64,000 bases of DNA from an uncultured Gammaproteobacteria bacterium. GTDB lineage: Bacteria; Pseudomonadota; Gammaproteobacteria; CAWCPV01. The stretch spans positions 64,001 through 128,000 of the forward strand of contig CAWCPV010000007.1 of the NCBI GenBank assembly GCA_963797555.1, read 5' to 3'. Shown here piece after piece: positions 1-64,000 of the stretch (positions within the stretch are counted from its first letter, which is position 1; the number at the start of each line of letters is the position of its first letter). Below the pieces are notes generated by a model. That model saw nothing but the letters and a program-made list of their open reading frames with translations, ran no database searches and was not told where the DNA came from. Position numbers and translations under genes: made by a program.

Positions 1-624
1 CGTCAACTGGGAGTGCAGAGAAGAGAGCTTGACCGACAGGTTGACACGGGGTGATGGGCGGCCGCCCACATTGTCCAGGAGCGGATGCGCGGGCCAGTCT
101 GCGACCCGGGGTGGGACCTGCTCCAGCAGGCTCAGATACTGGTGCTGATACCCTTCCGCTTCGGCCTCGCTCACGGCCGCCTCGCCCAGCACGTCGAGGC
201 TGAAGGCCAGGCCGCGGCGGCGCAGGCGTTCCACGCTCCGATAGGCCTCTTCGGGGTCGGCTCCGCCCATGAACCGCCCCGCCAAGCCATGCAGGGTCAT
301 GCGCACCGCGCCCGCGAGGAGCCGTCCCGACAGCCCCTTGCCGGCCCTATCGATGCCCCACCGGGCCAAGTCTGGAAGGGGAAGCTGATCGTCGGAGAAA
401 TACTCCTGGAGGTGCTGAACCAGGTCAGCGTCGTCTGTCAGGGTGGGCAGCACGTCGATGAAGCGCAGCGCCTGGACTCGGAAGCCCTCGTCGGCCATGA
501 GCTTCTGAAGCAGGGTGGACTCCCAGTGCGCGCGCGCCCAGAACGACGACGCACGTTCCCTGGCGCCGCGCACCAAGCGCGTGCCCAGCTCGCGGACCCG
601 TTGTTCCAACTGTGCCTGGCGCAT
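1..624 (-). CDS. putA: Proline dehydrogenase / bifunctional PutA, N-terminal part (runs off window)
   Basis: Not in ORF track; own translation from ATG at 624: MRQAQLEQRVRELG...MADEGFRVQALRFIDVLPTL...LQEYF...FSLDVLGEAAVSEAEAEGY...NLSVKLSSL, typical PRODH motifs. Confidence 0.85.
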   Translation of the reverse strand, partial: MRQAQLEQRVRELGTRLVRGARERASSFWARAHWESTLLQKLMADEGFRVQALRFIDVLPTLTDDADLVQHLQEYFSDDQLPLPDLARWGIDRAGKGLSGRLLAGAVRMTLHGLAGRFMGGADPEEAYRSVERLRRRGLAFSLDVLGEAAVSEAEAEGYQHQYLSLLEQVPPRVADWPAHPLLDNVGGRPSPRVNLSVKLSSLHSQLT

Positions 625-745
625 GACGGAACCCTCACGCCGTATCCGGGAGCCCGAAGGCTCAACGCGCCGCGCTCGCCTCGCCCGTTGACGTTCTCCC
701 GCCCAGGGCTTCGACCGGGCAGCCGAGAGCGGCGTCCCTAATACT

Positions 746-1298
746 ATGCCCTCGAGGTACCATCGGGGACCAATCGGCGTCGTTGCGGGGGGACCCGTCC
801 CCGAGGCTCCACGTCCGTGCTGGGAACGCTCAAAGCCGAGACCCGGCAAGCCATGGGATGCGAAGGCAAGGGCCAGGAGCTGAAGCGAGCTGGATGCCTG
901 GCTGCCAAACTGGATCTGCAGCGTTTGCTGCGGTTAAGATCCCGGCGCCATGGCTTTGCGTAAATCGACTACCGACTGGCAGTCGTCCGAGCGGGCTCGG
1001 CGCGGCTTTCTCGAGGACATCGGACGGGAACAGCAGCAGCAGGCTCGAACCGCCCGCAAGCAGTTCGAAGATGCCACGGAGGCGTCCGGACGCGCTACGC
1101 GAAGGAGATCCGACGGACGTGACGCTGAAGCGTACGAGCACGCCTACCACGGACCTGCTGGTCCTCGGCAGGCAGGTATTCCAGGTGAGCGGGCGTCCGA
1201 GCCCAAAGGACCTGGCGTCGCGGCTGGCCAAGCGCGCGCAGCGCCCGGTCCGCTGCTCCCGTGACGGAGCCCCGCCCTTCGGTCTCTCCGATCCGTAG
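746..1298 (+). pseudogene. Possible frameshifted universal stress protein (Usp)-like gene
   Basis: Fragments in different frames: ...FLEDIGREQQQQARTARKQFE... and LREGDPTDVTL...TDLLVLGR...LASRLAKRAQRPV, resembling the Usp C-terminal signature. Confidence 0.35.
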
Positions 1299-1497
1299 GC
1301 TCGCCCTCCTGGCGGCGAGCCTCTCCACGCTTCAACGGACGGTCCTCGGTTAGCCCGCTGCCATCCATCCTGCCGCGTCCAGCAGCCGTTAGCGGTCCAG
1401 GAAAGCGCTGCGCTCGTGACCCAGCCTCACGCGCATGCCGCACTGCGGCTCCTGGGGAGCACGATCTCCGGGGTGGCGAAGCGGCTTGGAGCCCGCC

Positions 1498-2193
1498 ATG
1501 AGCCAGAGCGCATTCGGAATCGTTGTGCTCCTCATCGTCTGGATCGGTTACTTCGCCCTGCATTCGCTGCTGGCGGCGCTCAGCGTCAAGAGCCTGCTGA
1601 CCCGCCGCTGGCCCGCTCTGGGGCCTGCCTATCGTCTCCTGTACAACGCCGTTGCGCTGCTCTTGGTCGTCCCTGCGCTGTGGCTCACCTTCGCCCTCGA
1701 TGGGCCATACCTCTGGCGATGGGCAGGTCCGTGGGCATGGGTCAGCAGCCTGGGCGCTGTCGTTTCGCTGCTCGGCTTCGTGTGGTCGTTGAGGTACTAC
1801 GACGGGCTGGAATTCGCGGGCTGGCGGCAGTGGCAGAGAAGGGCAAACCCTTCCCAAGACTTGGGGCCCTTTATCCTATCGCCGCTGCACCGATTCGTGC
1901 GCCATCCCTGGTACTTTTTGGGTCTGATGTTGGCTTGGACGCGCGACATGACCGTTCCGCTTCTGGTGAGCGTCCTCGCAATGACGCTGTACCTCATCGT
2001 GGGATCACGCCTGGAAGAGCGCAAGCTGATCCAGCACCACGGCGAGATCTACCGCCGATACCGGGTGCGAGTGCCGGCCCTGGTTCCGTTACCCTGGCGT
2101 TATCTTCGCCGCGCGGAGGCCGAGGCGCTCCTGCAGGCAGCGCGCCCTGCCGGCGTGGGCCCAGGACAGGTGCCGGGAGCCGGCCCGTGCTAG
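1498..2193 (+). CDS. NnrU/isoprenylcysteine methyltransferase-family membrane protein (MddA/nurim-like)
   Basis: Hydrophobic helices; motifs FALHSLLA, RLLYN, HRFVRHPWY, LEERKL...YRRYRVRVP. Confidence 0.75.
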   Translation: MSQSAFGIVVLLIVWIGYFALHSLLAALSVKSLLTRRWPALGPAYRLLYNAVALLLVVPALWLTFALDGPYLWRWAGPWAWVSSLGAVVSLLGFVWSLRYYDGLEFAGWRQWQRRANPSQDLGPFILSPLHRFVRHPWYFLGLMLAWTRDMTVPLLVSVLAMTLYLIVGSRLEERKLIQHHGEIYRRYRVRVPALVPLPWRYLRRAEAEALLQAARPAGVGPGQVPGAGPC

Positions 2194-2497
2194 CCGTGCA
2201 GAGCAATCGGCACACCGGGCCGGTCGACGGTCCAGAGCCTTGTGACGGCCGTGCCGAGATTCCCGGCCGTTCGGTGCTCAGGTGCCGATGGGTGCGCTGA
2301 ACAGCGCGCGTATTCAGGCTCCACGCCTTACGACGCGCGCCGTGAGCTGTCGGCAAGCATGGAGGGAGCACCGCTGCAGCACCACTGTCGGGACGCGCAG
2401 CAGACTCGATCACAAGGCTCTCACCCCTGCCGCCCGCAGATGGGGGAGGGGGACTCGGGACCCCCGTGGCGCATTTGAACGATAACGAGGAAGGTCG

Positions 2498-3861
2498 ATG
2501 GCACTCGATCCCGCTAGGTTTCCTCAGGACATGACGGATGCACTGGCCTGCTACCCACTGCTGGACGCCTTGCGCGGTCGGCGCTCGCGGCGCTTCGGCA
2601 TGGGAATGGAGATCGGGCATGGCCCCTTCACCTACCGCAGCCCGCACTTGCCGTTGCCGCTTACCGAGGCCGAAGAGGCGGCGCTGGCTTTCGCGGCTTG
2701 CGGGATCACCGGCTATGCTCTGGCCGACCTGGCATACGGGCCCGGTCAAGGCGGAAGCATGTTGGCAGGTTTGCTGGGCCGGACCATCGCGAGCGCCGAC
2801 GCGATCAACACGGTATCGCTGGTTGTCACGAACGACCAAGCTACCTATCTGCTGCGGCGCCCCCAGGACTTCGACCCCGTCGAAATCCCAGAGCTGATTC
2901 GCCTGGCCCAAGCTGGCGACCTGACGGAGCTTGCGGTCGCGTCGAGATAGGCCAGGGGCGGGCCGCGCCGCCAGTGGAGCCAGGGTACAACTTCAACATC
3001 AACAAGTGGTCGCTCTATGCGCCGGGTGGCACGTACCTTCTGCCCATCAACGAGCTGACCGGGATCTACATCAATGCCCTGCTGGAGGCATTCGACGAGA
3101 CCATGGCGCTGTTCATTCTGGACGATCGGGCCAACTTCCGTCCCGCGGGAGTCGGCCGATTTGCACGCAGCAAGGGCGGCCATTTGGTGGACGATCCCGG
3201 CGCAGGCCGTGTCGCCACGGTGCTGGCGATAGAGATGTCGCTGGCCGAGGCCGTGTCCGTGGAGCAGGGAATGATGCTGCAGAACCTGGGGCTCATGAGC
3301 CAGGCGCTTGGCTTGGGCGGCTTTCCGAATTTCGCTCGTCACGAGTTCGGGTGGTTCGAAGCCCTCGGCTTTCGGATGGGGGCGATGCCGGCCAGCCGTT
3401 ACTTCGGTGCCAGCCGCTTGGTCTCCACGCTGTTGGCGCTCTTCGGCCGCGACCGGCCGGTGTCCTATCCCCTGGGCCTGGAACGTAACGACGACACCCT
3501 CCTTAAACCCTACTGTCCCCCGTACTATGCGACGATGGCAGCGGCGGTCCGTGCCTATGTCGAGTACAAGTTCGGGTCACAGGGCGTGTTTCGCGGTGGC
3601 GCAGGCAACAGCGGCTGGCGCGAGCCCGCGACGGCGACCTCCCAGATCCCTGCGCCGAGCGAGGGGGCGATCGCCGCGACCGTCGCATACTGCGACTATG
3701 TCTACCAGCGCTACGGCCGCTTTCCGGCTTACAGTGCGCCGTTTCGCACCGTCTTGGGCTACCAGGCCACCCACGTCGATGCGGACTTTTATGACCGCTT
3801 CTACCGGCCCGAAGCGCTCACCGCTACTCAGCGTGACCATCGGACCCGCTGCCGCACGTGA
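2498..3861 (+). CDS. Nitroreductase-fold hypothetical protein, frameshifted near 2940
   Basis: ORF 2498..2950 (LDALRGRRSRRF) joins ORF 2698..3861 (EQGMMLQNLGLMSQALGLGG); RRSxR and QNxxLxAxALGLG are nitroreductase-family motifs. Confidence 0.6.
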
Positions 3862-3941
3862 CGAGCCCAAGTGAAGTCTCCGCGCGTCCGCCGCGAGGCA
3901 GGCCGGGGCGCCGGGGCGACGCTGCTGCCTGTGGCGTCCGC

Positions 3942-4779
3942 CTATACCCCACTGGGCGGCGGCCCGAGCCCCTCGATTCTGGTAACCCTTCGGGTAGGTG
4001 GGCCGGCGAAGGGCGGTGCGCAGGCGCGGCCGGCGCCTCGCTGGCAGCAGTCGCGAGAGCCGCGCCCGAAGGCGTAGGGCAGTCTCCACGGTTTGCCGCC
4101 AGCCTCTGGAGGGAGCGGGGAAGCCGAAAGCCTCCCGCAGCGGATCGTCGAGCAGAGCGGCAATCGCTGCCCGCACCACGGGGTGCAGGGGGCCGGGGAA
4201 CCAGCCTGCGAACAGCGAGCGGGTCGCCTCGCCCACCGCCCGGCCTGCTTCAGAGTAGCGGTAGGTCGAGCGCTCGTAGTCCCTGTTGAAACGCTCCAGG
4301 TCCTCGTAGCGCTCCGGCAAATCGCGAATCCCCATGCGACGGCCGACCTCCAACCAGAAGTGGAGCCAGCCCAGCCGTTCCCAGTCGGTCATGGGCCGCC
4401 AGCCGAAGCGGGCATTCCAGCGGATGGGCTCCAGCGCGAACGTCGACAGCACGTAGACGAAGTCTTCGTTGGCGATGCGGAAGCGCCCGTGGATCCCGTT
4501 CATGCGGGCGATGGCCCGCCGCCCACGCTCCGAGTCGTACCCGCACTCCAGCAGCTCGGAGACGATCAGGTCGGTGTCGTCATAGCGCTTCTGGGGCCGC
4601 GCCTCGAACTCCCCGGTGGCGTGCAGCAGCCCCCCGATGCGCGGGCTGGCGAAGGTGCGGAACAGGGCAAGCTCGAGCGAACGGGTGGTATCCCATGGGA
4701 ACTCCCAACAGGCCAGCCGGTAAGCGATGGCCTGGCACTCCCGCACCGGGTCCAGCCCGCCTTGCGGACGCGCCAGCAT
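3942..4779 (-). CDS. DUF2236 / MpaB-like oxygenase family protein, frameshift near the 3' end
   Basis: EFPWDTTRSLELALFRTFASP, KRYDDT, RMNGIHGRFRIANEDFVYVLS, GRRMGIRDLP; likely C-terminus RIEGLGPPPSGV* in another frame. Confidence 0.8.
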
Positions 4780-5012
4780 CCCTACCCCCGGGCCGCGACC
4801 GGCAGCGGCACCGAATTACAACCGCCGGTCATCCGGCGGACATGGCCGGTGGGGTCGACCGCGAACCCGTCGATGTCCGCGGCGTGGACGGGGCGCGCGT
4901 TTTCGGCCACGCCATCCACTTCCCAAGGGCGACGGTGAAGCTGGCGCGCGCTACCCTGAAAACACCCCGCAGGCCATCCTCACCACAGACCGGCAGGAGT
5001 CGCCAGCCCCGG

Positions 5013-5052
5013 AAAAAACAAGAAAGCCCCACCGACGTCCGGTGGGGCCTTT
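5013..5052 (-). terminator. Rho-independent terminator of groEL
   Basis: Minus strand GCCCCACCG-GACGT-CGGTGGGGC followed by TTTCTTGTTTTTT. Confidence 0.85.
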
Positions 5053-5079
5053 GGTAACATCGCTCCGGACGGGATCCGA

Positions 5080-6732
<1,653 letters not shown>

Positions 6733-7450
6733 TTATAGCATCGTTGACACACCGGGATTCCCCGGGGCTCACGTCGAACTCGGACTCCTGGACGGTCCCT
6801 CAGGGCCGTCGAGCGGCGCTTCCTGCATTGACGCCGGCCGTGTCTCACCGCGTTGAAGGCGGGAGACGTGCCTGTCTGCGATGCATCAGCGATCCTCTGA
6901 AGGCGCTCACTACAATGTACTGATCGTTCAGATTTCCTATCTCGCATCTCGATCCAGTCCCCGCGCTCTGTCAGAAGAGGGTGAGGGCGACGATTGGCTT
7001 GTCCACGCCATGCCGGCACCGGCGCGTTATTCCGCCAACGGGCAGACACATTATCACCAAGCTGGGCGCTCATCTACTACTTGGCGGGGCGGCTTTGGCA
7101 CGGCAGAGCGAGGCCGCCGCCCGACCCCCTGAGTCGGTCCCGACCGTAGAACCCGCCGGGAGTCAGCCCGGCATGACCGCCTCATGCCGCTCCTGGGGCC
7201 GCGCCTGGAGTTACGACCTCTCGAGGTGGCACACCGAGCGCGTTCGGCGGATACCCGCGCAAAGGGTGCAGGCCGGGATCCGAGGGCAGCGAGCCGAGCC
7301 CCCCGAACAGGAGGAGCGGTTAGCGCTCGGTCGCCTCGTTGACCGAGGGGTCTCACCGGAGTTCGCGGCCAGGCGCGCGGTTGGCTCGCGATCGGCGGAG
7401 GCTGCCGCGGTTGTCATCGTAATGACATGAAAGCATAAGGAAACTTTAAG

Positions 7451-7485
7451 CTTTCCACAGCACCTGTGGATATCTCCGTGGACAA
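7451..7485. promoter_or_regulatory. Cluster of three DnaA-box-like 9-mers
   Basis: CTTTCCACA (7451-59), TGTGGATAT (7465-73), CGTGGACAA (7477-85): 1-2 mismatches to TTATCCACA; first two inverted. Confidence 0.5.
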
Positions 7486-7714
7486 CTGTCAGATAAGCGG
7501 CATAGAGCCCCGCGTTTCAAGCCCGTTCGCCGATCTGGCGAGTCTCTCGCCATCGGGATGAAACAGTATGCGAGGCAGTGAGTTTTGAGCGGCCGTGCAA
7601 GTCATTTGGAGGCGCCGAGCGCTCGCCCAGGCGCCTGCCTATCGGCCCATGGCACTCTGTGCACAACTGCCTGAGGTCGGTTACTATGCACTGGCCGGGG
7701 TGGAGGGGGGGAGC

Positions 7715-8062
7715 ATGAACGACACACTATTCCCGTTCGGGCAGATCGTGACCTCACCAGGGGTGCTGGCGGCGTTGCAGGAGGCCGAACAATCGGTCGG
7801 CGAGTTCTTGCAGCGCCATGGTACGGGGGATTGGGGGGAGGTCGACGAAGACCATCGTCAGCAGAACGCACGCGCCCTGGAGCGGGGCCTGCGTTTGCTC
7901 AGCATCTACCGCACCTGCCGAGATACCGAGCTCTGGTGCATCACTGAGGCGGGGCGCAGCGTGACCCTGCTGGTGCTGCCCGAGGAATATCTCTACCCAA
8001 AGAAACGCCGGCCCGGGCGGCGCAGCGCAGCCGCGCGGGGACACCAGCTTCAGGGACCATAG
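7715..8062 (+). CDS. Conserved small hypothetical protein (mobile-element associated RHxxGDWG family)
   Basis: FPFGQIVTSPG...LQRHGTGDWGEVDEDH...RLLSIY...WCITEAGRSVTLLVLPEEY; GGAG RBS. Confidence 0.75.
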   Translation: MNDTLFPFGQIVTSPGVLAALQEAEQSVGEFLQRHGTGDWGEVDEDHRQQNARALERGLRLLSIYRTCRDTELWCITEAGRSVTLLVLPEEYLYPKKRRPGRRSAAARGHQLQGP

Positions 8063-8497
8063 CCTCGCAGGCAGCGTCGGTCCGAGAGCACTCGGGGCTG
8101 AGGCGAGCCACGGTTGTCGCCGTGGCAGCGCTCGATGCCCGTGCTTGAGTGGCCTGGACGACGTGCGTGGAAACGTCGGCGGCGCACCCGAGGGGCGAGA
8201 TCAGAGACAGGCCCACGCGCGGCCCTGCACGTCCGCCGAGCGCTCCAGTGGGGCCGCGGCGGTTTGCCGCGGATAACCGGGGACCCCGTGATCTGCAGGG
8301 CCGCAGCCACCCCGAGCGATGTGCTTCAGCCGGTCACACCGTCCGCGCAAGCGACGGATTAGCGGCTAAAAGGCTCTAGCGCGCGGGCTTGCCCTCCCGG
8401 CGGCCGACGAACCTGCCGGCTCCCGCCGTCTTGGGGTGGCACCAGTCAGGAACCGGAGGAATCACGGAAAGTACGAAAAGGCCGGGCGACTTACCCT

Positions 8498-8680
8498 CTG
8501 CGCATCCTACGTCTCTCCGACCTGCATGAGCGCGGGGCCCGCGAGGAGAAGCACTGGCGCCGCCCGGTCCTCGGACTGGCTTGGGGCCAATCTGGGGGCC
8601 CTCGCTCGCGAGGAGAAGCCCTTCGACGTGGTCTGCTTCACCGGCGACGGCCGACTGGGGGATGCTGGCGGAATACAGGT
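8498..8680 (+). pseudogene. Metallophosphoesterase N-terminal remnant
   Basis: LRILRLSDLH ... FDVVCFTGD ... DWGMLAEY across frames (DxH and GD motifs); truncated at the convergent TPR gene. Confidence 0.6.
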
Positions 8681-8694
8681 CTGCGCCGGGCGGG

Positions 8695-10641
8695 TCAGTC
8701 ATGGGGTGCTGCGTTCCTCTGACACGCAGCCTGCTTCGCATTTACCGACGGGGACGCCAGAACGGACGCGAGGTTCGCCTGCGCCACCCGGTTGCCGGGG
8801 TCGAGTCGCAGGGTGCGCCGATATTCGGTTGCGGCGGCGCAAAGCCTCCCCGCTCGTTGGTGCAGAACGGCGAGCCAGAGCGTCGCGTCCCGGTGGTCAG
8901 GGTCGACCGCCAAGGCGCGGCGGTATAGCGCCTCCGCGTCTGCCCAGCGGTGTTCCTTCTCCGCTACGACGCCCTTTCCGAAGTAGGCGTTGGCGTTCCC
9001 TGGGTCGACGGCCAGGGCTGAATCGTACTGACGGCCGGCCTCTTCGAACCGGCCTAGCTTCACATAAAGGTCTCCCAAGCGCACGCGGGCTGGCGACGAG
9101 GTCGGAACCGCTCGCAACAGCCGCTCGTACACGATCGCTCCCTGGTCTGGTGCCCCGCTCCGAATCAGAGCGACACCGAGGTTCTCCTGGGCCAGGGTAT
9201 CGCTCGGGTTTGCGGCTACAGCCTTGCGGTAGCTCGCGATGGCGCGTTGAAGGTCGCCCCGGCCCAGGTACACGTTCCCCAGGTTTGTCAGGGCCACGGA
9301 CGAGTTCGGGTAGCGCTCCAATACGGCAAGCCAGAGGCTCTCATCGCTTTTCCAGACAGCGGTTTGCTGCCGCGTAGCCATCACCAGCACCAGCAGGATG
9401 GCAAACGTCCCCAACAGCGCGGAAATGCGCAACAGCGTGGAGGCGGCCACCGCGCTCAGCGCTCTGCTCAGGCCCGCCCCCACCAACACGTAGAACCCGA
9501 TCGTCGGCAGGTAGGCATAGCGGTCGGCGGTCGCCTGCTGCCCCACCTGCACGACCCCGAGGACGGGCGAAAGTGCGATGACGTAGTAAAGCGCTACCGC
9601 CAGCCAGTATCGCTGCCCGCGGCCCCATTCTCTCAGACACAGCAGGAATGCGGTCAAGACCACCAGGGGTGCGATCACGCTCACTGCAGAGGGTGAAGTT
9701 ATCCAGGGCGGGAACGGGTAGAAAGGGGACAGTCCGACGGGAAGCAGGAACGTCTGGAGGTAGAACAGCAGGCCATGGGCCGCACTGAGAGCGCGCGCCA
9801 GCGGCCCAAGATCGCCGAGGGAGCGAATGGTGCCGGCGTGACTTTGGGCGATCACGGTGATGGCAGCGACCAGTGCGCTCAGGGCGAAGAATGCCCACTT
9901 CTCCGCAAGGAGGGCCACCGCTCGCCGGCGTAGATCTCCTGGCGACTCGCCCCGGACGCGATGGAGCGGGTACACGTCGAGAAGCAGAAGGACGAGCGGG
10001 ACGCTCACCGCCATCGGTTTGGCGAGCAGCGCCAGGGTAAAGAACAAAAAGCTCCCGGTGAGCCGCTTGGACTGTGTCGGGTCGCGCCCGTAAGCGAGAT
10101 AGCTTATGAAGGTCAGCAAGACGAAGAAAGCGCACAGTACATCCTTGCGTTCGGCGATCCACGCGACCGATTCCACGTGCTGAGGATGGACGGCGAACAG
10201 GGCAGCGGCGAAGGCCGCGCCCACCAGGGGGGCGCTGTCGAGCGGTGCCGGGCCCAAGGCGCGGCGCCTGTCGCGGGGGGCCGCCAGCGTGAGGAGTTGC
10301 AGCGTCAATACCCACACCAGTACGGAGTTGGCGGCGTGAAGGACGACGCTGCTCAGGTGGTGCGCCCACGGCGCGAGCCCCGCCAAGCGGTAGTCGAGGG
10401 CGTGCGAGAGCCAGGCGAGCGGGTGCCAGTTGCCTGCGTAGGTCTGCGTAAAGGCCCAGCGCAGCATGGCCCAGTCCAGCTCTTTGATATGCGGATTCCG
10501 GTAAACGTAGGGGTAGTCATCCCAGTGGAGGAAACCGTTGCCCACTGCCCCTTGGTATGCCAGCCAGGCGAGCGAGACGGCACCGAGCGGACCCAGCCAT
10601 ACGAGCAATTGGCGCACGTCGAGCCTCGTGTCGGCGGTCAT
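8695..10641 (-). CDS. TMTC-like GT-C protein O-glycosyltransferase with C-terminal TPRs
   Basis: FLHWDD, NWHPL, FAVHPQHVESVAWIAERKDVL, ADRYAYLP, then several TPR repeats; ATG at 10641. Confidence 0.88.
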   Translation of the reverse strand: MTADTRLDVRQLLVWLGPLGAVSLAWLAYQGAVGNGFLHWDDYPYVYRNPHIKELDWAMLRWAFTQTYAGNWHPLAWLSHALDYRLAGLAPWAHHLSSVVLHAANSVLVWVLTLQLLTLAAPRDRRRALGPAPLDSAPLVGAAFAAALFAVHPQHVESVAWIAERKDVLCAFFVLLTFISYLAYGRDPTQSKRLTGSFLFFTLALLAKPMAVSVPLVLLLLDVYPLHRVRGESPGDLRRRAVALLAEKWAFFALSALVAAITVIAQSHAGTIRSLGDLGPLARALSAAHGLLFYLQTFLLPVGLSPFYPFPPWITSPSAVSVIAPLVVLTAFLLCLREWGRGQRYWLAVALYYVIALSPVLGVVQVGQQATADRYAYLPTIGFYVLVGAGLSRALSAVAASTLLRISALLGTFAILLVLVMATRQQTAVWKSDESLWLAVLERYPNSSVALTNLGNVYLGRGDLQRAIASYRKAVAANPSDTLAQENLGVALIRSGAPDQGAIVYERLLRAVPTSSPARVRLGDLYVKLGRFEEAGRQYDSALAVDPGNANAYFGKGVVAEKEHRWADAEALYRRALAVDPDHRDATLWLAVLHQRAGRLCAAATEYRRTLRLDPGNRVAQANLASVLASPSVNAKQAACQRNAAPHD

Positions 10642-10663
10642 GCAGGTTCTCTGCGGTAAATTC

Positions 10664-12016
10664 TCACACGCAGTCTCCATCTCGGGCTTCGACGGGTGAA
10701 CGCCGCCGGCGCCCCGAGAGCCGCAGCCTGACCGATCGACGCAAACGACCGTTTCCGCTGCGGTGCAGGATGTCGGGGCCAGCGGCGGGACATGGAAGAC
10801 GCTGCCGCTCGACGTGAGTGGCTTCGGGGTAACGCATTGTATGGCCTGGGCTGGGAGAAGACCGGGCGGAAGTCTTCCGCCATGCGCGGGTTTGGGGCGG
10901 ACGCACCGACGCCGACACACTTTCCGGCCTTGACCGTGTTGTGAAGCCAGCGGCCGCGGCAAAGGCTTTGGTGAATGCGGCACGGTCGCGGTAGTCCAGG
11001 TGCGAGCCGTCGGGACAGGCGAACGAGTTCAACCCCGGCCAATCCTCGAAATAGATGGTGCGCGCCTGGCTGCTCGCGGCAACGTGGTTCCAGAAGCGAT
11101 CGCGGGGCCAACGTCTTCGATCGGCCTCCAGCACCAGACCGCTGGTGGGCATGCGAAGGAGTATCACGTGGCCACCCCGCGCCTGAATGGTTCGAACCGC
11201 GCGCTCGACTTCCTGCGCGCGGGAGCGATAGACGCTCTCGTCGGCGGGCCGGAGCTGACGGACGGCGCGCGTCAGTTCCTGCTCCAGCGCTTTCCAGTCG
11301 ATGCGGGGGTCCGCCGGGATGTCGGTGCCAAGCTCCCTGCCGACCCGAATCAGATAAAAGCCCGGCTTATGGACCCGGGTGTAATCGGCAAGGCGCGATC
11401 GATCGGGCAGGGTGATCAGGTATTGCGGTGAGGCCCGCGTATCGAGGAGCCGGAAAAGCCACGCGTCCAGCGGTCGCCCACCGTCTGCATAGGCGCGCAG
11501 TCTTCGCCGAACAGCCTGAGCCAGGGACTGCTCAACCTGCAAGTAGTTCCAAGACGACGCCTTCGGCAGCCGCTCGAATGCGGTCTGGTATTCGATGGCG
11601 CGGGACGAATCGGAAGTACCGCCAACGACTTCCTCGGCGAAGTCGACGACGACGGTCCCCGTGACGGACGGATCACGCGCAAGACCATCCAGGATAGGCA
11701 GGAAGGAGGTCCCGTCGATGGCGAGCTGGATCGACTCCAGTCCGGTCTCCTCACGGAGCACATCGAGGTCCATACCGAGCTGAATGCGCGATGCGCCCAC
11801 CAGGATCAGCGCCTGCCCGCCCAGGCAACTGGCGCGTTGCCGCTCCGCGATCCAGAGTTCCTTCGAATCCACGACGGTCGGTTTATACCCTTTCGCTGCC
11901 AGCAGGACTTCCGTCACGACCACCAGCGACGAGACGAGGCAGAGCGCTAGGGCAAAGGCCGCCAACGAGCCCCACTTGTCGCACCGAGCATCAGAACTGG
12001 AAGTAGATGAACGCAC
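10664..12016 (-). CDS. SGNH-like periplasmic partner of MBOAT acyltransferase (3' end uncertain)
   Basis: Start VRSSTSSSD overlaps the MBOAT stop; N-terminal TM, GASR and DGSHL motifs; tail after about 10930 is low quality. Confidence 0.7.
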   Translation of the reverse strand: MRSSTSSSDARCDKWGSLAAFALALCLVSSLVVVTEVLLAAKGYKPTVVDSKELWIAERQRASCLGGQALILVGASRIQLGMDLDVLREETGLESIQLAIDGTSFLPILDGLARDPSVTGTVVVDFAEEVVGGTSDSSRAIEYQTAFERLPKASSWNYLQVEQSLAQAVRRRLRAYADGGRPLDAWLFRLLDTRASPQYLITLPDRSRLADYTRVHKPGFYLIRVGRELGTDIPADPRIDWKALEQELTRAVRQLRPADESVYRSRAQEVERAVRTIQARGGHVILLRMPTSGLVLEADRRRWPRDRFWNHVAASSQARTIYFEDWPGLNSFACPDGSHLDYRDRAAFTKAFAAAAGFTTRSRPESVSASVRPPQTRAWRKTSARSSPSPGHTMRYPEATHVERQRLPCPAAGPDILHRSGNGRLRRSVRLRLSGRRRRSPVEARDGDCV

Positions 12017-13412
12017 GGCTGTCCCCACCGGACACGAGATACATAGCAGTGAGCAACGCCGTCAGAACCGCGACCTTCGAGGGCAGACGAAGATCAAGGT
12101 AGAACTGGCTGAGCGCGCGGTCTCGCATGGTCAACTGCCAGTGCAGCGTCGCCGCAATCGAGGTCCCTGCCAGGAACGCAACCAGCGGGTCAGTGCGCAG
12201 CGCCTGGCCCCAGCGCGCCAGTCCGCCAAGGATGCCGGCCATCTGCTCCAGGCTCCTGGATCGGAAGGGCACCCAAGTCAAGGTCACCACCAGAAAGGTC
12301 AGCAGGATACCGACGATGTTACCGCGAGATGCGGTATGGCCGCGATCGCCCCGCGCGGCATACGATCGCAGGGCGCGCTCGACGGCGAGATAGACGCCGT
12401 GCAGCATTCCCCATAGCACGAACAGCCAGGAAGCCCCATGCCACAGGCCGCCGATCAGCATCGTGGCGAGGAGATTGCGATACGCGGCGAGCTTCGTGCC
12501 GCGACTGCCGCCCAAGCTGATGTACAGGTAGTCGCGCAGCCAGGTCGACAACGAGATGTGCCAGCGGCGCCAGAAGTCCGAGAAGCCACTCGCGGCGTAA
12601 GGGTAGCGGAAGTTGTCGGGGAGCGCGAGCCCGAAGCAGAGAGCGATACCGATGGCGCAGAGGGAATAGCCGGCGAAGTCGTAGTAGATCTGCCCGGAAA
12701 AGGAGACCACTGCCAGCCAGGTGTCGGCAGCGCCATAGGCGCGAGGGTCCGCATAAACGAAATCCACGATGGGCGCGAACAGACTGTCGGCCATAACGAC
12801 CTTCATGAAGAGCCCCATCACCAGCAATGCCGCTCCGAGTCCCAGGCCCGGTACCGTGGGCATGCGGCGTTCATCCAGTTGCGGTAGAAAATGGCTGGCG
12901 CGGACGATCGGACCGGCAACGAGTTGCGGGAAGAAGGACACGAACAGCGCAAAGTCCCTGAAAGACCACGTCGGCTTGACCGCGCCCCGGTACACGTCGA
13001 TGGTGTACGACAGCGACTGGAAGGTGTAGAACGAGATCCCCACCGGTAAGACGATGTCGAGCTTGGGAGCCACGAACCGCAGGCCCACTCCCTGCAGGAG
13101 GGCAGCGAAGCTGTCGAGCATGAACTCGGCATACTTGAAATATGCCAACACGCCGATGTTCGTCGCGACGCTGGCGGCGAGCAGCACGCGGCGGCGACCC
13201 GCCGACGATGCGCTCGCGATGGCTCGTCCCAGCAACCAGTCGACGGTGGTCGAGAACAGCAGCAGCCCGACGAAGGGGGGATTCCAGGCCGCGTAGAAGA
13301 GGTAACTCGCGGTCGCAAGAATGTTCTTCCGTGCGTTCCATGAGCTCGTCAGCATGTATGCGGTCCAAACGACCGCAAGAAAGAGGATGAAGCTTAGCGA
13401 GTTGAAGACCAT
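11991..13412 (-). CDS. MBOAT O-acyltransferase (AlgI/DltB family)
   Basis: LPVGISFYTFQSLSY, FFPQLVAGPIVR, DFWRRWHISLSTWLRDYLYISLGG, GLWHGA, FIYFQF. Confidence 0.93.
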   Translation of the reverse strand: MVFNSLSFILFLAVVWTAYMLTSSWNARKNILATASYLFYAAWNPPFVGLLLFSTTVDWLLGRAIASASSAGRRRVLLAASVATNIGVLAYFKYAEFMLDSFAALLQGVGLRFVAPKLDIVLPVGISFYTFQSLSYTIDVYRGAVKPTWSFRDFALFVSFFPQLVAGPIVRASHFLPQLDERRMPTVPGLGLGAALLVMGLFMKVVMADSLFAPIVDFVYADPRAYGAADTWLAVVSFSGQIYYDFAGYSLCAIGIALCFGLALPDNFRYPYAASGFSDFWRRWHISLSTWLRDYLYISLGGSRGTKLAAYRNLLATMLIGGLWHGASWLFVLWGMLHGVYLAVERALRSYAARGDRGHTASRGNIVGILLTFLVVTLTWVPFRSRSLEQMAGILGGLARWGQALRTDPLVAFLAGTSIAATLHWQLTMRDRALSQFYLDLRLPSKVAVLTALLTAMYLVSGGDSRAFIYFQF

Positions 13413-14247
13413 GCCGAGCCGGCTGCGCGGAGCCTGTCCGCGGCCCACGAAAGCTGTCTCGATCGCGCCTTGTCGTGGCAGCGCACTGGTTTGCGCTCGC
13501 CGCCGCACACGCCCGGTCGATTACCCAGTTCGGGGCTCATTTCGCAGAGGCGGGCTGACGACTGCATCGCTCCAGCCAAGGCCGCACCGCTTGCACAATC
13601 GGGCTAGGCATTGGGACATGGGCTCCATACCGAAGAACAACCCGGCCTGGAACCGATCCAATGGGGAAGGGAGGGAAAACCGTCTATACAACAAAGACCG
13701 TCACGTTGCTGAAACGGCATGCCGCGGCGCCAGTATAGTGTTTCCGAATCCGTGCAGCAAGGCAGCAAGTTCGCAGCCAACGCAATGATTCTGTTGCGGA
13801 ATGGTGCCCGCCGAGCATCACCCGAATGCCCTGTGGCGCGCTTCCCGTCCCGGAATCGTCCAGGCCGGAGATGACCTCGTACGCGGCTGTTGCATTGTAA
13901 ACGCAATCTTTCGAGGAGGATCGCCCGGCGCGTGGCTGGTCTCCTCAGCCTGGGCAAGACCTACTTAAGAGACGATCGTCCTTTCGCATCGACCGTCCCT
14001 TTCGCACGGCCCTGGGGCTGGGCAATGTGCCCGGCAGCGTGTGACTGCGCCGGCCGCGCCATGCTACGGCGCCGCGATGGCGTGAGCAGCCCGACGATCG
14101 TTTCCTGGATCTGTCAAGAAACCGCCTCGGCGCCAGGGCCGATCTTCCATTACAATGCGTACTGCGCTGCTGGTAGGGTCGGGCTCATCCGGCCGGGGCG
14201 GAATAGACGCCGCCCGCCGGAGTCTTCTTGCACACTAGGTAATCGCG

Positions 14248-14739
14248 GTGTTCTACCTTGACCTGTTCAAGGCGCTGGCGGACCATGAAGTGCGTTACCT
14301 GCTGGTCGGCGGGGTCGCGATGAACTTGCTTGGGGTGCCGCGCATGACCATGGACGTGGACATCGTTGTCGCCCTGGACCAAGGCAATCTCGATGCATTC
14401 CTGGGAGCCGCCGACGAGTTGCAACTGCAGCCCGCGGTCCCTGTGCCCCTGACCGACCTTCTGGACCCGGCCCGGCGCCGCGCTTGGCGTACAGAGAAGC
14501 ACATGATGGCTTTCCCCCTGCGCGCGCCGGATGCGAGTGCGCCCACCGTCGACATCTTGATCGACCCGCCCTTGGACCTCGAGTCCGCGTTCGCCAGGGT
14601 GCAGCGCCGTCAAGTAGGGGATGTCATCGTGCGCGTCGCTGCGATAGAGGACATGATACAGATGAAGGTGAGGGCAGGGCGGGCACAGGATTTGGCCGAC
14701 ATCGAGCACCTGCGCCGCCTGCAGCAGACGAAGGGATGA
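14248..14739 (+). CDS. Nucleotidyltransferase-fold protein (putative TA component)
   Basis: YLLVGGVAMNLLGVPRMTMDVD ... K..AGRAQDLADIEHL. Confidence 0.8.
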   Translation: MFYLDLFKALADHEVRYLLVGGVAMNLLGVPRMTMDVDIVVALDQGNLDAFLGAADELQLQPAVPVPLTDLLDPARRRAWRTEKHMMAFPLRAPDASAPTVDILIDPPLDLESAFARVQRRQVGDVIVRVAAIEDMIQMKVRAGRAQDLADIEHLRRLQQTKG

Positions 14740-14984
14740 GCGGGCACCGGCGGACAAAACCGGCGACCCCTCAGGCGGCAGCGGACCCGCGGGGCGAGTC
14801 GCGTCCCCCGGGAGGGTTCTACTACTTGGTCAGCGATGAACAATTGCAGGCATTCTCGGCCTTGACCCCGCTGCAGCGCCTGCAGTGGCTGGACGCTGCC
14901 AGGCGGTTCACCCTCATGGCCCAGACGCCCGAGACGGCGGAGCGGCAGGGTCGGCTGCGACGAGGGCAGACGGTCGCCGGTTGA
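14736..14984 (+). CDS. Small hypothetical partner protein, 82 aa
   Basis: ATGA overlap with upstream gene; YLVSDEQLQAFSALTPLQRLQWL. Confidence 0.65.
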   Translation: MSGHRRTKPATPQAAADPRGESRPPGGFYYLVSDEQLQAFSALTPLQRLQWLDAARRFTLMAQTPETAERQGRLRRGQTVAG

Positions 14985-15003
14985 GGCGCGAGGCGCCTTA
15001 TCC

Positions 15004-15357
15004 TCACCAAAAGCACGCCGTGGCCCGCGGCGAATCCGGCCCCGCTTGCCGACGCCCGAGCCGCGCCAGGACTCGGCCCAGGGCGAGGCGCGCGTCAGTG
15101 TCCCACGGCCTTAGCTCCACTACTCGGCGGTACTGAGCGCACGCCTCTTCCAGCTTTTCTTGCCCTTCCAACGCGCGCCCAAGGTTGAAATGCGCGTCCG
15201 CGAAAGTGTCGTCCAAAGCGAGTGCCTCGCGGAGGCTAGCGGTGGACGGGCGTCTCCCGTCCCGCACCGCCCAAGTGATCCCCCAGTAGCGGTGCGACAG
15301 GAGGGCACCTGTGGCGAGAGTGGGACTCCCGCCGTGGTTGCGTGAGCGCTGTATCAT
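15004..15357 (-). pseudogene. TPR-repeat remnant
   Basis: ALALDDTFADAHFNLGRALEGQEKLEEACAQYRRVVELRPWDTDARLALG with no coherent N-terminus. Confidence 0.55.
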
Positions 15358-15397
15358 GTGAGTTGCAGATTCTGGTCAGGTGAGGTCGCCCACGCCA

Positions 15398-15725
15398 ATG
15401 ATAATACCGGCTAAGCGTGTGGCCGAGACCCTCGGCCTGAAGCAAGTCAGAGACCTCGCCGAACTGCGGGACGCGATTGCCCATGGTCCGCAAGTCAACG
15501 CGAAGGCACGTGGCCGCGCAGATCGCCCCTTCGAGGCGGGAGCAGCAAGCTCTTGCGCACGGCATTGTTCCGCGGGCGAGCGTGTGAGCCGGCGCGAGGA
15601 GCGGCTCACCCCTGCCCAGAGCGAATGCACCGAACCGCTCGCCCGCGTCTACGCCACTGCCTGTTACGTCTGGGCCGACGAGTCAGCCGCGCGCCGTTTC
15701 ATGGAGACCCCGCAGCCGATGCCGA
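15398..15725 (+). pseudogene. Degenerate Xre/MbcA/ParS-type antitoxin
   Basis: RVAETLGL...RLTPAQSE...LARVYATACYVWADESAARRFMETPQPM; no RES toxin recognisable downstream. Confidence 0.65.
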
Positions 15726-16433
15726 GATCCTCTGGAAGCTCTTCTATGGGCTTCCCGCTTGAGCGAAGCCTCACGGCCTTTTGCATCGCTGACGACCGCC
15801 AGCCGCCTCTGGACGGCCAGGGGGGGTTGCGGGTGGACAACGTCGATGCAAACGGGCTTCCGGCTGGAGCAGCACCGACCAGACGGCTTCCCGTTCCTTC
15901 GGCGACCAACGGCTGGACAATGCCTCTGCCGCCGCCCTTATAGTGCCTTGTGTGGTCGCACGGTACGAACGGAACGATATGCTCAACCCCAATCATCCGG
16001 ATTTTCCGTCAATCGCGCCGAGTGGTCCGGAGGCGGTCATCTGGGATCTGAGGCTGTTCCCGCGCGAGGCGTAGACAGTCCACATGGAAGCGCTTGCAGT
16101 GGGTGGACGCTGCCCGCCCGTTCACGCTACTGGCCCAGACCCCCGAGACGGCCGATCACGATGCCCGGGCCAGGTGCGGGCGGCCGATGGTCGAGTAGGC
16201 TTGGGTGGATGCGTTGCCTGTCAGAGCAGCTTGACCGTGAACGGGAACTCCCAGCCGGAGAGCGCGCATGTTCATGCCGCATGTGCCCCTGGCCGCTATC
16301 CTGTGGGACCTGGCTCAAAGGGCGTTATCCGGGAGATCGGCGTAAGCGCTCTTCATCCCCGTCGCCCGCTTGGAGGCGAAGGCGGGGCGGGTGAAAGTCT
16401 TGCGCCGCTGGCATCGGGTGCCAACTTCGGCCG

Positions 16434-17826
16434 ATGACAAATCTGCTGGGCAGGGACCAGAGGTCATACACGAGGTGCGCAAGTGCGGCGGGCGGTGGCT
16501 GGTTCTGGTGGATCTTTGCGGCGTTGACGGTTGTCGACATGCTCGCGCTCGCAGTCGGTCCGCGCGTCAGCGACGACGAGATTCGTTCGAAGGGGCTCTG
16601 GCTGACAAATGTCGAGTTACCGGGGCCGTTCGGTATCAGTGTAAACCGCGACAGTTGGTTATATCTGCGGGCCACCTTGGATCCAGGCCGCCTGCTGCAG
16701 CCGAAAGAGATCCTACAGTCGAGGCCGCTCGTGCCGATGGTTCTGTACGCGCCCAGCGTTGCTGCATCTGCCCTGGTACTTCGATCGCAGGAAGGCCGAC
16801 GGTCCGACCCGCTTTCCGGCTTCTGGGGCGCATATCTGGTATGGCTGCTATTCAACGTGTTGCTGGTTGCATCGAGTTGCTGCCCTGTGGTTGCGACAGG
16901 TGCCTGCGTGGTATGCGCTCGGTGCCACGAGCCTTACGACTGCAGATCCATTCGGCGCGTCAACGCCGACTACAAGGTCCGCACTCGTGTCCGCGTTTGC
17001 TCTGCTGATATTGTTCAACGAAGTCACCAAGGCATTTGTCCTCGCTGCCCACCTCCAGATGTTCAATATCCTCGTACCGATGCTCTGCCTCACGGCGGTC
17101 AGCGAGTTGTGGGGAGAGGCGTCCGCGCGACGATTGCTGATCTGGAGCAGCGGTTGTGGTGTGCTGTTGTTGGCGTATGGGTCGTTTGCAATCCTCGGTG
17201 CGTTGCTCCTCGTTATCGGGAGTAGGCACGCGCTGAAGCGCGCGTCTTCCTCGGGCTCGGACCCCATCGGATGGCCCTCGGTCATGATTGCCGCGGTGCT
17301 TGTGAGCTTGCCGCTGGCGCTTTGGATCGCGGTAATCCTCGTCCGCAACGGTGCGTTTTACAATCACGAGTTTGTCCGTTGGCGGCAGATCATTTGGGTG
17401 ATGGACACGATTCGGGAGCAGGGGTTGGTCGCGGCGGCAGTGAAGTGGCTTTCCAACCTCGGCTTCTTCGCATATTCCGCGGTGCGGCAGACCGAGCCCG
17501 TGTTGCTCATCCTGCTGGCGACTCTGCTCCTGGCATGGCCGGAGAGGCAGGGGCTTCCCGGGGTCCCGGCAGAGCTACGCCCGACATTTCTGCCGCTGGC
17601 ACTGATCCTCGCGACCCAAATGTCGTTCTTTGCCTGCGTCGGCTATCGCGTCGAGCGACTCGCTTTCTCCAGTTCTGTGGTTATGAGCTTCGCCTGTGCA
17701 CTGGCCTGCGTCAGGGTGTCGGCGTCGCTCCCCGCGCGTCGACGCAAGCTGCTTGCCGGTGTTGCCTGGCTAATTGCCTTGCTATGGGGCCTGGCCTGCG
17801 TGGTGAAGAATGGGCCATACTTCTGA
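16434..17826 (+). CDS. Polytopic membrane protein (possible GT-C), frameshifted around 16880-16980
   Basis: Overlapping hydrophobic ORFs 16434..17225 and 16759..17826; early periplasmic loop NRDSWLY and RPL motif. Confidence 0.55.
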
Positions 17827-18303
17827 GCGCCCAGCGCAGAGGGGGTGTTCGCCTTCGCTGCGTGCTTCGAGAACGAATCGTTGGCGTCATTCCTGCCCCT
17901 CCGAAAGTCCTCGGCTTGCGCTCTCTGGAGGAGAGCATCGGCAAGAGTTCCCGCCTGCCCTTCAGAAAGGGGGGAATCCAAATCGGAGCACCATGGGCCC
18001 GGGAGGGCTAATAGTCCATGTGGGCGTCCCGATCAGGCAGGCGCGGGGAGAGCGGCACATGGATGAGGTGGATCATCGTGTGAGCGAAGACGGTGGTGGC
18101 GCGGTCATGACCGCGGCGCGCGCCGCGGCTTTTGGCTCGGCCCCGGATAGGCCCTTCCTGCGCACGGCGACGCTGGTCCAAGAGTTGTTGCGAGGCCGGA
18201 GGCAGCGGCGCGCATCACCTCAGACCACCGCCGCAAGCGCCTTTCCCGGTGATGCTATGGGTGTCCGCCATTTACGACGTGTTACAGTATGGCCCGCCGC
18301 GGC

Positions 18304-19866
18304 ATGACTAGCGCGCGTGCCATAGCGGGAGGATCGCTGCGAGCGCTGGCTTTTCTCGTTCTCGCCGTGGCGTATTTGATCTGGGGCTGGAACTCCGTCC
18401 TGGGAGATTTCGGCGGCGACAACGCAGTTTATCTGTTGACGGCGCAGTATTTGTCGCCGTATGCGCCGGCCAGCGACTTAGCCGCGCAGTTCGCACGAAA
18501 TAGCGCATTCCCGCCGCTGTTCCCCTTGCTGCTGGCGCTGACGGGCGGCGCGGAGAGTTTGCTGACGGCTCACATCGTTACCGTGTCCTGCCTCCTGGTG
18601 GCGTTTCTGCTCTATTACCTGTGGGCAAGGGAGGAGACGTCGTCGCCGTGGGCCGCATTTGCCGTTACAGCTTGTTTTGCTTTGTTACCCGGAACATATT
18701 TGCATGCGTTGTCGGTATTAAGCGAAAACCTCTATTTGGCACTCTGTATCGCGGCATTGTTCGGTGCATCCCGTTGGGAAAAAAGCGGAAAGCCAGATTG
18801 GCTGGTATTGTCGGCGTTTGCCGTGAGCGCAGCCTGCCTGACGCGAGGGGCGGGGATCGCGTTGCTGGCTGCATTCGTGGCCTATCTTTGGTTGAAACGT
18901 ATCCCTCGGCGGATTGGCTTGAGCCTGATATCAGCCTTGCCGGCGCTGACTTGGAACATTATCCGCGGCCAGAATGGCGGCGGCTACTGGGGAGACCTGT
19001 TCGAGCGCTACAGCGGAGACATTTTCGGGGCGTTGCAGCACCAACTGGGCCTCGAAGTCCAAGCCTTGTGGTCAGGCTGGGTGCTCAATTTCTGGTACAA
19101 CGTTGTCGCGCCTGTGATAGCTGGGGGACTGCTGCTTGCGGCAGTGGCGGGTCTCGCGTCCCGACTGAAGTCACGCAAATTGGATTCCATCTATGTAGTG
19201 TTTTACGTGGCCATGATGTTGGTCTGGCCTTTTCCGTTGGAAGTCGAACGTCTCGCCTTCGTTGTCTTGCCAGTACTGTTAGGGCAGGCTGTTTTCCTGG
19301 CAGTGCGGATGCGATTCGATAGGTTCAAGGTATTACGAGGGGCTCTGCTGACGGCGGGTTTGGGCGCGCTCCTCCTCGTCATCTTGCCGGAACTCTTGCT
19401 GGCAGAGCGACGGTTCTCTGCGCCCTTGCCAGAAACGCTCGCCCCGTATAGGCGCATAGCAGAGTGGTACTTGCCCGATCCGCAGCAAGGGATGGAGGAC
19501 CTGCTGGGCTATGAGGCGTGGGAGAGAGGCTTTCGTGGACTCTCGCATGCGATTCCGCCGGAGGAATGTGTCTATGTGATAAAGCCTGCAGTGGTGAGTT
19601 ACCTTTCCGGCCGCGTGGCGCGGGTGCCCCCGCCAGCGGCGTTGAGCGATACGGAGTTCCACGCGGCATTGGGGATCGGCGGCTGCCGTTACTTCTACCT
19701 CTTGGCCGCGCGCAGTCCGAGCTATCCCCAGGTGTTCTACCCTCGGGACAGGCTGCAGGGGCGTTTTGAGGTGGTGGAAATCACCGCCCTCGACGACGGC
19801 ACCGGCGGGCAGAACGCCGTAGGCATGCTGGTGCGCCTCAAGGACCACCGACAGAAAGGATCGTAG
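18304..19866 (+). CDS. GT-C / ArnT-PMT-like membrane glycosyltransferase, paralog A (intact)
   Basis: GGDNAVYLLTAQYLSPY, FPPLFPLLLA, LSENLY, LTRGAG; many TM segments. Confidence 0.75.
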   Translation: MTSARAIAGGSLRALAFLVLAVAYLIWGWNSVLGDFGGDNAVYLLTAQYLSPYAPASDLAAQFARNSAFPPLFPLLLALTGGAESLLTAHIVTVSCLLVAFLLYYLWAREETSSPWAAFAVTACFALLPGTYLHALSVLSENLYLALCIAALFGASRWEKSGKPDWLVLSAFAVSAACLTRGAGIALLAAFVAYLWLKRIPRRIGLSLISALPALTWNIIRGQNGGGYWGDLFERYSGDIFGALQHQLGLEVQALWSGWVLNFWYNVVAPVIAGGLLLAAVAGLASRLKSRKLDSIYVVFYVAMMLVWPFPLEVERLAFVVLPVLLGQAVFLAVRMRFDRFKVLRGALLTAGLGALLLVILPELLLAERRFSAPLPETLAPYRRIAEWYLPDPQQGMEDLLGYEAWERGFRGLSHAIPPEECVYVIKPAVVSYLSGRVARVPPPAALSDTEFHAALGIGGCRYFYLLAARSPSYPQVFYPRDRLQGRFEVVEITALDDGTGGQNAVGMLVRLKDHRQKGS

Positions 19867-19962
19867 CCCAAATGGGGCATCGGTTCACCGACTTGAAATA
19901 TCCGTACGCTCCGCCCCGGGTCCTGCCGCACAGGCGATTCGGCGGATTCGCGCGTGCAGCGG

Positions 19963-20529
19963 TCAAAGCAGACCCGTGTCCTCGTAAAGGTCGTCCTAGG
20001 ACAGCGGCACGGACAGTTCCCTGCACCCGATCTGAACGATGTCTTCCCGCCCCAGGGCCTGCTCCTGCCAGGTCTCGCCTGTGCGCTGCAGCAGTCGTAC
20101 GTGCCTTTTTTCGCTGTCCACCAGCAGGTAATAGCGCAGGCTGGGAATGTCGCGGTAGTGCAGCCATTTCTCCCGCTGGTCCACGGCTGCCGTGCTGGGT
20201 GAAAGAACTTCCGCCACGAAGCAGGGGGCGGTCTTGTAGATGGGGTGGTCGTCGCTCGGGTCGCACACCAGCATGACGTCGGGATAGTAGTAGGCGCGAT
20301 GGGCGGCAACGCGCAGCTTCATATCGGCCATCAGAGCGCGGCAGGGGTGCCCGCGGGTGGCGGCGCGCAGGTGGAAAAAGATGTTGCCGGTGATGCGGTT
20401 GTGCGGCTCGCTGCCGCCGCTCATGGCGAACGCATCGCCGGCCACGTACTCGCTCTTGACGACAGCGGCGGCCTCGGCGGCGAGGTATTCCTCCTCGCTG
20501 AGCAGGGTGTGTTCGAAAGGTGTACCCAC
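19963..20529 (-). CDS. Uma2-family endonuclease, with in-frame TAG at 19996 just before the natural end
   Basis: EYVAG..AMSGGSEPHNRI, YYPDVM, AEVLSPST..DQREK..Y; reads LS*DDLYEDTGLL*. Confidence 0.88.
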
Positions 20530-20716
20530 TTTTCGTTCCTCCGACGACCCCAGGATAGGCAGAGACGCGGGGCGGCGCAAGCCGACGGGGAGTCGGTGGC
20601 AACGGGCACGTACCGCCTCGGCGCCGCAAAACGGACAGCCGGCGGTGAAGCGGGTTCTGGCCATATGCCCCGGTTCACGCTCGACTCGCGTGCGGACTGA
20701 GAGCACGCAGCACCGG

Positions 20717-20725
20717 TGCTATACT
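20717..20725 (+). promoter_or_regulatory. Extended -10 promoter of DUF1640 gene
   Basis: TGCTATACT about 19 nt before the ATG; the second DUF1640 has TGGTATACT at a similar place (36993-37001, minus). Confidence 0.5.
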
Positions 20726-20743
20726 GCACTCCAGATCGAGAGC

Positions 20744-21145
20744 ATGAACATGTCCGTCGCCGCATTCGACACGCTGAAATTCGCCAACCGCCTCAAGCAG
20801 GCGGGTGTCCCCGAAAGGCAGGCGGAGGCCGAGGCTGAGGCGCTGGCCGAAGTCCTGGAGGTCAACCTCAAGGACCTCGCGACCAGGGATGACCTCTTGG
20901 CGGTCAAAGAAGACCTGTCGGCGGCCAAGGAAGAGCTGCGGCGCGATCTCGAGGGACTGGAGATTCGGCTGCAGGCCCGAATGGACAAGTTCGAGGCCAA
21001 GATCGCCGGCGAGTTCACACGGCTGAGCGGCGAGTTCACACGGCTGAGCGGCGAGGTGACGCTGCTCAAATGGATGCTGGGACTGGTACTGGGCGGTATC
21101 GTCGCGCTCATCCTCAAGGCTTTCTTTCCGCTAGGCGGGGCATGA
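20744..21145 (+). CDS. DUF1640/CCDC90-family coiled-coil membrane-anchored protein
   Basis: FDTLKFANRLKQAGVPERQAEAEAEAL..LATRDDL..LLKWMLGLVLGG. Confidence 0.88.
   Translation: MNMSVAAFDTLKFANRLKQAGVPERQAEAEAEALAEVLEVNLKDLATRDDLLAVKEDLSAAKEELRRDLEGLEIRLQARMDKFEAKIAGEFTRLSGEFTRLSGEVTLLKWMLGLVLGGIVALILKAFFPLGGA
21008..21055 (+). repeat. 21-bp in-frame tandem repeat (2 copies plus 6 bp)
   Basis: GGCGAGTTCACACGGCTGAGC x2 + GGCGAG, encoding the GEFTRLS heptad. Confidence 0.95.
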
Positions 21146-21460
21146 CGCTGGACGTGCATTAGCTTGCTGACTAAGGCGGCGGTGAGGCCGGTTCACTGTG
21201 CAATCCAGTTCCCTGCGTGGACTGGTCGAAGACGCTGACACGGACCCGGTAGCAAGCTCCGTTTCGGCATTGGGAAATAGCCACCAGGTTCCACCGTTTC
21301 CAGCAAGTGCCCTCAAACGCGTCATGCGCGCAAGGCTGAGCACCGGCTTGATCGCGACACCGCTGCGCGACAAGGGGATGGCGTCAATCCGCCTGTCGGG
21401 CGCTGACACCGGGAAGGCGATGGCGGCGTGCCGCGGAAGCTCCGCTCGACCACGAAATGA

Positions 21461-23050
21461 ATGAATGTGAAACCTGAGACCGTTTCTGCATCGCTGCGCG
21501 TGGGGGGCGTTTCTGGTTCTCGCCGTGGCGTATTTGATCTGGGGCTGGAGTTCCGTCCTGGGAGATTTCGGCGGGGACGGTGCCGTCTATTTGCTGACCG
21601 CGCAGTATTTCTCGCCGTACTCGTCCCACACCGACGTGGCCGCACAGTTCGCACGAAGTAGCCAATTTCCGCCGCTGTTCCCATTACTGCTGGCGCTGGC
21701 GGGTGGGGCGGAGAGTCTGCTGACGGCCCATGTGGTTACCGTGTCCTGTCTGCTGGTAGCGTTTCTGCTCTATTACCGATGGGTAAGAGAGGAGACCTCC
21801 TCGCCGTGGACCGCATTTGCCGTTACCGCTTGGTTTGCGTTGTTACCCGGAACCTATTTGCAGGCGCTGTCGGTACTGAGCGAGAACCTCTATTTGGGAC
21901 TGTGCATGGCGGCGTTTCTCGGCGCGTCGTGTTGGGAGGAAAGTGGACATTCACGTTGGCTCCTGTTGTCCGCCTTTGCCGTCGGCGCCGCCTGCCTGAC
22001 GCGGGGGGGGGTGGTATCGCGTTGCTGGCTGCGTTCGTGGCCTATCTCTAGTGGAAGCATGCTCGACAGTGGGTTGCCTTGAGCCTGATGTCTGCCTTTC
22101 CGGTGCTGACTTGGACCGTTCTACGCGGCCAGAATGGCGGCAGCTACTGGGCTGTTCTATTCGATCGCTACGGCGGGGACATTTTTTCGGTTTTGAAGCA
22201 GCAGCTGGACCCCGAAATCCATGCCTTGTGGTTAGGCTGGGTGGAAACTTTCGGGCACAGCGTCGTGGCGCCCGGGGTGGCTGGCGCGCTGCTACTTGCA
22301 GCGATGGCCGGTGTCGCGTCCCGATTGATTTCCCGCAAATTCGATTCGATCTATTTAGTATTTTATCTCGCTATGATTTCGGTCTGGCCTTTTCCGGCGG
22401 AAGGCACACGTTTCGTTTTTGTTATTGTGCCGATATTGCTAGCACAGGCTGTTTTGGTGGCGGTGCGGATACGGTTCGGTAGGTTCAAAGTATTACAATG
22501 GACTCTGCTGATGGCAGGTTTTGGGGCACCGTTCCTCGTCGTCTTGCCAGAACTTTTGCTCACAGAGCAACGATTTTTTGAGCCGTTGTCAGAAAAACTC
22601 GCGGCGTATAAGCGTGTGCCATGGTGGTACTTACCCGATTCGCGGGAAGGGGTGGAGGGACTGCTCCTCAGCGAGGCATGGGAGAGAGGCTTCCGTGGAC
22701 TGTCCCGCACTATCCCGACGCAGGACTGTGTCTATGTGATAAAACCTTCAGTGGCGCGTTACCTCTCCGGGCGCGTGGCGCGACCGCCACCGCGAGCGGC
22801 GTTGACGAATAAGGAGTTCGATGCGGCATTGGGCGTTAGCGGCTGCCGTTATTTCTATCTCATCGCCGCGCGGAGTCCGACCTATCCCGAGGCCATGTAT
22901 TTATTGGCCAGGCTACAAGGTCGGCTGGAGTTGTTGGAGACCACGACACTTGATGACGGCACGGGCACGCAGGGTGTGGGAGGTATGCTGGCACGCCTCA
23001 GAGACGGCCCGCAGAAGGGATCCCAGTCCAATGGGCCGCCGGCGCGGTGA
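21461..23050 (+). pseudogene. GT-C paralog B, duplicate of 18304..19866, disrupted
   Basis: Colinear DNA similarity to paralog A; extra G at about 21505, G9 run at 22003-22011, TGG->TAG at about 22049. Confidence 0.8.
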
Positions 23051-23248
23051 GCGGCGATCGTCTTTTGGGGCGGCAATGCCAGGGAAGGTATTCCCTGTGG
23101 GAACTGCACCCTGACACCCGCGGCGAATACCACCCCGCTTCTATGCGGTGCTGATGTCTCTGATGAGCCCGGTGGCGCAGCAGATCACGGCGCTGAATTA
23201 CAAGGTCCGTGAGCGTCGGCGGTGGCCGACCATGCAGCGGTGTCTTGA

Positions 23249-24520
23249 ATGAGCGAAGGGAGGAAGCGCGTACTCTTGGTCACAAGGAATCTCCCTCCCT
23301 TGCAGGGGGGCATGGAGCGCCTGCTCCATCACGTCTATCTGGAGCTTGCCAGGGAGTTCGACGTTCGAGTGATCGGCCCCAAAGGGTGTGAACCTTACCT
23401 CCACCCCCAAACCAGTTGTTATGCCGTTGCACCAGATCCTCTTTCACAGTTCTTGCCGAAAGTCCATTGGCGAGCCGTACAATCCGCAATGCAGTTCAGA
23501 CCGGCACTGATCTTTGCTGGAAGCGGCTTGACGGTCCCCGCAGCCCTGGTCGCCGGGCGCCTGACGCGGTGCCATCGTCGCCGGCTATCTGCATGGCTTG
23601 GATCTAGTAGTCGATAGCCCCGTGTACCAGTCCGTCTTCGTCCCGGCGATGCGATTGTGCGATGGCTTCCTGGTCAACAGCCGTCACACGCAGGCGCTCG
23701 CCTGGGCGGGCGGGCATCGACACCCGGAAGGTGTCGGATTCTCAATCCGGGGGTGGCCCTCCCCCTTTCCCTCTCCCTGCCTCGGGGGAATTCCGGAACC
23801 GCCTGGGTCTTGGGGACAGGCCGATATTGCTGAGCGCTGGCCGCCTGACCGCCCGCAAAGGGATCGGGGAGTTTATCCGCCATGGCCTCCCTCGGGTCGT
23901 GGATGAGTTGCAAGATGTGGTCTTTGTGGTGATCGGAGAGGAGGCCAAAGACGCCGCACGGAAGGACCAGAGGGTCAGGGCCGGCATTGTCGACGCGGCT
24001 CGTGCCCATGGGCTGGAGAAGAATGTCCTGTTGTTGGGTGCGGTGGACGACGACACCCTGTCGCAGGCTTATGCTTCCAGCCAGGTACTGGTGTTTCCGG
24101 TCCTGGAGGCGGAAGGCGACGTGGAGGGTTTTGGGATGGTCGCGGTGGAGGCGGCGGCCCATGGTCTGCCCACGGTGGCTTTCGCAGTGGGCGGGATTCC
24201 CGATGCGGTCGAGGAGGGGGTGTCCGGCTCCCTGATACCGTCCGGGCGACTACCGCCTGATGGCCAAGGCCCTGCTCGGCTATTTGAGGAAAGACGTCGC
24301 GGGCGTAAGCGCCACGAGCTGCCGCGCCTTTTCCGAGCGTTTCTCCTGGGAACGATTCGGCGAACGGCTGCGGCAGATCTGCGGGGAATGGATCGGCATC
24401 GCAAGGAGAACGACATGGCGAAGACTGAGCTGCAGGTCGGCTTCTCCCGGCTATACGGTGAGGCGGCCTTCGACGCGGCTGCCAGAGAAAGAAAGGCGCG
24501 TAAGGTCCTGGCGATCCTGA
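23249..24520 (+). CDS. GT4 glycosyltransferase, several frameshifts
   Basis: VLLVTRNLPPLQGGMERL; GRLTARKG; GDVEGFGMVAVEAAAHGLP; FSWERFGERL in successive frames. Confidence 0.82.
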
Positions 24521-25198
24521 GGGATTGCCTGGGAGATCTGAGTGCCCTCGAGGCATTGGACATAGGCTGCTCTACCGGGATTCATGACCAGGCTGTACGC
24601 CATGAATTTCAAGACCGTGGTAGGGACGGACGTGGACGAGCCGGCGGTGCGTTTTGCCGCTGGACGTAATGTTCTGCCCAACCTCTTCTGGACGGTCCAG
24701 GACTCGCAGCACCTGGGTTTCCGGGACGAGAGTTTCGACGTGATCACATGCACCCACATCTACGAGCACGTGCCGGATGCCGCTCGCCTGATGGACGAGA
24801 TCTACCGGCTGCTGAGGTGCGGGGGTGTGAGCTTCTTCTCCGCAGGCAATCGCCTCAGCCTGATTGAGCCCCACTACAGGCTGCCCTTATTGTCCGTTAT
24901 CCCAAAATGGCTGGCCCACAAGTATTTGAGGCTGGCCGGACGGGGGGACCATTACTACGAGAACCACCGGAGCCTCATGGGACTGCGAAGACTCGTGTCC
25001 CGGTTCGAGGTGATCGACTACACGCTTAAAGTGGTGCAAGATCCTGAAACATTTCATATGGAAGACCTGGTTGTGCCTGGCAGCGTCAAGCAGCGACTTG
25101 CTCTCGCGATACTCAGGATGGCCTATTGGTTATGCCCCACTTATCTGTGGGTTCTGAGGAAGCATCAACCTCCTCACAAGGCGGGGCGGGACCAATAG
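24415..25198 (+). CDS. Class I SAM-dependent methyltransferase, frameshift near 24580
   Basis: GGAG RBS; LDIGCSTG; FRDESFDVITCTHIYEHVPD; EPHYRLP. Confidence 0.82.
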
Positions 25199-25231
25199 GC
25201 AAACTCGCTGCGGCCATGATCCTACTTTGAT

Positions 25232-26482
25232 CTAAACCAGAGGCGTGGCCGCTAGCAGCGCTTCATCCTCCATGCTCAACGGGCGCCCGGCCAGGCGGCG
25301 GTAGTGGGCACGGAACATCCGCGCGGTCCGCGCCCACGTGAACTGGGCGACTTTCTCGCGACCGCGCTCTACAAGTTCCCTGCACAGGGCCTCGTCTGTC
25401 CACAGTTGCTCTATGGACCGAGCGATGTCGGACGCGGCGTTTGGGTCGAAGATGAGCGCCGCTGCGCCCGCCTGGCGCGGGAGCGAGGTTACGTTGGAGC
25501 AGGCAGCCGGGGTTTCTGCCAAAAAGGCCTCGAATAGGGGGAAACTGGCAGCCTCGAATTTGCTGGGTATCACCACCGCCCGCGCCAGTCTGTAAAGGCA
25601 CTGCAATTCGAGCGGCTTCACAAAGCCAAGGAATCGGGCCTGCTTTTCCAGCCGCAGTTGTTTTACGCGAGCCTCGATCTGGCCAAAAAAGGCGTTCTGG
25701 GCACCGCAACAGACCAGGGGTACCTCGAGTTTCCGATGCGCGCGCAACAACGCCAGTGCCTCCAACAGGCCGATGTGATTCTTGTGCGGCCATGTCTGTG
25801 CGGCGTAAAAAACAAACCCTTCGGGCAAAGAAAACTTAGTCTTGGTATGCGCTAGATCTTCGGCAGTAGGAAGGGGGTATGCGGCGGCGGCGGGTGCCAG
25901 CGGCACCACCTGTACCTTCTCCTCGGATAACGTGTAGTGACGCAAAACGTCGTTCCTCACCCAGGACGAGGCGACCGGGACCAGACTAGCCCGTGCGCAA
26001 TAGACGCGATAACGAATCTCGCGGATACGCCGAACGCCGCGGCTGAAATACTGCGGCAGGTGCAGGTGTTGCAGGTCATGGGGATGGTACAGGCTCGGAG
26101 TGTCGGTCAGAAAAGCCTTTTGCCGCGTAAAGTGGATGATGTCGGCGTGTATACCCGCGAGGACATGGTCCTGTTGGAAGAGGCGCGGAAGCGGCCGACC
26201 GCCAACCAGGCCGATGCGGGAAAGGAGGGAGAACAAAGTCAGGAGGGGTAAGTTGCGCCATTCCTCCCAGCGTGCGGGGCGCGGCAACGCCACGATGCGG
26301 CACGGGCCGCCGACGTAAGGGCGTAGCCACTGGTCTGCCCCCTGGTACGTGAGGAAAACATACTCCTCCTGGTCACCGTCCAGCGTCCCCAGGCCAGTCG
26401 CCAGACCGATGTTCAACTGTTCGATACCACCCGATTGACCCTCGACTAGGCGGGCATCAAGACAGATTCGTAGTTTTCTCAT
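25232..26482 (-). CDS. GT4 glycosyltransferase
   Basis: PHDLQHLHLPQYF, WPHKNH, PSKFEAASFPLFEA, CSNVTSLP. Confidence 0.9.
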   Translation of the reverse strand: MRKLRICLDARLVEGQSGGIEQLNIGLATGLGTLDGDQEEYVFLTYQGADQWLRPYVGGPCRIVALPRPARWEEWRNLPLLTLFSLLSRIGLVGGRPLPRLFQQDHVLAGIHADIIHFTRQKAFLTDTPSLYHPHDLQHLHLPQYFSRGVRRIREIRYRVYCARASLVPVASSWVRNDVLRHYTLSEEKVQVVPLAPAAAAYPLPTAEDLAHTKTKFSLPEGFVFYAAQTWPHKNHIGLLEALALLRAHRKLEVPLVCCGAQNAFFGQIEARVKQLRLEKQARFLGFVKPLELQCLYRLARAVVIPSKFEAASFPLFEAFLAETPAACSNVTSLPRQAGAAALIFDPNAASDIARSIEQLWTDEALCRELVERGREKVAQFTWARTARMFRAHYRRLAGRPLSMEDEALLAATPLV

Positions 26483-26579
26483 CCACGGAGGCGGTCTTTG
26501 CAACGGAGGGTGCACGGAACGCGCGATACGGTCCCGAGGGCGTCTGGGCCGGGCGGCCGAGTTCTCCCATCCGCCCGTT

Positions 26580-27194
26580 TCACCGGTTGCCCGGCTGCGC
26601 GGCGAGGAGGGCGGCTTCCTTTTCCAACAACTCCCTCGAACGTGCCCTCAACCGCTTCGCGGGTATGCCCGCGTGGATACCCCACGGGGGCAGGCTCTTG
26701 GCCACCAGCGACAGGGCGCCGATCGCGGAGCCCTCGCCGATGGTTACGCCGGGGAGGATGATGCTGCCAGCGCCGACGATCACGTGCCGTTCCAGAGTTA
26801 CCGCGCCCCTCTGTGCGCCGGTGTACAGCTCCGGTACCGTTGGATTGGTCATGTGGCGTCCGGAGTAATCATCGCTGCGAGTGAAGATCTTCACGCCTGA
26901 TGACAGGGTACTGAAATCAGCCATCAGTATCCCCTCCGCGGCAGCGAGCAGACAGTGCGACGCGATGTGGATATACGAGCCGAGAGTAACCGCTCCGGTA
27001 GCAATGATGCTGGCGAAGGCATCGATTCTGATATTGCTGCCCAGGGTGATGTTTTCGATACCGTGCAGATTGACCTGCTGATGGATGCGGACGTTACTGC
27101 CCAAGTTCTTAAAGCCAGCGTGAGCCAACTCATCCTCGGCGTAGTAGCGCGACGAAAAGAGTGTTTCAAGCACCGTGTGTGTAGTCTCCGCCAC
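26580..27194 (-). CDS. Hexapeptide-repeat sugar N/O-acyltransferase (start approximate)
   Basis: ITLGSNIRID, SDDYSG, HVIVGAGSIILPGVTIGEGSAIGALSLV, GIPAK. Confidence 0.88.
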   Translation of the reverse strand: MAETTHTVLETLFSSRYYAEDELAHAGFKNLGSNVRIHQQVNLHGIENITLGSNIRIDAFASIIATGAVTLGSYIHIASHCLLAAAEGILMADFSTLSSGVKIFTRSDDYSGRHMTNPTVPELYTGAQRGAVTLERHVIVGAGSIILPGVTIGEGSAIGALSLVAKSLPPWGIHAGIPAKRLRARSRELLEKEAALLAAQPGNR

Positions 27195-27246
27195 GGCCTT
27201 ATTCAGCACCCAGCGCCCGGTAACCCCCTCGCCCAGCGCTGCCTGC

Positions 27247-28362
27247 CTACCGATGGAAGTCGCGGACGCATTGGGCGATACCGGCAATGTCCTCAGTACT
27301 CAGTGAGCCATGTGTGGGGAGGTTCATCCCTTGGGCGCCGAGTTGGTCGGTGAACCGGAGTTCCTCGCCGCGTTGGCGCGACTTTTCTCGGAAGGGCGGC
27401 AGATGGTGCAGGGGGATGAAGAAGGGCCGGGTCTCGATACCACGCTCGGCCAAGTCGGCTATGAGTTGGTCGCGGCTGCGACCGTATGCAGCCTCATCCA
27501 CGGTGATACAAAATAGCCAGGGTGCGGGCTGGGCCCAGGGCGCGCCAGGTTGAAAGCCGATACCGGGCACAGTGCCCAGAAGCTCCCGATAGAGGGCGAA
27601 GACCCGGCGCCGACACGCGATGATCTGCTCCCGCCGTTCCAACTGCGCGCAGAGTATGGCGCAGGCGACGTTGGTAAGGCGGAAGTTGTACCCGGTCACG
27701 GGAAAGTAGTAGCGCCGTTGGGGGTCCATGCCTTGACCGCGCAGCGTGCGTATGCGGAGTTCCAGTTGCGGGTCGCTGACGGTGAGGGCACCACCCTCGC
27801 CGCACGAAAAGATCTTGTTGCCGTAGAACGAAAACGTAGCAACGCGTGCAAGATCCCCGACGGAGTGTCCCTTATACTGCGCCGTATGGGCTTCGGCGGC
27901 GTCTTCGACGACCCACAGGCCGTGTATCGCCGCGACGTGGTTGATGGCGTCCATATCGGCAGGGTGCCCGTATAGGTGGACCGCGATAATGCCCCTGGTG
28001 CGCGGGGTGATGTTTTCTTCGAGGAGCCGAGGGTCAATGCACCAGGTCTCCGGATCCACGTCCACGAAGATGGGTTCCGCACCGACATAACGTACTGCGT
28101 TCGCGGTCGCGATGTACGTGAGCGAGGGCACCAGCACCTCATCCCCCGGTCTCACGTCCAAAGCCAGTAACGCCAAGTGAAGGGCTACGGTACCGTTGCA
28201 CACGCTGATCGCACCGCGCGTTCCACACATCTGCGCGTACTCGGCCTCGAAACGTTGCACAAACACGCCGGTGGACGATATCCAACTGCTGCGGATCGCT
28301 TCCACCACGTAGCGCTCTTCGTTCCCGGAAAGGTCAGGTGCCGCCAGGGGGATGTTAAGCAT
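27247..28362 (-). CDS. DegT/DnrJ/EryC1/StrS aminotransferase (perosamine-synthase-like)
   Basis: WISSTG, NGTVALHLAL, EDAAEAH, FSFYGNKIFSCGEGG, GYNFRLTN. Confidence 0.93.
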   Translation of the reverse strand: MLNIPLAAPDLSGNEERYVVEAIRSSWISSTGVFVQRFEAEYAQMCGTRGAISVCNGTVALHLALLALDVRPGDEVLVPSLTYIATANAVRYVGAEPIFVDVDPETWCIDPRLLEENITPRTRGIIAVHLYGHPADMDAINHVAAIHGLWVVEDAAEAHTAQYKGHSVGDLARVATFSFYGNKIFSCGEGGALTVSDPQLELRIRTLRGQGMDPQRRYYFPVTGYNFRLTNVACAILCAQLERREQIIACRRRVFALYRELLGTVPGIGFQPGAPWAQPAPWLFCITVDEAAYGRSRDQLIADLAERGIETRPFFIPLHHLPPFREKSRQRGEELRFTDQLGAQGMNLPTHGSLSTEDIAGIAQCVRDFHR

Positions 28363-28370
28363 AGAGGTTT

Positions 28371-29312
28371 CTACGTTATCTCTGTACCGTTGCGACGCTT
28401 TCTCTTGGCGACCACCAGACCGCACACTCCCATCCCCGGCATGGCCTCCCAGCTCGGGAACTCTCGGAAGTGGTCGGCGATCTCGCGGGGGTCGTCGACA
28501 GAGCAGGCCTGAGCTTGTTCCAGCCAACGTCGCTCATAATCGACATACAGTCCGCGCCGGGTCTCGCCGAACCAGCGAAGGCAGGTCGCAGGTTGGCCTA
28601 TGGGGTCGAGCAAACGTCGTTTGATGGTCGCTTCGTCGTAGATGCGCTGGAAGAAATAGCTCCCATCGGGGCATGGAGCCTGGGTCCCGTAGATGTTCTG
28701 GCCACGGTACTCCTCGCGGAACGCGCGGTCCACCGGTACCGTCAGAATCAGCCGCCCACCCTCCGCCAGCGCTCCATAGAGGAGGCGCATCGCGGCGGTG
28801 TCGTCATGCTTGTCGTGGATGTGCTCGACCACCGAGATGGACCAAATGCAGTCGTAGTGTCCAGGCATCTCGGCCAGTGTCCCCACGTCCTGGGCGAGGG
28901 TCCGCACGTTACGGATGCCTAGCCGTGAAATCACCGCACGGGTGTGGGTGAGGTCCCCGAGATCCGGGTTCAGCATCGTTATCGTGCGCGCCGGGAAGTA
29001 CGTGGCGACGTACAGGGAAAACAGACGGGGCGAGCTGAGGTCGAGACACTCGGTGGCAGTCGCCGGCACGTTGGCTAAAGCAAAGGGAAACTCGAAGTAA
29101 CGTACGATGTTGACCGGTGTCAATAGGTAACCCACGCCACTCGATAGTCCTCGGCGTAACAAGCGCCAGCCCAGGCGGCGCCCGAATTCGGCGAACTCCA
29201 CGCCGGGTATCCCACGTGCCGCGCCGTAGCTGCAGGCTGCGCGCGCACGGGCGTAGAGACGCGGTAACCGTACGGTAGTCGCGAGATGCCGGTAGGCAAG
29301 TTGGCGCATCAC
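28371..29312 (-). CDS. Putative SAM-dependent methyltransferase
   Basis: RYFEFPF, CLDLSSP, YDCIWSISVVEHI, GGRLILTVP. Confidence 0.75.
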   Translation of the reverse strand: MMRQLAYRHLATTVRLPRLYARARAACSYGAARGIPGVEFAEFGRRLGWRLLRRGLSSGVGYLLTPVNIVRYFEFPFALANVPATATECLDLSSPRLFSLYVATYFPARTITMLNPDLGDLTHTRAVISRLGIRNVRTLAQDVGTLAEMPGHYDCIWSISVVEHIHDKHDDTAAMRLLYGALAEGGRLILTVPVDRAFREEYRGQNIYGTQAPCPDGSYFFQRIYDEATIKRRLLDPIGQPATCLRWFGETRRGLYVDYERRWLEQAQACSVDDPREIADHFREFPSWEAMPGMGVCGLVVAKRKRRNGTEIT

Positions 29313-30670
29313 AGTCGTGCCAGCAGCCGGGGGATGAACCAGGCGAGGGGCAGCAAGCAGAAAAGCGAATAGGCCAGCACCGTCCCCCAGACGACTCCTG
29401 GCACCCCGATGAGCCGAGCCAGCAGGATTTTGCTAAAGACTGCGGCAACCGCCATCAGCAGTGCAAGGGTCACCTGGAGGCGGACGACGTTGGCGCCGTT
29501 GAGGAACATGGACAGGGCGTTCCCCAACGCCTCCAGGACTTTCCAGACCCCGCAGCCGATCAGCAGCAACGAGGAGGGACTAACCCTCCCGTCGGTCCAG
29601 ATGGAGATAATCTCCCGCCCGAAGAGTATCAATAACAGAGAAAAGATAGCACTGAAGCTGACGGCCAGGTCCGCGGAGCGGCGGAGGGTTTGTCTGACCC
29701 ACGCAACGTCGCGCCGCACCAGCGCCTCGGCGTAGGCCGGCCACAGGGGTGTCAGGGCCATCCCCAGCAAAGCGGACACGATTCCGAATAGCTGCACGGT
29801 TACGGCATATTCGGTGACGGCCGCGGCCCCGAGGACCCGTGCGGCAATCAGGTTGTCCGAGGCGAAGGCAAGCGCCACCGCCACCTGAAGCACAAAAAAC
29901 AGGGAGCCCAGGTGGATGATGCGCTTCACTACCGGCCGCGAAATGTCCCGGACGCTCGGCCGCAACCAGGGCCGCCGATAACGGAAGAGCACCACCCCAT
30001 TGGCGGCGCCGGTCAGGAGCGGCGCTCCCACCAGGCCCACGACCAGCCACGGCAGTCCGGCGTGGAAGTGGATGGCGCCGAGAACTCCGAGCAGCCCAAG
30101 CAGGTTGCCACCGCTCTGCCACAGGTTGTTGACGTATCCTTCCTGATAGCCCATCTGCACGCGCTGGACCACTGCGCAGGGTAGATTGAGAGCGAAACAC
30201 ACCACCAAGACCGCGACGGCGGGACCGGCCTCACGCGCAGCCGCGGCCGAGCTGACATTGAGCAAACGACCCCAGGGTACCAGGGGATAGGTGACAGCGA
30301 AGACCAGGATCATACCTAGGGCTAGCGCCCCGAGCATGGCCAGCCCGCTGGCAACGCACGTGCGCGCGAGTTCCCGATCGTCCCGCCCATTCGCTTCGGC
30401 GATGGCATTCATCAGCCCATACCCCAGACCGAGGTCGGCGAATGCCAGCACCGTGGTCAGGGAGGCGATGGTCATCCACAGTCCGTAACGCTCCTCGCCC
30501 AAGTACCCCAGAGCCAGCGGCACCGAGATCAGCACGGTGATAAGGTTGATCGCCTTGGGCAGGACCGCGCTGAGCGCCGTCCGGGCAATCCGCGAGTGCC
30601 GCTCCCGGGCGCGGTCCACCGCGGCTGCGGTGGAGGCAAGGCCCGCGGCTAGGCGCCAGGGGCCGTCCAC
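29309..30670 (-). CDS. Wzx-like oligosaccharide flippase (start approximate)
   Basis: LGYLGEERYGLWMTIAS..FADLGLG; SDNLI; PLWPAYAEA; many TM helices. Confidence 0.87.
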   Translation of the reverse strand: MDGPWRLAAGLASTAAAVDRARERHSRIARTALSAVLPKAINLITVLISVPLALGYLGEERYGLWMTIASLTTVLAFADLGLGYGLMNAIAEANGRDDRELARTCVASGLAMLGALALGMILVFAVTYPLVPWGRLLNVSSAAAAREAGPAVAVLVVCFALNLPCAVVQRVQMGYQEGYVNNLWQSGGNLLGLLGVLGAIHFHAGLPWLVVGLVGAPLLTGAANGVVLFRYRRPWLRPSVRDISRPVVKRIIHLGSLFFVLQVAVALAFASDNLIAARVLGAAAVTEYAVTVQLFGIVSALLGMALTPLWPAYAEALVRRDVAWVRQTLRRSADLAVSFSAIFSLLLILFGREIISIWTDGRVSPSSLLLIGCGVWKVLEALGNALSMFLNGANVVRLQVTLALLMAVAAVFSKILLARLIGVPGVVWGTVLAYSLFCLLPLAWFIPRLLARL

Positions 30671-30769
30671 GGTGCAGAGGGGCGACAGCGGGCTGTGGTC
30701 GCCGGGAGCGCTAGTCCCCGGTCCGGACTGGCGGCCTGAGCACGATACGCTGACCCGAGGCGCCGTCCA

Positions 30770-30945
30770 CTGGAATTCCAGAGACGCAACCAGAACTGCG
30801 CCAGTATGTCCGTGCTGTCGTACCGTGTGGCCTTGGCGCGGGCTTCCGTCAGGCTCGTGTATCGGCCACGAAATGGCGTGGCGCGCCCCGTCCGTTCTCC
30901 CGCCATCCGCGGCAACACAAGGGGCAACCATTTGCCAGCGGTGCG
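30770..30945 (-). pseudogene. N-terminal remnant resembling TIGR04325-type polysaccharide-locus methyltransferase
   Basis: KWLP...FRGRYTSLTEARAKATRYDSTDILAQ, recalled similarity to FxGxYxSWxEA..GYD..IL. Confidence 0.45.
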
Positions 30946-31008
30946 CCTATAATCTGCGGAACTCGCCATCAGTCGATCATGCTCTGAGCCCTCGGGCTCA
31001 ACCATCTT

Positions 31009-32103
31009 ATGAGATTGCTGTTTCTGTACAAGCGCTGCCCGCAGGGTCGGGATCTCATCCAGCGTCCTTATGGGCGCTTTTATCATCTTCCGCGCCAGCT
31101 CGCCGCACGCGGACACGAGGTGCACGCGCTGCTGCTGGGCTATCGCCGGGAACCCGATGTGAACATGGTTCGAGATGGCGTTCACTGGATGGTCCGCAGC
31201 CTCATTCCATACGGCCCCTTGCCTTACTGGCACGCCGCCCGTTCCCTCACCCGCGCGGTCGGGCCGGACTGGATTATAGGCTTTTCGGACACCTATTTCG
31301 GCATCCTGGCGCACCGCCTTGCGGAACAGTATGGGGCGCGCTCCTGGATTGACGCCTACGACAACTACGAAAGCTATATGCCGTGGGCAAAGCCTCTACA
31401 CTGGCTATGGCGGCATGCGCTGTCGAAGGCAACCAGGATTTCCGCCGCAGGCCCCGGCCTTGCGCGACTGATGAGCCGTGATCGAGCCGCTGACCACGCC
31501 CTGGTGTTGCCCATGGCGGCGGATCCCGTGTTCGCCCCTCTGGTGGACCGCCGTGCCGTACGGCGTCGGCTTGGGTTGCAGCAAGAGCAAACACTGGTGG
31601 GCTACTGCGGATCCTTGTTCCCTAACCGCGGCCTGGAAGTGTTGTTCGCCGCCATGGAGCGCGTGCGCGCTCTAAGGCCTGAGGTTTCATTGGTGCTATC
31701 GGGTAGGCGGCACCCCCGCATCACCCTGCCTACGCACACGCTGTGGTTGGGCTACATTGAAGACGAGGTTATGCCTGACTTGGTCGGCAGCCTTGACTTG
31801 CTCACGGTAATCAACCAGGACTCCTCCTTCGGGCGCCACAGCCACCCCGTCAAGCTGTACGAAGCCATGCGCTGTGGCGTACCGGTGGCGGCGACCCGCA
31901 CCCCGGCGACCTCATGGATTCTAGCCAACCACCCGGAGATGCTCGCGGCCCCGGGCGATGCCCAAGACCTTGCCAGGGTGATCGGTACCAACCTCGAGCG
32001 ACGAGGATTTGTCGACTATCCGGACCAAACCGACTGGGAAGGTGTATCCCTGCGTTTTGAGGCAGCTTTGCAGGAACCCTTGCCTGCGCGTGGCCACGGA
32101 TGA
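31009..32103 (+). CDS. GT4 glycosyltransferase
   Basis: GYCGSLFPNRG, PVKLYEAMRCGVPVAAT. Confidence 0.88.
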   Translation: MRLLFLYKRCPQGRDLIQRPYGRFYHLPRQLAARGHEVHALLLGYRREPDVNMVRDGVHWMVRSLIPYGPLPYWHAARSLTRAVGPDWIIGFSDTYFGILAHRLAEQYGARSWIDAYDNYESYMPWAKPLHWLWRHALSKATRISAAGPGLARLMSRDRAADHALVLPMAADPVFAPLVDRRAVRRRLGLQQEQTLVGYCGSLFPNRGLEVLFAAMERVRALRPEVSLVLSGRRHPRITLPTHTLWLGYIEDEVMPDLVGSLDLLTVINQDSSFGRHSHPVKLYEAMRCGVPVAATRTPATSWILANHPEMLAAPGDAQDLARVIGTNLERRGFVDYPDQTDWEGVSLRFEAALQEPLPARGHG

Positions 32104-32390
32104 TGTCTCTCGGACGCTCGCGTAATGTCCTGGCCGGCTGAGAGTGGGCCGGCTGGCTGGGATCGCCATTAGCTAGCCGATTTTTCAGAGGATCCACCCC
32201 ACCTTGCATCGCCTCGAAGCTCCACTGTTCTTCTCCAAGGCGTCCCGGCGGGTAGCCCGTAGCCCAGACGCTGGCGTCAGCCGGAATGCGGAGACCCTAC
32301 GCTTTTCGCCGACACGGCCCGCAAGCGTTATTCTTCCCATCGCTTCCGCCCCGCTCCTGGGCAGAGAGGGCGTGCTAACGGCGCCCAAGC

Positions 32391-32953
32391 TCAATCCGCC
32401 CACAGGCCGGCCATCTCCAGGGAGATGGCGTCGAAGGGCTCGATGCGGACCGCGTCGTCGCCGACCCACGCGCCGAGCAGGAGCCAGCGGCCTTCGCGGT
32501 TAGTGTAGGCCTCCAGCAGGCGGGCATCGGGGTCGATGAGCCAGCAGTGAGATGTGCCGGCGGCGGCATAGCGCGGGAGCTTGAGCACCCGGTCGGTGCG
32601 GGCCGTAGCGGGCGAGAGGACCTCGCAAACCCAGTCGGGCGCGAGCTCGAACCACGCCGTCTGGGCAGCTTCGGCATCCGCTCGCGCCGCCAGCCGACGA
32701 GGTCGGGTACCAGGATGTCTTCGCCGAGATGCAGTTCGGGCTCGTCGAGGATCCACCAGCCGCCGGGGCCGCTGCCCCGGCCTCTTCCAAAGGGACCTAC
32801 CAGCTCGCCGCCGAGCAGCGAAGCTGCCAGTGCATGGCGCGGCGCGGGCCGCGGGTGGGTGTGGATTTCGCCCGCGATGATCTCGCCGACCACGTTGTCC
32901 GGCAGATCGAAGAGGTCCTCGTAGCGGGCGCGGCGTCCTGCGGGCTCGGTCAT
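32391..32953 (-). CDS. Uma2-family endonuclease copy 1, frameshift near 32660
   Basis: EIIAGE..PRPAPRH, LVPDLVGW, PDWVCEVLSPAT..DR..KL..YA. Confidence 0.88.
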
Positions 32954-33127
32954 GGGGTCGCGTGTCCTGGAGACTGCGCTTCACTGCATTATAGCGGATG
33001 CCATGGTGTTCGCCGCCTCGAGGATCGAGGGGCACATCCTTCCCTCGGGTTCGGTCGCGATGAAAGCCGGCCGCTCGATTTCCCCTGCGCCCCATCGGGG
33101 CTGGCCGCCGGAACCGCTGACATCATG

Positions 33128-33149
33128 GTGCCAATGAATTCGCACCTAC
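33128..33149 (-). repeat. GTAG-type REP element
   Basis: GTAG GTGCGAAT TC ATTGGCAC (one stem mismatch). Confidence 0.8.
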
Positions 33150-33341
33150 CCCCAAAGCGGAGCTAAAGCGCGTGCAGGCGGTTTCGTGTCCTCGGGCTTT
33201 CCCCTGCTTCTGGCTGGATTCCTCCCCGTATTATTTGGCTCTGCGACGCCACTGGCGATTGGCAGGATGTTCGGGATGGCGGTACGCCGACGGTCATGCG
33301 CCGGAACCGCCATCGTATTGCGTATAAGCTGGTTGGGGGTG

Positions 33342-33364
33342 GTAGGGCCGAATTCATTCGGCCC
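33342..33364 (+). repeat. GTAG-type REP element
   Basis: GTAG GGCCGAAT TC ATTCGGCC, perfect stem. Confidence 0.85.
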
Positions 33365-33379
33365 GTCACCTACCTGCGC

Positions 33380-33646
33380 CAATGCGGCGTCCACCAGCGA
33401 TCGGCTCGTTGTCCTCGCACTGCTCCGCTCCCGGAGATAAAGTGCCAGATCGGACCGCTGCGGCCGAGGGCCCGATTGACAGCTCTGGCTGAACGTGCGT
33501 TGACGGCTTCATCACCGCCGCCAGCGCGCTTCCTTCCCCGAGTTGAACTAGCCAATGCCGGTGGTCCGGCATTAGCACCCAGGCGAGCGAATCGACCAGC
33601 CCTTCCTCGTGCACCCTGTGCATCTCCGTGACCACCCGCTGCCCGA
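33380..33646 (-). pseudogene. RAYT (REP-associated tyrosine transposase), central/C-terminal part
   Basis: GQRVVTEMHRVHEEGLVDSLAWVLMPDHRHWLVQLGEG...RSARAVNRALGRSGPIW; HUH motif degraded to HRH. Confidence 0.8.
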
Positions 33647-33744
33647 CGCTGGGCTTCAGCAGCCCGCCGACGGAGTATCGAGCTACGAGCACCACGGACG
33701 AAGAGCAGCGCCACGGTATCGAGGATACCGCGTGCCCTCCTCGT

Positions 33745-34036
33745 GAGGCGAGGCCAGAGCTTGGGACTGCGTGCCATATGAAGCACAGCCAGCACAAGAA
33801 TCCGCGCTGGTTGAACTACGTAAAACAGGGCATAAGGGAATCGCAATAGGACGGCCCGCCGCACCTCGCCATGCACGAGCGCAAACATTCTCAGGGTGGC
33901 CTTGGATTGACTCGAACGAAGACCGAACGGCCGAAAGAAATTCCTCACCCAGCCCAGCCCCGTGCGCCTCGTACCACCTGAATGCAGCAGCCAAATCGCG
34001 CTCGACGCCGCGACGGAAGACTACCGGTAGAATCAT
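33745..34036 (-). CDS. RelE/ParE toxin, frameshift near 33890
   Basis: ERDLAAAFRWYE...GLGEEF; VRRAVLLRFPYALFY...ILVLAVLHMARSPKLW; ATGA overlap with antitoxin. Confidence 0.85.
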
Positions 34037-34254
34037 GAGGCTCGACGGGCCTCGGACAATACCTCTTCCAGGGTCAGAACGTTGGTCGGGTCGCGTTTGT
34101 CCTCGGCCAGCCGTTCTTCGAGAATCGCGATGTGTGCGTCGCTCAGGGGAAGCGACGAGGGATCGATGGCAATGCTTTCCCAGATAAGTTCAACGAGGCG
34201 AAGCCGGTCTTCAACCGGGAGCTTTAGGATTTCCGTTACGTTGACTTCAGCCAT
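34033..34254 (-). CDS. Addiction module antitoxin (TIGR02574-like)
   Basis: EILKLPVEDRLRLVELIWESI...LEERLA. Confidence 0.88.
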   Translation of the reverse strand: MAEVNVTEILKLPVEDRLRLVELIWESIAIDPSSLPLSDAHIAILEERLAEDKRDPTNVLTLEEVLSEARRAS

Positions 34255-34291
34255 AACCACCACCTTACCACTACTGTGTTCAGCGTGCTAA

Positions 34292-34392
34292 GTTTCAGTT
34301 CAGCGAAATACGGGTAGCTCGGTGCGTGGCCGCCGTTATCAGATACACCTGCCCCGGCGCCAGCGGCCCTTGCGCACCTCGTCGTAGGACAT
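34292..34392 (-). pseudogene. RAYT N-terminal part
   Basis: GGAG then MSYDEVRKGR..APGQVYLITAATH..PVF/FAELK across small indels, matching the RAYT LRxGRxSxPGxxYLIT start. Confidence 0.7.
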
Positions 34393-34405
34393 CTCCCAGT
34401 CCGTT

Positions 34406-34427
34406 GTGCGAATGAATTCGCACCTAT
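34406..34427 (-). repeat. REP element (GTAG degraded to ATAG)
   Basis: ATAG GTGCGAAT TC ATTCGCAC, perfect stem, just upstream of the RAYT start. Confidence 0.8.
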
Positions 34428-34689
34428 CCCACAATTGTAGGATCAGCTCAACGGACGGGATGAGGGGGGCGGCCCTCTTTCCGGGGCTGTGAGGCGCGGG
34501 AAGACCGAGGACATCGTCGTGCTCATGCCCGGACCTTCTTGCGATAGTCGACACATGATAAGTACTACCCTTCCTTTTGCCCCAGTGACATTGACCCGCG
34601 CGGCTCCCCGTTTTCGGGCAGAGGAGGAACTGCGAGATGAAGACCCGGCGCGCTGCGCTCGTCGTGCTTGCGTCTGTACCGGCGCGTGC

Positions 34690-35254
34690 TCAGTCCGCCC
34701 ACAGGCCGGCCATCTCCAGGGCGATCGCGTCGAAGGGCTCGATGCGGACCGCGTCGTCGCCACCCCACGCGCCGAGCAGGAGCCAGCGGCCTTCGCGGTT
34801 AGTGTAGGCTTCCAGCAGGCGGGAATCCGGGTCGATGAACCAGCAGTGCTGGATGCCAGCGGCGGCGTAGCGCGGAAGCTTGAGCACCCGGTCGGTGCGG
34901 GCCGTAGCGGGCGAAAGAACCTCGCAGACCCAGTCGGGTGCAAGCTCGAACCACGCCGTCTCGGGCAGCTTCGGCATCCGCTCGCGCCGCCAGCCGGCGA
35001 GGGCGGGCACCAGGATCTCTTCGCCGAGATGCAGTCTCGGGCTCGTCGAGGATCCACCAGCCGCCGGGGCCGCCGCCCTCGCCCTGATCGAACGGGCCGC
35101 CGACTTTGATTCCGAGCGAGGAGGTGGCCCGCGCATGCCGCGGGGCGGGGCGGGGGTGCGTGTGGACCTCGCCCGCGATGATCTCACCGACCACGTTGTC
35201 CGACAGATCGAAGAGGTCCTCGTAGCGTGCGCGGCGTTCTGCGGGCTCGGCCAT
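34690..35254 (-). CDS. Uma2-family endonuclease copy 2, frameshift near 35035
   Basis: Highly similar at DNA level to 32391..32953; same C-terminus EMAGLWAD. Confidence 0.88.
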
Positions 35255-35406
35255 GGGTCGTGGGTTCCGGACACTGTGCCTCGCTGCATTATAGCGAACG
35301 CTATGGCGTCCGCCCGCTTCGGAGGAATTGCAGGACACGTCCCTCTCTCAGGTTCGGTGACGGTGGACTCCGGCCGCCAGCGGGCACGGCTCACGCGATG
35401 TCTGCG

Positions 35407-35470
35407 CTAGAACAAAAGCCGCGTGAGCGTAGCCACTCCACCGGGCAGCAAGCGCAACATTCACTTGATG
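35407..35470 (-). pseudogene. DUF1640 C-terminal remnant
   Basis: IK*MLRLLPGGVATLTRLLF* aligns with IKWMLGLLLGGVAALVLKTFF* of 36725..36970. Confidence 0.7.
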
Positions 35471-35653
35471 CGCGAAAGTTGAATAGCTTCATCACCGCCG
35501 CCAGCTGGCTCCTTCCCCGCCCAGAAGTTCGAGGCTTCGCCCGGCGTGATATGGATGATTGGCCAAGCCGTCGAATTCGTCGCCTCTGACTCCGGAACGA
35601 TTGGGCATTGTGTTCCCCCCTGCCTTGCTACCATGCTGCATGTCCGACACTTG

Positions 35654-36025
35654 TTAGTTGCTGCGTCCTTCCTGGTCAGCATCAGCGCGAATGGCAGTGA
35701 CCTGCGCGACCAATCCGGGCAAGGCCGTCTGCACCGTCTCCCATACCACGTCAAGGTTAATGTCGAAGTAGCCATGGGCGATGCGATTGCGCATGCCGCG
35801 CATGTTGCGCCAGGGCACTTCCGGGTGGTGCTCGCCGAACTCCGCAAACCGATCCATTAGTCCGGTCGCGGCCTCGCCGATGATGACGAGACTCATGACG
35901 ACCGCTTGCTGGGTGCGCTTGTCGGCAAGGAATTCGTCCTTGCTCATGCCTTCAACGAACCTGCATGCGTCGGACGCCGCTTGCACGACGTGATCGAGGT
36001 AATCGGAAAGGCGCTTCTCGCTCAT
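35654..36025 (-). CDS. HEPN/DUF86 toxin (HepT-like)
   Basis: IIGEAA, PEVPWRNMRGMRNRIAHGYFDIN (RxxxxH). Confidence 0.92.
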   Translation of the reverse strand: MSEKRLSDYLDHVVQAASDACRFVEGMSKDEFLADKRTQQAVVMSLVIIGEAATGLMDRFAEFGEHHPEVPWRNMRGMRNRIAHGYFDINLDVVWETVQTALPGLVAQVTAIRADADQEGRSN

Positions 36026-36312
36026 ACCGGCGCCGCCTCGGCAAGCACTCTCTCCCGGAGCTTTGGCGGCAGGTCGCCTGGGGTCAGCAGATCGACGCTC
36101 GCACCCAACAGTTCTTCGAGTTCGACTTGCAGGCCGCCGAGATCGAAGAGCGTTGCCCCGGGCAGCGCATCCACCAGCAAATCGAGATCGCTGCCGTCGT
36201 GATCGGTGCCGTGCAGCACCGAACCAAAGACACGAGGGTTGGCGGCATGGAAGCGGCTTACCGCTTCGCGCACGGCAGCTCGTTGCAGATCGAGGGCGGT
36301 GGACGGCTTCAT
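36022..36312 (-). CDS. Minimal nucleotidyltransferase antitoxin (MntA-like)
   Basis: VFGSVLHGTDHDGSDLDLLV; ATGA overlap with HEPN gene. Confidence 0.92.
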   Translation of the reverse strand: MKPSTALDLQRAAVREAVSRFHAANPRVFGSVLHGTDHDGSDLDLLVDALPGATLFDLGGLQVELEELLGASVDLLTPGDLPPKLRERVLAEAAPV

Positions 36313-36526
36313 GGACAAAATCAGATTGATGCGGTAACGCAATTATGCGGAGGAGGCCACTGCAAAGTCCATCTTCGTCGGGCGGAGGAGGGCAGGACGA
36401 ATACCTCGTGACCTCGGTAGATCTCGGTCAGCCCGCGTCGGGCGGAAGGCCGCGAGGGCGATCCGGAGGGGCTCTCACTGCGACCTGCTTGCGATGGGCG
36501 AGGCCGTTTGGGAGCGGGGCGGACCA

Positions 36527-36562
36527 TTCGTAGCGGGCGCGGCGTTCTGCGAGTTCAGCCAT
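36527..36562 (-). pseudogene. Uma2 copy 3, only first 12 codons
   Basis: MAELAERRARYE versus MAEPAERRARYE of copy 2, behind the same upstream module. Confidence 0.75.
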
Positions 36563-36724
36563 GGGCCGTGTTCTCGATAGACTGCGGTTTGTCGGATTGT
36601 ACCGGATGCCGTAGCCTGGCCCGCTTTCCAAGATGACGGGAACACAGCCTTTTCTCAAATGCGGCCCGGAGGCATGCCGGCCGCCGCCAGGCATGGTTCA
36701 ACTCGGTTCAACCCCCTGTCCGCG

Positions 36725-36970
36725 CTAGAAGAACGTCTTGAGCACGAGCGCGGCGACTCCCCCGAGCAGCAATCCCAACATCCATTTGATGAGCAGAATG
36801 TCCGCCTTGATGGGCGCGAGCTCGATCTGGAGGTCTTTACGGGTCACTAAATCGGATTCACCTTGGGCTTCGCGGAAGGCGTCGGCGATGGCCTCTGCCT
36901 GAGCTTCGGGCAGCCCCGCATCCTTGAGCCGGCGGATGAACCTGTGTGTATCGAAGGTGGTGGCGGCCAT
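36725..36970 (-). CDS. Short DUF1640/CCDC90-family protein
   Basis: FDTHRFIRRLKDAGLPEAQAEAI..LVTRKDL..LLIKWMLG. Confidence 0.88.
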   Translation of the reverse strand: MAATTFDTHRFIRRLKDAGLPEAQAEAIADAFREAQGESDLVTRKDLQIELAPIKADILLIKWMLGLLLGGVAALVLKTFF

Positions 36971-37089
36971 GGCAGCTCGCTTCTATGCGCGAAGTATACC
37001 ACCCCCGCGCCACGTTCCGGGTGGCGGGTCTGCACGCCTGGAGGAGAACCGGGGGTGAGCAGGCGCAGCAGCCCTCCTGCCGCCAGGAT

Positions 37090-37695
37090 CTACGGAACCG
37101 CTTCGCCGCGCGGCAATTCCGGCCTGTAGGATTGCGGCCATTTCACTTGGCGATAAAGTTCTGACATGGACAGCCGGAGGCCGAGCCGGGGCAGTGCGAT
37201 CTCGGCCTCTAACCCGGCTGCCTCGGTAAGCTTCCACCCGCCCTCCGGCAGGCGCTCGAAGATCTCGCCGTGGGGGCGCTCTTGGTCCAACAAGAGGTAG
37301 TACTCCGGAGACTCGATGGCCCGATAGTGTTCGAACTTGAGGCCCCGGTCGTAGGAGGCGGTGGCAGGGGAGAGGACTTCCACGATCAGGCTGGGGGCTT
37401 CCACATAACGCTCATGGCGCCGTCCCGTCTCGCACAGGAGCATGAGATCCGGATAACAGAAGTGGTCGTGGGAGGCGACGTACAGCTTCATGTCGGCCCC
37501 ATAGACCCGGCAGGGCCACTCCCGCGTGGCGTTGACCAGGGCGGCTCCCGTGTTCATGGAAATCAGAGCATGGCGCTCCGATCCTCCGGCCATCGCGAAG
37601 ACTTCGCCGGCCAAGTACTCGTAGCGGCGATCTTGTTCCTGCTCCAGACGGAAATAGTCCTCGTGAGTGAGGTGCGTCTGGGGGGCGCGCTGCAT
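37090..37695 (-). CDS. Uma2-family endonuclease (intact)
   Basis: EYLAGEVFAMAGGSERH, YPDLM, IVEVLSPAT..YDRGLKF..Y. Confidence 0.92.
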   Translation of the reverse strand: MQRAPQTHLTHEDYFRLEQEQDRRYEYLAGEVFAMAGGSERHALISMNTGAALVNATREWPCRVYGADMKLYVASHDHFCYPDLMLLCETGRRHERYVEAPSLIVEVLSPATASYDRGLKFEHYRAIESPEYYLLLDQERPHGEIFERLPEGGWKLTEAAGLEAEIALPRLGLRLSMSELYRQVKWPQSYRPELPRGEAVP

Positions 37696-38109
37696 AATTA
37701 CCACTCCGCCCCTAGCCCGCCATGGTGATATTCGCCACCAGGGATTGTGAAAACCCGTGCGGCATGAACAGCGCCATCACCTCCTCCCTCTCGCGGCTCC
37801 TTTCCCGACCATGCAAGCCCTGTCGAGTCGAGGCAGGTAGCGTCCGCGACGTTCGCCGCTCGGTGCACCGGTCAGCGCCGCAACGAAGCCCGATAGACAC
37901 GACTCGCAGAGAAATGGCATTCTAGCACGGGTGCGGTTTAGAGACCAGGAGGGACCCGGGAAGGCGGTAGGCTTTTTCCTCGCTCGCCCCGCGAGGCGGG
38001 GACGGCTTCTCGGCGGGGGCGCCTGTACGCCATGCAGTGGCCCTGACGCCGCGGAAAGAACAAGCTCGGGAGAACGGATGCCGTAGCTCGCCCACGGCGG
38101 AGAGGAGCG

Positions 38110-38215
38110 AATCGGCGGCGAGTCGCTGACTCAGGTCATACACGAAACGGGGCTCACGATCGCCTTCCCAGCGGGGGAAAGTGGAAGTCGATACCAGAAG
38201 CGCAGGCTTTTGCAC
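38110..38215 (-). pseudogene. GT4 glycosyltransferase N-terminal remnant
   Basis: LLVSTSTFPRWEGDREPRFVYDLSQRLA directly after the GT2 stop, then lost. Confidence 0.65.
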
Positions 38216-38225
38216 ATTTATCGAG

Positions 38226-39095
38226 TCACTCGTGCTCGGTATGCGAATACAACAGGTTGGTGATCTGTTCCGAGACGAGTCCAATCAAGAAAATAAGGAT
38301 GGAAGACATGATGAGCAGCGCACTCATATTGGTGAACCGACCATGACTGACATAGGTGTAGACATAGTTTAGAAGTCCGAGCGCGAACTGGAGACCGCTG
38401 ACCGGCAGAAATATCTTGAGAGGGGAATAGAGAGTCCCGACGCGGAAGATGATCACGAGGAAGCGGACCCCGTCGTGCACGGGCCGGATATGGCTGCGGC
38501 TGTTGGCCGTCCGGCGGGCTGCGTGGATGGGTACGTAGGCTATTGGCAAGCCGGCGCGGAAGAAGGCCATGGTGATGGTGGTGGGGTAGGAGAACCCGTT
38601 GGGCAGCAGGTAGAGGAATTCCCGGAACCGATGGGCACGGACCGCGCGGAAGCCGGACGTCAGGTCCTCGACCCGATGTCCTACCATCCAGCTCGCCAGG
38701 CGGTTGTAGCACGCGTTGGCCAAGTTGCGCAGCGCGGAACTCTGCGAGCCGGAATCTCGGGCCCCGACGGCCATATCGTAGCCCATGTCAAGGGCGACGA
38801 GCAGGCCGGGGATGTCTGCGGGGTCGTGCTGGCCGTCGGCATCCATGAACACCAGCGTGCCGCCGTTCGCAGCGCGGGCGCCGGTCTTGACCGCTCCTCC
38901 ATTGCCGACGCCGTAGGGGTGTTGGATAAGGGTGACCCGATGGGCGGAGCATACCTGGGCCGTGTCGTCCTTCGACCCGTCGTCCACGACGATGATTTCG
39001 GCATCCGGGTACCGTTGAACCAGGTCGGGAAGCAGGCTCTTGAGGCTATTCGCCTCGTCTCGGGCCGGCAGGATGATGCTCAGAGGGGGATTCAT
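38226..39095 (-). CDS. GT2 glycosyltransferase (polyprenol-phosphate sugar synthase-like)
   Basis: VVDDGSKD, MDADGQHDP, DLTSGFRA, two C-terminal TM helices. Confidence 0.92.
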   Translation of the reverse strand: MNPPLSIILPARDEANSLKSLLPDLVQRYPDAEIIVVDDGSKDDTAQVCSAHRVTLIQHPYGVGNGGAVKTGARAANGGTLVFMDADGQHDPADIPGLLVALDMGYDMAVGARDSGSQSSALRNLANACYNRLASWMVGHRVEDLTSGFRAVRAHRFREFLYLLPNGFSYPTTITMAFFRAGLPIAYVPIHAARRTANSRSHIRPVHDGVRFLVIIFRVGTLYSPLKIFLPVSGLQFALGLLNYVYTYVSHGRFTNMSALLIMSSILIFLIGLVSEQITNLLYSHTEHE

Positions 39096-39329
39096 AGGGT
39101 GGTCTTGGCCGTTCTGTTCTTGATTTCGGGAGACCGCCGAGATTCCAGCTCAGGCCGCGCTCATCCCGCCGAGCGCCGACCAGGCTTGAGGGGCTGCTCG
39201 ATCGCGGCGACATGCGGCGTGACGCCGGCTCGCGGCCCGCAGGGAGAAAATGGACTTCTCGCGGAACCCCTTTGAGTTCTCCGATTCTATCAGACGCTGT
39301 TCTGGGCTTCGGAGATGGACCTCCTGTAG

Positions 39330-39471
39330 GCCATCCCCTTACACACAAATCAGCACCCTGCCGTCGTTCCGGCATGGATTGCCGGAATCCAGAGGCCAGG
39401 GACGGCAATCCGATCACATCCCTGTGTCCTGGATTCCGCCATTCCCTGGCGGAATGACGAGATATGTGTAA
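39330..39471. repeat. Palindromic miniature repeat (double-hairpin, GTCATTCC...GGAATGAC type)
   Basis: CGTCGTTCCGGC-ATGGATT-GCCGGAATCCAG ... CTGGATTCCGCCA-TTCCC-TGGCGGAATGACG, with outer TTACAC/GTGTAA inverted ends. Confidence 0.75.
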
Positions 39472-39740
39472 TCCCATGCCTTTCGGGCCCGCCCAAGCCG
39501 ACGTGCCAGGGCCGCCACGCTGCGGGCACCCGGATCGATCGCGTCGATGTCGAATCTCCCCATCTCTCCGGGCGCCCGGGCAGCGGGCTGTCCTGATGAT
39601 CGCTGGTGGATGGTAGCAATCGCCTCGCCCGGTCGTCCACCCCGGCGCTTCGCCGAGCGCGTCGAGCGGTATGGGTCCTCGCTAAGGGGCTTTTCAGATC
39701 ACCGTGCCTAGAGCCGTGCCCGGATCCGGTCACGGGAGTC

Positions 39741-41417
39741 TTATTTGTCACTCACCCCGGCGCTGAGCCGCCGCTCCTCCCTGCGGCGGCTCCTTCCACT
39801 CCAGCAGCGCGGCGGCGATGCCTCGACGTTTCCCATCGGTCTGGTAAGACACGAAGAGCGGTTTGACGGCGTCCTTGACCCGGTCGTAGGGATAGAGCGG
39901 ACGGATAGGTGATGCCTACGGTCGTAGCCGATGTTACGAACAGATAGCGGCAGCGTCTGGCGCGCTCCAGGAACTGGCCCTCGTGGTGTGTTCGGAATCG
40001 GCGTGTAGTACGTGAGCCGCCGGGAGAAAATCATCACCAGGTCGGCGTGCGAAGCGTACACGCAATCTGCGGGGCCCACATAGTCGGGAATCGTTTTGGC
40101 AGCGACGATCACTCGGTGCATCGAACTCGGTGTTACGACGGGCTAGTCGGTCCGATACCGCGCCGAGCCAGACCTCGGTCCGCCTGTAGGGTGAGAGGTC
40201 TGCATCGAGGGGCTGAAGAAATCTTCGCGCCAGAAGCGCGTCGGTAGGAGACGAGACGAGCAGGGCGGCGACGCAGCAAGCATGCGGCATCAGTCTGAGT
40301 GCGGTGTGCCTGCTGCGTTCGACGAGCGTCTGCGACGCCAGCACTGCATAAAGCAGCAGGATGGGCAGAACGACGTAAAGGAACCGGGGAACATGGGCGG
40401 GAAACGGCCAGAACAGGACGATGAGCAGATAGAAGATCACATAAAACGCGTCGAGCCGGCGCCGCCGAAGACGCTGCACCAGTCCCGCCGCTGCCAGAAG
40501 CAGCAGTGCGCTGCAGACGGGAATGGCGCCCCGATAGGTCCAGAAGGTATCGAACGAGGTGATCCAGCTCCTCCACAGCACGACGGCTTGCACCTTGAAA
40601 GTCTTCGCCAAGCCGGCCATCTTGGCTTCGCGCAGAAAGTCGGCGTACATAGCCAGGTACGGCATAGCCCCCGCATGCAGCGACTTGTAGAGGCCCCACA
40701 GGGCTACGGGCAGCGCGCTCACCACGGCGAGGGGTGCCTTCCGCCGCATCCCGCCTCGATGATGGAAGTGGAGGTACAGCAGAAAGGCCGGGATCAGCGC
40801 GACTCCTACGGTTCGCGTCAGCGTCGCGAGGCCCACCAGGGCGGCCGTTGCGTACCACCAGGCTTCCCGGCGCAGCGCTGCCTTGGCGGTCAGGAATGCC
40901 GCCAGCGTCAGGAGCAGGTAGAGGTTCTCGCTGAGCACCCGGAGCGACTGAAAGATTGTGGCGGGGAGGGCGGCGAATGCGACCACGGTGAGCAGGGCGA
41001 GGGCCCGGCTGCCGGTCTCTTGCCTGGCCCAGGCGAAGAAAGCCGCGAGGGAGGCCAGCAAGAAGACGGTGGTGATCAGGTGGGCGAGGGCGATGCGATG
41101 GCTTCCCGCCCCGAGCAACGCCAGGGCCAGCGGGTACAAGGGTGGGAACTGGGCCGTCGAAAAGACCCGCTCGGCGAGGTTGGGTTCGTGGCCGCCGGCC
41201 GCTGCCTCATAGGGGGACAGGTAATCCGCCATGAAGAGGTAACGGACCGAGTCAGACGTGAAGCCCGTGACCGGGATGGGGTAGGTGAGATAGACATAGA
41301 ACGCGCAAAGGGACAGGAAAACGAGCGCTATCGGGAGCGCCCCGGGAATGCCGCGGCCCCTCGAACGGGGCTGGACTGGGCTTCGATCGCGTCGACCAGC
41401 TCACTTTCGGTCGCCAT
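39741..41417 (-). CDS. GT-C paralog C (same family as 18304..19866), frameshifted near both ends
   Basis: DSVRYLFMADYLSPY, FPPLYPLALAL, LSENLY, LTRTVG; tail DCVY...RYLF...YPYDRVK. Confidence 0.72.
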
Positions 41418-43369
41418 CGCCTGCACCGCCGCTGACGCTTGGGGGCGTCCGCAAGGGCCCGGTCGTAGAAGCCTATCATCCGGCTGAGGTCCAGCCTCTT
41501 TCCATTGTCATGCGCTTTCAAGCGGGCGAGGGTACGGCGCGCGTCTGCGGTTTTGCCGAGACGCAGCTCGTACTGGAGCTCGAGCAGCCCTGCTTCGAGC
41601 CGCTCGGGCTGCAGGCTCTGCGCCGCGCTCCGCGTAGCGGATGGCGGTCTGCGGTCTGCCCAGGTAGCTCAAGATCTGCGCCATGTAGATTCGGGTCCAC
41701 CAAGTGGCTTCAGGAGTGCGGGACGAGTCATGTCGCGAGTACCAGGCGTCCATGGCCTGCGTCAACTTCTCCGCGTCCAACTGCGGACAACGTTTCTGGT
41801 GAACGAGGTCTCTCAGAATCTCGAGCGCCAGCTCGGTATAGCCTCGGCTGGATATCTCCAGGTCGGATGCCACCTGATCGTAGTCGGACGCGACGATCGG
41901 GCTCTTCGCGATGCACAGGACGACGATTCGCCGAAGCGGGAGCGCCGCAGCCGCAGGGGCGCGCAAGTCTGGCCGCTTTCTGCAGGTGGTCGGAGCGCCT
42001 CCTGAGCGTTCCGCGCATTGGCGAAATACACGGCGAGGTCCGCCTGCAGGCGCGAGGAGTCGGGGTGGGCTCGCTGCGCAGAGAGGACGATGCCCTGCGA
42101 CGAGGTCCATGTCTGGACGCGCTGGTAGGTTGCAAAGGCGTAGAAGGCGGGCAGCGCGGCGGCGAACAGCAGCAGGGGGCGCCGCAACTGCGGCTGCGAG
42201 CGTATCAGGATAGACAGCAGAGCCGCCAGCCCGAAGAACAGGCCGAACCCAGGCAAATAGTTGCGGTGCTCGAAGTAGATCTCGAGTGGGATGAAGGTCG
42301 ATTCCAGCGATTGGGCGAGCAGGAAGAACAGCACCCCGAAGAACACCGGCGATAGCGACGACCTCCGAAACAGGTAAGCCGAGCAGAGAATTGCGAGCCA
42401 GCCGGCCGCCGCCAGGAGCGTCGACGGAGGCGATAGCAGGCCCGTGGACTTGCGATAGTCGTCGTGATAGAGACCGAGCGTCGTGCTGTCGGGAACAATC
42501 AGTGCGCGCACGTAGGAAAAGAGCACGCGGCCCTCGGTCAGCAGCCTCTCCTCGAGCGTAAAATCCCGGCTGGCGTATCCGCCGAGGAGGAGGGCAGGAT
42601 GCAGCGTCAGCTTCACCAGGAGCACGCCCGCCGGTATCCCCAGCAAGACTACGAACAGCCCAGCCAGAATGCGCCTTGCTGCCGGCCGCGGCGTCCTGAA
42701 TCCGAAGAAATAGATTTCGACCAGCAGCAGCAGCGGCAGCAGCAACGCCCCGTTTTCCTTGCTGAGCGTCGCCAGGGGCCACCACAGCAGGACGGACGAC
42801 CCGATGAGGACACCGCCGAGCACCGGTCTGGACGCGAGGTTCTGACGTCCGACGGTGTAGGCGAGAAGCCCTGCAAAGACGAACAACGCCGCCAGCTCGG
42901 CCATCCGCTGGACGACGTACAGAACGGTGCTCACCTGAATCGGCGCGAGCAGCCACACCGCCGCGATCCAGAGGGCGAGAGTCCATCGGCGCGGCGCCAG
43001 CTCGGGGCGCTCCAGCAGGAGTCTGCCGGCAAGCCAGAACAGGACCGCACCGGCCAGGAGATGGATCAGCAGGTTCGTGTACTTGTAGGCCCAGACCTCT
43101 CCCGCCTCCAGCAACTGGTTGCCGATGAAGGTCAGCATGGCGACGGGCCGCCCAAGGGGCCGGAGGGGTTGGTCGCGAGCACGTCCTGCCAGGTCGTGAG
43201 GCCCGCGGACAGCTCCCCGAGCGGACGCAGGTTCTCGATGTCGTCGAGGAGGAGGTCGCCGCTCAGGCCCGGCCAATACAAGACCGCCGTCGGTGCCGAG
43301 CACCCCGTAGAGGCCGAGGACGACGGCCCACTGCGGTGCGGCGCTGGAACGGGTCCGAAAAGTGAGCAC
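41401..43369 (-). CDS. TfpW/TMTC-like pilin glycosyltransferase, frameshifted (ends approximate)
   Basis: YWPGLSGDLLLDD..NL, GPLGRPVAM, PIQVSTVLYVVQRM, SKENG, FEHRNYLP; first gene after pilA. Confidence 0.8.
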
Positions 43370-43373
43370 CGAG

Positions 43374-43403
43374 AAATGAAGAACCCCGGCAGGGCCGGGG
43401 TTC
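43374..43403 (-). terminator. Hairpin terminator/attenuator between pilA and the glycosyltransferase
   Basis: GAACCCCGGC-CCT-GCCGGGGTTC then TTCATTTC. Confidence 0.75.
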
Positions 43404-43427
43404 GGATGCTAGACTGCTGGGTCGACT

Positions 43428-43853
43428 CTAACGGCAGTTGGCCGGACGATACTTCGCCGCGAGGCTCGCCCGTGCAAACCCAGTCGACCGCGCGGTTGTT
43501 CAACATGGTGGGCGCGAGCACTAGCGTGCTGCCGCACACCTTCGGGTCCAGGCTGGGGCTGAAAGTGACCAAAATCGTGCCGCTCGTCCCCACCGCGATG
43601 CCGGTCACATACTTGCTGTTGATCGTGTTGGGACATCCCAGCCTGTAGCGTTGGACGTCGGCCAAGCGCCATTGGTGACGCGATACTCGGCGACCGAGGT
43701 CTTGGCCGCCGACGCCAGGTTCAGGCCTTCAGAGACCTTGGCGCGGATGGTGTAGTCCTGGTAGGCAGGAATGGCGATGGCCGCCAGGATGCCGATGATG
43801 GCGACGACGATCATCAGCTCGATGAGTGTGAAGCCTTGCTGTACGCGTTTCAT
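43428..43853 (-). CDS. pilA: Type IVa major pilin, frameshifted near 43640 and 43465
   Basis: QQG|[27 protein letters not shown]; SKYV; DWVC...[10 protein letters not shown] disulfide loop. Confidence 0.92.
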
Positions 43854-43979
43854 TTCGAGTTCTCCGCTGTGCGGGATGGACGTGTTGCCGAACCCCGCGA
43901 TGCCGTTGACTGCAGGCGACCCCTTTGACGTGCGAGCCTGCGCTGCGCTCGGAAGGGTGACGCTTCCGCTAGGGACTTA

Positions 43980-43995
43980 AGCATGGACCATGCCA
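43980..43995 (-). promoter_or_regulatory. Sigma54 -24/-12 promoter of pilA
   Basis: TGGCATGGTCCATGCT (GG-N10-GC) about 127 nt upstream of the ATG. Confidence 0.75.
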
Positions 43996-44440
43996 TCTCC
44001 GTCGCGCGGCGGACTGCAAGAGGGCGCGCTTTGGTCCTGCCGGAGTGGCATTTGAACTGTTCCTCGGGCCGAGGACCGTGTGCCGACGGGCGATGTTACG
44101 CGTTTCGTCCCGGTGGAGCACTCGATGTTTTGCGGCGTACCGCGACCGGACCGCACGAAGATCTCGCATCCTGAATCGGCACCCGTTCCTCGTTCTGGCG
44201 GTGCGGGGCCGGTGCCTCAGGCCCAGTCCGAGGGACTCGCCTTCGCCCGTCTCCCGCCGCCGCAGACCTTGCGCTTATCGGCAGGCGGGGCGACGACGCC
44301 TTTGGTCAAGGGCTGACGCGGTTGGGCACTTTCGTGCGCATTCTCTTCGTCGCCGCTGTTCCCGCTTATCAGCATACGGCGCCGGTATGGCCGCCTCCGC
44401 CGGGGTTGCGTATAGTGAACCGCCAGCGCGGCCTGCGACT

Positions 44441-45199
44441 ATGAAGATCCTGCTCAGCAACGATGACGGCTATCAGGCGGCGGGGCTCATCTGTCTCGCC
44501 GCGGCCCTGAGGCGATACGCCGAGGTCTCCGTGGTGGCCCCCGACCGGGACCGCAGCGGGGCGAGCAACTCGCTGACACTGGACAATCCCATCCGGGCAA
44601 CGCGCACGGACGACGGGTTCATTCGCGTCGATGGGACTCCGACCGACTGCGTGCACCTCGCCATCACCGGGCTCCTCGACGAGGAGCCGGACATGGTGAT
44701 TGCCGGGATAAACAGCGGACCCAACCTGGGTGACGACGTGCTTTACTCGGGGACGGTGGCTGCGGCCATGGAAGGGCGATTTTTGGGAGTTCCCGCCATG
44801 GCGGTCTCCCTCGCCGGGCATCCCGCACAGCACTTCGAGACGGCGGCCAGGGTAGTCGTGCTGCTCATCGAACGTCTGGTGGCGAACCCGCTGCCGGGCG
44901 ACACCATCCTGAATGTGAATGTCCCGGATGTTCCCTGGGAGGCGTTGGCGGGCTTCGAGGCGACGCGTCTCGGTCACAGGCATAAGGCGGAGCCGGTGCT
45001 GAAGACCGCCGACCCCCGCGGCCGGCCCATCTACTGGGTCGGGCCGCCGGGCGCGGAGCAGGACGCCGGCCCCGGCACTGACTTCCACGCCATCAGGCGC
45101 CAGTGTGTGTCCATTACACCCTTGCAGGTCGACCTGACGCGCTACACGGCCCTCGACAAAGTGGCCGCGTGGGTGGAGGGGCTCACGCCGCCAGCCTAG
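44441..45199 (+). CDS. surE: 5'/3'-nucleotidase SurE
   Basis: [28 protein letters not shown]. Confidence 0.97.
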
Positions 45200-45329
45200 A
45201 CCGTTCGGCGTCCCGGCGCGAGGCCGCTCTCGCAGCAGACCGCGCCAAGCGCAGACCATCTCCGTAGTCACTCATCACAACATACTGGTTGCTCAGAGAG
45301 GCCCAATTACAGGATAGGTACGTTGGGCC

Positions 45330-45690
45330 CCGTGGTGGGGCATGCTAGGCTATGGCTTCGCCCGCTGGCCTTTATACGCATTTTACCGGTGGCTGGCGCG
45401 GGCGGGCGAGCGGCCGGTTTCCGGTGCGGGACGTTCGGGGCGGTGTTCATCGCCGGCTTTTCATTCACCTTCCATAAGGCATTTACCACCGGGGCCGGCG
45501 CCGGGTCCATGCCGGCGCTGCCGTTGGTGGTGGGCTCCCCGATGGGCCGCGGGAACCGCTCGTTTCTCCTGGCCAGGTGGATGGCCCGGGGGAGGCGCAC
45601 TCCGACAGGAACCTCCGCACCGCTGCATCGACTGGATCGGGTGCACAACGGCGCTCACGGCGCTGACTGCGTCCTTAGTATCGCGGGACT
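45330..45690 (+). pseudogene. yqaA: Decayed YqaA/DedA-family membrane protein
   Basis: MLGY..., AVFIAGFSFTFHKAFTTGAG..MP.LP.VVGS..GRG.R, IDWIG; usual position before nlpD. Confidence 0.65.
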
Positions 45691-45691
45691 G

Positions 45692-46474
45692 ATGCCTGGG
45701 ATAGGTCTGCGGCTCGGCTGGTGGTTTCTCATCGGGCTGTGCGTCGCCGGCTGCGGTGGCTCGCAAGCAGTTGCCCCCGTGAGCACGCCGCGGGGTGCAG
45801 AGGGCCTGCCGCATGGGGGCTACTACGTCGTGCACAGGGGAGACACCCTTTATTCGATCGCCTGGCGTTACGACCTCAACTATTCGACCCTGGCCGCGTG
45901 GAATGGCATCGGGGATCCCGACCGAATCTATCCTGGGCAGCGGCTGCGCCTTACGCCCGGGCCGAGCAGCCGCACGGGTGAGCGGTCTCCGAGCCCGCGC
46001 CTACCGACGGTCTCCACGCCTGCCGCGGCCACCGTGTCCAAGCCGACCCCATTGTCCGTGGATGGGCGCGAGGATACCCGGATTAACAGCGCGCCGGAGA
46101 TCATCTGGACGTGGCCTGCCCGGGGCAAGGTGATCCAGACGTTCTCGGCGTCCGGGCCAGCCAAGAAAGGACTGGATATCGCCGGGATACCGGGGCAGCC
46201 GATAGACGCCGCCGCTGCAGGCAAGGTGGTCTACAGCGGCAGTGGACTGATCGGATACGGCAATCTTATTATTGTCAAACATAACGACAGCTACCTGAGC
46301 GCATACGCGCACGGTGCACGGCTGCTGGTAAAGGAAGGGGAATGGGTCAAGGCGGGACAGCCAATCTCCGAGATGGGACATACCGGGACCGACCGGGTGA
46401 TGCTGCATTTCGAGATCCGGCGCCAGGGCAAGCCCGTCGATCCACTTCTATACCTGCCAAGGCGGCCTGGATGA
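45692..46474 (+). CDS. nlpD: LysM/M23 lipoprotein NlpD
   Basis: Lipobox VAGC, LysM GDTLYSIAW, KGLDIAG, YAH, LHFEIR. Confidence 0.93.
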   Translation: MPGIGLRLGWWFLIGLCVAGCGGSQAVAPVSTPRGAEGLPHGGYYVVHRGDTLYSIAWRYDLNYSTLAAWNGIGDPDRIYPGQRLRLTPGPSSRTGERSPSPRLPTVSTPAAATVSKPTPLSVDGREDTRINSAPEIIWTWPARGKVIQTFSASGPAKKGLDIAGIPGQPIDAAAAGKVVYSGSGLIGYGNLIIVKHNDSYLSAYAHGARLLVKEGEWVKAGQPISEMGHTGTDRVMLHFEIRRQGKPVDPLLYLPRRPG

Positions 46475-46495
46475 TGTTCGGAGGAGGAGGCGGAT

Positions 46496-47467
46496 GTGAG
46501 GGAACCAGATGAGCTGGACCCCGAATTAGCGCGGTACGACGGTGAAGACGCCAATGAGCTTGCCGGCGACGGAGAGGGAGAACGTGCCGGCGAAGCTGCC
46601 GATGCGCCGCCCCCGGCGGGAGATGTCCCTGCGGACGAGTTGGACGCGACTCGCCGTTATCTCCGGGAAATCGGCTTTTCCCCGCTGCTGAGCGCCGAGG
46701 AGGAGCGGTATTACGCACGTCTGGCGCGGCAGGGCGACCAGGCCGCCAGGCGGCGCATGATAGTGAGCAACTTGCGGCTGGTGGTGAAGATCGCGAAGCG
46801 GTATTTGCGCCGCGGACTCGATCTGCTCGACCTGATCGAGGAAGGGAATCTGGGGCTGATCCATGCCGTGGAAAAGTTCGACCCGGAGCGGGGGTTTCGC
46901 TTTTCCACTTACGCTACGTGGTGGATCCGGCAGACGGTGGAACGCGCGATCATGAACCAGGGCCGCACCATCCGGCTGCCGGTCCACGTCATGAAGGAGC
47001 TGAGCCTGTACCTGCGCCGGTCACGCGAGCTGGCCCAGAGCCTGGACCACGAGCCGAGCCCAGACGAGGTGGCCCGTTTCCTGGACAAGCCTTTGCAGGA
47101 AGTCGAACGCATGCTCGGGCTGAGGGAGCCCGTGTCCTCCGTGGAGATCCCGGTGGGGCGGAACATGGAGCGATCCGTCCTCGACAGCATCGCGGATGAG
47201 CAGAACCTCGACCCGGCCGCCATGGTGCAAGACGACGATCTCCAACGTCATATCGATACCTGGCTATCGCAGATGCAGGACAAGCACAGGGAGGTCGTGG
47301 AGAGGCGCTTCGGCCTCTGTGGTCAGGAAGCGGCGACGCTGGAGGAAGTCGGCAGCGCCATTGGAGTGACCCGCGAGCGGGTGCGGCAGATCCAGGCAGA
47401 GGCGTTGAAGCGGCTCCGGCAACTGCTCGAGCGGGAAGGATTCTCCCTGGAGAATCTGCTGAAGTAG
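46496..47467 (+). CDS. rpoS: RNA polymerase sigma factor RpoS
   Basis: [35 protein letters not shown]; downstream of nlpD. Confidence 0.96.
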
Positions 47468-47597
47468 GCGGCTTTGGGGCGCGTGCGCGGCTGAAGCCAG
47501 ACCGCGACAAAAGTTTCGAAACTGACGGCTCGGCCGGGCTGACCAGCACGAAGCAGCGTGCAGCGGCCGGGGCGTTCGGGCGCAGCCGCGCTCTGTC

Positions 47598-48020
47598 TCA
47601 AGCTGCGCCGATCATGAGCAGTACCGCCGCGACCTTTCGGCCGTCGGCGGTGAGTATGTTGTAGGTGCGGCAGGCTGCGCCCGTGTCCATTGCCTCGACG
47701 CCGATGCCGCGCGAAGTCAGCGGGGCGAGCAGTTCCACGCGAGGGAACTGCAGGCTCGCGCCCGACCCGAAGAGCACGATCTCGGGATCCAGGGCCGATA
47801 CCAGCTCGAAGTGGACGCGGGCGACCTCGCCGAACGCCTGGGGTGGCCAGTCCGCGACCAGGCGATGAGGGGTGACGACACAGCTTCGGGTCAGGGTCCG
47901 GGTCCGCAAGCCGCCCTCCGATCGTTTGGCCGCGTCCTCGGGCACCCTGAGGGTCACTTGGCCCGGGCCGTAGGACCGGAAGGTGTAATGCGCGGGGCTG
48001 ATGTCCTGACGTGTCTGCAT
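47598..48020 (-). CDS. Mth938-like (DUF498) protein
   Basis: PEIVLFGSG..GIGVEAMDTGAACRTYNIL..GRKVAA. Confidence 0.9.
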   Translation of the reverse strand: MQTRQDISPAHYTFRSYGPGQVTLRVPEDAAKRSEGGLRTRTLTRSCVVTPHRLVADWPPQAFGEVARVHFELVSALDPEIVLFGSGASLQFPRVELLAPLTSRGIGVEAMDTGAACRTYNILTADGRKVAAVLLMIGAA

Positions 48021-48215
48021 TCCGCCGGCCCTCCCGGACGACGTTCTCATTATAGCCGGGCGGGATCTTCGAACTCTCTGCCGAGAGCCTGTGAATAACG
48101 CGGCTGCGCGTCCCGACAGCGGTGCACGCCGCCGGCAACGCGCCCCGGCCGCTTCTTCCTCTGCGCCGCAGCCGCTATAATCACGAGTCACGGCTCTTCC
48201 CTCGGATCGACGGCC

Positions 48216-49424
48216 TTGCTCCAGGAATTTCCCCGCATCAAGCGGCTGCCTCCCTATGTGTTCAGCATCGTGAACGAGCTGAAAGCCAAGGCCCGTGCCG
48301 GTGGTGAGGACATCATCGACTTCGGGATGGGGAACCCGGATCAGCCTACGCCACGCCACATCGTCGAGAAGCTGGTGGAGGCGGTACGACGGGATGACAC
48401 GCATCGCTACTCGATGTCGCGGGGCATCCCCAGGCTGCGCAGGGCGATTTGCCGCTGGTATCACCGTCGTTTCGGCGTCGAGCTGGACCCCGATACCCAG
48501 GCCATCGTCACCATCGGATCGAAGGAGGGGCTCGCGCACCTCGCGCTCGCGACGGTCGGGGCGGGGGATGCGGTGCTGGTCCCGAACCCGGCCTATCCGA
48601 TCCATCCCTACGGGTTTGTCATCGCGGGAGCGGACATCCATTACGTGCCCCTGGTGCCGGGGGTGGACTTCTTCGCGGAGCTGGAGAAGGCGATCAAGGA
48701 TGCCTGGCCGCGGCCCAAGATGCTGGTGCTGAACTTCCCGGGCAACCCGACCACGCAGTGCGTCGAGTCGTCGTTCTTCGAGAAGGTCGTCGCCATCGCG
48801 CGCGAGCGCGAGATATGGGTGGTGCACGACCTTGCGTATGCGGACATCGTGTTCGACGGCTACGTCGCGCCATCCATTCTTCAGGTGCCGGGCGCGAGCG
48901 AGTGCGCAGTCGAGTTCTTCACCCTGTCGAAGAGCTACAACATGCCCGGGTGGCGGGTGGGGTTCATGTGCGGCAACGCCACGCTGGTAGCCGCTCTCGC
49001 CCGCATGAAGTCCTACCTGGACTACGGCATGTTCACGCCCATCCAGGTGGCTGCCATCGCCGCCCTGGAGGGGCCGCAGGAATGCGTGCGGGAGATCGTC
49101 GAGACCTACGGCAGGCGTCGAGACGTGCTGTGCAACGGGCTCAATGCGCTCGGCTGGAAGGTGGAGAAGCCCAAAGCCACCATGTTCGTGTGGGCGCCCA
49201 TTCCTCCGCAGTATCGCGCCGCGGGCTCGCTGGAGTTCTCCAAACGCTTGCTGGAGCAGGCGAAGGTGGCCGTGTCTCCAGGCATTGGCTTCGGGGAGTA
49301 CGGTGACGACCATGTGCGCTTCTCTCTCATAGAGAATGAGCACCGGACACGACAGGCCCTGCGCGGCATCCGAGATATGCTGCGCAGCGACCAACGCGTA
49401 ATGTTGCGGGAGGTGGGGCCCTGA
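48216..49424 (+). CDS. alaC: Alanine transaminase
   Basis: [32 protein letters not shown]. Confidence 0.95.
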
Positions 49425-49489
49425 CGCGGCCCCTGAAGACCCATCGCTCCCCGCGCGAGCGGGACAGCGGCGCGATTGGCCCGGCTGCG

Positions 49490-50788
49490 GTGTACGTCGG
49501 GCTGCTCGGGCTCGGCACGGTAGGCTGCGGGACCGTCCAGGTGCTGCAGCGCAATGCCGGGGAGATCGCGCGCCGGGCGGGCCGGGCCATCGTCGTGCGG
49601 CGGGCGGCGGTGCGAGCCTTCAACAAGCCGCGCCCCTGCGCCACCGAAGCGGTGCGTCTGACGACCGATGCGACCGCAGTGGTAGATGACCCCGAGTTGC
49701 CCGTTGTGGTGGAACTGATGGGCGGAATCGAGCCTGCCCGGGAGTTGGTGTTGCGCGCCATCGCCAACGGCAAGCATGTGGTGACCGCCAACAAGGCGCT
49801 GATCGCCTTGCACGGCAACGAGCTGTTCGATGCCGCCCAGGCGACCGGGGTGATGGTGGCCTTCGAGGCGGCCGTGGCCGGCGGTATCCCCATCATCAAG
49901 ACATTGCGCGAGGGCTTGGCAGGCAACCGAATCGAATGGCTGGCCGGGATCATCAACGGCACCAGCAACTTCATCCTGAGCGAGATGACACACCAGGGCC
50001 GGGACTTCGCCGAGGCGTTGGCGGAGGCCCAGCGGCTCGGCTGTGCAGAGGCGGACCCCACCCTCGACGTGGAAGGGGTGGATGCGGCGCACAAGCTCAC
50101 CATCCTGGCGTCCATTGCGTTCGGCATTCCCTTGCAGTACGAGAGAGTCTATCGCGAGGGCATCGGGGAGATCCGCCGCGACGACGTGGACTACGCCCGA
50201 CAGCTCGGCTACCGCATCAAGCCCTTGGGCATCGCGCGCCGCTCTCCCGGCGGGATCGAGCTGCGCGTGCATCCCACCTTGATCACCGACCGGCGTCCCC
50301 TGGCCAACGTCGAAGGGGTGATGAATGCCGTCGTCGTTTGCGGGGACGCGGTCGGGCCGACGCTGTATTCCGGCCCTGGGGCCGGGGCGGAGCCGACTGC
50401 TTCCGCCGTGGTGGCGGACCTCGTGGACGTGGTGCGCATGCTCGCCTCCGACCCCGAGAACCGCGTGCCACACCTGGCGTTTCAGCCCGATGCCTTGCAG
50501 GACCTGCCTATCCTGGCCATGGACGAGATCCAGTCGGCCTATTACCTGCGCATGCAGGCGGTGGACCGCCCGGGCGTGCTGGCAGACGTGACTCGCATCC
50601 TCGGCGACCGCGGGATCAGCATCGAGGCGATCCTCCAGAAGGAACCTCAGCCCGGCCAGGAGCATGTTCCAGTCATCATGCTCACCCATCCGGTGGCGGA
50701 GCGGGAGATGACCGACGCCATCGTGCGCATCGAGGGCCTGGAGGCCATCGAAGGCGCGGTCACCCGCATCCGCTTGGAGCACCTGTAG
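49490..50788 (+). CDS. hom: Homoserine dehydrogenase with ACT domain
   Basis: GLGTVG, VTANKA, FEAAVAGGIP, EADPTLDVEG.DAAHK. Confidence 0.95.
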   Translation: MYVGLLGLGTVGCGTVQVLQRNAGEIARRAGRAIVVRRAAVRAFNKPRPCATEAVRLTTDATAVVDDPELPVVVELMGGIEPARELVLRAIANGKHVVTANKALIALHGNELFDAAQATGVMVAFEAAVAGGIPIIKTLREGLAGNRIEWLAGIINGTSNFILSEMTHQGRDFAEALAEAQRLGCAEADPTLDVEGVDAAHKLTILASIAFGIPLQYERVYREGIGEIRRDDVDYARQLGYRIKPLGIARRSPGGIELRVHPTLITDRRPLANVEGVMNAVVVCGDAVGPTLYSGPGAGAEPTASAVVADLVDVVRMLASDPENRVPHLAFQPDALQDLPILAMDEIQSAYYLRMQAVDRPGVLADVTRILGDRGISIEAILQKEPQPGQEHVPVIMLTHPVAEREMTDAIVRIEGLEAIEGAVTRIRLEHL

Positions 50789-51009
50789 CGGGGCGCGCGC
50801 CGAGTGCCGGTGGCCGCGATACGGGGCAGCTCCGCTAGGTAATTTTCTTGTCCAAGTCGGAACAGCCAGAGAATGGCGCGGTTCTGCGGAGGTCGTGGCG
50901 GAGCTGCGTTTGGACTACACCGGAGTGGTCATCGTGATCTCCGTCGAACCCAAACGGTTTCGCCCGGCAGGTGCTCGGTGAAAGAGTAAAGAGTAAGAGG
51001 ATTGAGTCG

Positions 51010-52149
51010 ATGCCATTTCGCTCGCGTTACACCGGGCTGATCGAGACCTACCGGGACCGCCTGCCGGTCCATGACGACATGCGGGTGATCAGCCTGGGGG
51101 AGGGAAATACGCCGCTCATCCGCCTGAACCACTTGCCCCGGCTGCTGGGCAAGGACGTCGATATCTACGTGAAGTATGAGGGTCTGAACCCCACAAGCTC
51201 CTTCAAGGATCGTGGAATGACCATGGCCGTCACCCGGGCGGTGGAGGAGGGGGCCCAGGCGATCATCTGCGCCTCCACCGGCAACACCTCGGCGTCGGCC
51301 GCGGCCTATGCGGCACGCGCCGGGATCCGCTGCTTCGTGCTCATTCCCGAGGGGAAGATTGCGCTGGGCAAGCTGGCTCAGGCCATGATGCACGGGGCGG
51401 CGGTCATCCAGATCCGGGGCAACTTCGACGACGGGATGCGCCTCGTGAAGGAGGTGGCAGAGGAGGCGCCCGTGACCATCGTCAATTCCATCAATCCTTA
51501 CCGGCTCCAGGGGCAGAAGACGGCGGCGTTCGAGATCGTGGAGGAGCTCGGGCGTGCCCCGGATTATCACTGTCTGCCCGTGGGGAACGCGGGCAACATC
51601 ACCGCGCACTGGATCGGATACTGCGAGTATTCCTCGTCCTCGGGCGAGCGTGTGACGGAGGCCTGCACGTACTGCGCCGGCCACTGCCGGTTCGCCGGCG
51701 GCGCCGTCGTCGGAAACCGTCCCCGGATGGCGGGATACCAGGCGGCGGGCAGTGCTCCTTTCGTCCTTGGGCATCCCGTGGAACAGCCCGAAACCGTCGC
51801 GACGGCTATCCGCATCGGCCACCCCCAGTCCTGGCACCAGGCCCGGACGGTCGTGGAGGAGTCGGGCGGCTGGTTCGATTCCTGTACCGACGAGGAGATC
51901 CTGGCCGCTCAGAGGCGCTTGGCGCAGACCGAGGGTATTTTCTGCGAGCCGGCGTCGGCGGCTTCCGTAGCGGGTGCGAGCCGCGACATCGTTAGCGGGC
52001 GTATCCCGCAAGGCAGCAGTGTCGTTTGCACTCTGACCGGCCACGGTCTGAAGGACCCCGACACCGCCATCCGCCAGAGTGGGACGGCAGTGTTGACGGT
52101 CGACGCGACCCTGGACTCGGTGCGTCAGACCATTCTCGATAACCTGTAG
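51010..52149 (+). CDS. thrC: Threonine synthase
   Basis: [37 protein letters not shown]. Confidence 0.95.
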
Positions 52150-52316
52150 GCGGGAAGGTTGACAGGATGCGAAACAATTCCTGTCAGCAGGGAAACGAGC
52201 GGGGTGAAGGGCTCAAAAAAAACGAAGGCTGCACCACAACCAACGACTGCCCTCGCGGTGTCCGCCGTATCCCATGTGTCGCCCGTCTTGGACCATCGAG
52301 TGGCGGCACTGGACCA

Positions 52317-55300
52317 TCAGTATTCAAACTCATATATGAGCCCGACGCTACTCCCACCGGAATTGGTGGCGCCTGAGGACGAGCCGGTTCCGACGGTGCT
52401 TTCCAGCTTCAGCCCCTTGGCCAGATCGATCTGAACCGTGGCCTGGGTACCGGTCCTGCCGCTACCCCCGCTGACCGACAGGCGGCTGAGGCCGAGGCTT
52501 TTGCGTATGCTCTCCAGGGGGTTGCCGATGCCGGAAGTGACTCCGGTCAGCGAGGCTGCGGCAGCGGCGATCTGGGCCAGCTCGAGTGGGCCCAGCGAGG
52601 AAATGCCGCGGCCGAACAGCAGGTGGGCGAGCACCTCGTCCTGGGGCAGATCGGGTACGCTGCTGAGCGTGATCTTGGGCTTCTGGGCGGTGCCGCTAAC
52701 GGTGAGGGTCGCGGTGACGTTGCCGCTGGTGGCGCTGGCGACGAAATTCAGGGAGGGGTCGGTCAGGCTGCCCCCGTTGAAGCTGACCACACCCTTGCTG
52801 AAGGTCAGGGTCTGGCCCACCAGGCGGAATTCACCGCGCAGCATCTCGAAGCTGCCGTCTGGCTGCGGGTTGGCCGTGGTGCCGTGCACCCGAACCGTAC
52901 CGCCCAGCTCGGTGTCCAGCCCGCGGCCGCGCACGAAGATTTCGCGGGCAGCCTTGATGGTGAGATTCAGCGCGATCCTCGGCCCAGGCGTGGCGGGCGG
53001 GGGCGGCGGAGCACCGGGCGTGCGCACATTGAGCACGGCGATGCTGGTGGGCAGGTGCTCGGGGATGGCGATCTCCGCGCGATGGATGCGGAGGGTGCCG
53101 GCGGCCGTAAGTCGTCGTGCGGCCTCGCCGCGCAGTGTGAGGTCGGCATCCAGCTTTACGGTCAGCCGGTCGCTGGCCAGTGGCCGCGCGTTGCGGGCGG
53201 TGATGCTCAGATCGACCGGCATGCCTGGCGCCAGCACGCCGATGGTGCCGCTGGCGGTAATGGTGCCCGGGCCGGCGCGGCCCTCGAGCCGGGTGATGCG
53301 GATGGTGTCGCCGTCCACCTGGAGCAGGGCCGTGAGGTGGGTGATATGGGCGCCCTGCGCGAAGTCCTGCACCTCGCCATCGGCGACCTGGACGGTGCCG
53401 GTGACGCGCGGCGCGCTCAGGCTTCCGGCGATGTCGGCGTTCAGCGTCATCTGTCCGCGCACGCGGCGTCCGCCGGCGGCCAGAAACGGGTCGAGCATCG
53501 CCAACTTCGCCGATCCTTCGGCGTGGAGGGCGATCGGGCCGGACCGGTTGAGCGACGTTTGGCCGGTCAGTGTGAGGCGCGTCGAATCCGCGGTCAGCCG
53601 ACTGTCAATCTGTGCCGATTCGCCGCTCAGGTGGGCAGTCGCGATCAGGTCCGCGGGCGGCAGGGTGCGGCCCGGACCCACGCGCAGGCCTTTCGCCTCG
53701 ACCTTCACCGTCCCGTCCAGGCGCGCCGGGGTGCCGGTCAGCCTCGCGTCCGCCCGCAACGTGCCGTCTGCGGCGAGACCCGGGGCGAACAAGGCGGCGA
53801 GATCGGCCGGGACGTTGCGCAATGCGACGCTCAGATCGAGCGTGGGCGCCGCACGCCCCGCTACCTCCAGCACCGCCTTCCGCAAGCCTAGCCGCAGCCG
53901 GTCCAACGTGATGCCTGCGCCGAAACCGACGCGCACCGGCGAGAGCAGGCGCAGCGTCTCACCCTTCCAACTCGCCTGGAGTGCGGAGACGGCGACATTC
54001 TTGGCCGGGGCATCGAGGGTCGCGGCGCTGGTCAGCCGTGCCTCCGCGCCCGCCAGATTCTGCGCCGCGGCGGACAGACGCAGGTGGAGTGCCTCCCCAG
54101 GCCCGGCCACCTCCAGCCGCGCGGAGCCGATGATCCCGCCCGCCGAGATGGCGTCCAGCGTGAGTCGGCCGTCGGTCACGGGGTGCGTGGTGGGATCTAC
54201 GACAGTGGCGGCCAGTGTGACGTGCCCGACCGAGGCGGTTCCGTCCAGCGCGGCGTTGCGCGCATCGAGATCGAGGTGCACCTGTTGGCGGCCGTTCTGG
54301 GCCGTCATTTTCAGGGCCGCAGTGACGGAGCCGGACAGGGGCCGGCCGACCAGCCGCCGCAGGTCCTCCAGCCGGGTCAGGCGAAGATCGACTTTCCCGA
54401 CCGGAAGATCGGCGCCCTTTGGCAGTGTCAGTGCACCCTCCGCATGGGCGCTCTTCCAGTCAGCGCGGCGGATGGCGACGTGCAGAACGCTGTCCGCGCT
54501 GCGCTGCGCGGCGAGCGCGAGTTCGAGCGGCGATCCGTCCAGCACGCCCTGCGCCGTCAGCTCGCCGGAAGGCGCCCCGGGCAGGCCCCGTGCCCGGAGC
54601 TTCAATGTGATCGGGCCCCGCGGCATGCCCTTCGTCGCCACCTCGCCGTTCGCAACGGCGGTAACGGCAAGGTCGTCCTGCGGTCCGGCGATATGGCCCT
54701 GCGCGGAAAACCGTCCGGAAACCTTCGGCGTGACTGCTGCGAGATCGGACAGCGCAACTTTCCACTTCAGGTCCGCAACACGGCTGGTGACTCCGCCACT
54801 GGCCGACAGCGTCAGCGTTCTCCCGTCGAGCTGCAGGCGGGAGAGCGCGATGTCCTGGCCGTGCCGGGCGATGGAGACGGCGATCCCGAACTTGGCGGCG
54901 CCGCCGACCAGTGCCGGCAACGGCGCCGTGCCCCCGGTGACGCCGAGCTTTCCGTCCACTTCCAGCCGGGTGGTGTCGCCCCGCAGGGCCGCGCGCGCGA
55001 TCAGGGTCGTGTTGCCCTGCACGTCCACTCCGCCTGCCGCCGCGAACGGTGCCAGGTCCGGCAGAGTGAGCGCGGCCTCTCCGTGAATCTCGCCTGCGGT
55101 CTCGGCCTTCCCCTCGACATCGATCAGCGGATGCTTCACGGTAAAGGTAACAGGCCGATGCGGCGCATCCAGCCGGGCGTCGGCCTGAAGCTTCAGCGGC
55201 GCGCCCCGGAGCAGGTCCGGCTGCGGTCCGGGCGCGCGCAGGCCATCGACCTCGGCGTGCAAGCCTACCCGCCCGGTGTCGCCCTGCAACTTCGCAGCGA

Positions 55301-56240
55301 TCCGACGGATGGCAGCGCCAGCGACATCCAGCGCGTCGATCTGCAGCGTGCCATTGGCGGTGGGTTTGGTGAAGGGACCGTGCAACTGCACGTCCAGCGC
55401 CACGGCCTGCCAGGACAGATCCGGCCGCGGCCGCATCGCGGGAGCCGACGCGGTGAGGGTGAGGTCGGCAGCCCGGTGCTCAAGGTCGAGCGTGCCCTGA
55501 GCGGCGGCATGCAGCGGGCCGGCCTCCAGCGCAACCTTCGTATGTACGGCCGAGCGGGGACCGTCGAGAGACGCATCGACCGAGAGCGCGCCCAGCTCGG
55601 GTAGCCTAGCGATACCGGAAATCAGGCCATGCGCCGGCTCCTGCGCGGTCAGGTGCGCGCGCAGCGCAGCCGGGTCCACGCGGCCCCGCAGCCGGTAGTT
55701 CCCCTCTCCATCCAGTCGCCGCACGGAAAGGTCGACATCGCCCTGTCCGAGCGCGGCGAGGTGCGCCGTGCCGTCGATGGCGAGTGCCGCTGCGGTGCCA
55801 GCCACAGGCGCGGCCAGGACCAGCCGGTTCACGCGCAACGCGCGCAAAGCGACGCCGATCGGCAGGGACCGCCTGCCGGTCCGCGGTGCGGAAGGGGCCG
55901 GCAGGCGGTCGACCGCGATCTGCCCCGCCTCCAGCCGGTCGATCTGCGCCACCCCCGCTAACAGGCGGGACGGCGACCAGTCCAACCGTAGGTCATCCAT
56001 CACGAGCCAGGGACCCGCGTGGTCGCGCACCTCGATGCGTCCGGCACGCAGCGAGTCGGGGAAGCGGCCGGCGAGCCCCGTGATGGTCACCTCGCCGCCG
56101 GTGAATTTCGGCACACCCCATTCGATCAACTCGCGTCCGGGCTCGGTATTGGCCGCGATTAGCACCAGTACGGCGAGGAGGATCGGTAGGCCAAGCAGCA
56201 CAGCCGCCGTCCGGACAATCCACCGGGTTCTGCGCCGCAT
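52317..56240 (-). CDS. tamB: Translocation and assembly module TamB
   Basis: N-terminal anchor, long beta-taco repeats, IFVRGRGLD.ELGG, P.LPQDEVLA.LLFG, YEFEY end. Confidence 0.9.
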   Translation of the reverse strand: MRRRTRWIVRTAAVLLGLPILLAVLVLIAANTEPGRELIEWGVPKFTGGEVTITGLAGRFPDSLRAGRIEVRDHAGPWLVMDDLRLDWSPSRLLAGVAQIDRLEAGQIAVDRLPAPSAPRTGRRSLPIGVALRALRVNRLVLAAPVAGTAAALAIDGTAHLAALGQGDVDLSVRRLDGEGNYRLRGRVDPAALRAHLTAQEPAHGLISGIARLPELGALSVDASLDGPRSAVHTKVALEAGPLHAAAQGTLDLEHRAADLTLTASAPAMRPRPDLSWQAVALDVQLHGPFTKPTANGTLQIDALDVAGAAIRRIAAKLQGDTGRVGLHAEVDGLRAPGPQPDLLRGAPLKLQADARLDAPHRPVTFTVKHPLIDVEGKAETAGEIHGEAALTLPDLAPFAAAGGVDVQGNTTLIARAALRGDTTRLEVDGKLGVTGGTAPLPALVGGAAKFGIAVSIARHGQDIALSRLQLDGRTLTLSASGGVTSRVADLKWKVALSDLAAVTPKVSGRFSAQGHIAGPQDDLAVTAVANGEVATKGMPRGPITLKLRARGLPGAPSGELTAQGVLDGSPLELALAAQRSADSVLHVAIRRADWKSAHAEGALTLPKGADLPVGKVDLRLTRLEDLRRLVGRPLSGSVTAALKMTAQNGRQQVHLDLDARNAALDGTASVGHVTLAATVVDPTTHPVTDGRLTLDAISAGGIIGSARLEVAGPGEALHLRLSAAAQNLAGAEARLTSAATLDAPAKNVAVSALQASWKGETLRLLSPVRVGFGAGITLDRLRLGLRKAVLEVAGRAAPTLDLSVALRNVPADLAALFAPGLAADGTLRADARLTGTPARLDGTVKVEAKGLRVGPGRTLPPADLIATAHLSGESAQIDSRLTADSTRLTLTGQTSLNRSGPIALHAEGSAKLAMLDPFLAAGGRRVRGQMTLNADIAGSLSAPRVTGTVQVADGEVQDFAQGAHITHLTALLQVDGDTIRITRLEGRAGPGTITASGTIGVLAPGMPVDLSITARNARPLASDRLTVKLDADLTLRGEAARRLTAAGTLRIHRAEIAIPEHLPTSIAVLNVRTPGAPPPPPATPGPRIALNLTIKAAREIFVRGRGLDTELGGTVRVHGTTANPQPDGSFEMLRGEFRLVGQTLTFSKGVVSFNGGSLTDPSLNFVASATSGNVTATLTVSGTAQKPKITLSSVPDLPQDEVLAHLLFGRGISSLGPLELAQIAAAAASLTGVTSGIGNPLESIRKSLGLSRLSVSGGSGRTGTQATVQIDLAKGLKLESTVGTGSSSGATNSGGSSVGLIYEFEY

Positions 56241-58072
56241 CAGAACGCCTGCCCGATGCCGATGTACAGCTCGAACGCATCGCCGCCGGGCTGTCGGTTC
56301 AGCGGAAGGGCCACGTCCAGCCGGATTGGCCCGATCGAGGTGTAGTAGCGCGCGCCCACGCCGGCGCCCGTAGCCCAAATGCCAGCGAACGGCGGTCCGT
56401 CGGCGGTGACTTGGCCCGTATCGACGAAGACGACGGCACCATACTTGTCCAGGATGCGCTGACGGAACTCCACCGTGCCGGCAACGAGCGCGGTGCCGCC
56501 AACGGGGTTGCCGTCGGGGAACTGCGGCCCAATGGACTGATACTTGTACCCGCGCACCGTGGCGCTGCCGCCAGCGTAGAAGCGCTTGTCGGGCGGCAGG
56601 TCGAACTGGCTGGCGCCTTCCGCATCGCCGATCGTGCCGCGCAACGCCAGCACGCTGCGGCCTGGCTCGCCCAGGTTCAGGTAGGCCGAGCCCGAGAGCT
56701 GCATCAGCAGGAAGGTGGTGGTCCGCGGGCCGGCCAGCGGCTGTGTGGGCGTGACCGACGCAGCCGCGCGGATGCCCTGGGTGGGATCGAGCAGGCTGTT
56801 GGTGCTGTCGTATTTCATCGTCAGCGGCAGGCCAACCAGCGTGTAGTCCTGCGTCACCCCCTGCTGCGTGATCCGTTCCTGCTCGACAGCCAGCCCGAAA
56901 CCGCGGCTCCAGTGTTCGGAGAACTTGCGGTTCAGCAGCACATCGGCGGTGGCGGCGGTCTGGTCGTAGGCGTCCAGGCTCTGCTTGATGGCGCCGAGGT
57001 CCCCCTGTAGCGATTGGTCGCGGTGCCGGAAATCCGGTTTGATGAACGTGGCGGCTGCGTTGTAGCCAATCCCGGTCGTGCTGTTGCCGCCGAGGTCGGT
57101 CACCCCCGTCGTCAGATGCAACTGCTCCCCGTTGCCGAACAGGTTGCGGTGTTGCCAGGAGGCGGAAAAGCTCACACCGAGATCGGTAGAATAAGCCGCG
57201 TCCAGGCTCACCGCTCGCCGTCGGCGCTCTGTCACGTCGAACGTGATCGGCAGGCGCCCGTGCGCGTCCAACTTACGCGCGACGCTGACCCGCACGGACG
57301 AAAAGACGCCGATCGAGGCCAAATCCTGCCGAGCCTTCTCGATGGCGCCAGGGCTGAACTGTTCTCCGCGATGGACCAGCAGGCGGCGGCGTACGAAGGA
57401 CTCGTTCACGTGATCCAACCCCTTCACCGTGATGGGGCCCAGGTTCACGCGCGGGCCGGTATCCACCTTGTAGGTGATGTCGAGGGCGTTGGCGCCGGCC
57501 TCCAGGATGGCCACAGGCGGAGCGACCTTCGCCAGCGCGTAACCCTCGTCCCGCAGGGCATTCAGCAGCCGCTCACGCGCTGCCAGCACCTCGGAAGCGA
57601 CCGCCGCGGCCCCGGGTGCGAGGCCGAGCTTGGCGCGCGCCTCCTCAGGCACCGTCCCCTGAATCCGGACCTTGCGCAGACGAAAGAGCGGTCCCGTCTT
57701 GAGCGAGACTGTCACCTTGACCGGCGGGTCGGCCGGAGCATGATCGAGCAGCTCGGACAGGCCCGGGTCATTGAGCGCCCGGCCGGCGATCCGCACTTCC
57801 GCCTTGCCCTTGTAGTAGCCGAAGCTGTGCAAGGCGGTGACGAAGCGGTTGGCATCCTCCTGTGCGCGCCCCACCAGAGCGAACGGGCCCACCGGGGCCT
57901 GCTGGCGCAGGCTAAGGAGCGTGGACGAGTCACTCAGCGCCTGATCCAGCGCGGTGTGACCCGTCTTGTCGATGGTGACGGCGTAAGGCTGTGGGTCGGC
58001 CGCGCGCGCGGCTGGCGCCGCCAGGGCCATTGCGGCGAGCAAGGCGGCGAACCCGCGGCACCGGCGGGACAT
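56240..58072 (-). CDS. tamA: Omp85-family TamA
   Basis: POTRA domains, RFYAGG.ATVRGY, GPIRLD, YIGIGQAF. Confidence 0.92.
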   Translation of the reverse strand: MSRRCRGFAALLAAMALAAPAARAADPQPYAVTIDKTGHTALDQALSDSSTLLSLRQQAPVGPFALVGRAQEDANRFVTALHSFGYYKGKAEVRIAGRALNDPGLSELLDHAPADPPVKVTVSLKTGPLFRLRKVRIQGTVPEEARAKLGLAPGAAAVASEVLAARERLLNALRDEGYALAKVAPPVAILEAGANALDITYKVDTGPRVNLGPITVKGLDHVNESFVRRRLLVHRGEQFSPGAIEKARQDLASIGVFSSVRVSVARKLDAHGRLPITFDVTERRRRAVSLDAAYSTDLGVSFSASWQHRNLFGNGEQLHLTTGVTDLGGNSTTGIGYNAAATFIKPDFRHRDQSLQGDLGAIKQSLDAYDQTAATADVLLNRKFSEHWSRGFGLAVEQERITQQGVTQDYTLVGLPLTMKYDSTNSLLDPTQGIRAAASVTPTQPLAGPRTTTFLLMQLSGSAYLNLGEPGRSVLALRGTIGDAEGASQFDLPPDKRFYAGGSATVRGYKYQSIGPQFPDGNPVGGTALVAGTVEFRQRILDKYGAVVFVDTGQVTADGPPFAGIWATGAGVGARYYTSIGPIRLDVALPLNRQPGGDAFELYIGIGQAF

Positions 58073-58749
58073 AGACCGGTCAAGGCGTACCCGGGGTGGT
58101 ACACGGTGCGCACCGGTTCGGTCGGCCGTTGCATCCAGGCAAAGAACGGACCCTCCCTGTGTCGCGTTCATAATAATACGCAGGGAATACTGGCGCGTCA
58201 CGGCGTCGGGCAGCCCCGCAAGCCAGTCGCGAACCCTGACAACGTCAGCCGTTGATGGCTCCCTGCTCTCCATGGTCCTCCTCTCGGCTCCACTGGCCCC
58301 ATCCGTCAAGCCTAGAGCCCGACCGGGGGATTTGGCAACAACGCCGGTTCGATCCGCGTGCGAGGGCGCAGACCTCTTGCAGAAGAGAGATGGGCCGGTG
58401 GCGCTGCCATCGAAAAGTCACTCGCGCGAACTTGAATCCGCTCTTGCGTGAGCTGACCGCCCCGCAGACGTTGCGTCGCATGGCGCGGGGGCGCTCTCAT
58501 ACGTCGCCAAATGTTCGGGCTAGAGCGGCGCGAAGTCGGTCTGGAACGTTTCCAAGATGTTGCCCTCAAAGGAGAAATCTGCTCCTCGTCCTCGGCGGGG
58601 CGGGTTACCATGGGGGGTGGAATGGTCGCCGAGAGCCGCAGACCGCGCATCTTCTTGGGGCCTCCGGCACCCACGACCCCCTGGTCGCGCGTCCGGGTAA
58701 AGCGGCCCGTCAAGCCGAGTGACCCGTGCCAAACATGCGGGAATGAGAG

Positions 58750-59676
58750 ATGATCGATGCAGATGAGCGCCTGTCGGCCTCGGCATCTCTGAACACCGTT
58801 CGCGACTTCATCCGTTGGGGCGCCAGTCTGTTCAACCAGTCCCGGCTCCACTTCGGCCACGGGACGGATAATGCCGTGGACGAGGCGGCCTATCTGGCGG
58901 CTCATGCCCTGTACCTATCGCCGGTCATACCCGACCATCTGTTGGACGCGCGGCTGCTCGACCACGAGAAGACCCGCCTCGCCGGGCTATTCCTCAGACG
59001 CGTGGACGAGCGCGTCCCGGCTGCTTACCTGACCCACGAGGCGTGGTTTGCCGGGCTGTGTTTCTACGTGGATGAACGGGTGCTGGTGCCGCGTTCGCCT
59101 ATCGCGGAGCTGATCGAGCGTGGCTTCGGGCCATGGACGGACGGGCTGGACGTGCGCCGCATCCTCGACGTGGGCACCGGCAGCGGCTGCATCGCCATCG
59201 CATGTGCTCACGCGTTCCCCGCGGCGGTGGTGGATGCAGTGGACATCTCGGCCAGCGCCATCGAGGTCGCGCTCATGAATGTCGAACGCCACGGCCTGCG
59301 CCGCAGGGTGAGGCCCATTACCTCGGACCTGTTCGCTGCCCTGCAGGGGCAATGCTATGATCTGATTGTCAGTAATCCTCCCTACGTTGCGGTTTCCGTC
59401 GTCGAGGATCTTCCCGCAGAATACCGGCACGAGCCCGACGTGGCATTCAATGCAGGGGAGGAGGGACTGGATTACGTAATACGCCTGCTGCGGGAGGCCC
59501 CCGATTACCTCAAGCCCGACGGACTCCTGGTGGTCGAGGTGGGCGCTGGCGCCGAGACCCTGAGTCGGCGATTTCCGCACGTACCGTTCACTTGGGTCGA
59601 GATCGAACGCGGCGGCGAGGGGGTATTTCTGCTGAGCGCTAACGACTTGTTCACTCATCGGCCGCTGTTTTCCTAG
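58750..59676 (+). CDS. prmB: Ribosomal protein L3 glutamine methyltransferase
   Basis: FGHGTDNA, DERVLVPRSPIAELI, DVGTGSG, NPPY. Confidence 0.95.
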   Translation: MIDADERLSASASLNTVRDFIRWGASLFNQSRLHFGHGTDNAVDEAAYLAAHALYLSPVIPDHLLDARLLDHEKTRLAGLFLRRVDERVPAAYLTHEAWFAGLCFYVDERVLVPRSPIAELIERGFGPWTDGLDVRRILDVGTGSGCIAIACAHAFPAAVVDAVDISASAIEVALMNVERHGLRRRVRPITSDLFAALQGQCYDLIVSNPPYVAVSVVEDLPAEYRHEPDVAFNAGEEGLDYVIRLLREAPDYLKPDGLLVVEVGAGAETLSRRFPHVPFTWVEIERGGEGVFLLSANDLFTHRPLFS

Positions 59677-59685
59677 GGGGTCACT

Positions 59686-60003
59686 GTGCGCCCGCCCGAG
59701 ACAATGGAGGAGTATCAGGACCTGGTGGAGCAGGCGCTGATGGAGGTCGAAGACCTGCGCCGTAGTGCAGAATACGACGAGGGCGAGGAGTGGGGTGAGG
59801 TGTTCGGTTTCCTGGATCCCCTGGAGACGGAGCTGCGGAAGGTGCAACAGTCGATGCTGAATGGCACCTACGAGTTCCGGGACGAGGATCTGCCGTTCAT
59901 GCGCGCCGTCAGCGGCGTGGACCCATTCATGCTGCCGTTCAAGACCCTCTTGGAGACGATCAACCTGACGCACCGCCGGGGCCTTCCGGATGCCGGCCGG
60001 TGA
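59686..60003 (+). CDS. Conserved acidic hypothetical protein
   Basis: 105 aa between prmB and hemN in the same orientation; YEF..EDLPFM, INLTHRRG. Confidence 0.8.
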   Translation: MRPPETMEEYQDLVEQALMEVEDLRRSAEYDEGEEWGEVFGFLDPLETELRKVQQSMLNGTYEFRDEDLPFMRAVSGVDPFMLPFKTLLETINLTHRRGLPDAGR

Positions 60004-60010
60004 GGGAAAT

Positions 60011-61399
60011 ATGGATCAGGGGCTGACCTTCGACGCGGAGCTGATTCGCCGTTACGACAAGGCCGGCCCGCGCTATACGTCGTATCCCACTGCCGTTCAG
60101 TTCCATCAGGGCTTCGGGGAGGCGGCCTATCGGGCGTGGACGGTACGGACCAACGAGGAGGCCGTACTGCGCCCCCTGTCGTTGTATTTTCACCTCCCGT
60201 TCTGCGACACCGTCTGCTATTACTGTGCATGCAACAAGGTGGTCACCAAGGACCGCTCCCGTTCCGGTCCTTATGTCGAGCGTCTCTGCCGGGAGACCGC
60301 CTTGCAGGGCTCGTTGTTCGACCGCTCGCGTTCCGTGGACCAGCTCCACTGGGGAGGCGGTACGCCCACCTTCATCAGCCACGAGGAGATGCGCAGTATC
60401 GTGGCGGTCACGCGGGCGCACTTCAGCCTGCGGGACGACGACACTGGGGAGTATTCCGTGGAGATCGACCCGCGGGAGGTCCGCCCCGACACCTTGGCGC
60501 TGCTGCGCGAGCTGGGGTTCAATCGCGTCAGTCTAGGTGTGCAGGACTTCGACCCTCAGGTGCAGAAGGCCGTCAATCGTCTTCAGTCCGAGGGGCAGAC
60601 GCTCCAGGTCTTGGAGGAGGTGCGCCGCCTGGGCTATCGTTCGGTGAACGTGGATCTCATCTATGGTCTGCCGTTCCAGAGTGTCCGCAGCTTCGGCCGC
60701 ACCCTGGACAAGGTCATAGCCGCATCGCCGGATCGGTTGTCAATCTTCAACTATGCCCATTTGCCAGAGATGTTCAAACCCCAGCGGCGTATTTCTCCCG
60801 AAGACCTCCCAGCGCCCGCCGAAAAACTGGGCATCCTGCAGATGACCATCGAGCGGATGACCGACGCCGGTTACGTCTACATCGGCATGGATCACTTCGC
60901 GAGGCCTGGCGATGAGCTGGCCGTTGCCCAGCGGGAGGGGAAGCTGCACCGCAACTTCCAGGGTTACTCCACACACGCCGACTGCGACCTCGTGGGGATG
61001 GGCGTGACTGCCATCGGCAAGGTGGCCGATGCGTATAGCCAGAACGTCAAGGACCTAGAGACTTACTACCGGCGATTGGACGAGCAGCAACTCCCTGTGC
61101 TCCGGGGTGTCGAGCTCGGCCCGGACGATCGGCTGCGCCGGGAGGTCATCACCCAGCTCATCTGTCATTGGCGCGCGGATATTCCCGAGATCGAAAGGCG
61201 TCATGGTATCGTGTTCGGCGAGTACTTCGCAGAGGAGCTGTCGGATCTGGTGCAGCTGCAGGACGACGGTCTCATCGCACTCTCGGGCGACCAGATTCGG
61301 GTACTTCCGGTCGGCAAGCTGCTGATCAGGAATGTCTGTATGGTCTTCGACCGCTATCTGCGCAAGCAGGCGGAGCAGCGGTTCTCGCGGGTCATCTGA
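60011..61399 (+). CDS. hemN: Oxygen-independent coproporphyrinogen III oxidase
   Basis: GPRYTSYPTA, CDTVCYYCAC, GGGTP, RNFQGYST. Confidence 0.97.
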   Translation: MDQGLTFDAELIRRYDKAGPRYTSYPTAVQFHQGFGEAAYRAWTVRTNEEAVLRPLSLYFHLPFCDTVCYYCACNKVVTKDRSRSGPYVERLCRETALQGSLFDRSRSVDQLHWGGGTPTFISHEEMRSIVAVTRAHFSLRDDDTGEYSVEIDPREVRPDTLALLRELGFNRVSLGVQDFDPQVQKAVNRLQSEGQTLQVLEEVRRLGYRSVNVDLIYGLPFQSVRSFGRTLDKVIAASPDRLSIFNYAHLPEMFKPQRRISPEDLPAPAEKLGILQMTIERMTDAGYVYIGMDHFARPGDELAVAQREGKLHRNFQGYSTHADCDLVGMGVTAIGKVADAYSQNVKDLETYYRRLDEQQLPVLRGVELGPDDRLRREVITQLICHWRADIPEIERRHGIVFGEYFAEELSDLVQLQDDGLIALSGDQIRVLPVGKLLIRNVCMVFDRYLRKQAEQRFSRVI

Positions 61400-61427
61400 T
61401 GCCGTAGGCGGCGATCGCCGCAACATG

Positions 61428-62288
61428 TCAGTGCAGGGCGTTGAACATCCTCGTGCGGTAGCGGCTCACCAAGTCCCCCTTCCCGCCGACAACGTCGAAG
61501 GCGGCAAGCATGGCTTCCCGCGCCTGCTCCCGTTCCGATGGCTCACCACGCAACAGTTCCAGCAACAGATCGAGTGCCCCCTCGTAGTCTCCGGCGAGCA
61601 TTCGGCGGGCGCTGAGTCGATAGCGCAGATGGTGGTCGTCGGGTGATCGCTTGAACTGCGACTCGAGCTGCGCCAGAGCTGGGGCCGCTTGTGCCGTCCG
61701 GGCGAAGGACAGGAGCCCTAGCACCCCCCTGACCTCCGGCCCGTCGCGGGATTCGCGGGGCAAACGCTGAAGCACCTCCTCCGCGTCGTCGTATCGTTCT
61801 TCCGAAATCAGTATCCTGGCAAGATCCGCGGTCGCGCCCGGATTCTGCGGGTCGACTTGGCATGCGTGCTCCAGGAGCCTCCGGGCCTTCGGGAGTTCCC
61901 CCCTCTCCAGGGCGTCGGCGGCCGCTGCACGGAGATGATCCGACTCTCGTGGAATGTGTCGATCCAGGAGCTGTTTGATGACGTGCTCCGGCTGAGCCCC
62001 CATGAATTGCTCCACTACGCTGCCGTTCTTGATCAGCAGGACTGTCGGGAGGCTGCGAACGCTATAACGGCGCGCCAGCTCTTGCTCCTCGTCGGTATTG
62101 ACCTTGGCCAGCAGGAATTTCCCCCGGTAATCGCTCGCCAGCTTGGCCAGGATAGGCATCAGCACTTGGCAGGGGGCGCACCACGCCGCCCAGAAGTCGA
62201 CCAGTACGGGTAGACGCTTGGACTCTTCAAGGACCAGCGTCTCGAACGAATCCCCGCGGGCTTCGCGGATGTGGGGAGAATCAGCCAT
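61428..62288 (-). CDS. cnoX: Thioredoxin-TPR chaperedoxin (YbbN/CnoX)
   Basis: DFWAAWCAPC plus TPR C-terminal domain. Confidence 0.9.
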   Translation of the reverse strand: MADSPHIREARGDSFETLVLEESKRLPVLVDFWAAWCAPCQVLMPILAKLASDYRGKFLLAKVNTDEEQELARRYSVRSLPTVLLIKNGSVVEQFMGAQPEHVIKQLLDRHIPRESDHLRAAAADALERGELPKARRLLEHACQVDPQNPGATADLARILISEERYDDAEEVLQRLPRESRDGPEVRGVLGLLSFARTAQAAPALAQLESQFKRSPDDHHLRYRLSARRMLAGDYEGALDLLLELLRGEPSEREQAREAMLAAFDVVGGKGDLVSRYRTRMFNALH

Positions 62289-62460
62289 GCTGCGCGTCTC
62301 CGGGACAGGAAGGTTGTCGACCCTGGTGCGAATGGTGGGGGCTCGGGCTACGCAGATCAAGGCTCAGAGCTTGTGGAGAAGTCGTCGAGTGCGGTCCCAG
62401 AACAGGTCGCCCGGAGCGCAGCGACGAGACCCATCCAGCAGATAGACCAGGAGCGACCCG

Positions 62461-62528
62461 ATGGCAGGACAGCCATTTGGCACGTCCGCGGGACGCCCCG
62501 AAGGGGTGGCGTACAGGGAAGTACGCCA
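62461..62528. repeat. Four-hairpin intergenic element
   Basis: Minus: TGGCGTAC/GTACGCCA, CCCC-TTC-GGGG, CGTCC/GGACG, ATGGC/GCCAT stems nearly back to back. Confidence 0.6.
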
Positions 62529-62582
62529 TGAACACCGCGTAACGCCGCCATCGCGACGCGCAGCAGGTTTAGTCACAAGCTC

Positions 62583-63927
62583 TCAGGACCTGGTCAGACG
62601 GTCCTCCAGGTAGCGGACATCCACCCCTCCGGCCTGAAAGCCCGCGTCCTCGAAAATGTCTTGGTGGAGTGCAATGTTGGTCTTGATACCCTCGATGACC
62701 AGCTCACTGAGGGCGGTGCGCATGCGCGCAAGAGCGGCGACCCGCGTGTCGCCGTGCGCAATGACCTTGCCTAGCATGGAGTCGTAATAGGGGGGGACCA
62801 CGTAGCCGCTATAGATATAGGCGTCGACGCGGATGCCCGGCCCGCCAGGTGCATGAAACAGCTTGATGAGCCCCGGTGAGGGGGCAAAGGTCCATGGGTC
62901 TTCGGCATTGATGCGACATTCGACGGCGTGACCCCGCAGCACAATATCCTTCTGGCGATAGGATAGCTCCTGACCCGAAGCGATGAGGAGCTGTTCACGC
63001 ACGATATCCACCCCGGTGACCATCTCCGTCACCGGGTGCTCGACCTGGATACGGGTGTTCATCTCGATGAAATAGAACTGACCATCGGCGTACAGAAATT
63101 CGAAGGTGCCCGCGCTACGGTAGCCTATCTCTCGACATGCCTGCACGCAGCGCTCACCGATGCGGTGACGCTGCCGCTCCGTGATCCCCGGCGCCGGTGC
63201 CTCCTCCACGACCTTCTGGTGACGACGCTGCATCGAGCAGTCCCGCTCCCCGAGAATGGATGCCGTGTCCGTGCTGGTCCGCGAGGACCTGGACCTCGAT
63301 ATGTCGAGGGTTTTCCAGGAACTTCTCCAGGTAGAGCGTGCCGTTGCCGAAGGCGGCCATGGCCTCGGCCTGAGTCAGTGCGATGGCGTTCGGCAGGGCC
63401 GCTTCGTTGTGCACGACCCGCATGCCGCGTCCTCCTCCTCCGCCCGCCGCCTTGATGATCACCGGATAGCCGATCTCTCGCGCCACATGACGATTCTCAT
63501 CGGGGTCCTCCCCCAGGGGGCCATCCGACCCCGGCAAACAAGGGACGCCCGCGCGCTGCATGGCCCGCTTCGCTGAGATCTTGTCCCCCATCAGCTCGAT
63601 GGTTTCCGGTCGCGGTCCGATGAAGACGAAGCCGCTCTGTTCGACTCGCTCGGCAAAATCGGTGTTCTCGGAGAGAAAACCGTAGCCGGGGTGGATGGCG
63701 ACGGCATCCGAAACCTCGGCGGCGCTGATGACGGCGGGAACGTTGAGGTAGCTGTCGCGGGAATGCGGCGGGCCAATGCAGACCGATTCATCGGCGAGGC
63801 GCACGTGGATGAGGTCGCGATCCGCCGTGGAGTGCACGGCGACCGTCTTGATGCCCAATTCCCGACAGGCTCGCAGCACGCGCAGGGCGATCTCCCCGCG
63901 GTTGGCGATGACGACCTTTTCCAGCAT
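62583..63927 (-). CDS. accC: Biotin carboxylase, single frameshift near 63255
   Basis: [42 protein letters not shown]. Confidence 0.95.
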
Positions 63928-64000
63928 TTACTGGATCACGAATAATGGCTGGCCGTACTCGACGGGCTGACCGTTCTCCACCAGAATCGCTGCCACCACG
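63928..64000 (-). CDS. accB: Biotin carboxyl carrier protein, C-terminal end
   Basis: VVAAILVENGQPVEYGQPLFVIQ*, abutting the accC start. Confidence 0.9.
   Translation of the reverse strand, partial: VVAAILVENGQPVEYGQPLFVIQ

Follow-up and report, generated by a model that had tools for sequence, protein, structure and literature searches.

The closest described counterpart of the locus analyzed here is the gene cassette of the Uma2 family (COG4636/DUF820, PF05685). According to Feder & Bujnicki (2005; PMC551604), COG4636 genes have no recurrent neighbour within 3 kb, tandem duplication being the sole exception, and are described in terms of selfish proliferation; similarly, Makarova, Wolf & Koonin (2009; PMC2701414) present Uma2 as a likely solo toxin mostly found in cassettes of paralogous genes. 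Uma2 paralogue cassettes, their tandem duplications and their want of a fixed partner were already described in 2005 and 2009. The second family involved, DUF1640/CCDC90-like (PF07798), consists of small tail-anchored coiled-coil proteins of Proteobacteria, and the usual neighbours of its genes are either other DUF1640 genes or unrelated ones, such as those for porins, IlvD and HemN and small toxin-antitoxin (TA) genes, unlike here, where the neighbour is Uma2. We know of no function for the bacterial DUF1640 members. Our literature search found no paper naming DUF1640 and Uma2 together, in agreement with the first-pass annotation of this DNA, which knew of no described DUF1640-Uma2 system.

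In the window, i.e. the whole stretch of 64,000 nucleotides analyzed from an uncultured gammaproteobacterium, three DUF1640-leader-Uma2 units are homologous, and the array that they form sits in a glycan gene cluster, the setting that had been assigned to it. The leaders, all on the minus strand, comprise leader 1 (32954-33100, about 147 nt), leader 2 (35255-35406, 152 nt) and leader 3 (36563-36724, 162 nt). Local alignment of the strictly non-coding leaders gave z values of 32.7 (leaders 1 and 2), 16.4 (1 and 3) and 11.8 (2 and 3), and the observed scores were reached by 0 of 1000 dinucleotide shuffles for any pair, which bears out the claim of three diverged leaders; under a harsher scoring scheme the pair of leaders 2 and 3 is weak (26 of 1000 shuffles). 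Leaders 1 and 2 are 68% identical and leader 3 is 56-59% identical to the others. Self-blastn extends the similarity beyond the leaders: units 1 and 2 align over 692 nt with 86% identity (32389-33074 against 34688-35377; longest identical stretch, 46 nt), units 2 and 3 at 35220-35473 against 36528-36794 (E 5e-11) and units 1 and 3 at 32919-33002 against 36528-36610 (E 1.8e-10). A blastn search of the whole genome found the leaders nowhere outside this window, and the unit is confined to it. The -10-like hexamers claimed 34-35 nt before the Uma2 starts are present as TATAAT, TATAAT and TACAAT in leaders 1 to 3, about 34 nt upstream of the ATGs at 32953, 35254 and 36562. These boxes are putative promoters; a consensus promoter scan did not call the three hexamers because no -35 element reaches 4/6.

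Two of the leaders are directly preceded by a DUF1640 3' end, as had been proposed. Next to leader 3 lies an intact DUF1640-type gene (36725-36970, minus; 81 aa; PF07798 32.8 bits, just below the cut-off of 33.5), and next to leader 2 a remnant of the last 22 codons (35407-35473, minus) with an in-frame TGA at 35461-35463 (TGG>TGA). The 81-aa protein resembles the small coiled-coil proteins of its family in having a coiled-coil head and a hydrophobic C-terminal tail, and it has 236 homologues at E <= 0.001; among the matches listed, identity is 58-80% and nearly all carry PF07798.

The head of the array is occupied by Uma2-A (37090-37704, minus), an intact gene for 204 aa of the PD-EXX-K nuclease-like Uma2 family that matches PF05685 (108 bits; cut-off, 27) as well as the PADLOC candidate PDC-S03. 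Uma2-B is found as a 12-codon stub (MAELAERRARYE; 36527-36562, minus), after which homology stops, and in two long copies: copy 2 (34690-35254, minus), into which the assembly puts an extra base at about 35036, and copy 1 (32391-32953, minus), from which it omits one between 32662 and 32663. In Pfam only the C-terminal part of copy 2 is recognized (57 bits), and in the family alignment its two frames together span the whole length; at both frameshift sites intact homologues read through in a single frame. The stub is as the first-pass annotation had it, and the two genes that it called full length are full length, but each has a different 1-nt frameshift in the assembly. The long copies differ by a dS of 0.37 with a dN/dS of 0.20 (161 codons), which means that selection maintained both during most of their divergence, so that any decay of these two genes is either recent or only apparent.

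The genes and hairpins between the units partly match the cargo that had been claimed: the MNT/HepT pair, the PF09720 antitoxin with ParE and the RAYT element are present, but ParE is frameshifted and RAYT is a stump. Between units 3 and 2 lie an MNT-type, antitoxin-like nucleotidyltransferase gene (36022-36342, minus; 106 aa; PF01909 35.1 bits, cut-off 21; PADLOC PDC-S09) and a HepT-like (HEPN) RNase gene (35654-36025, minus; 123 aa; PF01934 96.4 bits, cut-off 23.5). The pair corresponds to the MntA-HepT (MNT-HEPN) TA type: the nucleotidyltransferase gene is directly upstream, the HepT-like gene overlaps its stop by 4 nt, both are above the Pfam cut-offs, and nothing is unusual beyond its position as a passenger between units and a 97-nt deletion allele in two metagenome runs. 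In self-blastn, a 35-nt piece (35486-35519, no strand assigned) matches 33506-33540, which lies in the RAYT remnant described below, with 91% identity over 35 nt (E 3e-7).

Between units 2 and 1 lies a block that corresponds to a ParE/RelE toxin with a PF09720 antitoxin, followed by a RAYT with flanking REP-type hairpins. The antitoxin-like gene (34033-34263, minus; 76 aa; putative addiction module component, PF09720 53.5 bits against 23.3) precedes the toxin gene in the order known for such pairs, and the ParE-like gene (33750-34036, 3' end approximate, minus) is split near 33880 over two frames that cover positions 1-48 and 63-88 of PF05016, both below cut-off. The RAYT/IS200-like Y1 transposase (33366-33797, minus) is an N-terminal half only (PF01797 positions 3-70 of 121; 18.8 bits against 23). 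As in RAYT/REP systems, palindromic hairpins flank the Y1-transposase fragment. Hairpin REP_a, with an 8-bp stem, lies at the upstream edge of the block (34406-34430) and again directly upstream of leader 1 (33128-33152), so that its two copies bracket the block, and REP_b (GGGCCGAAT..ATTCGGCCC) lies at 33345-33364, none of them assigned to a strand. Unlike REP sequences, they form no genome-wide family: the REP_a copies are 92% identical and the only two in the genome at up to 3 mismatches, and REP_b has one other copy on contig C16. Mobile-element sequence (the RAYT piece at 35486-35519 and the REP_a hairpin at 33128-33152) stands directly upstream of both long units. Uma2-A, the DUF1640 gene, the MNT-HepT pair and the antitoxin gene are intact in the assembly.

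An integron gene-cassette array was also considered. The small genes on one strand, the repeated element between them and the TA cargo are reminiscent of such arrays, but the repeat consists of spacer and gene body and not of a short attC-type inverted repeat, and no integrase family turned up in those ORFs of the window that were scanned.

Like the described Uma2 cassettes, the locus belongs to a genome with many copies (19 Uma2 matches in 5.35 Mb); its paralogues stand in tandem or nearly so, Uma2-A and Uma2-B both show the PD...EXX...K motif, a fixed partner is lacking, TA genes are nearby, and the copies were maintained by purifying selection. It differs from them in that (i) the duplicated unit holds a DUF1640 gene and a spacer, (ii) TA modules break up the series of copies, and (iii) two copies read out of frame as assembled and another is reduced to 12 codons. 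We interpret the region, with a probability of roughly 0.65, as an old paralogue cassette in partial decay that was later hit by insertions, i.e. an instance of the known behaviour of Uma2/COG4636 genes. The ancestral unit would have consisted of a co-directional DUF1640 gene, a spacer of 150-160 nt with its own -10-like box and a Uma2-B gene, and it would have been located behind Uma2-A inside the glycan gene cluster. Two tandem duplications may then have taken place, the unit 3 lineage branching off before units 1 and 2 parted, and the inter-unit junctions would subsequently have been struck by insertions with accompanying deletions, an order that is read from identity levels alone. In this scenario, the MNT-HepT pair would have taken the place of the third Uma2-B gene except for 12 codons and of the next DUF1640 gene except for 22 codons, and the hairpin-bounded antitoxin-ParE-RAYT block that of the DUF1640 gene ahead of unit 1. 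With just 86% identity and a dS of 0.37 between the long copies, there is no sign of an actively cycling array. The region probably has no activity as a system today. It is no new cargo-swapping machine; it follows the ordinary habit of the selfish-looking Uma2 family.

Alternatively, DUF1640 and Uma2 could form, at least in this lineage, a functional two-gene module in which DUF1640 is a tail-anchored regulator or antidote of a solo toxin, or a defence module, as the single-gene PADLOC candidate matched by Uma2 might suggest. In this genome, 4 of the 5 DUF1640 loci have a Uma2 gene at most 1 kb away, with about 0.05 expected; the four pairs all differ in gene order, spacing and strand, so that simple duplication is not the explanation, and the same variation argues against a module. 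Elsewhere, same-strand DUF1640 followed by Uma2 was found at two loci, L016 (gap 144 nt) and L009 (a Uma2-B orthologue, gap about 750 nt), but adjacency is at or near chance: Uma2 lies within about 4 kb of 4 of 80 DUF1640 loci, 3 adjacencies were observed against about 0.9 expected for the 50 loci with counted genomes (Poisson P ~0.06), DUF1640 occurs in 1 of 80 loci of the Uma2-B subfamily, and in four class-level relatives all 8 DUF1640 loci are without an adjacent Uma2. Only 1 of 146 neighbour ORFs of the 80 DUF1640 loci is Uma2, and nearly all of the 439 Uma2 matches in 50 genomes are without a DUF1640 neighbour. Adjacency beyond chance, the lack of which would have counted against the first-pass annotation, is seen in this genome, and DUF1640-Uma2 is neither a conserved pair nor a family trait. 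Each family tends to accompany itself, at least two separate DUF1640 ORFs being present in 25 of the 80 DUF1640 loci, often as same-strand tandem arrays, and a second or third Uma2 in 12 of the 80 Uma2-B loci. Considering also that related strains drop the DUF1640 gene and retain Uma2-A, and that PMC551604 reports no recurrent neighbour, we regard a functional module as unlikely.

More doubtful still is the proposal that the three repeats function as anchors for homologous recombination in an array that grows, shrinks and exchanges TA or defence cargo from strain to strain. It can draw on the 46-nt run shared by units 1 and 2, on a possible role of dispersed COG4636 copies in promoting rearrangements, put forward as speculation in PMC551604, and on a second repeat-cargo-repeat arrangement at 18289-23050, where a Uma2 gene (19996-20706, minus; PF05685 108.8 bits) and a divergent long-form DUF1640 gene (20744-21145, plus; 133 aa; PF07798 33.2 bits) are flanked by both copies of a duplicated 525-aa membrane-protein gene (families D1/D2). 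This pair and the one formed by DUF1640 and Uma2-A (36725-37704) are the further pairs expected from the earlier reading. The region also varies between related strains. In contigs of four public metagenome runs (X1-X4), a joint 36668>37101 (X1, X2 and X3) deletes 432 nt, taking out the DUF1640 gene along with 56 nt of leader 3 and the final 3 codons of Uma2-A, and a joint 36112>36210 (X1 and X3) deletes 97 nt of MNT. These variants are, however, illegitimate out-of-register deletions; the contigs of the four runs contain no in-register unit-to-unit joint and show no exchange of units. Two cross-copy joints (34938>32725 and 32646>35036) miss the register by about 90 nt, have short sides and fit related genes of other organisms. 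The repeats are old, with a divergence of 14% between units 1 and 2 and of about 40% for unit 3, the dS of 0.37 indicates that they were not recently homogenized, and the cargo itself (ParE, RAYT) is decaying. The claim of an array built on recombination anchors was not supported.

That the repeats or the breaks are a mixed-population assembly artefact, either a chimeric consensus or a segment duplicated in error, might be suspected from an assembly of 20 contigs with 84.6% completeness, from the co-occurrence of several variants of the array stretch in metagenome contigs and from the density of frame breaks, but is highly improbable, since a collapsed or expanded repeat cannot yield copies 14-40% apart, the gene truncations are structural (neither the Uma2-B stub of 12 codons, nor the 22 DUF1640 codons with their in-frame stop, nor the half RAYT can arise from sequencing error), the unit 2 and unit 3 junctions are bridged by contigs of independent runs, and an artefact could account for the three 1-nt frameshifts and not for the architecture. 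The bridging contigs are an exact one of 220 nt spanning 35285-35504 (leader 2, DUF1640 remnant and RAYT piece) and one of 419 nt with 4 differences spanning 36250-36668 (MNT start, stub and leader 3). The base behind 32662 that restores the frame is added at a depth of 7.95/10.1 in X1, 4.41/4.41 in X2 and 4.18/4.18 in X3, and one base fewer is present at 35035/35036 in contigs of X2 and X4; these in-frame contigs for the two Uma2-B sites are about 6% diverged, and their source may be relatives or the respective other copy. The array has 3 frame breaks in 5.5 kb, about ten times the density found in conserved genes of the assembly (5 splits in 117 kb, affecting 4 of 98 genes).

Judged from its sequence, the repeated DUF1640-leader-Uma2-B array is most probably a Uma2 cassette of considerable age that has been invaded and has partly decayed. 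Read on the minus strand from 37704 to 32391, it opens with Uma2-A (37090-37704; 204 aa), an intact gene for an 81-aa DUF1640 protein (36725-36970), leader 3 (L3, 36563-36724) and a Uma2-B stub of 12 codons (36527-36562). It continues with an MNT gene (36022-36342), a HepT gene (35654-36025), a 35-nt RAYT piece (35486-35519), a DUF1640 remnant made up of the final 22 codons with a TGG>TGA change (35407-35473), leader 2 (L2, 35255-35406) and Uma2-B copy 2 (34690-35254). Beyond a hairpin of a type that we call REP_a (34406-34430) follow a PF09720 antitoxin gene (34033-34263), a ParE-like gene in two frames (break near 33880), a RAYT gene reduced to its N-terminal half (33366-33797), a hairpin of a second type, REP_b (33345-33364), the other REP_a copy (33128-33152), leader 1 (L1, 32954-33100) and Uma2-B copy 1 (32391-32953); genes, remnant and leaders all lie on the minus strand. 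In a scan of the window's 38 large ORFs, glycosyltransferases, a DegT aminotransferase, a flippase and PMT_2-like membrane proteins place the array in a glycan cluster, over which GC is only mildly lowered (0.57-0.63 versus 0.647 in the GC profile). An Rfam scan of 31500-38500 gave nothing relevant, the sole match being a chance lncRNA (E 0.084) far below its gathering score.

Both Uma2 subfamilies exceed the PF05685 cut-off of 27 (Uma2-A, 108 bits; the C-terminal frames of Uma2-B, 52.7 and 57 bits), as does a further gene at 19996-20706 (108.8 bits). Read from the sequence, both subfamilies show the PD...EXX...K active-site pattern that is defined for the family, together with the roles of its residues, in Feder & Bujnicki 2005 (PMC551604): YPD...VEVLSPATASYDRGLK in Uma2-A and VPD...CEVLSPATARTDRVLK in Uma2-B. 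Uma2-A and the gene at 19996-20706 each form a single open frame of Uma2 size (~190 aa); the 12-codon stub and Uma2-B copies 1 and 2, with one 1-nt frameshift each in the assembly, do not, and the description of two full-length Uma2 genes in the first-pass annotation is corrected accordingly. The 81-aa DUF1640 protein scores 32.8 bits against PF07798 (cut-off 33.5) and has 236 homologues at E <= 0.001, with PF07798 precomputed on nearly all of the matches listed; its hydrophobic C-terminal tail, KWMLGLLLGGVAALVLKTFF in the alignment, is a putative membrane anchor. The MNT-HepT pair is recognized by PF01909 (35.1 versus a cut-off of 21), PF01934 (96.4 versus 23.5) and a 4-nt overlap of the two genes. 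The antitoxin beside the ParE-like gene matches PF09720 (53.5 bits versus 23.3), and the two make up a ParDE-type pair without an intact toxin, the toxin profile being spread over two frames (17.6 and 13.6 bits; cut-off 23). The RAYT, or IS200-like, Y1_Tnp domain is not full length, covering profile positions 3-70 of 121 at 18.8 bits (cut-off 23). In PADLOC, Uma2 corresponds to the single-gene candidate PDC-S03, and MNT is entered as PDC-S09.

The three leaders are homologous, as had been proposed. All three are strictly non-coding, and their local alignment gives z = 32.7 (L1-L2), 16.4 (L1-L3) and 11.8 (L2-L3); of 1000 dinucleotide shuffles, 0 attain an observed score, L2-L3 being weak under harsher scoring (26/1000 shuffles). 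Leaders 1 and 2 are 68% identical and leader 3 is 56-59% identical to either. Likewise, blastn within the region aligns 32389-33074 with 34688-35377 (86% over 692 nt), 35220-35473 with 36528-36794 (E 5e-11, DUF1640 tail included) and 32919-33002 with 36528-36610 (E 1.8e-10), and a search for the unit elsewhere in this genome found none, leaving the array as its only place. The hexamers TATAAT, TATAAT and TACAAT reported ahead of the Uma2 starts are indeed present ~34 nt before the three ATGs; they are putative promoters only, because a consensus promoter/terminator scan, which also found no terminators, calls none of the three -10 boxes and a -35 box is wanting. Between the two long Uma2-B copies the 3' part is closer (92-95% identity, dS 0.26) than the 5' part (82%, dS 0.54), a contrast that could stem from stronger constraint or from an old conversion tract.

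In the simplest reading of this arrangement, [DUF1640 - leader - Uma2-B] would have been triplicated in tandem behind Uma2-A; leader 3, the most diverged of the three, would make the unit 3 lineage the first to branch. Insertions with deletions would later have struck both seams between units: at seam 3/2, the MNT-HepT pair and the RAYT scrap would have replaced everything from codon 13 of the stubbed Uma2-B3 onward, sparing only the final 22 codons of the DUF1640 gene that follows, and at seam 2/1 the antitoxin-ParE-RAYT block, flanked by REP_a copies, would have replaced the DUF1640 gene. The two REP_a copies that bracket this block are the only ones in the genome; with the RAYT scrap at the other seam, RAYT or REP sequence thus stands ahead of each of the two long units. 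An integron cassette array, which calls for an integron integrase close by and for attC sites separating the cassettes, is not indicated, a scan of the 38 large window ORFs and of the ORFs of the region having turned up no integrase family. The stub, the DUF1640 tail and the half RAYT are structural truncations, valid whatever the origin of the frameshifts.

As to that origin, Uma2-B copy 1 is short of one base between 32662 and 32663, and copy 2 has one surplus base at ~35036; both sites are read in one frame by an intact paralogue on another contig and by the Thiohalocapsa orthologue. The breaks may be consensus errors. Between the two Uma2-B copies dN/dS is 0.20 at dS 0.37 (161 codons), which places both copies under selection through most of their divergence. 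In addition, contigs from public metagenome runs (X1 to X4) carry an added base behind 32662 at a depth of 7.95 of 10.1 (X1), 4.41 of 4.41 (X2) and 4.18 of 4.18 (X3), and one base fewer at 35035/6 at a depth of 12.3 of 12.3 (X2) and 9.73 of 27.3 (X4), although these in-frame contigs are ~6% off the window and may represent relatives or the other Uma2-B copy. Alternatively, the breaks in Uma2-B and ParE may exist in the organism: the region has 3 per 5.5 kb, a density about ten times that in conserved genes. The latter figure comes from 98 conserved genes (117 kb aligned) with 6 split pairs; one pair is merely an antisense shadow cast by Uma2-B copy 2, leaving 5 splits in 4 genes, or ~1 break for every 23 kb of conserved genes, with either the assembly or the organism as their source. 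A smaller earlier check, in which 11 of 14 query proteins were matched, gave one split, in a GlmS paralogue; together with the 5 splits in 4 of the 98 genes, the positions on the numbered contigs of this genome are C7:289.7 kb, C9:330.7 and 331.6 kb, C3:629.8 kb, C6:42.1 kb and C9:35.7 kb. In the same glycan cluster (window 23249-25198), a GT4 glycosyltransferase seemingly extends over three frames (23249-23617, 23598-23700 and 23662 onward), and in the methyltransferase that follows, the SAM-binding motif and the remainder lie in different frames, with the switch near 24590; frame breaks are therefore dense across the cluster.

The first-pass annotation had envisaged a recombining array that swaps defence and toxin-antitoxin cargo between its repeats. 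Contigs of the four public runs bridge the unit 2 and unit 3 junctions as in the window: one of 220 nt matches 35285-35504 exactly, and another of 419 nt spans 36250-36668 with 4 differences. No in-register unit-to-unit joints were seen in the contigs of these runs; contigs lose rare variants, which makes this a weak test of a working array, and parts of the stretch, e.g. 33036-33587, have no contig cover. The repeats that such an array would use are 86% identical between units 1 and 2 and about 60% for unit 3. Two variants are clear. The joint 36668>37101, i.e. a contig joining these window positions, occurs in X1, X2 and X3, with two extra letters and with 30 nt on its shorter side, in a strain ~92% identical in Uma2-A, and drops 432 nt (36669-37100) comprising the DUF1640 gene, the last 3 Uma2-A codons and 56 nt of leader 3; the joint 36112>36210, in X1 and X3, drops 97 nt within MNT (36113-36209). 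By their sequence, both are illegitimate strain-level deletions in relatives ~92-99% identical. The cross-copy joints are ~90 nt out of register and have short sides; 33363>34406/7, 33050>35373, 34938>35036, 34938>32725 and 32646>35036 were discounted, having sides of 19-38 nt or being out of register, and most likely derive from other loci or organisms. Nothing here points to a working array: the copies are old, and units 1 and 2 share no more than 46 nt of unbroken identity. In total, the repeated arrangement is real once corrected, and the mechanism proposed for it is unsupported: the copies appear old and the contig variants are deletions.

Within this genome, the proposed pairing of DUF1640 with Uma2 is pronounced. 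Among 19 Uma2 matches and 5 DUF1640 loci, four of the five DUF1640 loci lie <=1 kb from a Uma2 gene, versus ~0.05 loci expected by our arithmetic. The four pairs are unlike in order, strand and spacing: divergent genes at 20 kb of the window, Uma2 then DUF1640 at 37 kb, Uma2-B, a RAYT scrap and then DUF1640 on contig C5, and DUF1640, repeats and then Uma2 on contig C16. The REP family was rejected as the cause of this co-location, its hairpin types having 2 + 2 copies in the genome and lying near 0 of the 5 DUF1640 loci. The C5 site (9500-13500, at ~10500-12260) is a second place with the same cast, where a Uma2-B paralogue has its C-terminus in another frame and a 95-aa DUF1640 lies between two RAYT-like N-terminal fragments.

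Elsewhere the pairing fades. Uma2, detected with an HMM based on this genome's own 14 paralogues (E <= 1e-3), occurs inside the fetched flanks of 4 of 80 DUF1640 loci (the best 80 of 148 confirmed loci with relatives of the 81-aa protein) and makes up 1 of the 146 nearest-neighbour ORFs of these best 80 loci. The other nearest neighbours include porins and IlvD at one end of the range and PIN, BrnT, VapB, YhgA-like and IS200 genes at the other. The neighbour most often seen beside DUF1640 is another DUF1640, with >=2 hits in 28 of the best 80 of 148 loci, 25 of them with separate ORFs on our reading. In the 50 genomes of the first 50 DUF1640 loci, which hold 439 Uma2 matches (19 from an unpublished genome), 3 neighbours were seen versus ~0.9 by chance (Poisson P ~0.06 by our arithmetic). 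Conversely, among the best 80 of 564 confirmed Uma2-B loci, retrieved with a two-sequence alignment, DUF1640 lies within 3 kb in 1 and further Uma2 copies in 12. The 40 relatives compared are all of the same class as this genome, none closer; in the four with DUF1640, Uma2 lies within 10 kb of 0 of 8 loci (one in an unpublished genome). DUF1640-Uma2 adjacency is thus strong in this genome (4/5) and not in the loci sampled elsewhere (4/80, 1/80 and 0/8), and a two-gene system conserved across genomes is unsupported. The short DUF1640 family was also often observed across the 80 fetched loci in same-strand tandem arrays of 2-4 genes in very varied contexts. In Thiohalocapsa halophila DSM 6210 (L009:2705-3456), a DUF1640 gene is followed on the same strand by three ~100-nt REP-like palindromic repeats and an intact Uma2-B orthologue.

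We regard it as unlikely that DUF1640-type proteins, small coiled-coil proteins with a putative tail anchor, are functionally tied to Uma2 nucleases in this lineage and perhaps more widely, e.g. by regulating or counteracting a "solo toxin" from the membrane, with DUF1640-leader-Uma2 forming an operon with an internal promoter; the 4/5 co-location and two same-strand pairs in other Proteobacteria would be possible traces of such a tie. If it did exist, the many paralogues would act in trans, which would account for the scarcity of adjacent pairs elsewhere. The co-location in this genome is otherwise a leftover oddity and a thread worth keeping. Of 142 papers that contain "Uma2" or "DUF1640", none of the 25 listed contains both, in a ranking led by papers with more of the terms.

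Multiplication of Uma2 genes is itself known. According to PMC551604, nothing recurs among the neighbours of the family within 3 kb apart from tandem duplicates, and the paper proposes selfish proliferation and a recombinogenic role; passages in Makarova et al. 2009 (PMC2701414) treat Uma2 as a likely solo toxin found mostly in cassettes of paralogous genes, and lineage-specific expansions are described in parts of Omelchenko et al. 2005 (PMC1274311) and of a 2022 Thermosynechococcus comparison (PMC9403480). The array is of little weight for new biology; it provides a base-level case of Uma2 multiplication and of TA modules and RAYT landing at cassette seams inside a variable glycan locus. It also cautions that repeats alternating with cargo, however striking, need not be a mechanism and can be the wreckage of old events, and that adjacency that is strong in one genome can disappear across families.

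Two further features of the window were observed. A 3.16-kb direct duplication (18289-23050; 77-84% identical) of a gene for a 525-aa PMT_2-like membrane protein encloses, between the gene copies, the Uma2 gene at 19996-20706 (minus strand) and a long DUF1640 gene (20744-21145, plus strand); the second gene copy extends over two frames, with a break at ~22080, and the whole shares its repeat-cargo-repeat shape with the DUF1640-Uma2 array. At 39362-39459, a REP-like pair of 41-nt inverted repeats with a 16-nt loop (78% complementary) adjoins a PMT_2-like paralogue (39934-41232), the C-terminus of which seemingly lies in a second frame (ORF 39741-40121).
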